60,733 nucleotides of DNA from Myxococcota bacterium (GCA_039187775.1 JBCCZL010000002.1:1-60733); one strand, 5' to 3'; shown: positions 1 through 60,733, numbered from the stretch's first letter. Notes: a model not told the origin generated them from the letters alone. Translations and numbers: made by a program.

Positions 1-627
1 ATCCAGGCCGGGCTCGGATGTGCTCGCTGCGGAGGCCACGAGGTGGTCCGTTTGCAAGGCGTCTCGCGCTGCATCGGCTGCGGCAGCATTCTCTTCTCCT
101 GGAACTTTCGGACGGTTGCGGTCCCGGTCACCTCGGTCGAGCAATCGGCGGTTTGCCATCGCTGCGGGCGTCACTCGGCGATCGAGGCGGTCGAATCGTC
201 GGGACGCTGCGAGGGCTGCGGCGTCAGGATGGCCCTCCCGGACGCGCTCCACCACTTTCGGTTCAGCACCGAGCAAGATCACTTCCGGGCCAACACTCAC
301 GCGGCCGAACATTTGGCCGCACTGGTCCAGGCATTCCTCCTGCAACAGAACGTGATCGCCGACGTCGAGGTCTTCCGCCAGCGCGCGGGACTTCCGACGG
401 AGGCGTTCGTATTCGTAGCCGGTCGATGGTCACCGAAGCTTCTCCCCCGCATCGCACTCATGGTGGGTCGCGATGCCGCGATGCCCGCCGCGACGATCGT
501 TCGCCCCATCAGCGACAACCACGGCGAAGGCGCGGCCGCGTTTCTCGGAACCGGCTGCACCATCCTGACGACCTTTCCTGTGGTCTTCATCGGCGAGTTC
601 ACCGATGACCCGCCCCAAGTCGACTAG
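1..627 (+). CDS. Hypothetical protein with four CxxC motifs (probable double zinc ribbon), 5'-truncated
   Basis: Frame 1 is open from base 1 (IQAGLGCARCGG...) and carries CARC, CIGC, CHRC and CEGC before the TAG at 625-627. Confidence 0.65.
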   Translation: MQAGLGCARCGGHEVVRLQGVSRCIGCGSILFSWNFRTVAVPVTSVEQSAVCHRCGRHSAIEAVESSGRCEGCGVRMALPDALHHFRFSTEQDHFRANTHAAEHLAALVQAFLLQQNVIADVEVFRQRAGLPTEAFVFVAGRWSPKLLPRIALMVGRDAAMPAATIVRPISDNHGEGAAAFLGTGCTILTTFPVVFIGEFTDDPPQVD

Positions 628-631
628 CAGG

Positions 632-2698
632 CTAGAGGGTCCTCTCCGACTCGAGCGTGGAAAGGAGACTGGTGCGGTTTTGTTCCGCGATCTGGCCGCC
701 TTGGATCGTTCCCTCGATGAGCTCGTAGCCCATCAGTCCGAACACCCGTCCGCGATAGAAGAGCGGCCGGGCGTTTCCGTACCAGTCCACGCACGACACC
801 TCGCAGCGATCGTCGACCACCTGAGGTTGGGCCGCGAGAACGCCGAGCTCACGCAAGGTCAGCTGAGAGACGTCGACATAAAGAACATACGCCGAGCCGT
901 GCACGAGGTGGGCGTAGCCGGGTTGTCTCGCGCTTCGAACCGGAATCCCAAGCGTGCCTTCATCGCCTCCCCGCGCACGATAGAAGAACCCGTGGCTCCG
1001 GGTCTCGCCTTGGGCCGCCCCCGGGCGGACGTAATGGCCACCCACCGCGGGAGGCACGCTCAGCTCAAGCGCTTGAAAGTGAAGATCCCGACCATCGGTT
1101 CCCACGACCATGCCGTGCCTTCCAAGCGCCTCGATCCGATCTGCTCCACCCCCAAGCCTCGCCGCGTGGTTGGCGCCGCTCGGCCAATGGTGCAGGAAGA
1201 CGCGGTCGTCGTTGCTCACCTGCCGACGCCCCCAGCTCGCGCCGCTCCCGTAGAGAAGATAGTCGCCGACAAACCGGTTCTGCACGACGTGCGCCTCTCC
1301 TCTTGGATTGGGGAGCGCTCGATACGCACTCCGCGCCATTGCCCGAACCCGGGGCCCAAAGCTCGAAAGAGGAATCCGAAGGAGCCCAAGCGACCCCCCG
1401 GTAAACTCGGGCGACCACATCGCGTCGCCGCTCCCGCGGGCGCGAAGCACGACGAGGAGGTCCTGCTCGGTTTGGTGGAACGAGAACTGATCGATGGGTG
1501 CGCCTTCCACTTCGACCACCGCCGGCGGTCCCCCATCGAGGGGAAGGCGGAACAGTTGATTGGGCCGAGCTCGAGCTGCCGCTTCCTGCCGCTCGAGTTC
1601 AGCCTCGGGGACGAGCCCGTCGAGCTCGTAGTGCCAGTCCGCCAGCGCGGAGTGCACCCACACATAGACCGCATCCGCGGAGACATAGAAGGTCCGTCCC
1701 TCGCCACCGAGGATTCCCTGCGCTGTGCAAGAAAAGCGGGGCGCTGAAAGATCGCAGCTCACGACGGTATGAAGCGTGGACGCATCCGACTGCCCGGGAA
1801 CCCGATACACCTCGCTCGAGTCCACGATCGGCTGCCATCCCGCACCCCCGGTTCGAAGCGCCGGATAGAAGGCGCGGGGCCGGGACCAGGCGCGGCGAAT
1901 CAAATAGTGCGGCATATAGAAGACGAGCCGGTCTCCCACGAGGCGGCTCGCATAGTTCCGAGACGAGTAGTAGTCGTTGGAGCGAAGAAAATGCGTGCCG
2001 TTCCGCGTGAAGCGACCGTTCGAAGCGATGGAAAAATGCGCCAGCTCGGTCGCGCCTTCGTCGTAGCTGAAGCCGACCACCACCACCTGGCCACTCGGAG
2101 CGTGCACCAACATCTCGTCGTACCAAACGTCGCGGCGACTGCCCCGAGGACGAACGTCGATGACGTCCACCGGCGTCGGCGTCCCCGTGGAGAGCCGTAC
2201 CGAAAAGAGCCGGCCACGCCGGAGCACGAGAAGGTACTCCCCCCACGCCTTCACGATGCCGCCTTCATCGACCCCCGCGACCTGGTTGTTGGTGACCGAG
2301 TCTTCGGTCGGTTGGGCGGGTGAAGTCGCGACGGCCCGGGCGGCGGTTGACCGCATGGCCCCGCGAGCTCGTCGTTCGCGGACCTGGCGCCGAGCCACGC
2401 TTCGCCGCAGTTTCGAGAGAATGGGCGCAAGGTGACGCCGAAGTTCCACTTGCTCCAACGGAGCCCCTTCCGGTCCTGCCACCGGCGAAGCCAGCGTCGA
2501 CGCGGCCAGCTCAAGAAGCGAGGACTCGTCAGCGTGGGAGTCGGAAGCGGCCGACCGCGTCGGTGCTTGCTCCGATGTCTCCGGAGTGGCCTCGGCCGGA
2601 GGGTCGACTGTGGGGTTTACCACTTCTTCGTGTCCTTGAAGCGCGGACGAGCCACACCCGACGAGCGCTCCGAGCGCCACGATCCACCACCGGTTCAT
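632..2698 (-). CDS. Secreted beta-propeller domain lipoprotein (Beta_propel/PF09826-like)
   Basis: Lipobox LVGC; TNNQVAGVDEGGIVK signature; C-terminal CEVSCVDWYGNARP. ATG at 2698 preferred to TTG at 2704. Confidence 0.85.
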   Translation of the reverse strand: MNRWWIVALGALVGCGSSALQGHEEVVNPTVDPPAEATPETSEQAPTRSAASDSHADESSLLELAASTLASPVAGPEGAPLEQVELRRHLAPILSKLRRSVARRQVRERRARGAMRSTAARAVATSPAQPTEDSVTNNQVAGVDEGGIVKAWGEYLLVLRRGRLFSVRLSTGTPTPVDVIDVRPRGSRRDVWYDEMLVHAPSGQVVVVGFSYDEGATELAHFSIASNGRFTRNGTHFLRSNDYYSSRNYASRLVGDRLVFYMPHYLIRRAWSRPRAFYPALRTGGAGWQPIVDSSEVYRVPGQSDASTLHTVVSCDLSAPRFSCTAQGILGGEGRTFYVSADAVYVWVHSALADWHYELDGLVPEAELERQEAAARARPNQLFRLPLDGGPPAVVEVEGAPIDQFSFHQTEQDLLVVLRARGSGDAMWSPEFTGGSLGLLRIPLSSFGPRVRAMARSAYRALPNPRGEAHVVQNRFVGDYLLYGSGASWGRRQVSNDDRVFLHHWPSGANHAARLGGGADRIEALGRHGMVVGTDGRDLHFQALELSVPPAVGGHYVRPGAAQGETRSHGFFYRARGGDEGTLGIPVRSARQPGYAHLVHGSAYVLYVDVSQLTLRELGVLAAQPQVVDDRCEVSCVDWYGNARPLFYRGRVFGLMGYELIEGTIQGGQIAEQNRTSLLSTLESERTL

Positions 2699-2853
2699 AC
2701 CCAATCATACGCCGCTGACCGACGGAACCTTGGGTCGATCGATCGCTCGGAACCGCCTCAGCAAGTGCGAATCTCCGATGGACTGAGCCGCGAAGGTCGG
2801 CTCCGGACACCCTAGAGTACGCCTGGCCGACATTGGCTGGAACAGGGAGGGTC

Positions 2854-4062
2854 ATGTCACGAGCAGCCGAGCCTGCGCGCGAAGCGCCGGGATCTGTGCG
2901 GTCACACGCCGTTGATGTTCTACGAGGAGTCGCGGTGCTAGCGGTGATGGGCTCCCACCTTCCGTTTTCCGTAGGAACCGAAACCGGCGGAGGCGTCTTC
3001 CCCGGGGGGTGGTTCACTTCGATCGCCGGGTACGGCCAGTACGGCGTTCACCTATTCTTGGTGATCTCCGGCTTCTGCATCCACTTGCGATGGGCGCGGC
3101 TCGCCGACCCCACAGTCTCCATCGATTTCGCCGGGTTCTGGAAGCGCCGCCTCGCCCGGCTCTATCCGCCCTACCTACTGGTTGTCTTGGCATCGTTCGC
3201 CGCGGTGCTCAGCCTGGCGAGCGTGATCGGAACACCCGGGAACGACTCAGTCGGCGCGCGATTCGGCTACGACAGCACCGCGCTCCTCTTCACGGATGCG
3301 TTGCTGTTCACGGTGATGGCGCAGAATCTGAACGGTGCATCACACCGCGTCGGCAACGGCCCCCTCTGGTCCCTCGCACTCGAGGAGCAGCTCTACCTGC
3401 TCTATTTTCCACTTCTCCGAATCCGCCGTTGCTATGGATGGCGAGTCGTGTTGGGGTCAACGTTCGCGGTCACCGTCGGCTGGCGCCTTCTTGGACTCGT
3501 GCTTCCCTGGGTCGAGCAAGGCTTCGGTTGGTTCCTCCTCGGCCCAGCGTTTTGGTTTCCCTGGGCGCTGGGAGCCTACGCCGTCGAGGTCTACCTCGGT
3601 CACGAGCGCCCTCCGAAGTGGCTGATGAGCCCGCTATTCTTTGTCGGCCTTCTCGCGGTGGGAGTGCTGTGTGACCCGCCGCACGGAGCGAGCTGGGAAC
3701 TTCGGGAAGTGAAGCTCGTTCTTGGTCACCTGGTGTTTGCCGCGGCGGGGTTTTGGCTCGTCTTGACGTGGACGTCCCGCGAGCGAACACGAGGGTTTCG
3801 ACACTCCTGGCTTGGTGACACGCTGCTCCGCGTCGGGATCATGAGCTACAGCCTCTATCTGACGCACCAACCCGTGTTCGTCATCAGCAAGCGACTCGCC
3901 CTCGCGGTCGGGCTGCCGCCCGCAGGGGCCCTGGCGATTCGTGTGATCGCCGCCTTCGCCGTAGCGATCGTCTTCTATCGATGGGTCGAGCTTCCGGCGG
4001 TTCGCTACGCGCGACACGTCCGAGTCCCGATGCGTAAGGCTCCCACACCGCATCGAGGATGA
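2854..4062 (+). CDS. Acyltransferase-3 family membrane O-acyltransferase (OafA/YrhL-like)
   Basis: DVLRGVAVLAV..H, GVHLFLVISGF, FWKRRLARLYPPY, LWSLALEEQLY and SYSLYLTH motifs; GGGAGG RBS before ATG 2854. Confidence 0.92.
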   Translation: MSRAAEPAREAPGSVRSHAVDVLRGVAVLAVMGSHLPFSVGTETGGGVFPGGWFTSIAGYGQYGVHLFLVISGFCIHLRWARLADPTVSIDFAGFWKRRLARLYPPYLLVVLASFAAVLSLASVIGTPGNDSVGARFGYDSTALLFTDALLFTVMAQNLNGASHRVGNGPLWSLALEEQLYLLYFPLLRIRRCYGWRVVLGSTFAVTVGWRLLGLVLPWVEQGFGWFLLGPAFWFPWALGAYAVEVYLGHERPPKWLMSPLFFVGLLAVGVLCDPPHGASWELREVKLVLGHLVFAAAGFWLVLTWTSRERTRGFRHSWLGDTLLRVGIMSYSLYLTHQPVFVISKRLALAVGLPPAGALAIRVIAAFAVAIVFYRWVELPAVRYARHVRVPMRKAPTPHRG

Positions 4063-4150
4063 ATCGAGCGCTGGGACTGCCCCCGCGCGTTTAGCGTCCG
4101 AGTAGAGCGGGGTCTTTACCGTCGCGAGTTCATGGGACGCGACAAGCCCG

Positions 4151-5281
4151 CTACTGGAACGGGTCGCTCCAACGCGGATCGGTGAGGACCGTTTCGTCGG
4201 TCAGGCTTCGGAGAAACTCGAGCATGTCGGCCTGCTCCTCGGGCGTCATATCGAAGCCGTGAACGAAAATGTTCTTGTTGGGGTTTTCCCGGCCATCGCC
4301 CACGTAAGGGCCCTCCGTCACATTCCGGCCCGCCGCGGCGTAGACCGCGAGGACATCTTCGAGGGTCTCCACGCTGCCGTCGTGCATGTAGGGCCCGGTC
4401 ACCGCGATGTTTCGCAGGGTCGGCGGCTTGAAGCGCCCCATGTCCGCTCGGCCGCCGGTGATTTCAAAGATCCCCGTGTTCTCGGGCGGGTACGCGCCTC
4501 GGCCGTCGACGTTGTAGAGACCGTTGTTGAAGAACACGGCTTCTTCAAACACGACGCCTGAGTGGTCCACCGAAGACGAGAAGTTGAAGCTGCCGTGGCA
4601 GTGAAAGCAGTCGAACTTCTCTCCGAAAAAGAGCTCCGCCCCGCGGCGGGCAGATTCGGTGAGCTCGCCTCGGTCGTAGGGCGAATCGGCGCTGATGATC
4701 GAACGCTGAAACGCTCCCAGCGACCGAACCACATTCTGCACGGTGATCGGCGCGGGCTCATCAGGAAACGCCTCCGCAAACATCGCCGGATATCGCGCGT
4801 CGGCGGTCAGTCGCTCCACGAGAAGCTCTTCCTGACCCGCCATGCCGAGTTCGACGATCGGCGACTCCCCAAAGATCGGCAGCAGCGCCTGCTCCTCGAG
4901 GTTGTTGAGCAACGGGTTGGCCCAAGTTAGCGTCGCCTGGTAGGCCACATTCACGAGGCCCATCGATCCCCGCGGATGAATCTCCCCGGTAGAGCCCTCC
5001 GCGAGCGCGAGTCCGTCGGTGAATGCAAGGTCCTGCTGGTGGCAGCTCCCGCAAGACTGGGTTTCGTTGAGCGAGAGACGCGTGTCGTAGAACAAGAACC
5101 GGCCGAGTTCCACCTTGGCGTTGGTCATCGGGTTGTTCGCCGGGACGCGCGGTTCGGGAAACCCCTCCGGCAGATTCCACTCCCAGCCCTGAGGGTCGAC
5201 CATCGCTTCGTCGGAGTCCCCCCCGCAGCCCCAGAAGGCCGCGAGGCAGAACAAAAGCGAGAGCCGACCCGGAAACGCCAT
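4151..5281 (-). CDS. mbnH: MbnH-family di-haem enzyme (bCcP/MauG superfamily), lipoprotein
   Basis: Haem motifs CGSCH and CFHCH; [21 protein letters not shown] and [20 protein letters not shown]; directly downstream of an MbnP gene. Confidence 0.9.
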
Positions 5282-5295
5282 GCGATGACTCTAGG

Positions 5296-6204
5296 CTATT
5301 CTAGGCGAAAAAATGACTGGGGGGTCGCGCCGGGCATCCCGCTCTGAAAGTCGAGCCCGAGCTTTGGAAACACCGGGCCACAGTCGCCTTCGTCGTTGGG
5401 AAAGGACTGGCAGCCGGGAGGGGTCATATCGGTGTTCATGGTGAGGTCGGCATCCGCCACGAGAGGGGCGAGGTCTGCAACGATAACGCTGGAGGCGATG
5501 TCGAAGTTGGTCAAGGAAACGTCTGCCCGGTTCGGTCGTCCGCACTCCGCGGTCGGGGGCTCCATCGGGCCGCCGCTCGAGCACATCGTCGAACCGAGGT
5601 GAACATTGTAGCCGCCCGCGCCGACCCCAAGATCGATCCGGAGGAACTTGTAGCCCCCCTGCCAGACCCAGAACATCCCGCTGATATTGAACGGAGAGTC
5701 GGCGTCGGCGACGTTCTGATGGTTCATCGAGAAGGGAATGCCCATCGTGAAGCGGACCTCGTTGTAGTCGCCTTCGGCCACCGTCCCGACGACCGTCGAC
5801 CGGAGGGCCGAGTTGCCCATCATGCAGTCGGCGCTTCCGTCTTCGAAGTCGAGAAGCGCGACATCCTCCCGCTGGAACATCCCGTCCTGCTCGAGAGTCA
5901 CCGGCACCTCCGTTCCCGCGGAGTTCACGAGTCGAATGTTCGAAACGTAGAAACGGAAGTCGGCTCCCACCGCGTCGCTGTTCGCGGTGCCCAGGCCCGA
6001 GTAGGTCGTCCCACAGCTGAAGTCCATGTCCCCAACCTTTGCCGCAAAGTTCAGGGTGACGGGAGTTTCCGCGCCACTGGCATCGCCGTCGGGGGTACTG
6101 CCGTCCGGGGGATTGGCGTCCGCGGGACCGGGATCATCGTCGTCACCACAGCCAGTCATCGGGAGCGCGAGCGAAAGGGCACACAAGATCACACTAAGAC
6201 GCAT
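5296..6204 (-). CDS. mbnP: MbnP-family copper-binding lipoprotein
   Basis: Lipobox MTGC; DFRFYVSNIRL, ALLDFEDG, WxW motif in MFWVWQGGYKFLR, and HLGSTMC; paired with MbnH. Confidence 0.9.
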   Translation of the reverse strand: MRLSVILCALSLALPMTGCGDDDDPGPADANPPDGSTPDGDASGAETPVTLNFAAKVGDMDFSCGTTYSGLGTANSDAVGADFRFYVSNIRLVNSAGTEVPVTLEQDGMFQREDVALLDFEDGSADCMMGNSALRSTVVGTVAEGDYNEVRFTMGIPFSMNHQNVADADSPFNISGMFWVWQGGYKFLRIDLGVGAGGYNVHLGSTMCSSGGPMEPPTAECGRPNRADVSLTNFDIASSVIVADLAPLVADADLTMNTDMTPPGCQSFPNDEGDCGPVFPKLGLDFQSGMPGATPQSFFRLE

Positions 6205-6317
6205 AAGTCCTCCAACATTTCATGTAGCAAATCCCGAATCCTCGTTCCCGAGGCATTTTGTCGCACCGCGCTTCGGGACCGGTCGGTCTCGCGCTCGTCC
6301 CCACGCTCGTCCCCACA

Positions 6318-7751
6318 CTAGAGCTCGTGGATCAGCGGAAGTACGAAGAGTACGTACAGCACGGCGAGAAGGATCTGCATTCCCGCATAAGGGAGCGCCG
6401 CTTTGACAAAACCTGCGAAACTCATCGGCACGCCCTGCTTGTGCATGATGGTGACCGCAACCACGGTGCTCGCCGAGCCGATCGGCGTCAGGTTGCCTCC
6501 GAGGTTCGCCCCGAAAATCACCGCCCACCAAAGCCCTGAATCGCCAGGGGTTTCGAGTCCGGCCAGGATCTTGGCGAGCATCGCCGCGAGCGGAATGTTG
6601 TCGGTGACCGCCGAGAATCCTGCGGCGGACACGAGGGTCGCCGCGGTTCCCGCCATGGGCCCGAGGCCGATCATCGCTTCGAGGCCCTGGCCGATGAGCG
6701 TGAGTACCTGCGCGTGCTCCATCACGTTGATCACCACGAACAGGAACACAAAGAACAGAAGCAGGTCCCAATCGAGGGCCCGATAGAACTTGTCGACGCT
6801 GCTCTTGAACCGAAGCAGCATGATCACACCGAAGGCGATGGCCACGAACCCCATGCCGAGGCCGTCGCGGCCGTCCTCCGTCGGGCCTACCCACGGCAGC
6901 ACGCTCGTCGTGGCGATGAGAATGATAAAAAGGATCGTCATCGCGGCGGCGAAGTTGAAGAATCCACGACTCTCGATCCCGTCGTTCTCATCGAAGCCCG
7001 CGACCAGCTCGGCCGCCGCTTTCTGTTCTTCTTCACCCCGAAGCGGCCGGATTCGGAACAACCGGGCGCCCATGAACAGGGTGGCGGCGGTCGCGGCGAT
7101 CACGAAGGGGCTCGCGGCGATGAAGAACGACACGAAGCTGATCCCTGCGGTTTGTCCGACGATGATGTTGGGAACCGAGCTAATCAGCGTGAGAAGGCCT
7201 CCGATGTTCGTGAGAAGGCCTTCGATGAGAAGAAACCCGAGGAGCTTTTCGTCCTGGCCGAGCTTTCGGAGCGACACCCCGGTGAGCGAACCGACGATGA
7301 TCATCGCGGTTACGTTGTTGAGGACCGCCGAGAACACGACCGTCATGATCCCGTAGTAGATCAGCAGGCGAAGCGGATCGCCGGCCGACGCCTTGGTGAG
7401 TTTGATCGCGATCCAGGTAAAGAGACCGCTCTTGGCGGTCACGTCGACAAACAGACTCGAGCCAAAGATGATCGCGATCACTCCCCAGTCCACCGCCGGG
7501 ATGTACACGGGAACGTTGAGCGAATCGCCGAAGGCGTTTTCGACTGGTCCAAAGGGAAGCAAGTCGAACGCAGCTCCGAGGAGCAGGCTTACGACCGCGT
7601 AGAATCCGGTGATCAGCGACTTCTTCGCGTGGATCTTCTCCTCGAACGCGAGCGTGAGAACCATCGCGAGAAGCACCCCCGCGAAGAGGAGGGTGACGGT
7701 GAGCGATGTCTCGTGGTGCCCCGCTTCGTGAGCCTGAAGGAAGATCGGCAT
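6318..7751 (-). CDS. ArsB/NhaD/SLC13 (ion transporter superfamily) permease
   Basis: About 12-13 hydrophobic segments; SAVLNNVT, NIGGLLTLISSVPN, SAVTDNIP and GANLGGNLTPIGSAS motifs. Confidence 0.9.
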   Translation of the reverse strand: MPIFLQAHEAGHHETSLTVTLLFAGVLLAMVLTLAFEEKIHAKKSLITGFYAVVSLLLGAAFDLLPFGPVENAFGDSLNVPVYIPAVDWGVIAIIFGSSLFVDVTAKSGLFTWIAIKLTKASAGDPLRLLIYYGIMTVVFSAVLNNVTAMIIVGSLTGVSLRKLGQDEKLLGFLLIEGLLTNIGGLLTLISSVPNIIVGQTAGISFVSFFIAASPFVIAATAATLFMGARLFRIRPLRGEEEQKAAAELVAGFDENDGIESRGFFNFAAAMTILFIILIATTSVLPWVGPTEDGRDGLGMGFVAIAFGVIMLLRFKSSVDKFYRALDWDLLLFFVFLFVVINVMEHAQVLTLIGQGLEAMIGLGPMAGTAATLVSAAGFSAVTDNIPLAAMLAKILAGLETPGDSGLWWAVIFGANLGGNLTPIGSASTVVAVTIMHKQGVPMSFAGFVKAALPYAGMQILLAVLYVLFVLPLIHEL

Positions 7752-7758
7752 GAAGGGA

Positions 7759-8619
7759 TCAGATCATCAAGATCGGCTTATCGCGGAGCTCGATCGCCAG
7801 GAGATACACCGCGCCGTGCAGGGCAACCTGGTCTTCCGAGTTGGTGTGGAACGCCAAGAGATCGATCGCGTTTTCCTCGAGAAGCCCGCGGTAGTCCCGC
7901 ACCCGATGCCCGGTTCGCACGACCTTTTCTACGCGGATCGCCAGGTCGCTTTCCTCCAGCACCGAACGAACGCTGCGAATGTAGTCCCGCGGCTCTTTGA
8001 GCAGCTGCTTGAGGATCTCCTCTCGGGCGTTCTCGGTATCGATCGAAGGAACGCGCGAGATCGTGTCGATGTAGCGCGCGAACACGACGTCGTCCTCGAC
8101 GTGGGTTAGCCACAGGGTTCCGTTCGGCGCGGTCATTCGAACGCCCCAGTTCACGAGCGCATCGTCGCCGGCCAGATGATCGGTGACCACCATTACGTCC
8201 GATGTCTCCCGGTCCTTCCAGCCGAGGTCCGGCACCTCGTGCGGGTTGGGCAAGATGAGGACGGGGTAGCGGGTCTCCCGCGTGAGCACATTGAGAAACA
8301 CGCCGAGGCTATACGGCCAGCGCCAGGATCCATCTTTGAGGTTCCGGTAGGCGCAGATCAGATCGGGCTCCTCTTCTTCGACCCGCTTGAGCAGGCCGTC
8401 TACGTCGTCGTAGTCCGTGTCGGCGAGCTCCACCCAGACCACCTCGCCGAGGGCCCGGGCGTAGTTCTTAGCCGCAGAGAGGTAAGTGTCCTGGGAGATC
8501 GATGCCCCATCGCCAAGGTCGGTGACAATGACGATCTTCTGAACCTCGGGCACCGCGAGACGGAACGGCACTTTATCGGCGGACCGGAACTGGCTCTCGA
8601 ACTCGTCGACGGACAGCAT
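7759..8619 (-). CDS. Tandem universal-stress-protein-like protein
   Basis: Probable start MLSVDEFESQ at 8619; KIVIVTDL and DVMVVTDH openers, and YPVLIL and KPILMI closers, define two USP-like domains. The ORF-track extension to 9519 overlaps Hsp33. Confidence 0.75.
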   Translation of the reverse strand: MLSVDEFESQFRSADKVPFRLAVPEVQKIVIVTDLGDGASISQDTYLSAAKNYARALGEVVWVELADTDYDDVDGLLKRVEEEEPDLICAYRNLKDGSWRWPYSLGVFLNVLTRETRYPVLILPNPHEVPDLGWKDRETSDVMVVTDHLAGDDALVNWGVRMTAPNGTLWLTHVEDDVVFARYIDTISRVPSIDTENAREEILKQLLKEPRDYIRSVRSVLEESDLAIRVEKVVRTGHRVRDYRGLLEENAIDLLAFHTNSEDQVALHGAVYLLAIELRDKPILMI

Positions 8620-8639
8620 CGACGGAGAGACTAGCGACG

Positions 8640-9500
8640 TCAGGAACCGGAGAGAAGACCGCGAAGCTGCTCGGCGCTCACATGGAACGTCTTGTTGCAG
8701 TAGTCGCAGGAGAGCTCGATGCTCGGATCGCTCATCAAGTCTTCGAGGTCGGCGCGGCCAAGGGTAGAAAGGCTCGCCATCACCCGGACCTGACTGCAAT
8801 TGCACGCGAAGCGGAGCGGCGAGGTTTCGAGGACGGTGTAGTCCATCCCGTAAAAGAGCTCGCTCACCAGCGTCTTGGGATCCTTCGCGGCGCTCGCGGA
8901 AAGTGTCTCGATCGACGCGAACTCCTTGAGCCGCTCGGTCATGACCGCAAGCTGGGTTTCGGAGAGCTCGGGCAGAAGCTGCACCAAGTAGCCGCCGGCC
9001 CAGCGGACGGTCGTGCCTTCCATCTTCACGCCGACCGAAAGCATGCTCACCACCTGTTCGGACGTCTGAAGATATGCCATCAGCGCATCCGCCACCCGCC
9101 CGCTCGCCGGCACCTCGACCATGCCTCGATGAAGCGAACCGTTCGGCAACGATCGCATCATCTGCAGCACCGCGCCCCGGAGCTTGATGGGGTTTTTGTC
9201 GCGCTGACGAACGAGCCCGCGAGACGTCCCGTCCGGATGCGAATCGGCCACGAGCTGGCCGCTCCTGTCCGCGCCCTGGAGGATTCCCTGCACTCGAAGT
9301 GTCGGGGCCATGGTCTCTCGGTACAGAATCGTTCCGGTGAGCAACTCGCCAAAGACGCGCAGCACGTCTGCACCGGCGTCCTGAGTCTCCGTCGCGCCAC
9401 CGACCGACTCGGAGGTCAGGGCCGCAACCACTCGAAGGCCTCCGTCGTCGGTCATCGCCCGAACTACGCTGTCGCTTTCGACCACGGATTGCCATCGCAC
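8640..9500 (-). CDS. hslO: Hsp33 redox-regulated chaperone
   Basis: YLQTSEQ, AGGYLVQLLP and zinc switch CNCS...CDYC; start may be GTG at 9500 or 9485. Confidence 0.93.
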   Translation of the reverse strand: MRWQSVVESDSVVRAMTDDGGLRVVAALTSESVGGATETQDAGADVLRVFGELLTGTILYRETMAPTLRVQGILQGADRSGQLVADSHPDGTSRGLVRQRDKNPIKLRGAVLQMMRSLPNGSLHRGMVEVPASGRVADALMAYLQTSEQVVSMLSVGVKMEGTTVRWAGGYLVQLLPELSETQLAVMTERLKEFASIETLSASAAKDPKTLVSELFYGMDYTVLETSPLRFACNCSQVRVMASLSTLGRADLEDLMSDPSIELSCDYCNKTFHVSAEQLRGLLSGS

Positions 9501-9604
9501 AGCTGAGACGCGGGTTCAAGGGAAACGGCGCGCGGTTTGACCAGGGTCAGGCTCCGGGAGTATACGGGCGCCCCAGTGTAGGGAGCCCTATCACGAATAG
9601 TTGA

Positions 9605-9765
9605 ACCACAACCGGTGCGTGCTGACGGGAAGTTCGGTGAAGAACCGACGCGGCCCCCGCCACTGTGACCGATGACGACAAAGACACGGCCCTCGGGCCA
9701 GCCACTGGCGAATGCTGGGAAGGCGTCTGCGAAGGATGATTCGGAAGCCAGGAGACCGAGCACGG
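9605..9765 (+). ncRNA. Cobalamin (B12) riboswitch
   Basis: Conserved elements in order: GGGAA-gttcggtg-aa-gaaccg, CCCCGCCACTGT, GCCACTG, GGGAAGG, and B12 box AAGCCAGGAGACC, in the 5' leader of CDS 9890. Confidence 0.95.
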
Positions 9766-9889
9766 ACCCACCGCGACGGGCGCCCGGGGATGGGCGCAAG
9801 ATGCGGCTCTCTGGGTAGTTGTGTTCGACCCGGTGCCCGTTGCAAGTGCGACTCCGTGAACCGACGGAGCTGCGTGCGGGAGGCACACG

Positions 9890-11155
9890 ATGCGAACCAG
9901 TTCTCTGATCTCTCTCTTTGCTCTTTGTTCTGCGCTACTTCTGGGTGGCTGCGGGGACGATGACTCGTCCGGAACCCCGGACGCGGCGGCCCCGGACGGG
10001 ATGGTCGACGCCACGCCCGACGCCATGCTGGACGCGACGGCCGATGCGACTCCCGATGCTGTCATCGACGGCATGGTCGATGCGTCCGATGGAGGCGACG
10101 GCGGCATGATGCCTTGCGCCCCGAACCTCCTCGTGACCACGAGCGACTTCGCGACCGCCCAGCTGTTCTATGTGGACACGATGACCCTCGCCCCCCAGAT
10201 GCTCGCAATGGACCTGCCGGACCAGGACACCCTTCCGACCGCGGCAGGGTGTTCGGTGGCGCTTCTTCAGCGGGCCAATGGCATCGTCCAGTATCAGATG
10301 GACGCGGACCCTCTCATGTCCGCCGGCACGGTGGACGTGAATCCCGCGGGGGCGATGCCACCCTACGCGGCCAATCCCCAGCGGGTGATCGCGGTCAGTC
10401 CCGCCAAGGCCTATGTGATTCAGGGTTCTCTGAACGAAGTGACGATCATCGACCCCTCGACCTTTTCGGTGACGGGCTCGATCGATCTCAGCGGCTTCGT
10501 GAAGCCGGCCGACACGGACGGCGGAGTGAATGCGACCGACGCGATTCAGATCGGTGACCGGCTATATGTGGGCCTCGGCAACTACTACTTCGACGCGACG
10601 GGAATCAACTTCACCGGCTCGGAGCTCGCCGTGATCGACACGACGACCGATATGGTCGTCGACCTCGACGCTGCGACCGACGGAGTGCAGGGCATCGACC
10701 TCCAGGGAGAGAACCCTTGGCGAGGACTCGTCTTCGACGCAGCGGCAAATCGGCTCTTGGTGGGCGCCACCGGGGATTCGTTCGCCATCGATGGCAGCAT
10801 CGAAATCGTCGACCTGGCGATGGGGACCGCGGAAGCCTCGCTCCTCACCGAAATGGAGCTCGGCCAAGAGATCGGCGGTTATGCCTATGTGTCGCCCACC
10901 CGCCTCTACGTGCTCACCGGCTCGTGCCCCGGCGGGTGTTCGCTCCAGAGCGTCGATCCGAGCGCCGCGGCCCCCACGGCGACGATGGTGCAGGCCGACA
11001 CCAACGGCATTCTCCTTCACGAAGGAGTGCTCTACGCATGGGGCGCAGGAGGGCTCCGAACCTTCGATCCTGAAACCGCGATGGAGACCACCCCGGGGGG
11101 CACCCCCGTGGCCCTCGGAACCCTTCCGATCTACGGCGTCGCTCCGGCTCCCTAA
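9890..11155 (+). CDS. Beta-propeller (YncE/YVTN-like) surface lipoprotein, probable cobalamin-binding protein
   Basis: Lipobox LGGC, DA-rich linker, blades such as KAYV...VTIIDPSTFSVTGSIDL and LYVG...LAVIDTTTD; GGGAGG RBS; riboswitch upstream. Confidence 0.8.
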   Translation: MRTSSLISLFALCSALLLGGCGDDDSSGTPDAAAPDGMVDATPDAMLDATADATPDAVIDGMVDASDGGDGGMMPCAPNLLVTTSDFATAQLFYVDTMTLAPQMLAMDLPDQDTLPTAAGCSVALLQRANGIVQYQMDADPLMSAGTVDVNPAGAMPPYAANPQRVIAVSPAKAYVIQGSLNEVTIIDPSTFSVTGSIDLSGFVKPADTDGGVNATDAIQIGDRLYVGLGNYYFDATGINFTGSELAVIDTTTDMVVDLDAATDGVQGIDLQGENPWRGLVFDAAANRLLVGATGDSFAIDGSIEIVDLAMGTAEASLLTEMELGQEIGGYAYVSPTRLYVLTGSCPGGCSLQSVDPSAAAPTATMVQADTNGILLHEGVLYAWGAGGLRTFDPETAMETTPGGTPVALGTLPIYGVAPAP

Positions 11156-11266
11156 CCCAGGCTGCACATCTGCTCGGGGGCTGCACCTCGAGCAGATGTG
11201 TGACAGAATTGCGGTGAGTTCGGATTTTTTTCCTCCCCCTCGAAGAAAAATCGTCGAAGGAGGGGA

Positions 11267-11809
11267 ATGAATCCACGCCCGATCCGTACACCAGCCGAGG
11301 ATTCCGTGATTCAGGTACTGCCCTCCGCCCGCCGATCCCTCCGACGAAGCGTCCGCGTCGAAACCTGGCTCTCCGTCGAGGAAACCGGATCGGGATACGG
11401 AATTATTGAAGATATTTCCATATCAGGGACTTGGATCGCGACCACTGCGGGGGCGAGCGTCGGCTCCGCAGTGGTCGTCGAGTTCTCCCTCGGCGGGCAG
11501 CGGTTCTATCTGCCCGGCACGGTGGTTCGGGTCAGCGAGAGTGGTCTTGGCGCCGAGTTCCTCTACGAGGACGAGGTGCTCGCCGAGTGCATCGCCAGAA
11601 TCCCGGTGGGTCATGACCCAGCTCGCGCCGACTCGGAACGAGAGCTTCGCGTGGAGACCGCCATTGCGCAGGCGGTCCTCGACCAGGGATACCGATTTCG
11701 CGAAAGCGGCCTCTATCCCGTAGAGCCCAGCGTGATCGATCTCGATGAGGAAGCGACCCTCGAGAGCGACGACTGCGTCGAGATTCTCCCCATCGAGAGC
11801 ATTCGCTAA
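11267..11809 (+). CDS. PilZ-domain protein with acidic tail
   Basis: RRSLR (RxxxR) and DISISG (DxSxxG) c-di-GMP motifs; GTVVRV..GLGAEF. Confidence 0.85.
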   Translation: MNPRPIRTPAEDSVIQVLPSARRSLRRSVRVETWLSVEETGSGYGIIEDISISGTWIATTAGASVGSAVVVEFSLGGQRFYLPGTVVRVSESGLGAEFLYEDEVLAECIARIPVGHDPARADSERELRVETAIAQAVLDQGYRFRESGLYPVEPSVIDLDEEATLESDDCVEILPIESIR

Positions 11810-11832
11810 ATAGGAGCTATGCTCCTCGGGCT

Positions 11833-12729
11833 ATGGTCCCGAAACAAATCCTTTGCGCCACTGATCTGGCGACCTCCGGTCAAGAGGCGTGTCAGCTGGC
11901 GGGCCGGTTGGCCGAGCTCTTCCAAGCCGAACTCATCTTGGTGCACGCCACCGACACCACGGACTGGGCACCCCCCACCGGCCCCAGCTCGGCCGCGATC
12001 GCGGCGATGCAGGAGCAGCTCCAAGGTGCCAACGCGTCCGCCCAGAAAGCCCTTCACGCGCAGCGCGCAAGTTTTGAAGAGCGCGGCATCCGAGTCCGAT
12101 GTCACCTCCAGCATGGCCGCCCGTGGTCCGCGATCCTCGAAGCCGCCAAGCAAGATGAAGCGAGTCTCATCGTCGTCGGCGCGCGACCCAGAGAAGAACG
12201 TTCCCTTCTGGATCGGGTGATCGGATCGACCGCCGAGCGGGTCGTTCGACACGCGACTTCCGATGTGCTCGTCACGACGGGAGACGGGCCGGCAGACTGG
12301 AAAGGCGCAAAGATCGTTGTCGCAGTCGATTTCTCCGGCACTTCGCTTCGGGCGCTGGACATCGCGGTGCACGCAAGCAACGCCCTCACGGGAAGCCTTC
12401 ATCTGTTGCATATCGCCCCGGATCCACTCGAGCCGGAGATGGGGCCGGAGAAGTACAAAGAGACCCAGGCGCGACTGAAGAGTGAAACCGAAGATGCGCT
12501 GCGCGCGCTCCTTAAAGAGCGCGGGGCGGAGGGGAACGGGTATTGTCGCTTCGGTTCGCCGGGGCCGGTCGTCGCCGACCTGACGGCAGAGATCGACGCC
12601 GATATGATCGTCCTCGGTTCCCGAGGTCAGAGCCGGTTCCGCGGCATCATGCTCGGAAGCACCACGGAACGGGTGCTGCGGCGAGCCACCATTCCGGTGT
12701 GGGTGGTGCGCCCCGAAAGCAACGCATAG
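11833..12729 (+). CDS. Tandem universal stress protein
   Basis: ILCATDL...IGSTAERVVRHA and IVVAVDFS...GSRG...MLGSTTERVLRRATIPVWVV. Confidence 0.93.
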   Translation: MVPKQILCATDLATSGQEACQLAGRLAELFQAELILVHATDTTDWAPPTGPSSAAIAAMQEQLQGANASAQKALHAQRASFEERGIRVRCHLQHGRPWSAILEAAKQDEASLIVVGARPREERSLLDRVIGSTAERVVRHATSDVLVTTGDGPADWKGAKIVVAVDFSGTSLRALDIAVHASNALTGSLHLLHIAPDPLEPEMGPEKYKETQARLKSETEDALRALLKERGAEGNGYCRFGSPGPVVADLTAEIDADMIVLGSRGQSRFRGIMLGSTTERVLRRATIPVWVVRPESNA

Positions 12730-12749
12730 GGTTCCAGCGGCCTGCCCAG

Positions 12750-13244
12750 GTGGAGATTCGGTTTCACAAACTGACCGACGCCCATCACCGGCTGGAGATC
12801 GAGCGAAGCGACGGGACGAAAGACGAAGTCGAATGCGAAACGCGGAGCTATCTCCTTCACGACCTGACCCACTTTGCCGTCGAGTCCGCGGCCGAGCTCG
12901 ACCACGGCTTCTGGGCGCTCCTTGCGAGGGGTGTATCTCTCGCCGCTCTAGCCCACGATGCCAAGGAAGCGACGGCTTGGCCCCGCCTCATGGCGATCGA
13001 GAAGATCGTGGCGTCGCTTCAGGGGCCACTCTCGCATCAGGAACCGCGAGCGCTGCACGCCCACTTCACCGATCTCGCCGACGCTCAGAACACAGCCCTC
13101 CCAGAGTGGTTTACCGAGGACATGCTCTCCCGCGCCCAAGACATCCGCCGCCGCCTTGTTGGGCACTGGCGCGCGACTGCGTACGGAAAAACGATGCAGA
13201 TCTCGTGGCCGTGCACCGAGCCACCCAATCAGCGGCCACGGTGA
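12750..13244 (+). CDS. Hypothetical protein with HDxxH...E putative metal-binding motif
   Basis: GTG start at 12750 after the USP stop; LLHDLTHFAVES...GFW. Confidence 0.7.
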   Translation: MEIRFHKLTDAHHRLEIERSDGTKDEVECETRSYLLHDLTHFAVESAAELDHGFWALLARGVSLAALAHDAKEATAWPRLMAIEKIVASLQGPLSHQEPRALHAHFTDLADAQNTALPEWFTEDMLSRAQDIRRRLVGHWRATAYGKTMQISWPCTEPPNQRPR

Positions 13245-13387
13245 AGGTGGCGAACTCCAAAAGGCTCCGGACACCGCGCGCGCCGTGTTCTCGAGGGGGG
13301 CGAGGACGCCCCGAACGACGCTGGCAACAACTCGGCGACGCGGGGGCGAGTCCATCGCGCCGATGCTTGTCTATCGCAACTCACGCG

Positions 13388-14524
13388 TTAGCCGAGCTCC
13401 GCGTCCAGTTGGCGACGCCAGTCGCTGAGCGCATCCTCAAAACGCCCAAAGCGGAAGTGTGTGTTGGCGGAGGTGGCCAAGCCCCGCTGGATCCTTTCGC
13501 CTATTTCGAAATCCTCATCGAGCGTCTGCACCGAGAAGGCGTGGTTCTTCTCCAGAAACGTCCGCGCCTGGTCGCTGAGCTCACCTTCCTCTGGGGCGGT
13601 GCCAACGGTGAGCACCTCGATGCGGGTACGGTCCACGGCGAGCGGAGTCAGCAGGAGTAGATCGAAGTGCGACTTCTGGAGCAGGATCATTGCGTTGGGG
13701 TGAATCGAGTAGACGATATGCGTATGGTCGCGAATGTCCCACCGCTCTCGAGGCAAGCCGTCGAGTTCGACGATCGAGCGCTTTGGCAGCACCGACCGCA
13801 TGTGCGGTCCGATGCGCTCCCAAGTCGAGGCTGTGTCGACGAAGAACGGCGCGATGGTGTCCTTGTGGGCGATGATGAAATGGTAGGACTCGATGCCCCC
13901 TTCGACGACGAGCTTCCAGTTCGCCTTCCAGGTACGCGCAGTGGAGGCGTAGGCCGTCGGACGCGGGCCGACCATCTTCTCCAGCTCCTCGACCAGCGCA
14001 GCGGGCATCGGCTCGGGATCGACCCCCGGAGTGGGGCACACGAACACCAGTCCCGCCGCCTCGAGGCATGGAAGCTCGACCAGCCCGTGGTCCTGCACCT
14101 TGAGCGTAGGGAAACCCTCCGGGTGTCGCGTGCGGTGGAGCGTGCCGTCGACGTTGTATGTCCAGGCATGGTACGGACACACGAAGCGCTTGCAGCGTCC
14201 TTCCGACCGAAGCTCGACCGTCGCCCCCCGGTGCCGGCAGACATTGAGAAAGGCACGGAGGCGACCATCCTCACCTCGCACAACCACCACCGGGTTGCCA
14301 ACGACGTCTGCCGTCACGAACTCACCCGGCGCCGCCACCTTCGAAGACAGGGACACGACGTTTAGCTGGCGCTCGAAGATCTGTTCTTTTTCAAGCCCAA
14401 AGCGCGCCGCATCACGGTAGTCGGAAGTGGGAACGAGGTGCTCATCACCGTCCACAGGACGGCGCTTCGCCAGTGCCATCGCCAGCGACGTCGTTAACAA
14501 ATCGATCTCTTTCGCTCTGTCCAT
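13388..14524 (-). CDS. Rieske non-haem iron oxygenase alpha subunit
   Basis: Rieske ligands CRHRG...CPYHAW; iron-site motifs ANWKLVVEGGIESYHFIIAH and DEDFEI; ATG 14524 with GGAG RBS. Confidence 0.92.
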   Translation of the reverse strand: MDRAKEIDLLTTSLAMALAKRRPVDGDEHLVPTSDYRDAARFGLEKEQIFERQLNVVSLSSKVAAPGEFVTADVVGNPVVVVRGEDGRLRAFLNVCRHRGATVELRSEGRCKRFVCPYHAWTYNVDGTLHRTRHPEGFPTLKVQDHGLVELPCLEAAGLVFVCPTPGVDPEPMPAALVEELEKMVGPRPTAYASTARTWKANWKLVVEGGIESYHFIIAHKDTIAPFFVDTASTWERIGPHMRSVLPKRSIVELDGLPRERWDIRDHTHIVYSIHPNAMILLQKSHFDLLLLTPLAVDRTRIEVLTVGTAPEEGELSDQARTFLEKNHAFSVQTLDEDFEIGERIQRGLATSANTHFRFGRFEDALSDWRRQLDAELG

Positions 14525-14538
14525 GGCTCCTTCTCCGC

Positions 14539-15141
14539 TCACCGCTCGTTGATGCAAAGGACGCGCTGCATGAAGTTCTGAAGCTCGCGCACTACCCGAT
14601 TCCGGGACATCTTGCGCCCACGGGAAAGGGCACCGTGGAGGCCCTGCCCCACACCACCCATCAGCAGCGCACCGCAGATCTCGGCATCGACATGCGCGGG
14701 AACACGGCCCAGGCTCTTTCCTCTCGCGACGTTCTTGACCGCACCGCGCACCAGTCGGTCAGAGCGGAGTCTCTGGTGCCTCACCGCCTCGGCGTCTCCG
14801 ATGAGCCGCTGCTGTATCAGCGCACCCAACGGGTGTCGATAGTGGAACTCCACGGTCACGCGAATCCGCTCCTTCTCGCGTTCCCACCAGTCATCGGACA
14901 CTTCTTCGAACGTAGGACGGTAGGCCAGTGCTTCCCACGCGTCGTAGAAGCTATCGACGAGCGCCACCAGCAGGTCGCTCTTCGATGAGAAGTGCCTATA
15001 GGGCGCACCGGCCGAGACTCCGGCCCGGAGGGCCACGGCCGCGAACTCCACCGCGCCATCGTGAGCCACCAGCTCCTCGGTGGCTGCTTCCAGGAGTCGC
15101 TGACGCGTGCGACTACCGCGCGATGTCTGTCCAATCGGCAT
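14539..15141 (-). CDS. TetR/AcrR family transcriptional regulator
   Basis: TRQRLLEAATEEL...VALRAGVSAGAPYRHFSSKSDLL helix-turn-helix; ATG at 15141. Confidence 0.92.
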   Translation of the reverse strand: MPIGQTSRGSRTRQRLLEAATEELVAHDGAVEFAAVALRAGVSAGAPYRHFSSKSDLLVALVDSFYDAWEALAYRPTFEEVSDDWWEREKERIRVTVEFHYRHPLGALIQQRLIGDAEAVRHQRLRSDRLVRGAVKNVARGKSLGRVPAHVDAEICGALLMGGVGQGLHGALSRGRKMSRNRVVRELQNFMQRVLCINER

Positions 15142-15223
15142 TAAACAGCGAGGGCAGCTCTCGAATGGGCAGGAATATCCGCACGTTGCGCAATCAGAGG
15201 GCTTAACGGTCACCGCTAGATAG

Positions 15224-15262
15224 AAAGTGAATTCACTTTACTTCACTTCCTTGCTCTGTCAA
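15224..15262 (-). promoter_or_regulatory. Sigma70-type promoter overlapped by a perfect 16-bp palindrome (probable TetR operator)
   Basis: Minus strand TTGACA (15262-15257), 16-bp spacer, TAAAGT (15240-15235); AAAGTGAATTCACTTT at 15224-15239 is its own reverse complement. Confidence 0.75.
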
Positions 15263-15480
15263 ACACCATGATGGCGCGAATCCGGAAGCGCCGCTCCACA
15301 ACGGTCTCAAGCTCGCGAACGTCGCCCTTTAGCAGCACAGCCACAAGAACAACATGCACACTCGTTTCATGGTTCACCCGTGGACGAGTACGCGCTGGGC
15401 GTTCGAAATTCGGCCTCTAGGAATCACATGCCGTACGTGGGTCCATCCTGCAGCAGAACGGGCGGCCGCACCGCGTTGTC

Positions 15481-16746
15481 TCAAACGGTGACCCGGTAGA
15501 AGTAAACGGATGAACCGGCGTGATTCACCACGACGAAACCGCGGAGCTCCTTTACGTAACTCCACCGACCATAGGTTCCTGCCGTGACCTGTTGTGGAGG
15601 GGTGTCTCCATGAAAGGTCTCGTGGTTCCAGGTTGGATTGTCTCCATGAACGCTGACCCACGCGACGTCACGGGTGCCCGGCTCCAAGGTGCGGTTGTTG
15701 GGCGACGAGCTTACTCCGGAGTTGAGTGCGTAGAGTCGCTCCTGATGGCTGTCGTACGCGACGGCTTGCGCGCTCCCCCTGGGGTAGTCTGCCGTGGCCC
15801 ACGAGGTCGATTCTGCCGATCGAACGTTGATCTTCTGTGGTTCGGTGGAACTGCCAGGACCGCGATCGAATGCGAATACTGTGTCGGCGAGGCCGCCGCC
15901 CATGTCGCCCATCGGGCAGCACATACTGTCGCCCCCGACTCCCCCGGAACGCATGGTCCCCTCGTTGCGCCAGCTGCGCGGCTCAACTCCGTCCACCGTA
16001 CGACCAAAGGGATTGTAGGCGCCGATCGTCTGACCGGTGATCGAATAAAAGAGCCCAGTCGTCGGGACGTAGACGCTATTGCTGTGCTGCTTGATGCGAC
16101 GAAAATCCCCGGTGTCGGGGTGGGAGATTCCGCGCGCTTCATCCCAGTCACCGGAAGCGACGTCGTACACATCGACGCCCCGTGATACGCCTCCCGGACC
16201 ACAGTGGACCGAGTTCATCCAAAGCATGCAGATCTTGCCCGCACCGTATGAAAAGTCTCCCGAGGTGTGACGGGCGGTGGGTCGCCCATCGGCGTTGTGC
16301 TGCGTGCAGGTGCGGAGGTGGGACTCCCGGGACTGGGAACTAAGCTGGCTCCACTGCGGGTTGTCTGCGCCTGGCCCGTAAAGGGGGCCAAACGCGTAGA
16401 TCGAGTTGTCGGGCCCGTTAAGGTGGCCGCCGCCCATGACGCAGAGATAAGGCTGGCCACCCATGTAGGCGACGGTTCCTCCGGAGTATCCGAAAAGGTT
16501 GTACGGCCAAAGTGACCCTCCGGCGATGACGTCATCCGGAGGCGTCCAGTCCTCAGAAGTCCCCACCCGTGCCTCTTGAGCCGCCAACAGTGAGGAGTCA
16601 CCAAAGCTTCCTCCGCCGGGGACAGTGCCCGACGACGGAATCGCGACGATTACCCCTGGGTTCTGCCACGCCGGATACCAGGAGGGGAGCGCTTCGGCGC
16701 GAGTCAAGATCCTCACACTGAAAGGAGGACTGCTGATCTGACTCAT
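15481..16746 (-). CDS. Kelch-like beta-propeller protein without a signal peptide
   Basis: GGGH..GPDNSIYAF, DGRPTARHT, VDVYDV..GDW and C-terminal GTYGRWSYV...VYFYR; ATGA overlap with the upstream gene. Confidence 0.75.
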   Translation of the reverse strand: MSQISSPPFSVRILTRAEALPSWYPAWQNPGVIVAIPSSGTVPGGGSFGDSSLLAAQEARVGTSEDWTPPDDVIAGGSLWPYNLFGYSGGTVAYMGGQPYLCVMGGGHLNGPDNSIYAFGPLYGPGADNPQWSQLSSQSRESHLRTCTQHNADGRPTARHTSGDFSYGAGKICMLWMNSVHCGPGGVSRGVDVYDVASGDWDEARGISHPDTGDFRRIKQHSNSVYVPTTGLFYSITGQTIGAYNPFGRTVDGVEPRSWRNEGTMRSGGVGGDSMCCPMGDMGGGLADTVFAFDRGPGSSTEPQKINVRSAESTSWATADYPRGSAQAVAYDSHQERLYALNSGVSSSPNNRTLEPGTRDVAWVSVHGDNPTWNHETFHGDTPPQQVTAGTYGRWSYVKELRGFVVVNHAGSSVYFYRVTV

Positions 16747-18038
16747 GCCAACACCCGGGGGCTACCGCCGTTTTCAAAGAGAGCGTACGCGTATTGAAGC
16801 TCGCCCTTGTTGACTCGTAGGTACGCAAACCCCAGTGCCGAAGCGAGACGGGAGTCCACGTAGTGCTCGATCGACGAACGTTCCGTACGCTGTCCGCCGA
16901 AGTAGTTGTGTTGCGTGTCGAGGAAGTGGTCCCATGCGCGGTCGAGGTAGGTGGGGTTTCCATCGAGCTTGTAGGCAAAAACGAGCAGATTAACCAAGCT
17001 GATGTTGTAGGTAGACCGGCTCGCCGATCGATGCTGGGTCATCGTACCGTTGCTTCCCATGCTGGCTCCCGTTTGGGGATTCGGAGAGTTGGGGTTGTCG
17101 CTTGTGAGGCTGGCGTCTCTTCCATGGCGCACGACCCAGTTCGCCATCGCGATGATCCGACTGCGAACATCTTCCGCGGTGACGCCCCTGATCGCCCTGC
17201 CCCCGCGAAGTGAGCGGTAGAGCTGCCACAACGAGTCCGCAAGCACGCCAATGTGGAAGGACGAGCATGCGCGCCATCCGGCCGCAAAGGCGTTGACTCC
17301 AAACTCGCGGTCGGTCTTGCCGCCGTCCCAGAAGTACATTCCCGCCGTCGGATCCCATTGCTCGCTGGAAAAGACACTCTCGACCACCTGATCGCGAAAT
17401 TCGATCACGGTGGGGTCAGCGGAGACTTCGGCGGCGGCGACCGCCAAGCGCAAGAGACGAGCCCACCGACGTTGAGCTCTCCCCAACGCACTCTGGTATC
17501 CGCGGTACCAGTTCGAATCGATGAGGAACTGCCGCACGTCGCGGGCGATCGCTTCCACCACTGCCCGAGCCTGTGCATCGCCCTCACCCACAGCCCAATC
17601 GCGAAGCCCCCATCCGTAAACGTGGTCGAGGTTGCACGGGTCACTCTGGGAAGCACGCCACGCATCGTCCGGCCAGATGTTCTTGTAGTAGTTGGCCAGG
17701 TTTTCGGCCCGAGTGCGATAGACCTCCGCGGCGCCGGGTTCGAAGTCGCGCAGGCGCCGATACATCTGGTAGGCGGTCCAGAGCTCATCACCCTCGGTCG
17801 TTTCGTGGAACTCTCCCGCACGGCCACCTCCCTCAAAATCGGATTTGTTGCGATAGCGGTCGAGGCGAGAAGCATCGTTTCCGTCGGTGATCAGTCGAAC
17901 TGCGCCCGTCGTTAGCAGCCCTCTGCGGGCATAGGCTCGGTCTTCGTCCTGCAGGGTCGGGAGCTCACCCAGAAGGGCCTCCGAGGCTTCTGGCAACACT
18001 TGAAGCTCAAACGCAGCGCTGGTCGCGACGGCCATCAC
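16743..18038 (-). CDS. Hypothetical helical, aromatic-rich protein (possible alpha/alpha-toroid carbohydrate enzyme) without a signal peptide
   Basis: 431-aa ORF translationally coupled on both sides; W/Y/R/H-rich amphipathic helices (e.g. YLDRAWDHF). Fold call is inference. Confidence 0.7.
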   Translation of the reverse strand: MMAVATSAAFELQVLPEASEALLGELPTLQDEDRAYARRGLLTTGAVRLITDGNDASRLDRYRNKSDFEGGGRAGEFHETTEGDELWTAYQMYRRLRDFEPGAAEVYRTRAENLANYYKNIWPDDAWRASQSDPCNLDHVYGWGLRDWAVGEGDAQARAVVEAIARDVRQFLIDSNWYRGYQSALGRAQRRWARLLRLAVAAAEVSADPTVIEFRDQVVESVFSSEQWDPTAGMYFWDGGKTDREFGVNAFAAGWRACSSFHIGVLADSLWQLYRSLRGGRAIRGVTAEDVRSRIIAMANWVVRHGRDASLTSDNPNSPNPQTGASMGSNGTMTQHRSASRSTYNISLVNLLVFAYKLDGNPTYLDRAWDHFLDTQHNYFGGQRTERSSIEHYVDSRLASALGFAYLRVNKGELQYAYALFENGGSPRVLA

Positions 18039-18445
18039 AACCCGTCGTCGGCGGTTGCGATGAGTCCGTCGACCGAGGCTTCGTCGGACGGCGTGCCGCT
18101 GATTCGCCCGTTATCGAATGACAAGCCCGCAGGCAACGGCATGTTGAGGGTGATCGTCGATGCGCCACTCGCGTCGGTGAGATATGCACGCAGGTCCAAG
18201 TCCACGGGTTCACCGACGACGAACACCAGGCTGGGAATGCTGGCCCACATAAGGGTCTCTGCAGTCATGCCTCCGTCGGGCGAGGCCCCGTCCGGAACCG
18301 ACGAGTCAGGCCGAGGCGGGGTCCCATCCGGGGCGATGACCGTTCCGCACCCGGCAGCGACAACCGAGAGGCCGGTCGAGATCACAAAGTGCCGACGGCC
18401 GAGGTGGCGGTGTCCGATGGTGTCGTGCTCTACGGGGTCTTCCAT
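18035..18445 (-). CDS. Small Tat lipoprotein with a putative Ig (He_PIG-like) domain
   Basis: GRRHFV twin-arginine motif, lipobox AAGC, and LPAGLSFDNGRISGTP Ig signature; ends at ATADDGL. Confidence 0.8.
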   Translation of the reverse strand: MEDPVEHDTIGHRHLGRRHFVISTGLSVVAAGCGTVIAPDGTPPRPDSSVPDGASPDGGMTAETLMWASIPSLVFVVGEPVDLDLRAYLTDASGASTITLNMPLPAGLSFDNGRISGTPSDEASVDGLIATADDGL

Positions 18446-18624
18446 GGGGCTCCTTCGCGGCGTCTGGTCCAGAACCGCGGAGCCGTCTCGAACCGGTCCA
18501 CGGACTTATCCGGCTCACGTTGCCGGATCTGTGCCACGGAGGGGCCTTGAAATCGTGAGCGAATTCGTCGCTGGTGGGCGAGCGCCCTCCGGCTCGCGTT
18601 GGTGGGGTAATCCCCACCAACCTG

Positions 18625-19755
18625 TCATGGGAGGGCGAGTGCGGTCGGGATCGTTGTGGTGCCGCCCGGCGACCCGTCGCGATCCCCCAGTCCCCAGCAC
18701 CAAAGGCTGCCGTCTGTCTTCGTCGCGCAGGTGACGCTGTCTCCGGCGGTAACGAATTGATAATCCTGATCGCCAAGGACCGGCGCGATTTCCAATGGGC
18801 CGGACCCCCGCGCGCCTCGACCCAGCTGCCCCTCTGAGTTGTCGCCCCAGCAGAATAGGGTGCCATCGGCGATCACCCCACAGCTGTGGCCGAGTCCAGC
18901 GGCAACGCTCACCCAGTCGTTTCGATCGCCTACCCGGGCAGGTCCCGGCGCCTCCGAATGACCGAGCTGTCCGGCTACGTTGGCGCCCCAACAGTGGAGC
19001 GCACCGCCGCGATCGATCGCACACGTATGGTCTGTTCCCGTAGCAACGACTCGCACCCGGAAGTCTGGAAGTTGGCGAGGCTCGGTCGCCTCCGTCGGTC
19101 CGAACCCGGTCTGTCCTTCCGAACCGATGCCCCAACACCACAACGCATCCGGGCCTCGAATCGCGCACGCATGAGCTCGGCCGAGGCGAACTTGATCCCA
19201 GTCGGATGCAGGGGCCACAGGGACCGGGGGACACTGCTGGTTCGTGTCGATGCCAAATTGGCCCGCACCGCTGAGGCCCCAGCACCAAAGGCTCCGGTCC
19301 TGCCGAATCGCGCAGGTAAAGTTCAAACCCACATCGACCGAGCGCCATTGTTGATCGTTGACTCGAAAAAACTCGGCCGAAGTTCCGGCCCCACAGTTGC
19401 CGAGCTGCTGTTCGAGGTTGGACCCCCAGCAAAAGAGTTCGCCGCCTTCCCGGATCCCGCAGGTGTGACCTTGAAACCCGGGGGAGGTGCGAACGTCATT
19501 CCAACCGGGGCCCGAGTCCACCAAGGCGGGCGTTTCCGCAGACTCCACTCCGGGTCCGAGCGCCGTCGAACCCGCTCGCCCCCAGCAGAACAGCTCACCC
19601 CGCAGCCCGACGGCACAGCTGGCTCGCCCCCCCGAATCCAGCGCGACCAGTGCGTCGTCTCGGCAGTTCGGAGCGCAGGCCGGGCCGGTTGGCGGATCGA
19701 TAAACTCAGTGAAACATCCTCCAAGTAACCCTACGCCGAGGAGCCAGGCTCTCAT
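18625..19755 (-). CDS. RCC1/BLIP-II repeat lipoprotein
   Basis: Lipobox LGGC; seven HTCAI..G.L.CWG.N..GQLG-type repeats. Confidence 0.92.
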   Translation of the reverse strand: MRAWLLGVGLLGGCFTEFIDPPTGPACAPNCRDDALVALDSGGRASCAVGLRGELFCWGRAGSTALGPGVESAETPALVDSGPGWNDVRTSPGFQGHTCGIREGGELFCWGSNLEQQLGNCGAGTSAEFFRVNDQQWRSVDVGLNFTCAIRQDRSLWCWGLSGAGQFGIDTNQQCPPVPVAPASDWDQVRLGRAHACAIRGPDALWCWGIGSEGQTGFGPTEATEPRQLPDFRVRVVATGTDHTCAIDRGGALHCWGANVAGQLGHSEAPGPARVGDRNDWVSVAAGLGHSCGVIADGTLFCWGDNSEGQLGRGARGSGPLEIAPVLGDQDYQFVTAGDSVTCATKTDGSLWCWGLGDRDGSPGGTTTIPTALALP

Positions 19756-19830
19756 GGGGCAAACGCTAACACGACTGGACCGTTCGGCGTTCCCGCCTGA
19801 TGTTGGTATCGCCGCTGTTATAGTCGCGAG

Positions 19831-21159
19831 GTGGCCGGTGAGACATCCAACGACGGAACCCTACCCGTTCGGTCGGGGGGATTGCCTATCAAGTTGCTCA
19901 AGGCCAACGTGGTGTCGGGGCCGGACGCCGGGATCACGGCAACCGCTCGGAACGACCGGCTCACTATTGGGACCGCCACCGGCAACGACCTGGTCTTGAC
20001 CGATCCCACGGTATCCCGGTTTCACCTCGAGCTTCGCCGCAGCCAGGGCAAAGTCCTCGCCTCGGATCTCAGCTCTACGAACGGGACCACGGTCGGAGAC
20101 GTTGCGCTCGGACCTGGCAGCGTCTACGTGCGCTCGGGCGCACAGTTCCAGATTGGAAACACGACGATCGAGGTGGCGGACGGCCAGATCGTGATGATGG
20201 AACGCGGCGAGTCCAAGCTCGGAGAGCTGCACGGCAAGAGTCGGGTGATGCATCAGCTGTTCTCCATGGTTAGCACCGTCGCAAAGAGCCAGGTCGCCGT
20301 TCTCGTCCTCGGCGAATCTGGAACCGGCAAAGAGCTGGTCGCCCGTGCCCTGCACGAAGGCAGTCTTCGAGCGGACGGCCCTTTCGTCACCGTCGACTGC
20401 GCCGCGATCGCGTCGTCACTTTTTGCGTCGGAGCTGTTCGGACACGAGCGTGGAGCGTTCACGGGCGCACATCGACAACACATCGGTGCATTCGAACGAG
20501 CCCACGGAGGCACTCTGTTTCTCGATGAAGTCGGTGAACTTGCCGCGGAGCACCAAGCCCAGCTCCTGGGAGCGCTCGAACGCCGCAGAGTCCGTCGAGT
20601 TGGAGGAACCGACGACTTTCCCGTCGACGTTCGAGTCGTATCGGCGACCCACCGCGACCTGCGAGCAGGAGTCAATGAGGGGTCGTTCCGGATGGACTTG
20701 TTTTACCGCATCGCGGTCACGCACTTGGTCATCCCTCCGTTGAGGGAGCGGCGCGAAGATATCCCGGCGCTCATCGAGCTCTTCCTGAAGGCAGAAGGGT
20801 CGTCAAAGACCGCCGAGCAACTGTTCGGTGCGGAGGCTCTCAGCCGGTTGAGGCGTTACCGATGGCCCGGAAACGTGCGTGAACTCAGAAACGTCGTTCG
20901 CGGAACACTCGCGACGGGCGCAGCCGCACAGTTTGAGAGCGCAGCGCCGGTGGACCCGAACGTCGACGAGGGCATCGACGACGTCCTGGAACACAGCTAC
21001 CGAGACGCAAAGCGCGCGACGATAGATCTGTTTGAGCGACGCTACCTCTCCAAGTTGCTAGAGAAGAGCGAAGGGAACATCCGAAAGGCATCCCGCATCG
21101 CACACATGGACCGTGGCTACTTGATCGAGCTCCTGCGCCGTCACGGTCTCAAACGCTAG
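19831..21159 (+). CDS. FHA-domain sigma-54-dependent enhancer-binding protein
   Basis: FHA (VSRFH...STNGT), Walker A GESGTGKE, intact [21 protein letters not shown] and Fis-type HTH. Confidence 0.95.
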
Positions 21160-21323
21160 CCCTTCACCCGCGTGAGCTAGGTCGATGATCGGGGTGGAGG
21201 CGCCGCCGGCCGTCGTGCCGAGCCGACGAGGAATACCCGAGGTATTTCGAGGAGGCAGCGAAGCGGTGCGGCGAACGGGGGTGGTTCCGTCGCGAGGGCG
21301 AGCAATGTCACGCGAGTGAAGGA
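21160..21323. mobile_element. Putative 164-bp MITE with 16-bp terminal inverted repeats and CTAG direct repeats
   Basis: CCCTTCACCCGCGTGA (21160-21175) matches the reverse complement of TCACGCGAGTGAAGGA (21308-21323) at 14/16; CTAG flanks both ends (21156-21159, 21324-21327). Confidence 0.7.
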
Positions 21324-22247
21324 CTAGTACCAAACCGCTAAGCCGGTGGCGCCAGGGGTGACGCGAACTTCCTCCGGCTCGGAGTCCGGGTCGTCTGAGC
21401 GAGGCACCAAAAGGTCTATGACGAGCGCGGCCAGACCCAGCGCAGCCACACCGATCGAGATGTTTGTCAGCAGCCGCATCGTTTCTCCGCGATCGCGAAC
21501 CGAAGCGACGAATGTCATTTCCCACTCGTCTTGGAGGGCTTCGGTCCGGAGCCCGAACCCGATCACGCCCGCGGTTCCGATAGCCGCAAGGCTCGCCCCT
21601 AGCCAAAAGAGTGCGCGCGGCTGAAACAAAGATGTCGAACCGGTGGCCGGGTGGGTCGGAGGAAGGGGCTCTTCGAGATTCGATTCGAGCTGGCCACGTT
21701 CGATCACCGCGAGCTGCGTGCGTTCACCCGCGGTGATGACCACAGTGTATTGCTGGACCTCATCATCAACCCGCACGGTGATTTGGTGCGGGCCCGGGTC
21801 GAGTACGAGCTCACACGGCGCTCGACACGACCGCTCTGGATCGACTTGGACGTCCGCACCCGATACCTCCGAGCCCACACGCAACGTGCCGAGGTGACGC
21901 CGCAGTCGTGTGAGAGCCTCCTCTGCAAGCTGGATCTGGCCCTGCGCCAAGACATCGCTTTCGGTCACGCGTTGATATTCGATGTATGCGGCACCGTACT
22001 GCTCCAACGCCTCGAGGCAGGCCCCGATATTGTGTCGAACCGCGTCGTGAGGCTGCAGCTCGAACGCCAGACGAAAGTGCTCGAGAGCCTCCGCGAACGC
22101 AGCGCGCTCGAATGCTAGCTGCCCGGCCCGAAACTCCTGTTCTGCGGTCGTGGCCTCAGCGTCTGGCTCGGATTGAGCGTGAGTCGTTTGTGCATGCGTT
22201 AGACACGCCAAGAAACCGCCGGCGGCCAGGAGCCTCCACGAGTTCAA
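21324..22247 (-). CDS. TPR + PEGA domain membrane protein
   Basis: Signal peptide, TPR (ALEHFRLAFELQPH), PEGA (GTLRVGSEVSGADVQVD...LDPGPHQI) and C-terminal hydrophobic segments. Confidence 0.85.
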   Translation of the reverse strand: MNSWRLLAAGGFLACLTHAQTTHAQSEPDAEATTAEQEFRAGQLAFERAAFAEALEHFRLAFELQPHDAVRHNIGACLEALEQYGAAYIEYQRVTESDVLAQGQIQLAEEALTRLRRHLGTLRVGSEVSGADVQVDPERSCRAPCELVLDPGPHQITVRVDDEVQQYTVVITAGERTQLAVIERGQLESNLEEPLPPTHPATGSTSLFQPRALFWLGASLAAIGTAGVIGFGLRTEALQDEWEMTFVASVRDRGETMRLLTNISIGVAALGLAALVIDLLVPRSDDPDSEPEEVRVTPGATGLAVWY

Positions 22248-23743
22248 TAAGGACTCCCCAAGAGAGTGGGGCCGTCCATCGTCAGCGTGCTACGTCCGTT
22301 TGGTGAGCTACGACCAACCCGTTCTGATGGGGCTTGAGGGGGACGTGGTTGAGGTCGCCGGCGGTCGGCGCGACGCTCCGGCGCAGGTGGCTCCGTCACG
22401 GGTTCCTCGGAGGAGTCGGGGGCGGTCTCGGCCTCGGCGGGCGCGACCGCAGTAGGCGGCGATGGTTCGACCGCGGCTCGGGGCTCCGGTGCATTCGCAC
22501 GGTTGCTCGGAAGGCTGTCCGCCAACGACTCAGTCGAGCCAGAGGAGTCCGCGAGCGCCCATCCACCCGCGCCGGCTGCCCCGACCAATAGCAAGATCGG
22601 CAGCGCGAAAGCCGCGGTGGATCGTCGAGGTCGCCCGGTCGATTTGTCGACGGTTGAACTCTGCTCTCGCTGCGCGGGCCGTTTCAATGCGTCCCGCAGT
22701 CGCGCCTCATCGGCATCGGCGGCGTCCGGCAAAATGCGCTGAACAAACTCCGTTAGAGTCTCAGAGCGAGTCATTTCCGCACTCGGAAAGCTCGCGGCGT
22801 CGGACGGTTCCGAGTTTGCGCGGGGGGTCGGGGTGCTCGACGCAAGTTGCTGAGCCGCGGCCTCAAACACGTTGGCCAACTCGTCGCAACCGGCGGGGCG
22901 ATCGTCCCGTTCTCGGCTGAGTGCACGCATAACCGCGCGCGATAGTCCAGCCGGAAGCGCAGGCGCAAAGTTGTCGATAGGCTCGATCTCACCCTCCAGC
23001 ACTTCGAACATCGTGCTCGCATCGTCTCCGGTACAGAAGAGCCGCCGGCCGCAGAACAGTTCCCAGGCGACAACCCCCAGAGCCCACACATCGGCACGCC
23101 GATCCAGTTCGACGCTGCGGTCGATCTGCTCGGGCGCCATGTAGGCCAGCTTTCCGCGTATCTCTCCAGTCCGCGTTTTCGAAACCCGGCCATCCGCACG
23201 GGCGATACCAAAGTCGATGACCCGCACCAACCCATCGAATCCGACGAAGATGTTGTGGGGGCTGATGTCTCGATGGATGATCGACAGTCGAGTGCCATCC
23301 ACCGCGCGGGCCTGATGCGCGGCATGGAGGCCCCGGCAGACCTGGCCCAAGATCTCGGCCGCGATGTGGGCGGGCAGTCGCTCGGACGTTGCGCGGATCA
23401 GCTGGGAAAGAGACCTGCCTCGAAGGAGCTCCATGACAAAATAGGGCACGCCAGCGTGCTCGCCGACATCGAAAATGTTGACGACGTTTCCGTGACTCAC
23501 CTGCGAGACGATCCTCGCCTCATCCAGAAACATGTCGATGAACTGCCGCTCGCTGCGTAGCTCGGGGAGCAACAGTTTCATTGCCAACAGCCGATCGAAT
23601 CCTCCCATCGACTCACGTTGGACCGCGTAGATAACCCCCATTCCGCCGCGCGCGATCTCCTCGAGCAGCCGATAGCCGCCGACTATGTCGTCTTTGCGCA
23701 CAAAGGCGCCGGCCTTCGTCGTGCTGCCATCCGGCATGCTCAT
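22244..23743 (-). CDS. Hanks-type Ser/Thr protein kinase with TM helix and Pro-rich tail
   Basis: ARGGMG, AMK, HRDISPHN, DFG, YMAPEQ and DVWALG motifs. Confidence 0.95.
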   Translation of the reverse strand: MSMPDGSTTKAGAFVRKDDIVGGYRLLEEIARGGMGVIYAVQRESMGGFDRLLAMKLLLPELRSERQFIDMFLDEARIVSQVSHGNVVNIFDVGEHAGVPYFVMELLRGRSLSQLIRATSERLPAHIAAEILGQVCRGLHAAHQARAVDGTRLSIIHRDISPHNIFVGFDGLVRVIDFGIARADGRVSKTRTGEIRGKLAYMAPEQIDRSVELDRRADVWALGVVAWELFCGRRLFCTGDDASTMFEVLEGEIEPIDNFAPALPAGLSRAVMRALSRERDDRPAGCDELANVFEAAAQQLASSTPTPRANSEPSDAASFPSAEMTRSETLTEFVQRILPDAADADEARLRDALKRPAQREQSSTVDKSTGRPRRSTAAFALPILLLVGAAGAGGWALADSSGSTESLADSLPSNRANAPEPRAAVEPSPPTAVAPAEAETAPDSSEEPVTEPPAPERRADRRRPQPRPPQAPSERVGRSSPNGRSTLTMDGPTLLGSPY

Positions 23744-24122
23744 GAGGTCTCATGGTGACACGGGCGCCGCGGCCTACACAACTCGTCTCGGACGCGAGCG
23801 TTGCGAACTCATGGGATGTCACCGTGCCCCGCAGGAGCCGACGCAATCGGTAAACACCGGAGTGCATCCCGGCGCGACCGGCACACCGTCGATGCACTCG
23901 TCAGCGCGCATCGGTTGAACTGTTCAAGCGACGCGGTACACGCGGGGCCTTCAGAGCGAATTCCGAGTCCGCGGAACATGGCGCCGGCCCGGGTCGGCCC
24001 GGCCCATACTCGACTGCCGCTCTCCGTCTGTTCGGCCATGGGACTCGAGCTCTCGCAGTTCGAAGGCTTTACGAGTATCGAGGGACAACCGGTGATCGGC
24101 AGGCTCGACGAACTTCACTGAC

Positions 24123-24953
24123 TCAACGGGCGACGAGCCCGTAGACGAGGTGCGATCGCTTGGGAGAGGGCTGCCAGAGCCAAGCTTCCGTGAGCTCGAT
24201 TCGAGCCGACGGCCGAAACTGTTGAATGAGGCTGGTCACGAATGAGACCTCGGTCCCCGGCAAGCACTTCTTTCGCGCATCCGCCTCGACCAGGAGTCGG
24301 TCCGGAGTGCTATGGGCGAGCCAGTCGTGCATCACCTGCACCGGCCGGGCGAGCGTGTCGATCGCCAGGACGAGCGAGCCGCCTTCGGCGAGGAGTTCGA
24401 GTGCGATCCGCAAATGAGTGACCACGCCGACGAGCGATGCCCGCGGCATCACCTCCGGCTGAGCAGCGAGCACATCGGTCGCGGTATGGACGATCTGGCT
24501 CAGGACCAGCGAACTCAACACCACATCGAACGGCCCGGGGAGCTTCGTGCGAGACGACGCGATCGCCTCGTCGGTGCACCCTCGGAGCTCGGCCGCGGTC
24601 GGTGGGGTGTGGGTCCATTTCGCGAGATGCCCCAGGGTCCCTGAGAGATCGAACCGGTGAAGCCTCAGCCGTTGGCTGGTTTCCAAGCTCGCTCGCGCGA
24701 GCGCGTTGGCCATGGCGGTCTGGTCCATATCGACGAGATGGACCTCATCGAACTGCTTCGTGAGGGAAACGAGATGAATGTCGTTGCAGTTGCCCGCGCC
24801 CAGGACCACCAGGTTCTTCGAGCCGCTCCGCTGGCGGCCGATGAGGCTCATCACGCGGTTCCGGTGGTCGGCGTACTCGTTCCACATCGGCGCCGTCGAA
24901 CGGTTGAACCGCCGGTGCATGCGCACGAGGTCCTTTCGGTTCGACGAGCTCAT
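24123..24953 (-). CDS. Class I SAM-dependent methyltransferase-like protein
   Basis: VVLGAGNCND motif I, VHLVD motif II, FDVVLS and LAEGGSLVL. Confidence 0.7.
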   Translation of the reverse strand: MSSSNRKDLVRMHRRFNRSTAPMWNEYADHRNRVMSLIGRQRSGSKNLVVLGAGNCNDIHLVSLTKQFDEVHLVDMDQTAMANALARASLETSQRLRLHRFDLSGTLGHLAKWTHTPPTAAELRGCTDEAIASSRTKLPGPFDVVLSSLVLSQIVHTATDVLAAQPEVMPRASLVGVVTHLRIALELLAEGGSLVLAIDTLARPVQVMHDWLAHSTPDRLLVEADARKKCLPGTEVSFVTSLIQQFRPSARIELTEAWLWQPSPKRSHLVYGLVAR

Positions 24954-24998
24954 TCGAAGAGCCTACCTCCCGGCAGCTCACGCGACGAGGTCCCGCGC

Positions 24999-26564
24999 TC
25001 AGGTGATCACGGGCAGCGACGTGGTGGCCGCAAGTCTCAGGATGTCGTCCTCGTAGGGATGCGCGGTGTCGAGCCATCCAGGCACCGCGTCGCGGATGCT
25101 GAGCCACGGTTGCCCCTCGCCTTCGGGCCATTCGGCCTGCGGCACGCCCATCGAGTGCAGCATCGTGCCTAGAAGATGATAGTAGTGAAGGCCCGGCCGT
25201 CGGCCCGACTCCGCCATGCCAGGCCCCGCCTGCGGGAAGTCCGCATTTCGGTTTCGGTAGTCGACGTAGAGGCCAGTATTGAAGAAGCCGCCGCTGCTTC
25301 CCGCCATCACCACCGGCTGCGAGTCATTGTTGTGGGTACTTGGCCCGGACTCGTTGGTCCACATCACGGCGGAGTTATCCAGCATCGTGAGACCGTTCGC
25401 ATCGACCACCGAGTCCATCTTCGAAATCAGATCGAGGAACACCATCTGGAAGAAGTTGCGGTTCGTCCGCTGGAGGGCGCGCTCACTCTCGGGCTGGTCA
25501 TCGGCGGTGTGCGCAACCCCGTGAAATCCGCCCATGCTGTCCATCGAACCATGGAAGTCATCGGCGGTCTCGAGCACTGCAATGCGGCTGCTGTCACACA
25601 TGAATGCGGCCACGATCACATCGTTGTAGAGCCCGTAGATATTGGGACCGTACCACTCCGGGTTCGATGCGTGCTCGGTGTAGACGGCACCTCGCCCGCG
25701 ATACTCCGTTGTCGGGACCACCACGTCACCGCAGCTCGCCGCGGTAGTCGCGTTGAGCGCCGCCTCGATCTTGTACAGCTGCTCCATGTAGGCATCGAGC
25801 CGATTCCGGTCCTCCGCCCCAAGCCGCGCGCCCGGCCCGTGCGCTCCGCTGTGAAGGCGGTTGTAGCTCTCGAGCACCCGATCGACCACAGGAGGACGCG
25901 GGGCTTCCGGTTCGGTCGGTGGCGGAGAGTAGATCTCGTCGAACAGGGCACGCGTACCGGTGGCGGTGGGGAGCTCATGCACGCCCCCGTTCCGTTGGGA
26001 CGCGTTGTCCCACGTGACGCTGGTTCCGGCCTGGCCGATCGCGAGGGTTCGCTTCCGCGGCTCCGAGGCATAGACCGCCGACGAGTAAGCCATCACCTGG
26101 TCGATCGACACTCGGTCGGGAACCAACGTCCCGTTGTCTCCGGTGGGTCGTGTGAGATCGCCGTAAGAACCCAGGCAGTGCGTGCCGTGCGAGCAGTACC
26201 AGGGCACATCGAGGCCCCGAAGAAAGTTCATCTTCGAGATGAGCTGCGGGGTGAGCAACGACGCGGAAGCACGGAGCACGTTCGAGAACACCGCATCGCC
26301 CCCTTCCATCCGAGGGGCGAGCGGCGAATGGTGAATGTTGTGATTGCCGAGCACCGTGGTCACGTCGGTGGCCGCGGAGTCGGCCGGCCACATATTTTCG
26401 TGCCGAACGCCACCGTGGCGGACCGCCATCCCGACGAAACGGTGCGGGGCTTCCGGCCCCTGAGCCTCCCCCCGCCCGACGAGCGAGGGAAGAAATGGGA
26501 TCGCCAACGAGAATCCGCCGGTCCCTGCAAGAAACAGCCTTCGCCCAACGCGTCGCTGACTCAT
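24999..26564 (-). CDS. DUF1552 (HXXSHH) family Tat protein, cassette 1
   Basis: GRRLFLAGTGG...LAIPFLPS Tat leader; SIDQVMA, RLDAY, FHGVAH, TMLDNS and THNNDSQP motifs. Confidence 0.85.
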   Translation of the reverse strand: MSQRRVGRRLFLAGTGGFSLAIPFLPSLVGRGEAQGPEAPHRFVGMAVRHGGVRHENMWPADSAATDVTTVLGNHNIHHSPLAPRMEGGDAVFSNVLRASASLLTPQLISKMNFLRGLDVPWYCSHGTHCLGSYGDLTRPTGDNGTLVPDRVSIDQVMAYSSAVYASEPRKRTLAIGQAGTSVTWDNASQRNGGVHELPTATGTRALFDEIYSPPPTEPEAPRPPVVDRVLESYNRLHSGAHGPGARLGAEDRNRLDAYMEQLYKIEAALNATTAASCGDVVVPTTEYRGRGAVYTEHASNPEWYGPNIYGLYNDVIVAAFMCDSSRIAVLETADDFHGSMDSMGGFHGVAHTADDQPESERALQRTNRNFFQMVFLDLISKMDSVVDANGLTMLDNSAVMWTNESGPSTHNNDSQPVVMAGSSGGFFNTGLYVDYRNRNADFPQAGPGMAESGRRPGLHYYHLLGTMLHSMGVPQAEWPEGEGQPWLSIRDAVPGWLDTAHPYEDDILRLAATTSLPVIT

Positions 26565-26618
26565 GATCTCTCTATCCTTCGCATGGTTGGAAGTTCGGGA
26601 CGGTGACGAAGCTGGCCA

Positions 26619-28445
26619 TCACTGGACATTGCGCACCTGAAAACCGGGTGCCAGTACCACCTCGGCAAGCACCTCGACGAGCGGGCGGTCCGCATCGACC
26701 GCTTCATCGAGCGCCTCCAGAAGGCAGCTGTCGGCTCCGTTGACATCCTCGGCGCGTCCCGCGGAGAACCGGACGTAGTGCCGAACAAAACACGAAGAGA
26801 CGTACTCGGATTCGTAGAGGGCGCGGGCAAGGTCGGCCCCGCCGTTGATATCCCCATCGATGTCGGGGAGCGTAACCACCGTATCCACCGGTACAACGCC
26901 CACTTCGTTTTCATCCTCGTCGAAGAGACGCTCTTCCTCTCGGAAGCGACCGAACGAGTCGAAACCCTCGAGCGCAAACGCCGGGGCATTGAGGAGCACG
27001 TGGCAGCCCGCGCAGGTCCCCGACCCGGTTTGCACCTCGGCCTCTTGGCGACTCGAGACGGTCGAGGTGTCGACCTCGGGAAGATCGTCCAGCGCGTCCG
27101 CCGGAGCGTCGGGGATGGGCGTGCAGAGAATTTGCCGTCGCACGAACACCCCGCGAAGAATCGGATGGGTCCGCGCCGCGGCCCCGGGTGGGTTCCCCTG
27201 CTCGGACCGGGGAAGCAGCATGCCCGCGCGCGTCAGAATGCCCGAACGCTCGGACGGTACGGTGGCGGGCATGCCCGGGCTCGCGGGTTCCATCCCGTAA
27301 AGCGCCGCGAGCTCCGGGTGGGTATTGAGGGTCAGGTCGCTGAGGAAGAAGTCTTGAAAGGTCCCTCCATTGCGGACGAGGTAAGAAAAGAGCTCGACCA
27401 CCTCGTCAAAGATCGCGCGGTCGAGCGACGGATCGACCGCGAGGTCGCCGCGGAGCGCTTCGAATGCCGGGCCACCCTCGCTCTGGCTCAACGGCCGAAC
27501 CTGGTCGAAACGAAACCACTCCGAGAGAAACTCGCGAAATGCGCTGTCGGCTCGCGGATCTGAAGCAACTCGACGCGCCTCCGCCTGAAACCCTTCTTGG
27601 GTAAGCAAGCTGCCATCGCTCGCCGCGGCGAAGAGGGCATCGTCAGGCATGTCGTTCCAAAAGTGATAGCTCAGACGGGATGCGAGCTCATATCCCGTGA
27701 GTTGGCCATCTCCGCCCTCGACGTGAAGGACGAATGAAGGCTGTGCGAACATCACGGTGACAAGCTCCGCCAGGCCGCGACGCTCGATCACGTTGCCATC
27801 GATGTACACCTCGGTGCGGTAGAACGTCTGCTCCTCGGCGGTGAGCGGACGGCGATGGGTCAGTTGCCCGAGCGCTGTGATCGCAGCGTCGAGGCAGGCG
27901 CCATCGTTCTGGGGATCTCCGTCGGTGGCACAGGCGCCGGCCCATGCCTCGATGCGTGAGTCATTCGACGTCAGCTCCTCGCCGATCGCTTCGGCGAGGT
28001 TGAGCGATTGTCGAACCCCGTCTTCGGTGATCGCCTGGTCGCCTCGGGAGAACAGGCGCTGGCCGGCCTCGGTGATCCCTTCAGTGCCAATCGCGTCCGG
28101 CGGAAGTCGGTCTATCGCGTCGGTCAGCGACGACGAGATCGCGTCGACGGTGTTGCCGTCGTAGAACCGCGAGAGGACGCTCGCCACCGAGTTCTGGTGC
28201 TGGAGCTTGGAGAGGCGACGAAGAGGGAGCTCGACGGGCGCGGACTCGACGCAGGTGAAGTCCACGACCGACCCCTGGTTGGGCTCACGGGGAGTCGCCC
28301 CGATCCGTTCTGACTCGACGTCTTCGATCTCCCCGGTGCACGCGCCCGCCAGCAGGAGGACGAGGCTCAGCGAGAGCCGAAATGGAGGTAGGAGCGGGAC
28401 GCCGATTGAGCGACCCGAAACGACAAGTATGCGTTGGCTTTCCAT
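26619..28445 (-). CDS. DUF1592/DUF1588/DUF1585-type haem c lipoprotein, cassette 1
   Basis: Lipobox AGAC; LRRLSK, RRPLT, YELASRLSYHFW..MPD, HPILRGVFVRRQILC and CAGCH; GGAG RBS before ATG 28445. Confidence 0.88.
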   Translation of the reverse strand: MESQRILVVSGRSIGVPLLPPFRLSLSLVLLLAGACTGEIEDVESERIGATPREPNQGSVVDFTCVESAPVELPLRRLSKLQHQNSVASVLSRFYDGNTVDAISSSLTDAIDRLPPDAIGTEGITEAGQRLFSRGDQAITEDGVRQSLNLAEAIGEELTSNDSRIEAWAGACATDGDPQNDGACLDAAITALGQLTHRRPLTAEEQTFYRTEVYIDGNVIERRGLAELVTVMFAQPSFVLHVEGGDGQLTGYELASRLSYHFWNDMPDDALFAAASDGSLLTQEGFQAEARRVASDPRADSAFREFLSEWFRFDQVRPLSQSEGGPAFEALRGDLAVDPSLDRAIFDEVVELFSYLVRNGGTFQDFFLSDLTLNTHPELAALYGMEPASPGMPATVPSERSGILTRAGMLLPRSEQGNPPGAAARTHPILRGVFVRRQILCTPIPDAPADALDDLPEVDTSTVSSRQEAEVQTGSGTCAGCHVLLNAPAFALEGFDSFGRFREEERLFDEDENEVGVVPVDTVVTLPDIDGDINGGADLARALYESEYVSSCFVRHYVRFSAGRAEDVNGADSCLLEALDEAVDADRPLVEVLAEVVLAPGFQVRNVQ

Positions 28446-28633
28446 CCGATCTCCAGCGACGCCGATAAACTCTGCAACTCGCGGGCCATCGCAGCTTCCC
28501 CAAGACCAACCTCTCGGGAGCAGCAGGCGTGCGCCTGTCCCGGTTTGAGGAACGTTTGGTGCTCTCGAGAGCCGGTCGCACACTTCAGGGAATCTCACGG
28601 CCAACGTGGCGCAATTCCGAAAGATACCGACCC

Positions 28634-29515
28634 TCAGTGGCGCTCCCGGAGGGTGACGCCCTGGGCGTAGCGTAGCCGAGCGTTGGTGCCGACCTCACGG
28701 TAGGTGATGCGGCCGTCGCCGTTGCGATCGTGGCCGCGGTTTCGACGGTAGGTTCGTTGGGGTCGCCGATACAGCACGTGCCGATTTCCCCGACCGAGTG
28801 CGGCGGGCGTAAACACCGCCATGTACGCATCTTCGATGCTATCCATGCGGCCGCGGTAGGGCCGGAGGTACTTTTCGACCCACTCGAGCTGTTCGATCCG
28901 GTTCATGCGGGCGAGCCGCCGGTCGGTGGTGCCGAGACGTCGGGCGGTCGACGGCAAGAACTGAATCAGGCCGACCGCACGGGAGTGTGGGTTTCGAATC
29001 GACGGCGAGAATGTCCCTCCGGTTTCGTAATGCATCACCGCCATCAGGTGGTCGGGATCCATCCGCAGACGTCCCGCGATTTGTCGAACCCGGTCCGCAA
29101 AACGAGCATCCACCAGATGCTCGAAGATGAGCGGAGGGTCCGTGGTGCCCGCCCCCGGCAGGACGAGCTGTGCTCCGACCGACAGGAGCTCGGGTTTCGG
29201 GACCCGAGTCTGATTCGCCGCGATGAGCGCCGGAAGGGCCACCTCGTGTTCGCGGGCGATCGACGAGAGCGTGTCGCCAGCCCGAACGCGGTACGTACGA
29301 GGCGCGGGAGCGCGCAACCGAAGCCGAAGACCGGGCGTGATGCGGTCAGGATCGGTGAGTCGTGGATTCAGCGCCTGAATCTGCTCGACGGTGACCTGAT
29401 TGCGGGCCGCGATCGAGGAAAGCGTATCGCCCGACCGCACTCGGTATTGAGCGTCGGCAACGGTTGGGCCAAACACCAGGCCGACGAGCACCCACAAGAT
29501 GAAACTGTGCTGCAC
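28634..29515 (-). CDS. Secreted 2x LysM + lysozyme-like transglycosylase with EF-hand-like loop
   Basis: Signal peptide; two YRVR.GDTLSSIA LysM domains; MAVMHYETGGTFSP...GLIQF catalytic motif; DRNGDGRITYRE. Confidence 0.88.
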   Translation of the reverse strand: MQHSFILWVLVGLVFGPTVADAQYRVRSGDTLSSIAARNQVTVEQIQALNPRLTDPDRITPGLRLRLRAPAPRTYRVRAGDTLSSIAREHEVALPALIAANQTRVPKPELLSVGAQLVLPGAGTTDPPLIFEHLVDARFADRVRQIAGRLRMDPDHLMAVMHYETGGTFSPSIRNPHSRAVGLIQFLPSTARRLGTTDRRLARMNRIEQLEWVEKYLRPYRGRMDSIEDAYMAVFTPAALGRGNRHVLYRRPQRTYRRNRGHDRNGDGRITYREVGTNARLRYAQGVTLRERH

Positions 29516-29881
29516 GGCTCATCGTATCGCGACTTCTGGTCGTGCGATCGCTGAAGTTGCGCGATGGGATGTGGCCACTCGACCCACCTGAGCAGAGAAT
29601 CCGTACAACGCAATCGAGCTTTGCTCAAGTGCAACCTTTGGACACGTCTCATGTGGACCCGAGCGCGCTTCACCGCGTTTCCCACACTCGTGCACCCCGA
29701 TCGCCGCGACGTGTTCGGGGACGATTCTCGTTGTTGTGGGGCGCGTCTCGCCTGGATGGAGACGAATAGAGTCGGGCAGGACTGCGGTTGAACCCCGGTA
29801 AATGTGTGACCAGGCGTGCTTTTCGGCCTGGATCACGACGAATAGAATCGGCCACGCTGCGGTTAGACTCGCGGTGAATGT

Positions 29882-31060
29882 GTGATCGGCCGTGTCCTCA
29901 GCCTCAGCTTCCTGGTCGTCGGCGCATGCGGCGGCGCTCAGCCCGCCCTGCCGGCGCCCACGCTGATGTGCGACGTCCGCCTCGAAGAGCTGGACCAACG
30001 AAGCCGCCCGGTGGGGAGCGAACTCCCCGCGGGACCGGTGGCGAGCATCGAAATCCAGGGAGCCCGCACAGTGCCGGAAGCGCTCGTTCGCGAGGCGATC
30101 CGAACACCGCTGGGGCAAGACCTCGACGCCGAGCAGATCCGGTCCGATCTCCGGGACATCCTCGCGCTTTCCGTGTTCGAAGACGTGCGTGTTCACGGAC
30201 GCCGGGAAGGCGACCGAGTGATGTTGCGCTACGAAGTGATGGAACGCCCGCTGGTTCGTCACGTCGAAGCGAGAGGCGAGGCCCTGCCTCGGGGTGTGGG
30301 CCGACTGGGCCTCCTCACCGGCGAAGTGTTCGTGCCGCAGCGGATTCACCGTCTGGCTGGACGCATCGCTGCGGAGTACCGACGGGACGGCTATCGGGAC
30401 GCCCGGGTTGAGCTCCGAGCGCACCGAGACGACGGCGTTGTCGATCTCTGCTTTCTCAATGAGACGGGTCGCCGCTGGCTCATCGAGCGCTTCGAGTTCA
30501 GCGGGAACGAGCTCATCGCCGATGCCGAGCTTCGCGACCAGCTCGATACCCAAGACGGAGAGGTCAACCACCCCGGTGGAATCTATCGCGAGGACCTCCT
30601 CGACCGTGGGCTCGAACGTGTCCGCGGGTTGTACCTGGCGCGGGGGATGGTGGAAGTGGTGGTGCACGTGCCTCAGGTCACGTGGTCCGGCGAGCGTGCT
30701 TCGGTCGAAATCGCGATCGCAGAGGGGGCGATCTACCGCATCGGAAACATCGAGTTCGAAGGCTCCCTGGCGGAATCCGCCGAACACTACCGCGGGCTCG
30801 TCGGCGTAGAGCCCGGAGAAGTCTTCGTGCGGCCCGCGGTCACAGACGGCATCGAGCGGATTCGGACCTGGGAGCGAGAGCAAGGTCGGGAAACCGACGT
30901 CACGGTCATAGAGACGACGTTGGATCGCGAGGGCTCGCGGCTCCATATGGTGATTCGGCTTGCGGCCGCGGACGCCACGGAGCCTCCGGAATCTGCACCC
31001 GAAGGGCCGACGCTCTTCGATCAAGAGGCCCACATCGATCTTCCGAGGACTGAACCGTGA
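29882..31060 (+). CDS. Lipoprotein with about four BamA-like POTRA domains and no beta-barrel
   Basis: Lipobox VGAC; VASIEIQG...FEDVRV...ERP, YRRDGYRDARV, IERFEFSGN...LYLARG and EGAIYRIGNIEFEG; stop at aa 392. Confidence 0.85.
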   Translation: MIGRVLSLSFLVVGACGGAQPALPAPTLMCDVRLEELDQRSRPVGSELPAGPVASIEIQGARTVPEALVREAIRTPLGQDLDAEQIRSDLRDILALSVFEDVRVHGRREGDRVMLRYEVMERPLVRHVEARGEALPRGVGRLGLLTGEVFVPQRIHRLAGRIAAEYRRDGYRDARVELRAHRDDGVVDLCFLNETGRRWLIERFEFSGNELIADAELRDQLDTQDGEVNHPGGIYREDLLDRGLERVRGLYLARGMVEVVVHVPQVTWSGERASVEIAIAEGAIYRIGNIEFEGSLAESAEHYRGLVGVEPGEVFVRPAVTDGIERIRTWEREQGRETDVTVIETTLDREGSRLHMVIRLAAADATEPPESAPEGPTLFDQEAHIDLPRTEP

Positions 31061-32520
31061 AGCGCGCTCCGATCTGGCTCGGCCTGGCTGCTACGGTTGG
31101 TTGCGCCGCAGGCCCTCCACCCGGTCTTACCCCAGAGCGGCCTTCATCGGTCGCCGGTGGGCAGGTCCCCCCCACCGGCTCGCGCGCACTGGCGCTCCAA
31201 GCTTGCGGACCGGGTTCGTCGACCGATGAATGCATGGGATGGTTCATCGACCAACGCCTCGTTCTTCTCTTCGGCCGCTACGAAGATCCCGAACTCCAAA
31301 GTTATCTCGAGGCGGTCGCGGCCACCCTTCTTCGGACGGTCGATGAAGACCCCACCGAGTGGACGTTTCAAGTTCTCGACGATGCCGCCATCGAAGCCTC
31401 GGCCGCCTACGGACACTACGTGTGGATCACCCGCGGCATGCTCGCGCTTCTCCATTCCGAAGCGGAGCTCGCGGGAGTGCTCGCCCACGAGATCGTGCAC
31501 ATAGTGGCGGGACATGCGGACCGAGAACCCAGTCCACCCGATCCCTACCTGCGCGCCAAGTGGAACCGTTTCCAACTGAGCCGCGACGACGAAGCCCAGG
31601 CCGATCAACAGGCGGTTCGCATGCTGGAACGCGCCGGCTACGATCCGCGCGGGGTACCGTCGATGTTGGAAGCGGTGTACCGACCGGGGGGCGAAGAACT
31701 GCGGGGCTGGAACAGCCGCCACCCTCCCCTCGCCGTTCGCCTCGCTCTGACTGCGCGTGCCGCCAATGGGGGATCCGACGGCCGTACCGGAGAGGAGGAG
31801 TTTCGTCGTGCGATCGATGGCTTGGTGGTCGGCATGGATCCTCGTTTGTTCCAAGTGGTGGACGGGCGCTACATCAACCACCGGGCGGGCCTGTCTTTCG
31901 ACGTGGGTGGCTGGGAGGTCGAGACCTGGTATCCGGGCACCGTGCAGTCCCAACGTCTTCGGGCCATCCACCGTGGGTGGGGCGCGTCGCTCTCGTTCAG
32001 CCGAATCGCTCCCCCCGCGGGCTTCGACATCGTCGCAGACGATGCGCGGGAAAATGCGTCCACCAGCTCGACCGAGCTTCCACTCGCCGGATATCCCGCC
32101 ACCGTCAGCTTGGTATCGCCGGAGGCGTTCGACTCGGGATACGAGGAGGGCGTCCTAGTTCAGCTCGCAACCTTTCGAGCAAGGGATCGATATCGCTACG
32201 GGCTTTTCCTCGCGACCCGTGGCCATCGACAGGAACGGGCGCGAGAGCTGTTGGAGGAGGTCACCGGCACCTTTCGTCGAGAACGCCCCGGCTCTCCGAG
32301 GCCCTTTCGTTTGCGGCACATGGTGCTCGACCGTCCGTCAACCCTTGACCAGCTGATCGCTAGCGACTGCGTGTCTCCAGGGGCGGAGATCTTGTTTCGT
32401 CACCTCAACGCGCTGGTGAGTCCGCCGGTGGCCGCGGTGGCCGTCCCATCCGACAATCTCGAAACTCGGCCCTCCGACGTCAGAGCCTCGGGAACGATCA
32501 TCAAATGCGTCCGGCATTAA
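31057..32520 (+). CDS. M48-family zinc metalloprotease lipoprotein (BepA/YfgC-like)
   Basis: Lipobox TVGC; SEAELAGVLAHEIVH, SRDDEAQAD, AGYDPRG and SRHPP motifs; GTGA overlap with the POTRA gene. Confidence 0.9.
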   Translation: MKRAPIWLGLAATVGCAAGPPPGLTPERPSSVAGGQVPPTGSRALALQACGPGSSTDECMGWFIDQRLVLLFGRYEDPELQSYLEAVAATLLRTVDEDPTEWTFQVLDDAAIEASAAYGHYVWITRGMLALLHSEAELAGVLAHEIVHIVAGHADREPSPPDPYLRAKWNRFQLSRDDEAQADQQAVRMLERAGYDPRGVPSMLEAVYRPGGEELRGWNSRHPPLAVRLALTARAANGGSDGRTGEEEFRRAIDGLVVGMDPRLFQVVDGRYINHRAGLSFDVGGWEVETWYPGTVQSQRLRAIHRGWGASLSFSRIAPPAGFDIVADDARENASTSSTELPLAGYPATVSLVSPEAFDSGYEEGVLVQLATFRARDRYRYGLFLATRGHRQERARELLEEVTGTFRRERPGSPRPFRLRHMVLDRPSTLDQLIASDCVSPGAEILFRHLNALVSPPVAAVAVPSDNLETRPSDVRASGTIIKCVRH

Positions 32521-33425
32521 ACCGACTCGCGCTGACGGTGGCGCTCTTTCTTGCTCCACGCGGGGCCGAGGCCCAGCTCCTGGAACAAGTCGTGGCGTTC
32601 GTAAACGACGAACCCATTTTCCTAAGCGAACTTCGCGAAAGGACCGACGCCGATTCCCTTCACGGCGAAGCCCTTCAGGATGCGTACCGAGAAGCGCTGC
32701 GATCGCTCGTCGACGAGCGACTGATCGCACAACGGGCGGAGCAAGCTGAGATCACGGTGACCGAGGGCGAGGTCGACGACGCGATCGCCGAGATTCGACG
32801 GCGAAACGGACTCGACCCGGAGGCCTTCTGGCAGGCGGTAGTCCGCCAGGGTCTCAACCGTGAGGGCTATCTTCACAGCATCCGCGTTCGACTCCTGCGG
32901 ATCAAACTCTTGCGCCAAGAGGCGGAGAGCTCCGTCAGCTACTCCGACCTTCAGCGCGCCTGGGAAGAAGAGCTCCGGCAACCTCCGATGGACCACCAAG
33001 TTCGGATAGCTCAGATCATCTGCGCACCAGAAAACGGTACGCCGAGCGCCCGTCGAAACGCCAGACGACGCGCGCGGGAACTGCGACGCCAACTCCAAAG
33101 CGGCCAGCTCTCCTTTGACGCCGCGGTGAACCGGGAGCGAGGCGGCAACGCGGGATGGGTTCGACCGGCCGACATCGAGCCCCGGCTCTGGGAGGCACTT
33201 CGGGGAGTCGAAGAAGGAGAGCTGTCCGAAGTGGTGGAGACCGATGCCGGCTTCCATATCTTACTGCTCCAGGGGGAGCGGCATCGGGAACCCGCCACCT
33301 TTGAAAGCCGCCGACATGCCCTTCGGACAGCGATCGTTAACCGAAGGGTCGATGAGCAGGAGGAAGCGATCCTCCAACGCTACCGGGACGAAGCGTACAT
33401 CGCGATTCGGCTTCGAGACCGATGA
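32505..33425 (+). CDS. SurA-like periplasmic chaperone/parvulin PPIase
   Basis: Signal peptide; VVAFVNDEPIFLSEL and LVDERLIAQRA SurA-N motifs; GGNAGWV...GELSEVVETDAGFHIL parvulin domain. Confidence 0.88.
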   Translation: MRPALNRLALTVALFLAPRGAEAQLLEQVVAFVNDEPIFLSELRERTDADSLHGEALQDAYREALRSLVDERLIAQRAEQAEITVTEGEVDDAIAEIRRRNGLDPEAFWQAVVRQGLNREGYLHSIRVRLLRIKLLRQEAESSVSYSDLQRAWEEELRQPPMDHQVRIAQIICAPENGTPSARRNARRRARELRRQLQSGQLSFDAAVNRERGGNAGWVRPADIEPRLWEALRGVEEGELSEVVETDAGFHILLLQGERHREPATFESRRHALRTAIVNRRVDEQEEAILQRYRDEAYIAIRLRDR

Positions 33426-33489
33426 ACCCGACTCACTCCTTCCATCGCACTCCATGGCGAAATCGAGCGCCCCCTGACCGCGGTCCCGG

Positions 33490-33758
33490 TCGAGGACGGT
33501 AGCCGCGACGAGCGGCTCCACCATCGGAACCTTGTACTCCGTCCGCGGGAGGGGCTTCGCGCGGTCCGTCGACCGCTTCGCGGCCGCTTCGACCGCCTCG
33601 TCGGCGGCGGGCTGTCCTTCGAGAGCGCCCTCCACCTCGGTCAGTCGGAACGGAATGTTGGCGACGCCGCCCACTGCCACCCGGGCAAGCTCGATGGTTC
33701 CCTCGGTCACCGCCTGTCGGATTCCCTTATCGGTGATGCGTAGGGAGACCGAAGCAGA
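33490..33758 (-). pseudogene. C-terminal fragment of a xanthine/CO dehydrogenase-family FAD subunit
   Basis: IELARVAVGGVANIPFRL..VE.ALEGQ...AKPLPRTEYKVPM; no N-terminal FAD domain and no partner subunits; the frame runs on into the SurA-like gene. Confidence 0.75.
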
Positions 33759-33845
33759 TCTTCGAAATGGATGATTGTTGACCGGCCCTTGCTGTCGGCG
33801 CACGTTCCCCGGAAGTCTGTTCTAACGACCGGGGAGGGTCTACCG

Positions 33846-34271
33846 ATGCTCAAACAACATCTTTGCGGGTTATGGATCGTCATCGTCTCACTGCTGGCCT
33901 CGGCGGGTTGCGCGACACCCCCGCCGTCGAGTGAGGTCGCCGCCGACTTGCGGATCGGCGAAGACGTGCGCGCATATCGCCTTTTCGACGGGGAACCGAG
34001 GGTCATCGAAGTGCTCGATAGCGAGGGGTTCGTCATGTCGGAGCTTTGGCAGATCGGCTCCGAGTTCCGCTGGATGGACGAAAACCTCACCGAAGCAACC
34101 CGTCTTCGGATCGAGGCCGACCTCGCCCACATTGGCACCGGGAGCGTGGGGAGCACCACATCCGCCGTGAGTTCCGCCGATACGAGCTGGGTCAGCGGCT
34201 GCGTCGGGTGCCACATGGAGTATTCGTCGCACGACCAACGGATTTCGCCGCAGATCGAGCCTTATGACTGA
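33846..34271 (+). CDS. Small lipoprotein with one C-terminal CxxCH motif
   Basis: ATG 33846 after GGGGAGG; lipobox SAGC; CVGCH near the C-terminus. Confidence 0.65.
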   Translation: MLKQHLCGLWIVIVSLLASAGCATPPPSSEVAADLRIGEDVRAYRLFDGEPRVIEVLDSEGFVMSELWQIGSEFRWMDENLTEATRLRIEADLAHIGTGSVGSTTSAVSSADTSWVSGCVGCHMEYSSHDQRISPQIEPYD

Positions 34272-34417
34272 GCATCGACGCGAGCGGCTCGCCAGAAAAC
34301 ACGCGAGGAATGGCCAGTTGTTCGAGATTCCGCCAGTGTATCCGGGCGGGACGAGCGAGTGAGCCGGTCCCACAAACGCGAGTCGTCTCTCATCCTACGT
34401 TGGGACACACTGGACCT

Positions 34418-34840
34418 ATGGCACGAATCACCCTGAACACCGAAGAAGCAAACGAACTCCTCGGCCTCAAAGACAGCAGCGTGGGACTTGGCAAGTTTCG
34501 CGGACAATGCGCAGCGCTCGTCCAATACTTCGACTTTCATCGAACCTCGGAGTGGTCGCGGGGCGAGCGCGTTCAATCGCTCTCGAGCCTGGCTCAGTAC
34601 ACCGCGATCGCCAGCTTTCGCAAAGGAGTGACCGTTTACGAAAACAATCACGCGGCGTTCTTTATCGGAAAGAACGCCACGGGAATCCAGGTCATCGACC
34701 AGTGGGATGGCAAGCTCATCGGGGAGCGGACCCTTCGATACAAGTCGGGCTACAACCCGCTTTCGAACTGTGGAATCCACTTCTACACGATCGAAGTCGA
34801 CCGACGAATCCGCCGGAGCTCTACCGCGGGTTGGAAATAG
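34418..34840 (+). CDS. BPSL0067/Tae2-like peptidoglycan amidase
   Basis: QCAALVQ (catalytic Cys), T.EW.RG..V, TAIASF, NHAAFF (catalytic His), GIQVIDQW and SN...FYTIE. Confidence 0.85.
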   Translation: MARITLNTEEANELLGLKDSSVGLGKFRGQCAALVQYFDFHRTSEWSRGERVQSLSSLAQYTAIASFRKGVTVYENNHAAFFIGKNATGIQVIDQWDGKLIGERTLRYKSGYNPLSNCGIHFYTIEVDRRIRRSSTAGWK

Positions 34841-34907
34841 CACCGGAGATTCTCTCCGGGTCCCGTGCGAGTAGCCCTCGCGAGTCAGCCGATCGACGCG
34901 GTCTGCG

Positions 34908-36281
34908 TCAAACGAAGGACGTCACTTCCGGGTTTTCAGGAAAGCGAACCTCGCGGCGCTCTTCGGGGACGCCGGCGGCTCGCATCACGGATTTGAAGTA
35001 CGCCGCCAGGGTGTCGCTCGGAGGGATATCCGGCGCATCGCTCTTGCCCGTGGTCGAGTTGATCCCGCTGGCGTAGGCCTTGTTGTTGTCCGTGAACTCG
35101 TAGCCGCCGACAACTCCACCGCTGAGATGGGTCCCGATGATGAGGCCGCTCGCAAGGTTTCCGTAGTGGCCACGCCCGTTCCCGGGGTTGATCCGCGCGG
35201 TTCGGCCGAACACGTCGGCGGTCGCAAACAGCACATCATCAAGAATTCCGAAATCCTGAAGAGCGCGCCAAAATCGGTCGAGCGACTGCATCATGGTCAG
35301 CGACCGGGCGGCCTCGTCGGTGAGGCCTCCGGGGTAGTGGTTGTCGCCGCTGAAACTGTAGTTCGTCACGATCACTGGCGCGATCCGGAGCTTCGCGAGC
35401 GCCGCCGCGACGCGAAGCTGGCTGTCGATTGAGTCATCGACGATCTCCTCAAGGAGCGTTCCGAGCCCCGTCCCAAAGGCGGCGGCCTGACTGCGACTCG
35501 CCACGTATTCGTCGAGGAACCGACGTTGCTCCGGCGTCCCCTCCCGGCGGAGGTGACCGTAGGACGCATCGATGTAGTGGTCGCGAAGCGCGTCGAAGTT
35601 TTCCACGCCGCCGAGCGTGTTTCCGACGCTTCCCACGAGCGTCTTGACTTCGGTCGGGCTGTAAGAAGCAAGCGGGTTGCCGTAGGAGGAGTACCCGCCA
35701 CCGGCAAGAATGAAGGGCTCAGCGGTCGCGGTATGGAGAAGCGCCGCCGTCTCCTGAGCGATGGCCGACGGGAGCTGCTCGTCTCCCCGTCCGATCTCTC
35801 CCCGGAGCCGACCATGGCACCGGAGCACCGACTTGAACTGAGGGTGAATCCCCGCCCCCGTCCGGTGATTGAACCACACAAGATGCTGCCGGAGCGACTC
35901 CGGCAGCGCGCTCCACATGCGCGCCACGCGCACTGGCTCATCGCCGAACCGCAGGTGGACGGGCGTCGCGAGATCCTCGGCGCTGAGATTCACGTCATTG
36001 ACGACAAGGTTGGGTACCTCGGAGGTATCCACATCGCCCGCTACGGTGTGATCAAAGTAGTCTTTGCGTTCCGCATCGAAGGTCCCCGGGCCCGTGGCAT
36101 TGACCGACTCGCCCGCGCCCGACGTCGCGAGCACCGTGACTCTGGCGTCCGGGTCCGCGGCAGTCACGCGTCCGGACAACAGGAACGGAAGAGGCAACCC
36201 AGTGACCGCGGCGCGAAGAGACCACCCCAGACTGGTTGCCCCGGCTCCCTTCAGGAGCTCACGGCGACTCGGTTTCTTCAT
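34908..36281 (-). CDS. DUF1501/DUF1552-like Tat protein, cassette 2
   Basis: MKKPSRRELLKG Tat leader; GIHP, GDNH and DVFGRT...GRGH motifs; ATGA overlap with the upstream gene. Confidence 0.8.
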   Translation of the reverse strand: MKKPSRRELLKGAGATSLGWSLRAAVTGLPLPFLLSGRVTAADPDARVTVLATSGAGESVNATGPGTFDAERKDYFDHTVAGDVDTSEVPNLVVNDVNLSAEDLATPVHLRFGDEPVRVARMWSALPESLRQHLVWFNHRTGAGIHPQFKSVLRCHGRLRGEIGRGDEQLPSAIAQETAALLHTATAEPFILAGGGYSSYGNPLASYSPTEVKTLVGSVGNTLGGVENFDALRDHYIDASYGHLRREGTPEQRRFLDEYVASRSQAAAFGTGLGTLLEEIVDDSIDSQLRVAAALAKLRIAPVIVTNYSFSGDNHYPGGLTDEAARSLTMMQSLDRFWRALQDFGILDDVLFATADVFGRTARINPGNGRGHYGNLASGLIIGTHLSGGVVGGYEFTDNNKAYASGINSTTGKSDAPDIPPSDTLAAYFKSVMRAAGVPEERREVRFPENPEVTSFV

Positions 36282-38710
36282 AACCCTACCCCGGTTAGCG
36301 CCGGTGATTGGCACACGATAGTCCAGATGTTCGCAAGTGCCGCTTCGTCGTCGAGGCCGAGTCCGCAGGACTCACTCCCTTCCTGAAGCGTTGTCGACAA
36401 AGCTGCTGCGTCTGCGCAGATCGGCACCGCAACCTGCCGGTCATAGAGCTCCTGAAGCGTCTCACGGCGAGCCTCGTACCGCGCGGAGCCCCGCGGAAAG
36501 CCCAATAGGTCGGCGGTGATGACGTCGAGGGCGCGCTCAGGCTCGTTGACCGGAAGAATCCCCTGCCTTCCGGCGACGTCTTCGGCCGCCAGGGCGCAGA
36601 GCCCCTGAAAGGACACCGCCGACATCGCGCCGAACGAACTCGGCTGGTGAAACTCGGGCGCCCCGCGCGTCCACTGCTCGGTGGGGATGCTGCTCGCCAA
36701 AATCGGCTGGGTATTCCCGCGATTGCAGATGTCGGCCCGGCTGGTCGGCGAACCTCCTTCCGCCGCACGAATCGCAGAAAGACGAGTCCTCATCGCGTGG
36801 CAGTAGTGGTTTGAGCGGGCAATGCTCACCTGGGCTCCCGGAAACTCGGATCCCTCCGTCGGGGAGGTGTGGGTTACGAGCTCCGACGAGAAGAAAGCCC
36901 GTATCAAATGGGTAAGGTTGTGGCCCGAGCGCTCGAAGTCCTCGGCAAGGCTTCGGACCGTCTCGTTGTGTTCATCACACTCGATCGAGCTCGCCCACTG
37001 GCACACCTTGAGCACCCACGCTTTCGCAAACGCCGGGTGGGACGCGACCGCTTCGGCCCAGTCTTCGAGCGTGGCGATCGGCATGGAGAGTCCCTGGAAC
37101 GAGAAGTCTGCGTCCGAAAACGGCGCTTCCGGCGCGCGCTGACGGGTGTGCACCGGGTCGAACGCGCTCAGCCATGCGACCCGCATGCCTTCGATATTCT
37201 TGTGGCAGCCGTAGCACTCCGTCCCCGGCGGAAACAGGTCGAGATCCACCCCCTCGTCGCCCACGTTTCGGAGCGTCGGATCTCCTGCGGTGAAGGTTCG
37301 ACCCAGCGCGATCAGCAACGCCTGGTTGGCGGTCACCCGGAACTCGTTGTCGCGATTGGTGAGCCACGTCTGGAAGAAAGCGGGCGTCGTAAAGAACCCA
37401 AGGCGCGGAGCACGAAGGGTGACCGTTCCCCCGTTCGGGATGCTGCGGAGCTCCTCGGCGTAGGCCGCATCCATGAAGTCCGGCCCTTCGGTCATATGCG
37501 TCGACGTCGGATCGTGAAGGATGGTGACGGTCCGCCAGTCTTCCGCATCGGCGACCACGTCATATGCGGTCTCGTCTTCTCGAAGCACCTCGCGCATATC
37601 GTTCATGGGATTGTCCTTGCGGAACTTCCCATCGGGTTTGTCCGGCGGGTTGTCGCCCAGTTTGAGGGCGAGCAACAAAAGCGTCGTCATCTCCCAGTCG
37701 CGCGTTGTCACGATAGTGCGAAAGTCCTCGTTCGCATCGATGATCCGCTCGGCGGTACGGATCATTCCCATCCGCAGGTTCTCGCGAAGGCCGCTGAGGC
37801 GAATGGAACGAGTGTTCCGATACTGAAAGAAGTAGTTGGTGTCGGCGGGGCTTTGTTGAAGCGTGAGCTCGAGAAACTGCCGACGCTTGGCGTGAAACTC
37901 GTCGGTCTCCATCCAGCTCTCGACCACTTCCGAGAGGGCAGTCGGATCCGCGGATCCATCGGGAGCGGTCACCGCTTCAAGCTCCTCCAGCGTGACCACA
38001 CCTCCATGGAGGACATATTTTACTTTGCTGAGCACCGTGAACGCATCATGCGCGACCAAGACCTCGGGTTCCGGGAGCTCGCCGTCGAGCTGACCGATCC
38101 ACTCCTCGAGGCAGTTGACGTCCTCTCGGGGGACCACCGCCTCCGTGGCCAACGGCATCGGCGAAAACACGCAGCTTTCGTTGCCAAAACCCGCATAGCG
38201 GTCGGGCGCGATAGTGCGGAGGAGGAGCGACGCTCCCGGCTCCATGGGGTCGAGGAGGAAGTCGTCAGAACAGGTCGGATTGCGGGACGGGCGAGCCATG
38301 AGACGGGTCGTGAGCCTAGCCGACATCAGGTCGAGGCCGCCTCCGGCGAGGTCCGGACTCTCGTTGTGACAGCCGAGGCACCCATTGCGGGCGAACACTT
38401 CCTGAACCTCGGTCGTGCCGCACTGGCCGCCGCCTGGCTGGGACCCGTGCGGCCGGCTTGGGCCGGCGGTTCCTTCCGACGGCGTCACCGACCCTTCGCA
38501 CCCCACGCCCGCAAATAGCGCTCCAGCAAGAAGAAGCCCTGCGAATCGGAGCCCTGCGAATCGGAGCCCTGCGAACCGGCGCCCTGCGAATGGGAGCCGG
38601 GTAGACAGGCCCCCTTTTCCCCGGAACCGGGCGAACGCACCCACGGACACCGCGCCCGTCGACCGCAGTAGCCCGAGGCTGTGCGTGCATCGCGTCATCC
38701 ACACCCGCAT
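36278..38710 (-). CDS. Di-haem c lipoprotein (planctomycete-type cytochrome c plus DUF1588/DUF1585-like region), cassette 2
   Basis: Lipobox GVGC; CLGCH...GGLDL...PGASLL...MP and a second CYGCH; GAGGTG RBS before ATG 38710. Confidence 0.82.
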   Translation of the reverse strand: MRVWMTRCTHSLGLLRSTGAVSVGAFARFRGKGGLSTRLPFAGRRFAGLRFAGLRFAGLLLAGALFAGVGCEGSVTPSEGTAGPSRPHGSQPGGGQCGTTEVQEVFARNGCLGCHNESPDLAGGGLDLMSARLTTRLMARPSRNPTCSDDFLLDPMEPGASLLLRTIAPDRYAGFGNESCVFSPMPLATEAVVPREDVNCLEEWIGQLDGELPEPEVLVAHDAFTVLSKVKYVLHGGVVTLEELEAVTAPDGSADPTALSEVVESWMETDEFHAKRRQFLELTLQQSPADTNYFFQYRNTRSIRLSGLRENLRMGMIRTAERIIDANEDFRTIVTTRDWEMTTLLLLALKLGDNPPDKPDGKFRKDNPMNDMREVLREDETAYDVVADAEDWRTVTILHDPTSTHMTEGPDFMDAAYAEELRSIPNGGTVTLRAPRLGFFTTPAFFQTWLTNRDNEFRVTANQALLIALGRTFTAGDPTLRNVGDEGVDLDLFPPGTECYGCHKNIEGMRVAWLSAFDPVHTRQRAPEAPFSDADFSFQGLSMPIATLEDWAEAVASHPAFAKAWVLKVCQWASSIECDEHNETVRSLAEDFERSGHNLTHLIRAFFSSELVTHTSPTEGSEFPGAQVSIARSNHYCHAMRTRLSAIRAAEGGSPTSRADICNRGNTQPILASSIPTEQWTRGAPEFHQPSSFGAMSAVSFQGLCALAAEDVAGRQGILPVNEPERALDVITADLLGFPRGSARYEARRETLQELYDRQVAVPICADAAALSTTLQEGSESCGLGLDDEAALANIWTIVCQSPALTGVGL
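38536..38595. repeat. 4 x 15-bp in-frame tandem repeat (RFAGL-type units)
   Basis: GCCCTGCGAATCGGA twice, then GCCCTGCGAACCGGC and GCCCTGCGAATGGGA. Confidence 0.9.
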
Positions 38711-38906
38711 CGACACCTCACCGTTGTCCATCGACATTACTCGCGAACGGGGGCCAACGTGTCTCACTCCTCTTGCGCTCCGGCGGCGCCGGGGCCTCCG
38801 CCACGCCATGCATCGCTAGAAACATGGCGCTCCAAAGTGCATCGTTGAAGGAGGTCGGACGCGCTTCGGCTCATCGACCCAAACGAGGAACCCGTTTGGA
38901 CGCCGC

Positions 38907-39812
38907 CTAGATTCCGACCATCGCGGCGCTCTTGTCGACGAACGCCTGGACCTGCTCCGCATCGATGCCGAGCGCACTCCCGGCCTTTGAGAACACCTCC
39001 TGGTTGGGCTGATCCAGGTTTTGGTGGTCGAGCTCGATGGCTCCGCCCACCGCGGTCGACACCGCCTCCGCGACGACGAGGATCGCGTTCGTGCTGTTGA
39101 TCGACCCGCCCTTCACCGGACGATGATGGCACTCGATGATCTCGACCCACTCTTCTGGCAACCCCCACAGCTTCGCCACCGATGCGCCGGCTTCTTCATG
39201 AAAATCCCGAAAGATGCCGGCATACTCATCCAGCGCCAGCTTGTGCCGACCCCGCCGGCTCGCGTCCGCGAGCGCAACGGTCGACGCGAGGAGACCGATG
39301 TCATGAAGGAGGCCCAAGAGAAACACCGACTTGTGCTCAAATCGAAGATGGGCCGCGATAAGGGCGGAGATCCGCGCCACCAAGAGACTGTGGTGAAACA
39401 GGCGCTCCATGAAGTCATTGCAGGCGGGGTGACGAAACACCTTCGCTTTAAGCGAGACCTCCCACACCAGATCGCGCATCCCCCGAAGGCCCAGCCGACT
39501 CGCTGCATCCTGAAGCGAACGGGGCGGGATCTTCGTGGCATAGGCCGGCGACTGGGCACGCTTGAGAATCGCCGTCGCAAGCACCGGGTCGCGCTGAACC
39601 ACGGCGACAATGTCGGTGAGGGTGGACCGAGGCTTCTGGATCAACTCATTGACCTGAACCGCCACCTTCGGAAGAAGCGGCGGGTGGTAGTCGGGTGACG
39701 CAAACGTCGTTTTGAGCGCCTCGGTAATGTCCTCTTCGCTCGCGATCGAAAGGTCGATCGTATGAACTCCCTTTCCGTAGTTGGCGTTCGCGCGGGCGTT
39801 GGAAAAGGCCAT
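38907..39812 (-). CDS. HDOD-domain protein
   Basis: PPLLPKVA, DPVLATAILKRAQS, HSLLVA, GLLHDIG and WGLPE...CHH motifs. Confidence 0.92.
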   Translation of the reverse strand: MAFSNARANANYGKGVHTIDLSIASEEDITEALKTTFASPDYHPPLLPKVAVQVNELIQKPRSTLTDIVAVVQRDPVLATAILKRAQSPAYATKIPPRSLQDAASRLGLRGMRDLVWEVSLKAKVFRHPACNDFMERLFHHSLLVARISALIAAHLRFEHKSVFLLGLLHDIGLLASTVALADASRRGRHKLALDEYAGIFRDFHEEAGASVAKLWGLPEEWVEIIECHHRPVKGGSINSTNAILVVAEAVSTAVGGAIELDHQNLDQPNQEVFSKAGSALGIDAEQVQAFVDKSAAMVGI

Positions 39813-39908
39813 AGAGATAAAATACGGATCCGGAGCAAACGGCTGAACGCCCGTGTCGCCATTTTTGAGGTGGCTCAGCGCGCGGAATTCGACGAAACGT
39901 CGGCGCCC

Positions 39909-41159
39909 CTAGCGCCCCGGAATGGGCATCGAGATGCGGAAGAGTCCACCGTGGTGGGTTCCGTGGGGCTGGAACCCTGACTGGATGCGAATCCCATACG
40001 TGATGAAGAGACTCTTGCGGTCTGACCCACCGAATGCCAGCCCGGTGACGCGAAGCCGCCGTTCGACCTCCTCGCGCACTACGAGTTCACCAAGCAGCTC
40101 GCCGGCGTGGCTGAACACCAGAACCTTGTTGAGGCTCCCGACGTACAAGTTCGAAGCGATGTCGATCGCCAGTCCATCGGGAGAGGTGAGATTCCCGATG
40201 ACGAGCTCCGGCTCTCCGAGCTCACTGCGATCGTCGATCGCACTCCGCCAAAGCGCGCCCGACTCGGGCTCATCCGACCCCCGAGTGGTGAAGTACACGG
40301 TCTGCCCGTCGCCTGCCATTGCGAGCGCGATCGGCCCGCTCGCGTCCTCGGTGCCCAGGAATACGTGGCGAAGAGGTGCTTCCGGGTGTTCATCAAGCTC
40401 GACGATCGCGCCGTGGTTGCGCATATGCCGCGCCTTGAATGTCGTGAACAGGAGGGTGCCTCGTTCGGTAGCTACCACGTCGTTGAGCCACTTCATGCGG
40501 CTCCCGCGGGTCCGGTCGGCGGTATGAATGTCCGTCGCGAGCGACGCAGAGGTAGGCGATGGCCCAAATGGATCGAAGACCTCGATCAGCTCATCCCTGG
40601 CTTTCTTTGGGCTGATCCAGCAAACGAATCGGCCATGGGCCTCGAAGGACTTACACCAAGCGACCTCTCCCCCGTGCTCTGGATTGGGTAGGACGCTCGC
40701 AAGCGTCATGAGATTGGGAATGATCTGTGCGTAGCTCTCGACTTGGGGATCGAATGCGTACGGTCGGTACGACGGCTCGGTCTTACTTCGAGCGATGCTC
40801 ATGCTGAAAAGCAACCGTTGCCGGGAGCGCAGCCACTGGGGGTGGGCGGTCGAAGACCGAAGCTGTTCCTCGAGAAGCTGCTCCACCGGCCCCGCTCCTT
40901 CGAGCGGGTCGACCTCGAAAAAGTCCGCAGGATCGTAGTCCGGGTCCGGGAAGACCGTTGGCTCGCCGGTGTCAGGTCGGGTGGTCGCGTCTTCTGTCCT
41001 TCCAATCTGTCCATCCGCCCAGGAAGTGCCGCCGTCTGGGGGATTCGAACCGGAGGACACCTCCCCCTCACCGCATCCTGCGATCATCATTCCCGCGCAG
41101 CACCCGAGCACGTACCTGGCCCTTCGGCGGTGCAAGCCGAACCCGTAGCTCGTCCCCAT
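39909..41159 (-). CDS. SMP-30/gluconolactonase-like beta-propeller lipoprotein
   Basis: Lipobox IAGC; LNDVV...GTLLFT, PDGLAID..SNLYV and TGLAFGGSDRKSLFIT. Confidence 0.85.
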   Translation of the reverse strand: MGTSYGFGLHRRRARYVLGCCAGMMIAGCGEGEVSSGSNPPDGGTSWADGQIGRTEDATTRPDTGEPTVFPDPDYDPADFFEVDPLEGAGPVEQLLEEQLRSSTAHPQWLRSRQRLLFSMSIARSKTEPSYRPYAFDPQVESYAQIIPNLMTLASVLPNPEHGGEVAWCKSFEAHGRFVCWISPKKARDELIEVFDPFGPSPTSASLATDIHTADRTRGSRMKWLNDVVATERGTLLFTTFKARHMRNHGAIVELDEHPEAPLRHVFLGTEDASGPIALAMAGDGQTVYFTTRGSDEPESGALWRSAIDDRSELGEPELVIGNLTSPDGLAIDIASNLYVGSLNKVLVFSHAGELLGELVVREEVERRLRVTGLAFGGSDRKSLFITYGIRIQSGFQPHGTHHGGLFRISMPIPGR

Positions 41160-41276
41160 CGTCCGCTCCCGTTAAGTTGATCCCAGCCAGTACGTGGCGT
41201 CGACGGGAACGATCGGGTGGAACTTTCTCGGGCTCCCGGGAAACCTCCGTCGCAACCGTCGTGATAGCGTGAGGAC

Positions 41277-42269
41277 GTGCGACAATTCCGTGCACTCTTT
41301 CGTTTCCTCGTCGTCGTGTCGCTCGTGCTTTTGGTGGGACGCCCGGCATCCGCCGAACCTCCGCGCTTTGTCCTCGCCGCTGACCCGAACACGGAACTCG
41401 ACGCCGCGCTCGGCGCTCAGCTCGTCGACCTTCCGATCGTTGTCGAGCGGATGGTCCTACCGGAGGCCGGCTCGGAGCTCACGGTGCGGATTCGCTGGGG
41501 CCGCGCCACCGCCCTCGCCCACCGAGCCCTCGCCGTATTCGTCGTGGAACCCGCGGACGGAGCCTGGTTTGTCTCGGTGTTTGCCAACGGAAGTCGACTC
41601 CTCGCCCGGAGAATCGACGCGGGCACCCGGGCGGCGTCGATCGAAGAGACCGCCGTACTGCTGCGGGCCCAAATGCTGGCGCTGGCCGAGGGTGGTCTCA
41701 TCGAGGTTGCGACTCCGAGGCTGCCCTTACCGCCCCCCCGAGCAGAATTCCCTCCTCGGTTCGTTGCCGACTTGGGTTACGAGCAGAGCTTCGCGGGAGC
41801 CGACCTCGGGCTTCGCCACAGCGCCGCCATCCGCCTCGCGATTCGGCTCAACGGGTGGGCCGAACCGTTTGTCGCTTACACGTTCACTCCACCCGGTCGC
41901 GTCGAGATGAGCGCTGGGGAACTCGAACTCACCGGTCATCGTGGGGTGATCGGATTCCTCGTGAGTCCGACCACTGGGTCGCGCGTTCGTGCGGGGCTCG
42001 GGCTTGCCCTCTCTGCGGAGGCGACCATTCGACAGACGCTTCGCTTCGAACCGTCGGCCCGGCCGTCGGCGACGCTCTGGTCCGTCGGCCTCGGAGCCCG
42101 GTTCGACCTCGCCATCCGGCTCGTCACGGTGTTCTCCGTGGGCGCCTATCTGGGAGTGGACGGATTCTTTCAGCGAATCCGGCACGTGTCCGTTCCGAAC
42201 GACGACCCCCTCGACTCGTGGCCGGTGCGACTTCGCGGTGGCCTGTACCTCCGGGCCGAGCTCCCGTGA
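41277..42269 (+). CDS. Secreted hypothetical protein with probable C-terminal small beta-barrel
   Basis: Signal peptide (PASA|E), Pro linker, then alternating amphipathic strands ending GGLYLRAELP. Confidence 0.65.
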   Translation: MRQFRALFRFLVVVSLVLLVGRPASAEPPRFVLAADPNTELDAALGAQLVDLPIVVERMVLPEAGSELTVRIRWGRATALAHRALAVFVVEPADGAWFVSVFANGSRLLARRIDAGTRAASIEETAVLLRAQMLALAEGGLIEVATPRLPLPPPRAEFPPRFVADLGYEQSFAGADLGLRHSAAIRLAIRLNGWAEPFVAYTFTPPGRVEMSAGELELTGHRGVIGFLVSPTTGSRVRAGLGLALSAEATIRQTLRFEPSARPSATLWSVGLGARFDLAIRLVTVFSVGAYLGVDGFFQRIRHVSVPNDDPLDSWPVRLRGGLYLRAELP

Positions 42270-42334
42270 CGGATTTATCAAAAAAAATCCGCCCGGATCT
42301 CTTCGCGCTGCTCACTTCCTATCGAACGCCTCGC

Positions 42335-42916
42335 GTGGCCAACGTCCTCGAAGTGAAGAAAGCTCCAAAAGGGAGCGATCTCGCGCTTGTTCAGCAAGTG
42401 GGGGCCGGGGACCGCTCGGCGCAGCGGGCTCTCACCCAACGGATCTTCCCTCGGGTGAAGACCATCGCCTACCGAATTGCCTCGCGTCCGGCGGACGCCG
42501 AGGACGCCGCCCAGTCAGCCATGATCGAAATTCTCCATCACGTCAGTGGGTACCAGGGCGCGGGTCGGCTCGAGAGCTACTGCGATCGAATCGCCACCCG
42601 AGCGACCCTTCGGCACCTCCGGGGCGAGCGCATCCCGCGGAGCTCCGAGCCCGACGAGCTCGCTGCCCCGTCCGCGGAGCTCAGCGGCCGGGAGCGTACA
42701 CCTCAAGGTATTGAGACCTACCTGACCGCGCTGTCGCAGCCACTTCGAGAAGCGCTCGTCCTTCGTCATGTGCTCGAGTACTCGATCGACGAAATCGCGG
42801 AGCTCACGGGGAGCTCGCGCAACACTGTCAAAGATCGGTTGGTGCGAGCGCGGCAGGCCATGCGGCGACAGATTCGACGCGACCAGAACATTGGTACGCG
42901 AAGGGGGCAACGGTGA
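42335..42916 (+). CDS. ECF sigma factor
   Basis: DAEDAAQ region 2; LREALVLRHVLEYSIDEIAELTG...TVKDRLVRAR region 4. Start approximate. Confidence 0.92.
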   Translation: MANVLEVKKAPKGSDLALVQQVGAGDRSAQRALTQRIFPRVKTIAYRIASRPADAEDAAQSAMIEILHHVSGYQGAGRLESYCDRIATRATLRHLRGERIPRSSEPDELAAPSAELSGRERTPQGIETYLTALSQPLREALVLRHVLEYSIDEIAELTGSSRNTVKDRLVRARQAMRRQIRRDQNIGTRRGQR

Positions 42917-44145
42917 GCAGCGATACGAGGATGGGCGAGGCGGAGAGCGACTGCGGCCGATGGTGTGACATCAGCGACCGGCTTGCCCTCGAGGAACCGG
43001 TCACCGCGGAGGAACGGGCGTTTTGGCGATGGCACGCCGAAAGCTGCCCCGCGTGTGGAGCCGAGCAAGCGGCCTACGCAGAACTCGGCCGCCTCGAACC
43101 CACCGCTTCGCCCCTCGTCGGGCGCACCGCGAAGCGACGGTCCAACACCGGGGTGGTTGTGGCAGGCGCTGCGGTACTCGCGGTGGCGGCATCGGTCACG
43201 CTCGTTTTCACTCCGAACGGAGAGTCGCCGACCGCCAAAACGGTGGTCGCGCCGCCTCCCCCCGAGCCGGAAGCCCCGGTTGCCCTCGCGTCGACCGAGC
43301 AAACACTCACCCCATCCCGCGACGAGTGTCTCGCTCCGAGCGAGGGAGTCGATGTATGCGTCGCCGCTGGCGCGGAGCTTCGGATCCGCGACGCACGCTT
43401 CTTCGTGGCCCGCGGTCGCGTCGTCTTTTCCCGAAGCGACGCGGCGGCGGAGTACCCGCTTCGCGTAGCGACCCACGACGGCGCGATCGAACCACTTGGA
43501 ACCGTGTTTTCGGTGGACGCTCGAGAGGACCAGGCGACCGCGGTTCAGCTGCTTTCGGGCACCCTCCGGCTCGACGCCGGCGGCCGAGTGACCGAGCTCG
43601 AGGAGGGCCATCGGATTCGACTCGGAGAGGACACCTCCGAAGAGCTCGACGATGCTGACCGCGAACTTTTTCGTCGACTTCTTCCCGATGAGATCCTTTC
43701 CACCCTCCCCGGTCCGTCCGAGACGGTGGCGGCCATCGGCCGCATACCGCGGCCGCTCCCTCGGCGAACGGAAACAGGCCCCCCGGAGACCACCCCGACC
43801 CCGGCGGAACTTCTGACCCTCGCACGACGCGCAATGGCGAGCGGAGACCGCACGAACGCCGAGGCGCAGTACACCCGGCTGCTCCAGGCTCATCCAGGAA
43901 GTCCCGAAGCGCGTTCGGCCCTTCTGACCCTTGGCGAGCTTCGCCTCGCGCTCGGAAGGCCAGGCGCTGCGCTCGCCGCCTTCGAGCGGTACGGACGACG
44001 GGGAGCCCTCGCGCCCGAGGCCGCCTACGGGCGCATTCGCGCGCTCCGGGCGCTCGGCAGGAGCTCGGAGGCGTCCAGCGAAACCGAGCGGTTCCTCGCG
44101 TCTTACCCGAATCACCTTCGCGCCGCCGAGTTACGCCACCGATAG
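42913..44145 (+). CDS. Anti-sigma factor: ZAS motif + TM + FecR-like + TPR
   Basis: HAESCPAC (HxxxCxxC), TM helix, LGTVFSV...VQLLSG and C-terminal TPR helices; GTGA overlap with the sigma gene. Confidence 0.88.
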   Translation: MSSDTRMGEAESDCGRWCDISDRLALEEPVTAEERAFWRWHAESCPACGAEQAAYAELGRLEPTASPLVGRTAKRRSNTGVVVAGAAVLAVAASVTLVFTPNGESPTAKTVVAPPPPEPEAPVALASTEQTLTPSRDECLAPSEGVDVCVAAGAELRIRDARFFVARGRVVFSRSDAAAEYPLRVATHDGAIEPLGTVFSVDAREDQATAVQLLSGTLRLDAGGRVTELEEGHRIRLGEDTSEELDDADRELFRRLLPDEILSTLPGPSETVAAIGRIPRPLPRRTETGPPETTPTPAELLTLARRAMASGDRTNAEAQYTRLLQAHPGSPEARSALLTLGELRLALGRPGAALAAFERYGRRGALAPEAAYGRIRALRALGRSSEASSETERFLASYPNHLRAAELRHR

Positions 44146-44183
44146 CGCATGTTTCCGGAGTTCGAGCGTGCGACAATGCCTTC

Positions 44184-46241
44184 GTGACGTGGGGTTTCCA
44201 TGGTGGCCTTGCATTCCTCCTGATGCTTTCCGCATGCGTCGTCGACGATGTGGTAGGCGGGGTTCCCGAATGCACTCGCTGCGGCGAGGCGTGCGCGTCC
44301 TTCGACGTCACCCGCTACATCCGAGTCGGCGAACGAGCGACGTTCGTGGATGTGGCCACCCTTCCAACGGGGGGAACCTTCGTCGTTGGCCGTCCATCGA
44401 TCGTCGAAGTCTCGAACGACGGGACCGCACGAGGGCTCATCGAAGGGGGGACCGCGGTCGCTTACCGCACCCTGGGCGGAGCCGTTCCGTTCGTTGGGTA
44501 TCTCCAGGTCACGTCATGTGAGAGCACCCTTTGTGTCAGCGTTCGGACCGAGGAGGTCGCGACCGGAGACCGAGCGCCCGTGGACGTGTGGGACCTCGCG
44601 GACCTCGGCTATGAGCTCGATTCCGACCCTGCGACCGCGGTCTCTTCCGGCATCGTCGAACCGCTCGCAGATGGCGCCCACTTCTTGACCGCAGAGACGG
44701 CCGAGGCGACCGCGACCGCTGACTTTCGGTCTTCGTATTGGCGACGACTCGAGAACGGCCCCATCGACAACTCCACCCACCGGCTCGAAGCGACCGATGA
44801 GGAGGTCTACCTCGGGACCCGCGACGGGATCTATGTGCTCGATCCGGACGGGCGCTGGCGGTCCCTGACGAACGGGTCCGAGCTCGGCTTCCAAAGGTCT
44901 CTCGAGGTCTCGGCCGCGGACAACCGGCTCTACGCCATGTTCCGGCGTGAAGGGTCGGACTCCGTGTTGTACGCGTACACGCCCACGTCCCGGGAGTGGG
45001 CGCCGGTCGAGGGCCTAAGGAGTCGAGACATTCGCTCGTCGGGCTCGATCTTCGCCGCCGCGGGGCGGCTGTTTGCCACCAGCCCGCGCTACTACCGAGA
45101 CGATGGAGCCACGTTCGAAGCACGCGCCCTCCTCGAACTCGTAGGCCAACGACTCGAGCCGATCGGCTTCGACACCTTCGAACGTCGGCCGGTCGCCGCA
45201 ACCATTTTTGGCTCTACGCTTCTGACCGTCCCTGGAACGGGGCTCGCCGCGTTCGACCTTCCCACGGGCCAGCCGGTCCGCGTCGCCTCGCCGGTGGACG
45301 AACCGCTGGGAAGTGGAGCGATCGACCGCGACGGTCGGCTGGTCGTCACCGGCCGGCATCAGGTGTTCCGGCGCGACGGTGAGAGCTGGACCGAGCTCGA
45401 CCGGACAGCTCTCCCGGGAGACTCGAGCCCCGCGCGAGGCCGTCCCGATGCGGTGTTTCGCGTCGGGGACGACCTCTTCATGCGAAACTTCTTTTGGCGG
45501 ACCTTTCGCCTCGAGGGCGATGCTTTCGTCGAAGAGTCGCTTTTTCCGCCGCTCCCCTCGGACCGACTGCCGAGCGACCTTCACTACGACACCGACGGTC
45601 GCTACGTGGCGGTGGTCCGCCAACAGAGTGACCGGCCACCAGAGCAGTGGCGATCGGCCGCCGGACAGCGCGGCCGGATTCCGAGGAGCCCCACGGCCCT
45701 CGCCTGGCTCGAGCCCCCGCGGTCGGTCTGGGTCGGCCACCCGTATCAGCTCGAGTTCGAGCAGCAAGGAACAGGTGAGTTGCTATTCAGCGTCGAAAAC
45801 CGCTCGATCGCGTCGGTGGACGGATCCGGACGGCTCGTGGGTCTTCGCCCAGGTCGGACCCGGGTCCGGATGACCGCCGAGCACGACCCCTCGGTGCACC
45901 AGGAGCTCGCCATCGACGTGGTGGACCTAGCGCAGGCGGCAGCCGGAATCGTCCTATCCGCCAACCGTCGCCTCGCGATGTTCGTCGATGAGCAGATGAC
46001 GATCGGAACTAGGATCGCCTTCCGCGAGTGCGGCTTCGCGGTACCGGAAGACCTCGACGGCGACCCCGACGGGACGTCCTTCGCGTGGGTGTCCGCCGAT
46101 CCGAGCATCGCTACCGTTGACGCCAACGGAACCGTCGTCGCGGTGAGTCCTGGCGAAACAGTGATCCGCGTGGCTCTCGTCGAAGCTCCCCACGTATTCT
46201 CCGCCATCGCGCTGCGGGTGCAGACCGTAAACCTCGACTAG
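44184..46241 (+). CDS. Lipoprotein with Big_2 Ig-like domains and a central beta-propeller
   Basis: Lipobox LSAC; SIVEVSNDG, SIASVDGSGRLVGLRPG and WVSADPSIATVDANGTVVAVSPGET. Confidence 0.8.
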   Translation: MTWGFHGGLAFLLMLSACVVDDVVGGVPECTRCGEACASFDVTRYIRVGERATFVDVATLPTGGTFVVGRPSIVEVSNDGTARGLIEGGTAVAYRTLGGAVPFVGYLQVTSCESTLCVSVRTEEVATGDRAPVDVWDLADLGYELDSDPATAVSSGIVEPLADGAHFLTAETAEATATADFRSSYWRRLENGPIDNSTHRLEATDEEVYLGTRDGIYVLDPDGRWRSLTNGSELGFQRSLEVSAADNRLYAMFRREGSDSVLYAYTPTSREWAPVEGLRSRDIRSSGSIFAAAGRLFATSPRYYRDDGATFEARALLELVGQRLEPIGFDTFERRPVAATIFGSTLLTVPGTGLAAFDLPTGQPVRVASPVDEPLGSGAIDRDGRLVVTGRHQVFRRDGESWTELDRTALPGDSSPARGRPDAVFRVGDDLFMRNFFWRTFRLEGDAFVEESLFPPLPSDRLPSDLHYDTDGRYVAVVRQQSDRPPEQWRSAAGQRGRIPRSPTALAWLEPPRSVWVGHPYQLEFEQQGTGELLFSVENRSIASVDGSGRLVGLRPGRTRVRMTAEHDPSVHQELAIDVVDLAQAAAGIVLSANRRLAMFVDEQMTIGTRIAFRECGFAVPEDLDGDPDGTSFAWVSADPSIATVDANGTVVAVSPGETVIRVALVEAPHVFSAIALRVQTVNLD

Positions 46242-46282
46242 CAGGCGGATCCGCTTTCCCCTCCGGTGATTTCCGATCGCGA

Positions 46283-47350
46283 TCATCGACTCGCCCGGCC
46301 GTCGAGGAACGCCCGGTAGAGTCCCCGGTCCCGTGTCGAGATCATCAGTACTCGGTCTCCCTCCGGACCGCCCACCGCACAGTTCGTCAGCGATCCACGA
46401 ACCCCGATCTCTCCAAGAAAATCTCCCGCCGAGGAACTGACCGCGACCCGCGAGCCGTCGCGAGCAAACACCCGACCCATCGCGTCGACCGCGATGCCGT
46501 CCGGTTCGCGAAGTGGCAGGAGACGCTCGTTTGGCGTGGGGCCGAGGTCCTCGCCGGTCCGCGGCAGGGCGTACACTCCAGCGCGGGATCGGTCGTCGTA
46601 GGACGAAGCCGCCACCAGAAGCGTCCCCTCACCCGGGGTGAGACCGACTCCATTCGGATTCGGGAGACCTCGGTGAACCTCCTCGATCGCAGTGCCGTTC
46701 CACCGATATACGCTCCCCAGAGACCCGCTCCCTCGGCAGCGCGGGGCCCCATCGCAGCGATTGCTGAAATAGACCACGCCATTCGAGGCGACGACCCAGT
46801 CGTTGCCCAAGCCAGGAAACGTGGCGTCGTCGAAAGCGATGAGAAGCTCTATGGTCTTGCCGCGCCACCGGACGAGCTCTCGAGCCTCGCCCCGCGCACG
46901 CAGGCAGTAGGTAAACCCGGCGCCGTCTTGGCCGCGGCAAGACGTGCCCACCTCGACGAGCGGAGCGAGGAGCGCCCTCTCCCCGACGCGCATCGAGGTC
47001 CCGTCCAGGGTCACGACAAAGCCCTCGGTCTCGTCCGCGGTCGCGGCAAACCAGAACGGCCGGTCAAGGCTCCCCGAAGCCTCGACCGTTTGCTCCGCAC
47101 GCTCCGGCACCGAGAAGTCGAACGGCTCAAAAGCGACAGTACGGTCCATCTCCGCATCGCCGGACGCTCGCGCATCCAGGACCACATCGCCAGCCGCGCC
47201 GTCACTCGGTGGCGCCGCGCTGTCGACGCCGGCGCCGATGCCAGTGCCAATACCGTCACCGCATCCCGCCGACACCGCCATCCAACCGGAAGACAGGATC
47301 GTCACCCAACACCCCGGTCGAGACGCCTGACCTCGGAGCCGGCGATTCAC
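46283..47350 (-). CDS. SMP-30/gluconolactonase-like lipoprotein
   Basis: Lipobox SAGC; GND, PNGVGLTP, PDGIAVDAMGRVF and TNCAVGG motifs; coupled to the upstream DUF1552 gene. Confidence 0.88.
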   Translation of the reverse strand: MNRRLRGQASRPGCWVTILSSGWMAVSAGCGDGIGTGIGAGVDSAAPPSDGAAGDVVLDARASGDAEMDRTVAFEPFDFSVPERAEQTVEASGSLDRPFWFAATADETEGFVVTLDGTSMRVGERALLAPLVEVGTSCRGQDGAGFTYCLRARGEARELVRWRGKTIELLIAFDDATFPGLGNDWVVASNGVVYFSNRCDGAPRCRGSGSLGSVYRWNGTAIEEVHRGLPNPNGVGLTPGEGTLLVAASSYDDRSRAGVYALPRTGEDLGPTPNERLLPLREPDGIAVDAMGRVFARDGSRVAVSSSAGDFLGEIGVRGSLTNCAVGGPEGDRVLMISTRDRGLYRAFLDGRASR

Positions 47351-48663
47351 TACCCGAGCTCCGCGAGCGGCCCCGGGCAGTCCTCCGGACGACCGAACAC
47401 ATCATGCTCGACCCCTAGGCCCTGACCCACCGCCAGCAGGACCTGATTGATCGTCTCCCGCTCGCTCCGATTTGCTTCGATGTAGCGCCCGGCCTGGAAG
47501 CCACCGCCCGGACGACCGATCGTCACGACGATCTGCCAGTCCCGTCCATCGTGGTGCTTGCCGCCACCGCTATTGATCCAGACGAACACCGTCTGGTCCG
47601 CGACGGTTCCGTCGCCCTCGGGGAAGCTCGCGAGCACGTTTCGGATGTGCATCAGCTCCGCTGCCTTGAAGCGGGCGATCTCGGTCACCGCCTCCGTGGC
47701 TCGCTCGCGGGTGTAGCCTTCGAGGTGCATTAGCGATTCGTGCGCGTCGCCGCCGTAACCGATCCCTCCCCATCCCGCGTTGTGCGCGTCGAGACCGTAG
47801 AGGCTCAGGTGGCCCACCGAGGTGAGACCGAGGCCGATCGCGTGGGCGAGAATCGAACCGTGCGCTCGAATCACGTCCGGCGCCAACCCACGGGCTTCGA
47901 GATCTCCTTGTGGAAGGGGCGGAATCGCGTTCCCTCCGAGGATCTCTTGCCGTCGACCGAGCTCTCGCTCGAGGCCTCGGAACGAGTCGAGAAGCTGATC
48001 GAACTTGCGCCGTTCAGGTGCGGCGAGTTCCGCTCGAGCGCGGTCCACATCCTCGATCGCCCCGTCGAGCAGCGATCGCTCTTCCGCGAGGCGCTGCTCC
48101 GCGCTCAAGTCATCGCGATCTCCACCAAATAGAACCTCGTATGCATCCAACGGCGACGCGATCGCAGGAAAAGGGCGGCGAGGGCCGTCGGCGCTCGTGC
48201 ACACGGGCGCTCGATCCCGTTTGTGGGTCACCCCGAGGGCGACCGAGGGGAACGGATCCTCGGCGTGGACCTCCCCGGCGACCCACCGATCGAACGACAC
48301 GCCCCCCGGGCCATTCGCGATCGGAGGCACCGCGCTCAGCGTCGCCCAACCGTTTCCGTGCAGCCCGCCGCCGCCCCGATTGTGAAGCCGACGCACGATG
48401 GTGACCTCCGACGCCACTGGCCCGAACGGCGAAAGACAAACCGGCAGATCCCAGTCATCCGGCGAGCGCACCGTTGTGTCGAGCGGCTCACCCCGTCGCT
48501 GCATCCCCTGGTGGCCCCAGCCGTTTCCATCCGTAAGCACCACCAGCCGTCGGCCCTTCGGTTCAGCCCCCTGCCCCTGCGCCTCGGAGATGAGTCGTCG
48601 GGTGGTTGCCGACAAAAGACCGAGGCCGGCCCCCGCGCCCACCAGGACCTCCCGTCGCCTCAT
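47350..48663 (-). CDS. DUF1552 family Tat protein, cassette 3
   Basis: MRRREVL Tat leader; GLHG, SFDRWVA, SLLD...ERRKFDQ, AHESLMH, EGDGTVADQT and KHHDG. Confidence 0.85.
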   Translation of the reverse strand: MRRREVLVGAGAGLGLLSATTRRLISEAQGQGAEPKGRRLVVLTDGNGWGHQGMQRRGEPLDTTVRSPDDWDLPVCLSPFGPVASEVTIVRRLHNRGGGGLHGNGWATLSAVPPIANGPGGVSFDRWVAGEVHAEDPFPSVALGVTHKRDRAPVCTSADGPRRPFPAIASPLDAYEVLFGGDRDDLSAEQRLAEERSLLDGAIEDVDRARAELAAPERRKFDQLLDSFRGLERELGRRQEILGGNAIPPLPQGDLEARGLAPDVIRAHGSILAHAIGLGLTSVGHLSLYGLDAHNAGWGGIGYGGDAHESLMHLEGYTRERATEAVTEIARFKAAELMHIRNVLASFPEGDGTVADQTVFVWINSGGGKHHDGRDWQIVVTIGRPGGGFQAGRYIEANRSERETINQVLLAVGQGLGVEHDVFGRPEDCPGPLAELG

Positions 48664-50363
48664 CGGTTCTCCTCTGCCCAAATGGGCGTTCGCAAGCGAG
48701 CCTCAGGCCCCAACAGCATTTGGCCGAAGAGGTCTAAGACGTTTCCCCCGGTCTCCTCGAAGCGCGCCTCGAGCCAGTCGAGGTAGCAGCGGTCGCTCTC
48801 CGCCCACGCCCGACCATGCACGTAGCGATACATCTGTTCGACGAAACAGCGGCGAACGTCCGACGAGTTTGCAAGGTGGGCCACGAGCTCCTGCGCGTCC
48901 GCCACCGAGCCGTCGGATGCCGCGGTGCCCACGATCTCGCCCGCGGTGTCGATAGGAAAGCCGTCCCACTCTCCTCGCGCCTCCCCCATCTCGCCGAATC
49001 CATCGAACGGAAAGCCGAGGGGATCGAGCTGACGATGGCAAGCCGCACAGCTCGGGTCGGACATATGCCGCGCTCGCACCTCTCGCGGCGAGAGGTTTGT
49101 CCGCTGCTCTCGCTCGAGCTCGGCCTCTAGGCCCGGAAGGTTCATGTCGACATCTTCTTCGGGGAGCACCACGTCCTGGCAGAAGAGTCGCTCGCGAATG
49201 AACTTGCCCCGGGCGGTGGCCCCATCGTGGGCGGCGAGCCAGCCGCCCCCCATCAAGATCCCGCGCCGGCCGTCGGTCGTCTCCCGCCGCGGTCGACCCT
49301 CCGCGTTCTCGTCACGAGGGTAGCCATAAAACTCGGCGAGGGTGTGGCTGTAGAAGGTGTAATCCGCGGTAAGCAAGGTCTCGAGGCGCGCGTCTTCCTC
49401 GTAGAGTACGGAGTGGATGAGCAGCATCGCCTCGTTTTCGAACCATCGAAGGACCCGCGGATCTCCTGGAGCAAGCTGGATTTCGTCGAGATCGAGCCAT
49501 TCGCGGAAGAAGCGTCCGAGGCCCCGCACGAGCGGACGAGGGGAGTCGCTCGAACCCTGCACCCAACGCTCACGGTCCGGAACTTCGGCGGCGAGGCGCA
49601 TCACCTGCTGAGACCGACCCGCTTCGTCGTGGAGAGCGCCTTCATCGGCCTTTGCTCGAAGCTCCGCATCGGGTGGCGCATCCAAGATCGTAAATGCGAT
49701 GAAGTCGGCGATTTCGTGGTCGCTCAGCGACAGGACTCCGGTCGCCTCGTCGAGGACCCCAAGCTCCGACCGAAACAACGCAGCGGGATGAAGAAGGAGG
49801 CGCCGAAGCGCGATGTGGGTCGCCCGTTGGTCTCCGAACGCGGTGCGGTCACGGGCGAAGCCGTCGTTCAAGACGGCCGACTCTTCGGCGGTCAGAGGTC
49901 GCCGGAGGATCGCCGAGCCGAAGCGACCGATCGCCGCGTCGCATCCTCCGTCGCAGAGCGCGAGGGGCTCCAACATCGCCCGGTCTCGTCGATTTAGCTC
50001 GGTCATGAGGAGCCGCGACGCGTTGAGCGTCGACGGATCGTTCGTAAATGGCTCTCCGGTCACCTGATAGCGCTCGAGCGCAGAAGGAAGCGACGCCAAC
50101 GTGTCTTCTCCGTCGAGTTCGTTCGCGAACGCAGATTGCCGAAGCGACGCGAGCTGGAGCGGCGTGAGCTGCCATAGTCGCTCCGGCGGCGGCCGGCAGG
50201 AGGCGTCTCCAGGGAGCGGGACGCCCGGCGGCCGGGGACGGCGGCTTTCCGCCAGCGGTGGACTCCCGTCGCTTGCCTCGACGCTGCCCTCGCATCCCCC
50301 GAGAGCCGCCAGCCCGACGCCCAACACCCACGCGGCCAGCCAGTGACTACGCCACCAGGGCAT
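48660..50363 (-). CDS. DUF1592/DUF1588-type haem c lipoprotein, cassette 3
   Basis: Lipobox LGGC; RRPLT, LFRSELG, ARGKFIRERLFC and CAACH...DPLGF. Confidence 0.88.
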   Translation of the reverse strand: MPWWRSHWLAAWVLGVGLAALGGCEGSVEASDGSPPLAESRRPRPPGVPLPGDASCRPPPERLWQLTPLQLASLRQSAFANELDGEDTLASLPSALERYQVTGEPFTNDPSTLNASRLLMTELNRRDRAMLEPLALCDGGCDAAIGRFGSAILRRPLTAEESAVLNDGFARDRTAFGDQRATHIALRRLLLHPAALFRSELGVLDEATGVLSLSDHEIADFIAFTILDAPPDAELRAKADEGALHDEAGRSQQVMRLAAEVPDRERWVQGSSDSPRPLVRGLGRFFREWLDLDEIQLAPGDPRVLRWFENEAMLLIHSVLYEEDARLETLLTADYTFYSHTLAEFYGYPRDENAEGRPRRETTDGRRGILMGGGWLAAHDGATARGKFIRERLFCQDVVLPEEDVDMNLPGLEAELEREQRTNLSPREVRARHMSDPSCAACHRQLDPLGFPFDGFGEMGEARGEWDGFPIDTAGEIVGTAASDGSVADAQELVAHLANSSDVRRCFVEQMYRYVHGRAWAESDRCYLDWLEARFEETGGNVLDLFGQMLLGPEARLRTPIWAEENR

Positions 50364-51696
50364 CGATCCGCCCCTCGAGCGCAAGGACCGAGTCGGGTTG
50401 GAAGTGCTCCACCATGACGCCCGCGCCGTGACACAACGTCGTCCATAGATCGGCAACTCTCCGATGCCCCGGCGACCCCTGGGGAGGGAAGCGTACGTAG
50501 CGGCCCCCCGGCCTTAGGAATCCTCCGCTCCCGCCAATCAACATCAAAGACCAGTGGTGATGTGGCCGGGAGTGGTGGTCGCGCCCGTTTTCGTTGTGCC
50601 AGACGACCAGCGTGTGATCGAGCATCGTTCCATCCCCCTGCGGAACTTCGGCAAGGCGATCGCACAGCCCGGCGATGAGGCCCGCATGATAGTTATGGAT
50701 GACCGCATCCCCGCCGTGAACCGGGTCGGAACCTCCATGACCGATTCCGTGCAGCCCCTTGGTGTAGCCGAGGCCTTCGTATAGATGATCGAACTTCCGC
50801 CCCGTGTTGATCGCGATCGTGGCCACCCGGGTCAGCCGACACGCCAGGGCCGCGCCGACCAGTTCGAACATCGACGCCTGACGCCCCTCGGAAAGGGAGA
50901 GGTTGTCTTCCAGCGCCGGCACGTCGCAGTTCGCCGCCGATGCGAGGGTTTCGCCGATGCGCTGATCGCGATGCTCGATGCCCTCGAGCACGTGAAGGTA
51001 CTGGTCCAGCTTGACGCGTTCCGTTCCGCCAAGCGCATTTCTCGTTCGACCGACGTCCTCGCGGAGGAAGTTCATGATGCTTCGATTGCGTTCGAACTCG
51101 ATGCGGCTCGCCTCGTCGGAAGGACCGAAGAGCATCCCGTAGACGTCCCGCGGATCGCAGCGAATCGTGTGGTAGCGACCACGGCCGGTCGCGCATACCG
51201 TTCGAGCGTAGCGCCCTTCGTTGCCCTGAGCGCCGACTGCCAAAAACGGAACCGGTGAGTCGCTCCCGATGTGGCGGCCGAGGAAATGATCGATGGTCTC
51301 TCCCCCGGGACCCGAGCCTGCATTGGGAAGGGCGCACATGCTCGGCGCGCCCTGATAGTGGCCTCCTCCCAGTCCGACCGACATGTCATCGAGGATGGTC
51401 AGGCGGTCCCGGTAGCGCTCCAGATTGGTCATGGTCGCCGCGAGACTCGTGAACGGGACATCGTGAAACGCCGCATTTCGTTGACCGCCGATCACGTCGC
51501 CCGCCCGTCCTCGCTCGTCTTCGAGCTCCGGCGGACGAATGCGGCTGAGAATTCCGTTCCCGGCGAGGACGAACACGACCTGCTTGATCGGAGCCGACTG
51601 CCCCTCGGCGTCGGAGACGAGGCTTCGAATCATGGGACTCAGAAGCGCCGCCCCCGCCCCGAGGCCGGCTCCCCATAGAAGTTCGCGTCGTCTCAT
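50347..51696 (-). CDS. DUF1552 family Tat protein, cassette 4
   Basis: MRRRELL Tat leader; TIDH, ERVKLDQYL, LHGIGH, GDGTMLDHT and DHHSRPHHHW. Confidence 0.87.
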   Translation of the reverse strand: MRRRELLWGAGLGAGAALLSPMIRSLVSDAEGQSAPIKQVVFVLAGNGILSRIRPPELEDERGRAGDVIGGQRNAAFHDVPFTSLAATMTNLERYRDRLTILDDMSVGLGGGHYQGAPSMCALPNAGSGPGGETIDHFLGRHIGSDSPVPFLAVGAQGNEGRYARTVCATGRGRYHTIRCDPRDVYGMLFGPSDEASRIEFERNRSIMNFLREDVGRTRNALGGTERVKLDQYLHVLEGIEHRDQRIGETLASAANCDVPALEDNLSLSEGRQASMFELVGAALACRLTRVATIAINTGRKFDHLYEGLGYTKGLHGIGHGGSDPVHGGDAVIHNYHAGLIAGLCDRLAEVPQGDGTMLDHTLVVWHNENGRDHHSRPHHHWSLMLIGGSGGFLRPGGRYVRFPPQGSPGHRRVADLWTTLCHGAGVMVEHFQPDSVLALEGRIDALVA

Positions 51697-53627
51697 TGTT
51701 CCGCCTCCATCGCAGCGTCCGCGGCAGGGTCTCGGGTCAGAAAAGAATCGCTCGCGGTGAGAGCCACGAGGAGCTCGACAAGGTCGCCGCCGCTGTCGAC
51801 ATACGCGCCGTCCATCGCACTGAGCGTGCACGCGTCCCCGTAGCGCTCGTTCCGCCCCATCCAGAACCGAAACGCATGCCGAACCATGCATTGACGAACT
51901 CGAGCGCTGCCCGCGAGCCGTTCCGATAGCTCTCCGGCTCCATCAAACGGCCCGTCCGCATCTCCGGACCCGAGGAGCGTTCCCGTTTCGTCCATCTCGC
52001 GAATCGCAATCGTCGATCGACTTGGGTCCTCGGCGTCCCGCATCCGAACCGGCTCGCCGAGCCGGTAACGACCGTAGTCGTCGTAGCCTTGAAGACCGAT
52101 GCCGATCCCATCGAGGAACTGGTGGCATCCGCTGCACTGCGCGTCTTCACTGTGCTGGGCGAGACGTTCGCGGAGCGTGGCTCCGTCTACGTCGGGAACC
52201 TGAGGAACCACGTCGAGCGGAATCGGCGGGAGGGCATTGCAAAGAAGGCGCTCGGTGATGAACTCACCTCGTCGAATCGGATCGGGATCGAAGTTATTCG
52301 AAAACGCCACGAGCCAGGCGGGATCCGTCAAAAGGCCGAACCGTGGCTCGACGCCCTCCCCCGACTGACCGAGGAGGAGGCCGTCAAGGAAGCCGCTTCT
52401 CCTGTCGACGAGCGTCTCGAGACGTCCGGTCAGTCGTTGTGACTGGCGGTTTCGAGCATTGACCCAATCTTTGTCGTACGGCTGAAGCCAAAGGTCGGGA
52501 AAGTCCTCCATGAGATCCTGAGCGGCTTTGTTGGTGGCCTGATCTCGAAAGGGAATCGCCGAGTACTGGAGCCACTGGCGAAGAAACCGTCCGACAGTGG
52601 TGGTTTCGCTCGGTGTCGCGAAGAGCTGACGAGTCGCCTCAGCCACGACCTCGGGGTTCATGAGGGATCCGTCTTCGTACGGCCCGTTCAGGGCGTTTCT
52701 CACGGACCCGTTGGTCAAGCTGTCTTGCGCGGTGAACCCCAGCGCCTGACGTCGCTCGAGAAGCGTCAGCGGGCGCCGGCCCGACGCGTCCGCGAGGCCC
52801 GCCGCTCCAAGCTCGCTTCGGAAGACGAATTCGGGCGTGAGCATCCGATGAACGAGCATCGCTCGGAGCGTTTCGACTTTTCCGAAGGTCGCAGCGAGCT
52901 CCATCGCACGGGCCACCGTACGATCCTGGTCCTCAGCGGTGGGCGACGGGTCCGCGAGACCGACCTTCGCAAGCTCCCGCCAATGCCCCGAGCGAAAGTA
53001 CTCGCGAAAGCAGTCCGCTGCCGTCGGGCTCTCGTCGCGAACACACTCGGGTACTGAGCGTTCGTCGTACTCGACGGCTTTCGCCCGCTCCGTCGCCACG
53101 AGTAACAGGGTGTCGTAGGTCGGCTCGTCCATGCCTCCGGTTGCCGCATAGTTCGTGAAGTAGCCTCGCCCCTGGCGAGATGTGAGAAGCCCATTGTCAA
53201 CGGCGAGCGAACTCAAACCGCGAAGCCGATGCCCGCTGAAGTAGCTCGTCCGGTATTGGTCGGACGTTAAGCGCCAGAGGCGAGGAGGTGTCGCCCCGTG
53301 GTCGGTTGCAGGATCGCACTGAAATAGCCGCGCATGGTCGAGGGTGTTGGGATCGGTGTCGTCTTCGAGTGCAGGGAGATCGGGAAATGGATCGGTCATG
53401 GGGCTCGACCCTGGGCCCCTCCCGTCCGGCCCTCCGGATGGGTCATCACCTGCTCCCTCGCCCACTGCCCCTTGGCACGCGGGGAGAGACCCGAAGATGC
53501 CGATGAGCAGTCCGATCGTGGCCGCTCGTGATTGACCAGGCGCTCGCCCCGCGCTCGAGCCGATCGCTCGCATTGACGCGGACTGGGGAACGGACGGACC
53601 GGCGGGACGGGTCGTGCGTCGAGCCAT
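51693..53627 (-). CDS. DUF1592/DUF1588-type haem c lipoprotein, cassette 4
   Basis: Lipobox LPAC; RLWRLT, FVFRSELG, DPIRRGEFITERLLC and TLRERLAQH...CSGCH; GGGAG RBS. Confidence 0.88.
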   Translation of the reverse strand: MARRTTRPAGPSVPQSASMRAIGSSAGRAPGQSRAATIGLLIGIFGSLPACQGAVGEGAGDDPSGGPDGRGPGSSPMTDPFPDLPALEDDTDPNTLDHARLFQCDPATDHGATPPRLWRLTSDQYRTSYFSGHRLRGLSSLAVDNGLLTSRQGRGYFTNYAATGGMDEPTYDTLLLVATERAKAVEYDERSVPECVRDESPTAADCFREYFRSGHWRELAKVGLADPSPTAEDQDRTVARAMELAATFGKVETLRAMLVHRMLTPEFVFRSELGAAGLADASGRRPLTLLERRQALGFTAQDSLTNGSVRNALNGPYEDGSLMNPEVVAEATRQLFATPSETTTVGRFLRQWLQYSAIPFRDQATNKAAQDLMEDFPDLWLQPYDKDWVNARNRQSQRLTGRLETLVDRRSGFLDGLLLGQSGEGVEPRFGLLTDPAWLVAFSNNFDPDPIRRGEFITERLLCNALPPIPLDVVPQVPDVDGATLRERLAQHSEDAQCSGCHQFLDGIGIGLQGYDDYGRYRLGEPVRMRDAEDPSRSTIAIREMDETGTLLGSGDADGPFDGAGELSERLAGSARVRQCMVRHAFRFWMGRNERYGDACTLSAMDGAYVDSGGDLVELLVALTASDSFLTRDPAADAAMEAEQ

Positions 53628-54146
53628 AGCATCTCCCTTCGTCGACCAACTACGAATGGCCTCGAAAGGGAGTGGCGCGCCCGAGCCAAACCGGGCGGAA
53701 GAACTTTGGGCCGTTTCTCGATATTCCCCAGGGGAGTCGCCTACGTCCGTGGCTAGCGGAAACCACCCTAACCCGCCTGGCGATCAACCTAGCGACGAGC
53801 CAAGCGATCTCGCCTTCGCGGTCAATTGGTCAAAGAGTGGAGTGTCTCGAACGCCCTCCTAGCCCGCATCGGTCACCAGAGGTGATGGATCGCGTTCGAA
53901 AGTGCTGGATTCCCGCGGACCTCGGACGGGAAGACGCCGCAGCGGTACTCGACGTACCGCGAGGACGGCTGGAGGGAGAAGGCCGGGGGAAGGCAGTGCT
54001 TTCGGGCGCGAGACACGCCGACTGGTGACCGATGCGGGCTTGGCGAGCGTGATCGCGCGGATGACGAGGAGTGTAGCGATCCTGACTCCTTGCCTTCGTG
54101 ATGAAGGCGAGTGGACGACGGGAGCCTTTCTCCGAACGCTAGAGGT

Positions 54147-54566
54147 GTGAGTCAAACGTACGAGTATCTCGTGGTCCTTGAGCCCGAGCTGGCCAGCGTA
54201 GCGTTCGTTGAGGCGCAGGAAATGAGCCGCTTGCGCCACCCGATGACCGGACGGGTGAGCGAGACGACGGTCACGAAGCGTCGGCCGAGCCCGTGTTTTA
54301 TCCGGATCGTCGCCGGCGCTCCTCGCCTCCGTTTGACCGATAGCCACTTCCACAACTTGGGGGCGATGAAATCACTCGTGGCCCGGATGGATACGCTGCG
54401 AGAGTTCGTCGGCGAGTCGTGGGCAGCGGTGCCGGTGGACGAACCGGAGACGTTTGTGAACGACGACGAGCACGTGAGCGAGTGGTATCGCCAAGCCGCG
54501 CCTTCGCCCGCCGCCGAGCTCTGGTACATGGAGTTTCACCGCGGCCCGCTCGAAGGGCCCGAGTAG
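54147..54566 (+). CDS. Hypothetical protein
   Basis: GTG start after AGAGG; protein-like composition; stop abuts the convergent VWA gene. Confidence 0.55.
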   Translation: MSQTYEYLVVLEPELASVAFVEAQEMSRLRHPMTGRVSETTVTKRRPSPCFIRIVAGAPRLRLTDSHFHNLGAMKSLVARMDTLREFVGESWAAVPVDEPETFVNDDEHVSEWYRQAAPSPAAELWYMEFHRGPLEGPE

Positions 54567-54570
54567 CCGC

Positions 54571-56163
54571 TCAGTTCATTCCGCGAGAAGTTCGCCGAGT
54601 CGATGGCGCGAGGGTCGTCCGGATCCAACGTTCAATCGAATAGACCTCGTCGCACCCAAGCTCTGAGAAGCCGTCCGGAGGCTCGGGCGCATCCGAATCG
54701 CTCGACATGTGGAGGATGGTGTCTTCCCGCATGTCCGATTCGAAGACCACTTCCGGCGGTGCCGGCCCCGGTCGAACGCCCAGGAAGCGTACGTTGCCCA
54801 ACTTCTTCGCCGCCGCCACCGCATCGCGACTGGGTTCGGCCTCGAATAGCCCGTCACTCACGATGACTACATCGGCTTGCCGCCACGCCCCGTCCTTGAG
54901 GCGCTCACACGCCCGTCGAATCGCTTCATGAATCACGGTGCCGCCGTGGAACGACATGGTGAGGAATCGAAGAAACGCCCTCGTCCCTGCTTCGCCAAAG
55001 CTCAGCTGATGTTCCACCAGATCGCCGGGACCGCTGAAGTTATAGACGTAACATGGCCGCTCCTCGAACGAACAACGCGCCATGGTCTGCAGCACAAACG
55101 CCTTGCCGAACGCTTCAGGGAACCCAAACATCGAACCCGAAGTATCGAGAACCACGATGACGGGTACCCGCTCCGCTCGAGGCGGTGCGAGTTTCTCACC
55201 GTCTTCAAAGCGCTGGGTCCGCCGAATCCGCTCGGACCAGACGCCCTTGGCGTGGTAGGCGAAGAGCGCGTTTTCGGTTCGCCGCGCATGCCACAGGAGT
55301 CGCAGGACCGGGTGGGTCAAAAGCGCGGCCTCGCTCGGAAGCATCCGCGCGACCTCATTGGATCGTTCCACGCCTCGCACCTCTGCCCCTTCCGGCCCTC
55401 GGATCCGAACCCGCTCCGTAAGGGTTCGCTCCACTTGGATGCCGACCCGTTCGGGAGCCTCGTCGTCCGCGCTGCCCTCCATTCCTCGCCCCAAGCTCAC
55501 GAGGATCGCCCGAACCTCCTCGAGCCTCGCGAGGATCGCCCGAAGCTCCAGCGCATCGTCCCGGGGCATCGCCTTGAGCCACCCGCGCCCGGTGCCCGGG
55601 GGAAGGCGGAGGAGCCGTTCAAGCGCATCCATCACCTCGCTGAGCTCACGGAGGAGGCTCGCGCGATCATCCAACTGCGTGGAGAGGCGCGCTTCAAACC
55701 CCTCGGCCGCAAGCTCGAGGGCCAGGCGCTCCGCGTCCGCCTCGCATCCCTCGTCAGCCACCGCTTCGACCTCGGCGAGAGTCGGCCGGTCCGGCGCGAT
55801 CGCTTGAAACCCGATGAGGGCCCGCTCGAAGAATCGCTCCGCGTGATCCATCTCGCGAAGCACGTACCCGACCACCTCGCTGGCGAGCTCCGGATCCCCG
55901 TCACAGATCGGACAGATGCCGCTCGCTTCGAGCGCTCGAAAGAATGCGCCCCGGAGCGGCTCGTGTGGCCACGAGAGCTCCTCGGCCGGCGGCATCCGGC
56001 CATGAAGAAGTTCGAGATGAATCGTCGCGACGGCCGGGCCTCGGGTGCGAAGTTCGCCATGCAGATTCACGATGGTCGGCTGGCGGAGCTCCTCCGGTAG
56101 CTCGGTGACAAAACGGTAGCTCACCTCAAGGTCGTCGGGCGGCTCCGACGGATCCACCGTCAT
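54571..56163 (-). CDS. ViaA-like VWA-domain protein
   Basis: EVARMLPSE, MIDAS DTSGSM, FHGGT and ADVVIVSDG motifs; coupled to the AAA gene. Confidence 0.9.
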   Translation of the reverse strand: MTVDPSEPPDDLEVSYRFVTELPEELRQPTIVNLHGELRTRGPAVATIHLELLHGRMPPAEELSWPHEPLRGAFFRALEASGICPICDGDPELASEVVGYVLREMDHAERFFERALIGFQAIAPDRPTLAEVEAVADEGCEADAERLALELAAEGFEARLSTQLDDRASLLRELSEVMDALERLLRLPPGTGRGWLKAMPRDDALELRAILARLEEVRAILVSLGRGMEGSADDEAPERVGIQVERTLTERVRIRGPEGAEVRGVERSNEVARMLPSEAALLTHPVLRLLWHARRTENALFAYHAKGVWSERIRRTQRFEDGEKLAPPRAERVPVIVVLDTSGSMFGFPEAFGKAFVLQTMARCSFEERPCYVYNFSGPGDLVEHQLSFGEAGTRAFLRFLTMSFHGGTVIHEAIRRACERLKDGAWRQADVVIVSDGLFEAEPSRDAVAAAKKLGNVRFLGVRPGPAPPEVVFESDMREDTILHMSSDSDAPEPPDGFSELGCDEVYSIERWIRTTLAPSTRRTSRGMN

Positions 56164-57668
56164 CGCGAACGCTCATCCTCGGAAAGCTCCGACGCAAGCT
56201 GTTCGATCCGGGATCGCAGGGGGCCGAGTTCGGCGAGTCGACGCAAACCATCACGGGCGGCTTCCGCGTTCTCCAGCCCCCGTTTCGGGGCAATCCACAA
56301 AGACTCTGCATCGACGATCGACGACAGACCGCGCTCGAACCGCTCGAGGTCCTCCACGACGAGCGCCACCTGTTCACGTCGACGGGCAATGTGATCTTCA
56401 CTGTATACCCTCGGACCTCGCGACACCTCTCGCTCTCGCCGACGAACGACATGCGCGGAGTTTTCCGTCCACTCGAGGAGCCGCGCCATCCCATCGGGAA
56501 CGTGGCGAAAGTGTTTCTCCCAGAGCTCTTCCGACGTGTGACCGCTACGCTCGGCTCCTCGGAAGTCTCGCGGCGCGACGAAGAGATCCCCAGGACCGGC
56601 AGGGTTAGTCGTGGAAGCCCCGCTCCGCTCGTCAACGAACAAGGTTCGCCCATCGGCCCCCACCCGCGCCGCGGTTGTCTTGTGCTCACGGTCGAGCTGC
56701 GCCTCAAACGCGCGAAGGAGCGATTCAATGCGCTTTGGTTCCTCCACGAGCACCTGCTGGATACCGTCGCGAACGGCCTCGGCAACCACTTTGCGCTGCT
56801 CCGGGAGGTTCCAAAGCGCGTGCTCGCATATCCACACGTCGAGAATCGAAGCGGTCGTCCGGCCCTCCGTCGCGGCCATGACGCGAAGAAGTCCTGCGAG
56901 CTTCTGCCAGCGCCGATCGGACACATAGATCGCGCGAGCCTGAAGCGATCGACGAATCTCGCGCAATGCATCGCGGACCGATGCCGGAAGAATGACCGAT
57001 GCGGCCTCCGCCTGAATCTTGCTTAGCGCTTCCCGGTCGAGGCAAGGCTCCAACGGGTGCTTTGCTTCGGTTTTGGCGGGCCGGAGCACGGCATCGAATC
57101 CCCGATCTGAAACCGGCTCCACCACCAAGCGTAGGAGAAACCGGTCATACAGGGCTCCCAGCTCGTCGCTCTCGGGAAGCTCGTTGCTCGCCCCCACCAC
57201 CGAGAGAAGCGGCACCGGCTCCCGACCGGCTCCGTTGTCGAACTCGCGCTCGTGGAGCAAGGTCAAAAGCGCGTTGAGGATGGCGCTGTTCGCCTTAAAC
57301 ACCTCATCAAGGAACGCGATCGTTGCGGTTGGAAGAAAGCCCTCGGTCAGCCGGGTGTATCGATCTTCTTCCAGGCCCCGGATCGAAAGCGGCCCAAAAA
57401 GCTCTTCGGGAACCGAGAACCGCGTGAGGAGCCGCTCAAAGTAGGCGCCCGCCCGAAAGCACCGGTGAAGCCGGCGGGCAAGCATGCTCTTGGCGGTCCC
57501 CGGTGCGCCGATCAGAAGAACGTGTTCCCCTGCGAGGACCGCCAAAAGAAGCATACGCGCGGCTTCGTCCCGCTCCACGAGGCCTTCGGTGAGCTGTCCA
57601 ACGAGAGACTCCCAACGTTGTCGCTCCTCGGAGATCACTCCAACAGGATGTCCGGCCTCCGCCGTCAT
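56160..57668 (-). CDS. RavA-like MoxR AAA+ ATPase
   Basis: GAPGTAKS, LLTRFSVPEELFGP, FLDEVFKANSAILNALL, ASNELP, LYDRF and VSDRRW; start 57668 or 57806. Confidence 0.92.
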   Translation of the reverse strand: MTAEAGHPVGVISEERQRWESLVGQLTEGLVERDEAARMLLLAVLAGEHVLLIGAPGTAKSMLARRLHRCFRAGAYFERLLTRFSVPEELFGPLSIRGLEEDRYTRLTEGFLPTATIAFLDEVFKANSAILNALLTLLHEREFDNGAGREPVPLLSVVGASNELPESDELGALYDRFLLRLVVEPVSDRGFDAVLRPAKTEAKHPLEPCLDREALSKIQAEAASVILPASVRDALREIRRSLQARAIYVSDRRWQKLAGLLRVMAATEGRTTASILDVWICEHALWNLPEQRKVVAEAVRDGIQQVLVEEPKRIESLLRAFEAQLDREHKTTAARVGADGRTLFVDERSGASTTNPAGPGDLFVAPRDFRGAERSGHTSEELWEKHFRHVPDGMARLLEWTENSAHVVRRREREVSRGPRVYSEDHIARRREQVALVVEDLERFERGLSSIVDAESLWIAPKRGLENAEAARDGLRRLAELGPLRSRIEQLASELSEDERSR

Positions 57669-57926
57669 CCGCGACGTCCCTGCAGTGAGTGCATCCACTC
57701 CCCCATCGGCACTCGGTGTGCCCTGCTCCGGCCCGAAGTCAAGGTGGTCGCTACCCAAGTCCTTCCCCTCGAACAACACGGGACCTCGGGCGTCGGATTC
57801 CCCCACGCGGCCCCGGTGGGCGCGGCGACTCGAATAGCCGGGCAGCTAGGGTCTCGGCCGGACATTTCGTTCACACCTGCTGCGCTCAGACGACAATTTT
57901 CTCAATGATCATCATCGACCCAAGAT

Positions 57927-57942
57927 GGGCATGGCGTGTGCA
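57927..57942 (+). promoter_or_regulatory. Putative sigma-54 (-24/-12) promoter
   Basis: GGGCATGGCGTGTGCA has exact GG-N10-GC spacing and ends about 15 bp before ATG 57957. Confidence 0.55.
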
Positions 57943-57956
57943 CTCTCACAAGTGCC

Positions 57957-58118
57957 ATGTTGCCCCCGTACATTATCGAGCAGCTCCGAGAACGCGAGCG
58001 CCAGCGCGAGCGCCCCCAGCGTCAGCTGGAGCTCGAGCTTCCGCTTCCGACGAAGCGCGAGCCCGAACCGGTCCCCGAAGAGCAGGACCGCGGGGTCCAC
58101 GAAATCCAGATTCTCTAG
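57957..58118 (+). CDS. 53-aa small charged protein
   Basis: MLPPYIIEQLRERE...LELELP...DRGVHEIQIL; stop shares CTAG with the convergent gene; sigma-54-like site upstream. Confidence 0.7.
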   Translation: MLPPYIIEQLRERERQRERPQRQLELELPLPTKREPEPVPEEQDRGVHEIQIL

Positions 58119-60733
58119 TCGAGCTTGTCTCCGCGCTTGCGCGCGATCACTCGAAACGGGCGGCGAAGCTCGTACCCCTCGGCCCAGGTGAGAACGAACT
58201 GGGGTTGCTTGAGGTTGGGCTCCACGCGCTGTCGAAGCTTGCGAACGGCGACGCGGAGCTTATTGTCGTGCCGAAGCGGGTGGTACTCCGCTTCTCGCCA
58301 GGCCTCGAGAAAGAGCGCTTCCTTCGTCTTCGGCGTGGCGCTCGCCAACGCTTCGAGGATCCGCAGCAAGAGCGGCGCGTCCTCGAGCGCAATAAAGGTG
58401 TCGTCAGAGCGTTGGACGCCTTTCCGCCGTAGGTCTAAGGCCAGCGCTGGCCCTACGCCCCCAACGCTCCGGCACGTCCACGTGCGCCGCTTCTCAACCG
58501 CGGCGAGGACCCGCTGATCTACGAGGTCGAGAGATGCCTCGATCCCCAGCAGCGAGGCTGCTCGTCGCGCGACCACCGGCGCTTCGTTGCTGAGCTTTGC
58601 GAGAGCTTCGAGCGCTCGGGGATCCAGTTCCTCGGACGATGCCCAGTCGGCGAACGCGGCGGCGGCTTCGAAACGCTTGGCGCTGGGCACCGAACGGCGG
58701 ATCTGCGCGGCAATGTGTTTCACGTCGCTCCGATTCCAGATGAGCGCAAGGTCCAGCGCCGCTTCGGAGACCTCAGCGATCCCGTTCGCCGAACGAACCT
58801 CCTGAAGGTCGGCGAGGGCTCGACGACAATGCTCACGCCCTTGGTGAGGATCGCCATCAACGATCGCTCGATCGATCAAGGTGAGCCGCACGACGGCACG
58901 ATGCCGTGCGTAGGGCGCGGCGTCGAGGGGGGGAGGCAACGCTTCCTTCCCCCAGCGGATGCGCCAGCGTGCGCCGACGCCGAGGTTGTAGCTCCTCCAG
59001 TGAGCGGGAGCATTCGACGCGTTCGCCGGCTCGGCGATGTGTTTCGGTGGAGCTTCGCCCCGAAGCCAACCCAGCTCGTTTCGAAGACCGAAGATCCCAC
59101 ACTGCGCGTCCGCGCTCGCCTCCAAGCGCCCCGCCTGTTCGATCACCGATTCAAGCCGCGCAAGGTCGCCAAAGGTCAAGCACCAACGTCCGTCCTGAAA
59201 GGCGACGTCGGCGGTCAGTACGTCGCTCGGCGCCGACGAGGGCGCCGCGTCATCGAGAACCTCCCGCGCCTCTGAGAACCGGCCAAGCTCAAAGCAGAGG
59301 TGAGCGCGAGCGATGCGAAGGTGGCGACCGGTGAAGGTAAATCGCCCAAGCTCCGGCTCCTTTGCCGCGAGCGCCTGCAGGAACTCGAGCGCGAGCTCGG
59401 GCTCGGTTTCGTGAATCGCAAACATCACCCGACGAAGAGCCCGCCGTGAGTTTTCGGTGCTGAGGTCCCGCAGAAGAACCGACCCCACTCGCTTGGCAAG
59501 CGACACCGCCTCGGTCTTTCGCCCGAGCTTGGCAAGGATATTCGCACGAACCGAGTCGAGCTCGACGACCAGGGGTTCAGGGATGCGAGCGAGCTCAGAT
59601 GCGCCCTCGGGAACCGCAGTGTTGTCGACCATCGCAGTTCCCTCGACCATCGCAGTTCCCTCGACCATCGCAGTTCCTTCGACCATCGCAGTTCCCTCGG
59701 GAACCGCAGCGTTGTCGACCATCGCAGTTCCCTCGACCATCGCAGTTCCCTCGACCACCGCAATTCCCTCGACCACCGCAATCTTCTCGAACTCTGCGAT
59801 CCGCTCGAGCGCGGCCCCCGGGTCGGTGAACGAGAGAGCGCGCGCCCAGAGAATCGTCGCCCGACCCTGGAGCTCGCTTCCTTTCGCGCACTCCTCAAAC
59901 ACCTCCTCCGCCAGCCGGGCCGCGGCGTCCGGATCCTGATTTCGAGCGGTGAGGAGGTGGCAGTAGTCGAGCTTCGCCTCGGTGGTCGTCGCAAGCTCCA
60001 TGCTCACCGACTCCGCCGCTTCCCGACTTCCAATGATCGGAGCAAGCTTGAGTCGATAGTGGCCAATCCGCTCCGCGCAGTCGGAGTCCGGCCGCACGCC
60101 TTGCAGGATGCGAAACAGTGGAGCGGCTCCGCCGCCGCTAACCCAGGCATCAAAATGCGCATCGAGGAATGCGATCAACCCCAGCCGGTCGACCTCCATC
60201 AGGATGCGGAGGCCCTCGGTGGCGGCATACGAAAAGTTCGGTTGGACGAGCGCAGCGCCCACTTCCGCTCGCCGTGTCGCATCGGGGAGCGGAACCAGAG
60301 CCCGCGCCCGATCGTGAAGGCGAAGCAGTCGTGATCCGTCGAGCCAGCCCGCGCGGCGAAGCGCTTCCTGACGCGACTCCGTCAGCGCGTCGCCGGCGAT
60401 CCGCTTCACTTCTTCGACCCCAAGGCCGACCTGAACGACGGCAAGGTTTTCGAGCAGCCAGCGCGACGGCGCATCGAGTCGCTCAAACTCAGACCGCTCG
60501 GGAAGCACCCGATCGCCCGGTCCCGTGCCGAGCCGATACTTGAGTTTCCAGGGACTTCCCGAAGCGCGCTTCAGCACTTCTTGGTGAAGATCGCCGAGCT
60601 CTGGTTGAAGCCGATGAGCGATTTGCGTCAACTCTTCATCCGGCATCGGACCGAGTTCGAGTTCTGCCTCACCACCCGTCGCTCGCCGACTCGTGATCAA
60701 AAGACGCCCCCGTCGAAGCCACCTTTCAGCGTC
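58115..60733 (-). CDS. Large STAND-like regulator (NTPase tail + helical repeats + C-terminal winged HTH), 5'-truncated
   Basis: Frame open to the window edge (..LLITSR..); LHD motif; TPR-like helices; C-terminal KEALFLEAW...NKLRVAVRKLRQRVEP...GYEL OmpR-type domain. Confidence 0.8.
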   Translation of the reverse strand, partial: DAERWLRRGRLLITSRRATGGEAELELGPMPDEELTQIAHRLQPELGDLHQEVLKRASGSPWKLKYRLGTGPGDRVLPERSEFERLDAPSRWLLENLAVVQVGLGVEEVKRIAGDALTESRQEALRRAGWLDGSRLLRLHDRARALVPLPDATRRAEVGAALVQPNFSYAATEGLRILMEVDRLGLIAFLDAHFDAWVSGGGAAPLFRILQGVRPDSDCAERIGHYRLKLAPIIGSREAAESVSMELATTTEAKLDYCHLLTARNQDPDAAARLAEEVFEECAKGSELQGRATILWARALSFTDPGAALERIAEFEKIAVVEGIAVVEGTAMVEGTAMVDNAAVPEGTAMVEGTAMVEGTAMVEGTAMVDNTAVPEGASELARIPEPLVVELDSVRANILAKLGRKTEAVSLAKRVGSVLLRDLSTENSRRALRRVMFAIHETEPELALEFLQALAAKEPELGRFTFTGRHLRIARAHLCFELGRFSEAREVLDDAAPSSAPSDVLTADVAFQDGRWCLTFGDLARLESVIEQAGRLEASADAQCGIFGLRNELGWLRGEAPPKHIAEPANASNAPAHWRSYNLGVGARWRIRWGKEALPPPLDAAPYARHRAVVRLTLIDRAIVDGDPHQGREHCRRALADLQEVRSANGIAEVSEAALDLALIWNRSDVKHIAAQIRRSVPSAKRFEAAAAFADWASSEELDPRALEALAKLSNEAPVVARRAASLLGIEASLDLVDQRVLAAVEKRRTWTCRSVGGVGPALALDLRRKGVQRSDDTFIALEDAPLLLRILEALASATPKTKEALFLEAWREAEYHPLRHDNKLRVAVRKLRQRVEPNLKQPQFVLTWAEGYELRRPFRVIARKRGDKLD
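59603..59782. repeat. 10 x 18-bp in-frame tandem repeat with a 90-bp higher-order period
   Basis: Consensus TCCCTCGACCATCGCAGT; encodes IAVVEG, TAMVEG, TAMVDN and xAVPEG units. Confidence 0.95.

What the first reader, a model, noticed from the sequence alone, without database searches (positions are those of the whole stretch)
15481..18445. Candidate new system: split-Ig Tat lipoprotein adaptor with two cargo proteins carrying the missing beta-strand
Seen: three translationally coupled genes. The first is a Tat lipoprotein whose Ig-like domain (LPAGLSFDNGRISGTP) stops at LIATADDGL. Both downstream proteins lack signal peptides yet begin with similar segments, VATSAAFELQVL(PEASEAL) and QISSPPFSVRIL(TRAEAL), pattern [ST]SxxFx[LV]x[VI]L, while the rest of their sequences look unrelated. 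Established: He_PIG-type Ig domains normally continue after the xTAxDG turn with a final strand like S/TxxFTITV; Tat can export folded complexes with signal-less partners; donor-strand complementation builds chaperone-usher pili. Inference: each cargo completes the adaptor's Ig fold, rides Tat, and stays tethered by the lipid anchor, giving a modular plug-in enzyme display system.
Basis: partly seen in the sequence, partly recalled or inferred. Interest (0 to 1): 0.9.

Follow-up and report, generated by a model that had tools for sequence, protein, structure and literature searches.

The report
Split-Ig socket and plug for Tat export
A small Tat-signal lipoprotein whose Ig domain lacks its last beta-strand is followed by two signal-less enzyme-like proteins that each begin with that missing strand, an arrangement conserved in other bacteria and best read as a plug-and-socket way to carry folded proteins out of the cell and tether them to the membrane.

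Summary
Gene A (18035-18445, minus) is a twin-arginine lipoprotein whose He_PIG Ig domain stops at the F-strand turn. B (16743-18038) and C (15481-16746) have no signal peptide and start with a G-strand-like segment. B is an (alpha/alpha)6-barrel, carbohydrate-enzyme-like protein. C is a Kelch-type propeller.

The split is not an artefact. Twenty other loci (mostly Burkholderiales exopolysaccharide loci) and a second locus in the same genome show the same pattern: an RR-lipoprotein ending ...ADDG(1-2 aa), then genes starting MAxxxSxxFxVxV, each with its own start codon.

In both cargo families, relatives carry either their own signal peptide (or fused N-terminal domains) or the N-terminal strand.

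A motif matrix built only from the Burkholderiales strands ranks C's N-terminus 2nd of 248,011 candidate starts in this genome; ranks 1 and 4 are the second locus's cargoes.

A complex model places B residues 2-18 between strands A and F of A (score 0.63, best control 0.01).

Export through Tat and lipid tethering are inferred, not shown. Unexplained: there are always two plugs per free socket.

I found no description of such a system in the papers searched.

The parts
18035..18445 (-). Gene A: 136-aa acceptor ('socket'), a twin-arginine lipoprotein with an Ig domain that lacks its last (G) strand and ends ...LIATADDGL*
   Evidence: ORF and sequence. He_PIG 28.4 bits, profile positions 8-66 of 96. 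33% identity, E 6e-12, to the second acceptor of the same genome. Aligns at 27-35% with 12 Burkholderiales acceptors that all end at A[DS]DG plus 1-2 residues. A GAAGGAG sequence lies 5 nt before the ATG.
18347..18445 (-). Signal region of A (residues 1-33): long n-region, G-R-R-H-F-V-I twin-arginine motif (RR codons 18392-18397), weakly hydrophobic STGLSVVAAG, lipobox VAAG|C (Cys33 at 18347-18349)
   Evidence: Read from the translation. The first acceptors of 15 of 15 related split loci with an intact N-terminus also have RR plus a lipobox. TatC is present in the genome. Function was not tested.
18038..18253 (-). Incomplete Ig domain of A (residues 65-136): strand A (65-77) and strand F (121-132) line the empty G-strand groove
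   Evidence: Interface residues of the complex model: A 65-77, 79-91, 104-105, 119, 121-136. Pfam coverage stops before the last strand.
16743..18038 (-). Gene B: 431/430-aa cargo 1, with no signal peptide; start GTG 18038 or ATG 18035 (TGATG overlap with A's stop)
   Evidence: 62 homologues found. The collection's own call is 430 aa, i.e. the ATG start (P0001).
17985..18035 (-). Donor strand ('plug') of B, residues 2-18 (MAVATSAAFELQVLPEA); F10, L12 and V14 point into A's groove
   Evidence: Complex model: B residues 2-18 touch A. B 10-15 run parallel to A 72-77 and antiparallel to A 129-122. pLDDT is below 50 for residues 1-23 when B is folded alone. The nearest homologue, P0002, starts MATALSDAFRISVL.
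16746..17963 (-). Catalytic-type domain of B: all-helical (alpha/alpha)6-barrel-like fold; conserved motifs TEGDxLW, DHxYGWGL, NKGELQY..FENGG
   Evidence: Alignment A1. Model pTM 0.81. Weak Foldseek matches to GH88, GH76, AGE epimerases and a polysaccharide lyase: best E 2e-3, TM 0.46-0.57. No Pfam family.
15481..16746 (-). Gene C: 421-aa cargo 2, with no signal peptide; its ATG overlaps B's stop (ATGA)
   Evidence: Nine homologues, counting the window's own protein.
16705..16746 (-). Donor strand ('plug') of C, residues 1-14 (MSQISSPPFSVRIL)
   Evidence: 16.1 bits on the matrix built from Burkholderiales donors only; rank 1 of 36,574 first starts and rank 2 of 248,011 all starts. The same motif begins the signal-less homologues P0065 and P0069 and is replaced by a Sec signal in P0067 and P0068. 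pLDDT below 50 for residues 1-17 when folded alone. Binding to A was not modelled.
15484..16686 (-). Kelch-type six-bladed beta-propeller domain of C; the core starts at LPSWYPAWQ
   Evidence: Model pTM 0.78. Foldseek matches to Kelch domains, E 5e-9 to 1e-7. No Pfam hit for C itself; homologue P0069 carries PF24681 in the precomputed column.
18521..18536 (-). Candidate sigma-54 -24/-12 site TGGCACAGATCCGGCA, about 75 nt upstream of A (weak)
   Evidence: 2 mismatches to TGGCACN5TTGCW. The window has 15 such matches against 16.5 expected by chance, so only its position speaks for it. The consensus is recalled, not taken from a call.
18625..19755 (-). Context: RCC1-repeat protein directly upstream of A. 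A paralogue also lies beside the second locus.
   Evidence: Pfam RCC1/WD40_RLD. In L108 an RCC1 lipoprotein lies at 2212-3372(+).
19831..21159 (+). Context: sigma-54 enhancer-binding-type regulator, divergent from the RCC1-A-B-C group. A paralogue also lies beside the second locus.
   Evidence: ORF; its family was read from the sequence and I did not run Pfam on it. The paralogue L108 6357-7415(-) matches Sigma54_activat at E 3e-65.

Best explanation
A-B-C encode a non-covalent plug-and-socket system made by cutting an 'anchor - Ig domain - enzyme' protein inside the Ig domain, at the F-G turn, instead of between domains.

A is the socket: a twin-arginine (Tat) lipoprotein whose Ig domain lacks strand G. 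B and C are plugs: folded proteins without any signal peptide, whose first ~15 residues are that missing strand followed by a linker.

Proposed steps:
1. In the cytoplasm the N-terminal strand of B (or C) inserts between strands A and F of A's Ig domain. This is donor-strand complementation with canonical topology: antiparallel to F, parallel to A.
2. The complex is exported folded by the Tat translocase, using the single signal peptide on A (hitchhiking).
3. A is lipidated at Cys33, so the cargo is held at the membrane surface outside the cytoplasm.

The cargoes are an (alpha/alpha)6-barrel glycan-enzyme-like protein and a Kelch-type propeller. In Burkholderiales relatives the same module sits inside exopolysaccharide loci, so the likely job is to place glycan-processing proteins at the envelope.

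Shown by sequence: the split, its conservation, and the mutual exclusion of strand and signal peptide. Supported by a model: A-B strand insertion. Inferred: cytoplasmic assembly, Tat co-export, lipid tethering and the glycan function.
For: Truncated socket.
- A matches He_PIG positions 8-66 of 96.
- Relatives match Big_9 positions 1-76/77 of 89.
- The second acceptor in this genome matches He_PIG 6-60 of 96.
- All 13 aligned acceptors end at A[DS]DG plus 1-2 residues.

Conserved split. Of 87 B-homologue loci examined (of 104 fetched), 20 have B starting exactly at MA.xxSxxFxVxI.
- The junctions printed show GGAG-type sites before the ATG.
- In the 18 of these loci with upstream sequence, an acceptor-type gene precedes B.
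- In 15 of the 15 where the first acceptor's N-terminus is intact, it has ERRxFL plus a lipobox.
- The acceptor-to-donor junctions have the same 1-nt TGATG overlap as the window's A/B junction (coordinates).

Strand or signal, not both.
- The other B homologues with a complete N-terminus have a signal peptide or fused N-terminal domains.
- C homologues either start with the strand (P0065, P0069), have a Sec signal directly before PSWYPAWQ (P0067, P0068), or have a fused N-terminal domain (P0070-72).

Tat goes with the split. An RR motif was flagged in 8 of 45 non-split B homologues with a signal-like start (5 convincing by eye), against 15 of 15 first acceptors, plus window A and the L108 acceptor.

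The motif is specific. C ranks 2nd of 248,011 starts, and ranks 1 and 4 are the two cargoes of a second acceptor locus on contig C40.

Unsplit comparators carry the strand right after the DG turn:
- P0100...ASDGDYEIQSPNFRVIVANLLPVW....
- L039 (fused)...SADGNPVALQAPLSASFNVTVQ...LPDWN.

Complex model of B (full length) with A (34-136):
- ipSAE 0.63 (runs 0.66, 0.54, 0.63) against a best control of 0.01.
- That mark was reached by 58 of 80 solved complexes and 2 of 110 mismatched pairs.
- The runs agree in at least 50% of contacts; partner pLDDT is at least 68.
- My own alignments were used, so those calibration counts hold only roughly.
- The contacts are B 2-18 with A 65-77 and 121-136.

Other points.
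- The strands are disordered when B or C is folded alone.
- TatC is present in the genome (210 bits).
Against: - No experiment of any kind exists. Export, lipidation and binding are all untested.
- Donors outnumber free acceptors in every locus. The window has 1 socket and 2 plugs; L108 has 1 and 2; the Burkholderiales loci have 2 sockets and 3 plugs. A regex scan plus my reading of its 68 hits found only two acceptor-type ends in the 91%-complete genome. The stoichiometry is therefore unexplained.
- B's own N-terminus scores -3.2 bits (rank 1446 of 248,011) on the Burkholderiales matrix. For B the case rests on position, on homologue P0002 and on the complex model.
- A+C was never modelled.
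- A has no close homologue in the 5.8-billion-protein collection (only itself).
- The complex model used shallow alignments of my own (17 and 13 rows). Donor-strand complexes of pili are in the PDB, so a pass could partly reflect learned Ig-strand geometry.
- Many of the 20 loci are near-duplicates (L008=L055; L047~L100~L101; L044~L103; L014~L019), so the counts overstate independent support.
- B-family domains can also travel by Sec in relatives, so a folded-state requirement for Tat is not evident.
Confidence: 0.65

Rival explanations
1. The strand-socket binding is real, but it is not an export device. A is exported alone. B and C either act in the cytoplasm, or leave by some other unknown route and dock on A afterwards.
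For: Nothing in the data shows when or where the complex forms. Donors outnumber sockets, which would be wasteful if every cargo needed a socket to get out. B-family domains use Sec signals in many relatives, so they do not need to be exported folded.
Against: In relatives, B and C family members otherwise carry signal peptides or lipoprotein-Ig extensions, so an extracytoplasmic workplace is the family norm. No other export signal is visible in B or C. The socket proteins of split loci have twin-arginine signals in 15 of 15 cases, plus 2 in this genome, against 8 of 45 flagged among non-split relatives. That pattern is what cytoplasmic assembly predicts, and this rival does not explain it.
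Confidence: 0.12
2. This is a relic of gene fission. An ancestral lipoprotein-Ig-enzyme gene broke inside the Ig domain, and the leftover strand on B and C no longer binds anything.
For: Fused forms exist (P0022, P0023, P0030, P0038, P0039, P0051, P0053, P0057, L039). A is an orphan by sequence search.
Against: The same cut point and the same strand motif are kept on four unrelated cargo families and on a 95-aa linker, in at least three lineages, each with its own start codon. The motif is the top-scoring N-terminal feature in the genome. The complex model places the strand in the groove.
Confidence: 0.08
3. Assembly or sequencing frameshift, or a pseudogene: A and B are really one gene (lipoprotein-Ig-enzyme) with one base lost near 18035-18040.
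For: B lies in the -1 frame of A, which a 1-base deletion would give. Depth is low, about 6.5. Fused relatives exist.
Against: A second assembler's contig spans 17108-18500 with 0 differences and 0 gaps (same probable source sample). The nearest homologue P0002 (59% identity) and 20 other loci start B at the same residue, many of them after an intergenic gap with in-frame stops. The TGATG stop-start overlap recurs at acceptor-donor junctions elsewhere. This rival says nothing about C.
Confidence: 0.03
4. Programmed -1 ribosomal frameshifting or transcript slippage fuses A to B during translation.
For: Only the -1 frame relation and the overlap of the two ORFs.
Against: I see no X XXY YYZ slippery heptamer at ...GACGACGGGTTGTGATGG... 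(the rule is recalled). In relatives the donor genes are separated from the acceptor genes by roughly 30-150 nt with stops in frame. In L108 the acceptor lies downstream of its two cargoes. A fusion by frameshift is therefore impossible in those loci.
Confidence: 0.02

Closest known systems
Tat 'hitchhiker' co-export of signal-less partners (E. coli hydrogenase-2 HybO/HybC, DmsAB, PaoABC)
   Same: One subunit carries the twin-arginine signal, and partners without any signal are exported with it as a folded complex. For PaoABC I saw the search listing and the start of the abstract of PMC4273604; I also saw the start of the abstract of PMC10924467. The HybOC paper is cited in the reference list of PMC13673990.
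   Different: Known cases are cofactor-containing redox enzymes whose subunits bind through large, dedicated interfaces. Here the proposed contact is a single transplanted beta-strand of a split Ig domain. The signal-bearing partner is a small lipoprotein adaptor with no catalytic part, and the same strand tag sits on unrelated cargoes.
Donor-strand complementation/exchange in chaperone-usher pili (FimA, PapA)
   Same: [quoted passage not shown] The linker is too short for self-complementation. The 95-aa strand+socket proteins of the Burkholderiales loci have the same logic as a pilin. (Principle as described in passages of PMC11821415, and from recall.)
   Different: No PapD-like chaperone and no usher were found in this genome (0 matches each, 91% complete). 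The subunits have no Sec signals. The terminal units are enzyme-sized proteins. Assembly is inferred to take place in the cytoplasm.
Archaeal Tat-dependent filaments built by strand donation (tafi of Haloarcula hispanica; Tat-dependent bundling pilus)
   Same: They combine the Tat pathway with N-terminal donor strands and Ig-like subunits (PMC11821415, passages read; PMC12337348, listing and start of abstract only).
   Different: There, TafA, TafC and TafE are each translocated through Tat, their signal sequences are cleaved, and they assemble outside (PMC11821415, legend of Figure 5). Here only the socket has a signal, and the product is an anchored enzyme complex rather than a filament.
Cohesin-dockerin enzyme display (cellulosomes)
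   Same: Works alike: a small anchored scaffold with a socket, and varied enzymes that carry a short common docking tag (recalled, not tested).
   Different: The folds and the chemistry are unrelated. Cellulosomal parts are each secreted on their own and dock outside the cell.
Unsplit relatives: lipoprotein - Ig domain(s) - B-type domain in one chain (P0022, P0023, P0039, P0051, P0057 with Big_7; P0030, P0038, P0053)
   Same: Same order of parts: lipoprotein signal, Ig-like domain(s) ending in a ...T/SVxV strand, a Pro-rich linker, then the core starting MPSLEDE...
   Different: They are one polypeptide. The lipoprotein signals of those I read lack RR and look Sec-type (read by eye). The Ig domains are mostly of another Pfam family (Big_7).

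Membership tests
He_PIG putative Ig domain (PF05345), protein A | Match above Pfam's gathering score | tested here: met
   28.4 bits against a cut-off of 24, E 2.4e-6
He_PIG putative Ig domain (PF05345), protein A | Complete domain including the last strand | tested here: not met
   Only profile positions 8-66 of 96 are matched, and the protein ends 16 residues later at ADDGL. Relatives match Big_9 positions 1-76/77 of 89.
Twin-arginine (Tat) signal peptide / bacterial lipoprotein, protein A | RR motif followed by a hydrophobic stretch and a lipobox cysteine | tested here: met
   G-R-R-H-F-V-I at residues 16-22, then STGLSVVAAG, then Cys33 (read by eye, since no signal-peptide predictor was available). 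The motif definitions are recalled.
Twin-arginine (Tat) signal peptide / bacterial lipoprotein, protein A | A Tat translocase is encoded in the genome | tested here: met
   TatC PF00902, 210 bits, on contig C137
Twin-arginine (Tat) signal peptide / bacterial lipoprotein, protein A | Export depends on Tat, and Cys33 is acylated | not testable with these tools
   Needs fractionation in wild type and a tat mutant, an RR-to-KK change, and lipid labelling or globomycin.
Tat hitchhiker complex | The partner lacks any signal peptide | tested here: met
   B and C N-termini have no hydrophobic stretch (read by eye). The 20 donor-type relatives were classed so only where no 11-residue stretch before the core motif averaged 2.0 or more on the Kyte-Doolittle hydropathy scale.
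Tat hitchhiker complex | The partner binds the signal-bearing subunit | tested here: inconclusive
   The model supports A-B binding: ipSAE 0.63 against a best control of 0.01. This is a model only, and A-C was not modelled.
Chaperone-usher pilus | Ig fold without strand G plus an N-terminal donor extension on the partner | tested here: met
Chaperone-usher pilus | PapD-like chaperone and outer-membrane usher | tested here: not met
   PF00345 and PF00577: 0 matches each in G000 (91% complete)
Archaeal Tat-fimbriae / strand-donation pili | Every subunit has its own signal peptide and polymerises into a filament | tested here: not met
   B and C have no signal, and the window has no subunit with both a strand and a socket. 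Such a 95-aa unit does exist in 16 of 18 related loci.
(alpha/alpha)6-barrel glycoside hydrolase/lyase/epimerase superfold, protein B | Fold match to solved members | tested here: inconclusive
   Best Foldseek E 2e-3, TM 0.46-0.57 (GH88 4q88, GH76, AGE epimerases, PL 5noa); none at E <= 1e-3. No Pfam match. No sequence match to PDB. Catalytic residues were not examined.
Kelch-type beta-propeller, protein C | Six-bladed propeller fold | tested here: met
   Foldseek E 5e-9 to 1e-7 against Kelch domains, TM (target) about 0.6. Model pTM 0.78, mean pLDDT 67.8. No Pfam hit.

The most novel reading that the evidence does not exclude
The N-terminal G-strand (MAxxxSxxFxVxV) is a portable, genetically encoded export-and-docking tag. 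Any folded protein that carries it can be plugged into the Ig socket of a Tat lipoprotein, carried through Tat without a signal peptide of its own, and displayed on a lipid anchor.

Sockets can be chained through 95-aa 'strand+socket' units into non-covalent, pilin-like stalks. Related sockets also sit at the ends of coiled-coil or collagen-like stalk proteins with no Tat signal. The same plug-socket pair may therefore be a general building principle for microbial surface assemblies, in the way cohesin-dockerin is, but made from one split Ig domain.
Probability: 0.3. Interest if true: 0.9.

Novelty: new variant of a known kind. Interest (0 to 1): 0.8.

Why it matters
If true, this adds a new way of sorting proteins. 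A ~15-residue beta-strand would replace a signal peptide by completing the Ig domain of a carrier that has one.

- **Annotation.** It would explain why families of plainly extracytoplasmic glycan-enzyme-like proteins occur without signal peptides. Predictors call them cytoplasmic, and one gene caller here even clipped the tag off C.
- **Known principles extended.** Tat hitchhiking would reach beyond cofactor enzymes, and donor-strand complementation beyond pili.
- **Engineering.** It would offer a very small natural plug-and-socket pair for exporting and surface-anchoring folded proteins.
- **Distribution.** A scan with the 95-aa unit found 1249 cluster representatives at E <= 0.001. Of the best 150, 45 are proteins of 300 aa or less, and 30 of those end at the same turn by a strict pattern. 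The module is therefore not rare in metagenomes.

Tried and rejected
**Frameshift or assembly error.** Rejected; see the rival explanations.

**RNA evidence.** No RNA holder was listed by the look-up of sequencing runs. Only one DNA run, the probable source, holds the stretch.

**Searches that gave little.**
- Relatives of the genome: B was found in 2 of 41 genomes of the same order, counting the genome itself.
- A homologue search returned only A itself among 62 candidates.
- Window C showed no significant similarity to the Burkholderiales second cargo (best E 0.50) or to P0033 (best E 0.53). I had guessed they were one family; they are not. The Burkholderiales type instead matches D2 of the second locus (E 6e-14).
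- A profile of B against PDB sequences gave nothing (best E 0.92).
- Pfam on the fused relative L039 gave 0 families, so I cannot name its Ig-like part.

**Sigma-54 promoter scan.** Matches are no more frequent than chance: 15 against 16.5 expected in the window, and 2 against 2.1 in L108. I kept the sites only as positional hints.

**Velcro strand idea.** I considered that C's first strand might close its own propeller. I rejected this because signal-peptide homologues lack the strand and the model leaves it disordered.

**Self-complementation of the 95-aa unit.** Rejected by inference only: the 4-residue NLPP linker between strand G and strand A is the normal inter-domain linker of tandem arrays (P0100).

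**Coiled-coil/collagen-like socket proteins.** I looked for their genomic context.
- P0125 gave no relative in viral contigs.
- P0207 gave 26 loci, matched mainly through collagen-like repeats, and none has an acceptor-type ORF.
- P0126 had no match in 50,697 phage records.
- Their origin stays unknown.

**C-terminal tails of signal-peptide B homologues.** I found no coupled downstream gene in the 12 loci looked at.

**Script and regex faults.** Script 27 crashed on a bug and was rerun. The regex was mis-specified (it missed the known L108 acceptor) and was replaced.

**Report hand-in.** It was sent again with that field added and one word of the plain sentence corrected.

**Loci left out.** Seventeen of the 104 fetched loci were left out:
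- L030-L032, L034, L083, L085, L090, L092-L096, L098, L099, L102 and L105, because the match covered only the C-terminal part.
- L084 by oversight; it has the same length and match coordinates as L027.

- Supplementary files of papers were not opened.

Full report
**1. What is in the window**

Three ORFs lie head to tail on the minus strand.

*Gene A (18035-18445, 136 aa).*
- It begins MEDPVEHDTIGHRHLGRRHFVISTGLSVVAAGC. That is a long n-region, a twin-arginine motif, a weakly hydrophobic core and a lipobox cysteine at residue 33.
- It ends ...ISGTPSDEASVDGLIATADDGL*.
- Pfam finds He_PIG (28.4 bits, cut-off 24), but only profile positions 8-66 of 96.
- The protein therefore stops about one strand short of a whole domain.

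*Gene B (16743-18038).* It is in the -1 frame relative to A. Its ATG (18035) overlaps A's stop as TGATG.

*Gene C (15481-16746).* It overlaps B's stop as ATGA.

*Shared features of B and C.*
- Neither has a hydrophobic N-terminal stretch.
- They begin M(M)AVATSAAFELQVL-PEASEAL and MSQISSPPFSVRIL-TRAEAL.
- Neither has a Pfam family.

*Assembly check.* Contigs made by another assembler from the probable source run cover both junctions without a difference or gap, at depth about 6.5.

**2. The cargo proteins**

*B.*
- B has 62 homologues in the large protein collection.
- A model from a 17-row alignment (pTM 0.81) is all-helical.
- It resembles (alpha/alpha)6-barrel carbohydrate enzymes only weakly: GH88, GH76, AGE-type epimerases and a polysaccharide lyase, best E 2e-3.
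- Residues 1-23 are below pLDDT 50.

*C.*
- C has 8 homologues besides itself.
- It models as a Kelch-type six-bladed propeller (pTM 0.78; Foldseek E 5e-9).
- Residues 1-17 are below pLDDT 50.

The two cargoes are thus unrelated folds that share only a disordered N-terminal strand segment.

**3. The split is a conserved gene boundary**

The nearest B homologue, P0002 (59% identity), starts MATALSDAFRISVLPQG. A whole subfamily starts MAT.ASN.F.IGI.

I fetched 104 loci with B homologues (32 from species genomes, 72 from metagenomes) and examined 87 of them. The 17 dropped loci are listed under Tried and rejected.

The script classed the 87 as follows:

| Class | Loci |
|---|---|
| Donor-strand N-terminus | 21 |
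| Signal peptide plus N-terminal domains | 20 |
| Signal peptide directly before the core | 19 |
| Core motif not found | 13 |
| No signal found by my crude hydrophobicity rule | 8 |
| Long N-terminus running off the contig | 5 |
| Cut by the contig end | 1 |

- One of the 21 donor-class loci (L039) is really a fused form, which leaves 20.
- Of the 8 with "no signal found", 5 are plain RRxFLK signals by eye: four Tat lipoproteins (L013, L082, L086, L087) and L027, which has no lipobox.

Details of the 20 donor-type loci:
- The ORF opens within at most 3 codons before the ATG (one codon in 17 loci, none in 2, three in 1).
- The junctions printed show GGAG-type sites a few bases before the ATG.
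- In most loci an intergenic gap of roughly 30-150 nt precedes B.
- This rules out an assembly frameshift or a programmed frameshift as the general explanation.

**4. What precedes and follows the strand-first genes**

*Sockets.*
- In the 18 donor-type loci with upstream sequence, an acceptor-type gene precedes B.
- In 15 of them the first acceptor's N-terminus is intact, and all 15 have ERRxFL plus a lipobox and end ...LTADDG(K/R)(P/S/A).
- In the other 3 the acceptor is cut by the contig end.

*The 95-aa unit.*
- In 16 of the 18 loci a 95-96-aa protein lies between the first acceptor and B.
- It begins with a donor strand (MAQTSSVAFTVTVAN-LPPVW...) and itself ends ...LTADDGRP. It is therefore strand plus socket, the logic of a pilin.
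- Its start overlaps the acceptor's stop by one base, as at the window's A/B junction.

*A second cargo.*
- Downstream of B, all 15 loci with enough sequence carry a second strand-first cargo (MATANSNPFDVRVV..., 331-346 aa where complete).

*Context and caution.*
- In the loci printed, these modules follow chain-length-determinant, ParA-type kinase, beta-barrel and AAA_22 genes. That is an exopolysaccharide context; Pfam was run on L011 only.
- Several loci are near-duplicates (L008=L055; L047~L100~L101; L044~L103; L014~L019), so they are fewer independent cases than 20.

*Pfam on relatives.* The acceptors match Big_9 positions 1-76/77 of 89, which again leaves out the last strand.

*A's relationship to the other acceptors.*
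- Window A aligns with the Burkholderiales acceptors at 27-35% identity, and all 13 aligned proteins stop at the same turn.
- A is 33% identical (E 6e-12) to a second acceptor in its own genome.
- That second acceptor is in turn 63% identical (E 8e-33) to a Burkholderiales acceptor.

**5. A second locus in the same genome**

I built a 12-residue matrix from the 38 unique Burkholderiales donor N-termini, using nothing from the window, and scanned the genome with it.

- Among 36,574 first-start ORFs of at least 100 aa, C ranks first with 16.1 bits.
- Among all 248,011 candidate starts, rank 1 is MSNASSSPFSIRIS on contig C40, rank 2 is C, and rank 4 is MGMRESNPFQVSIS on C40.
- B ranks only 1446th (-3.2 bits).

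The C40 locus (L108, minus strand) holds, in order:

| Gene | Coordinates in L108 | Notes |
|---|---|---|
| Sigma-54 activator | 6357-7415 (-) | Sigma54_activat, E 3e-65 |
| Cargo D1 | 5009-6058 (-), 349 aa | 38% identical to the N-terminal half of P0070, E 2e-55 |
| Cargo D2 | 3907-5007 (-), 366 aa | E 6e-14 to the Burkholderiales second cargo, aligned from residue 1 |
| Acceptor | 3467-3895 (-), 142 aa | MIRTGDRISRRRFVGG...TTIGC...HMLTADDGA*; He_PIG positions 6-60 of 96 |
| RCC1 lipoprotein | 2212-3372 (+) | Convergent with the acceptor |

- The window has the same neighbours: an RCC1 protein at 18625-19755 and a sigma-54-type regulator at 19831-21159.
- A regex scan of the genome (68 ORF ends matched, read by eye) shows only these two acceptor-type ends.

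**6. Strand or signal, never both**

*C family*.
- P0065 (MAGVETSFSITVGTLPDWYP) and P0069 (MSGIASNSFSISVTSGGMPSWYP) start with the strand.
- P0067 and P0068 have a Sec signal directly before PSWYPAWQ. They also carry PF18962 in the precomputed column, which I recall as the type IX secretion C-terminal sorting domain.
- P0070-72 have a D1-type domain fused in front.

*B family.* Members with a complete N-terminus have a signal peptide, or a lipoprotein signal with Ig-like domains, or the strand.

*Fusions that tie the four cargo families together.*
- P0033 and P0037 join a D2-type propeller to B.
- P0070-72 join D1 to a C-type propeller.

*Unsplit tandem relatives.* These show what follows the turn when the gene is not cut:
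- P0100...FTASDGDYEIQSPNFRVIVAN-LLPVWGTVP....
- L039...SADGNPVALQAPLSASFNVTVQ...LPDWN.

The split proteins are colinear with such chains, but they are cut at the F-G turn.

**7. Why Tat**

If the strand must meet its socket before export, the carrier has to use the pathway that moves folded complexes.

- The first acceptors of split loci have RR motifs in 15 of 15 cases, plus window A and the L108 acceptor.
- Among 45 non-split B homologues with a signal-like start, my regex flags RR in 8, of which 5 look convincing.
- The fused lipoprotein-Ig-B forms I read have no RR (by eye).
- Kinship inflates these counts, so I give no test statistic.
- TatC is present in the genome.

**8. Complex model**

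I modelled full-length B (alignment of 17 rows) with A residues 34-136 (alignment of 13 rows).

- The score was ipSAE 0.63 (runs 0.66, 0.54, 0.63), against 0.01 for the best of three controls.
- That mark was reached by 58 of 80 solved complexes and 2 of 110 mismatched pairs.
- The runs agree in at least 50% of their contacts, and partner pLDDT is at least 68.
- My own alignments were used, so the calibration counts hold only roughly.
- The confident contacts are B 2-18 with A 65-77 and 121-136.
- B 10 to 15 runs with A 72 to 77 (parallel to strand A) and against A 129 to 122 (antiparallel to strand F).
- That is the canonical place of strand G.
- This supports binding but does not show it. 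Learned geometry from solved donor-strand complexes cannot be excluded.

**9. Mechanism, with its weak points**

*Best reading.*
1. The cargo's strand completes the socket in the cytoplasm.
2. The complex rides Tat on A's signal.
3. A is lipidated and holds the cargo at the envelope.

*How firm each step is.*
- The split and its conservation are shown by sequence.
- Strand insertion is supported by a model.
- The timing of assembly, Tat co-export and tethering are inferred.

*Main unexplained fact.* Plugs outnumber free sockets by one in every locus:

| Locus | Sockets | Plugs |
|---|---|---|
| Window | 1 | 2 |
| L108 | 1 | 2 |
| Burkholderiales loci | 2 | 3 |

Possible answers, none tested:
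- Each socket molecule carries either cargo.
- The socket is made in excess.
- The cargoes form pairs that use two anchors; the fusions P0033/P0037 and P0070-72 would fit this.

**10. Comparison with what is known**

- *Tat hitchhiking.* It works like this (PaoABC: listing and abstract start of PMC4273604; abstract start of PMC10924467). The difference is a single-strand, split-domain contact and a non-catalytic adaptor.
- *Donor-strand complementation of chaperone-usher pili.* It works like this too, but no PapD-type chaperone or usher is found.
- *Archaeal Tat-dependent strand-donation filaments.* These combine both principles, but there each subunit is itself translocated through Tat (PMC11821415, passages; PMC12337348, listing only).
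- *Literature.* Four full-text searches found no description of a split Ig domain used for piggyback export. That is the limit of my claim that it is not in print.

**11. How common it is**

I scanned 1.84 billion cluster representatives with the 95-aa unit.
- Hits: 1249 at E <= 0.001, 319 at <= 1e-10 and 17 at <= 1e-30.
- The top hits are giant tandem-repeat proteins whose repeats align across the strand-plus-domain register.

Of the best 150 hits, 45 are 300 aa or shorter. Among these 45:
- 30 end with my strict acceptor pattern; by eye about 41 stop at that same turn.
- 16 have an RR motif.
- 11 have a lipobox.
- 2 match my donor N-terminus pattern. One of them (P0105) looks like a chance hit, and P0096 (98 aa, MAQTTSGLFTVQTL...) reads like a donor by eye but was not flagged.
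- About 14 (by eye) have no Tat signal and instead have coiled-coil or collagen-like N-terminal parts. I could not recover their genomic context.

**12. Verdict**

It is a new variant that combines two known principles, and it is testable with ordinary expression and fractionation experiments.

Noticed in passing
L108 (G000 contig C40:6000-13500), minus strand 3467-6058: A second plug-and-socket locus in the same genome. Two strand-first cargoes (D1, 349 aa; D2, 366 aa) are followed by a 142-aa RR-lipoprotein acceptor ending HMLTADDGA*. Here the socket gene comes last, not first.
   Followed up: yes
window 18625-19755(-) and 19831-21159(+); L108 2212-3372(+) and 6357-7415(-): Both loci are flanked by an RCC1-repeat protein and a sigma-54 enhancer-binding-type regulator. 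L108 has a near-consensus -24/-12 site (CGGCACATCCGTTGCT, 6071-6086, minus strand) just upstream of D1. The window has a weaker one at 18521-18536. The number of such sites does not exceed chance.
   Followed up: partly
proteins P0004-P0006, P0008, P0009, P0011, P0013, P0015-P0017, P0019, P0020, P0033, P0037; loci L028, L035, L043, L054, L057, L070: Fourteen of the 30 B homologues I fetched (the twelve with their own signal peptide and the two fusions P0033/P0037) end right after a short tail P.(A/P)P..L.V(Q/K/N/E), which looks like the first strand of an FN3 domain. The six loci listed show such a tail followed by a real stop (TAA in five, TAG in L070) and no coupled downstream gene. It could be a C-terminal docking or sorting tag.
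   Followed up: partly
proteins P0124-P0126, P0130, P0162, P0164, P0171, P0192, P0200, P0207, P0208, P0210, P0211, P0221: Short proteins with coiled-coil or collagen-like (GPQGPxG) N-terminal parts and no Tat signal also end in the same truncated Ig domain (...LTADDGKP). They were not found in the viral contigs or phage genomes searched. Their context is unknown.
   Followed up: partly
proteins P0033, P0037 and P0070-P0072: Fusion proteins link the cargo families. A D2-type propeller is fused in front of a B-type domain, and a D1-type domain is fused in front of a C-type propeller. This suggests the cargoes work together.
   Followed up: partly
window 16716-16746 (protein P0064): The collection's own gene call for C starts at GTG (V11) and gives 411 aa, which cuts the donor motif in half. 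Start-site choice by gene callers can hide this tag.
   Followed up: yes
L047 5880-6000, L044 5909-6000, L068 5445-5536, L097 5851-6000: Between the 95-aa gene and the B gene, several Burkholderiales loci have a 90-150-nt spacer. Its 3' end is similar between loci (...gatgagcacgtgagcggggga-tagtcgATG). I did not examine its purpose.
   Followed up: no
proteins P0145 and P0179: These are tandem He_PIG-type proteins in which ...TADDG runs straight into the next domain's PPVW with no strand between. They end at ...TFRATD(Q), again at an F-strand turn. They may be partial gene calls.
   Followed up: no
window 13388-15213(-): Directly downstream of C lie a TetR-family regulator (14539-15213) and a Rieske/ring-hydroxylating oxygenase alpha subunit (13388-14557). 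I saw no evident link to the module.
   Followed up: no
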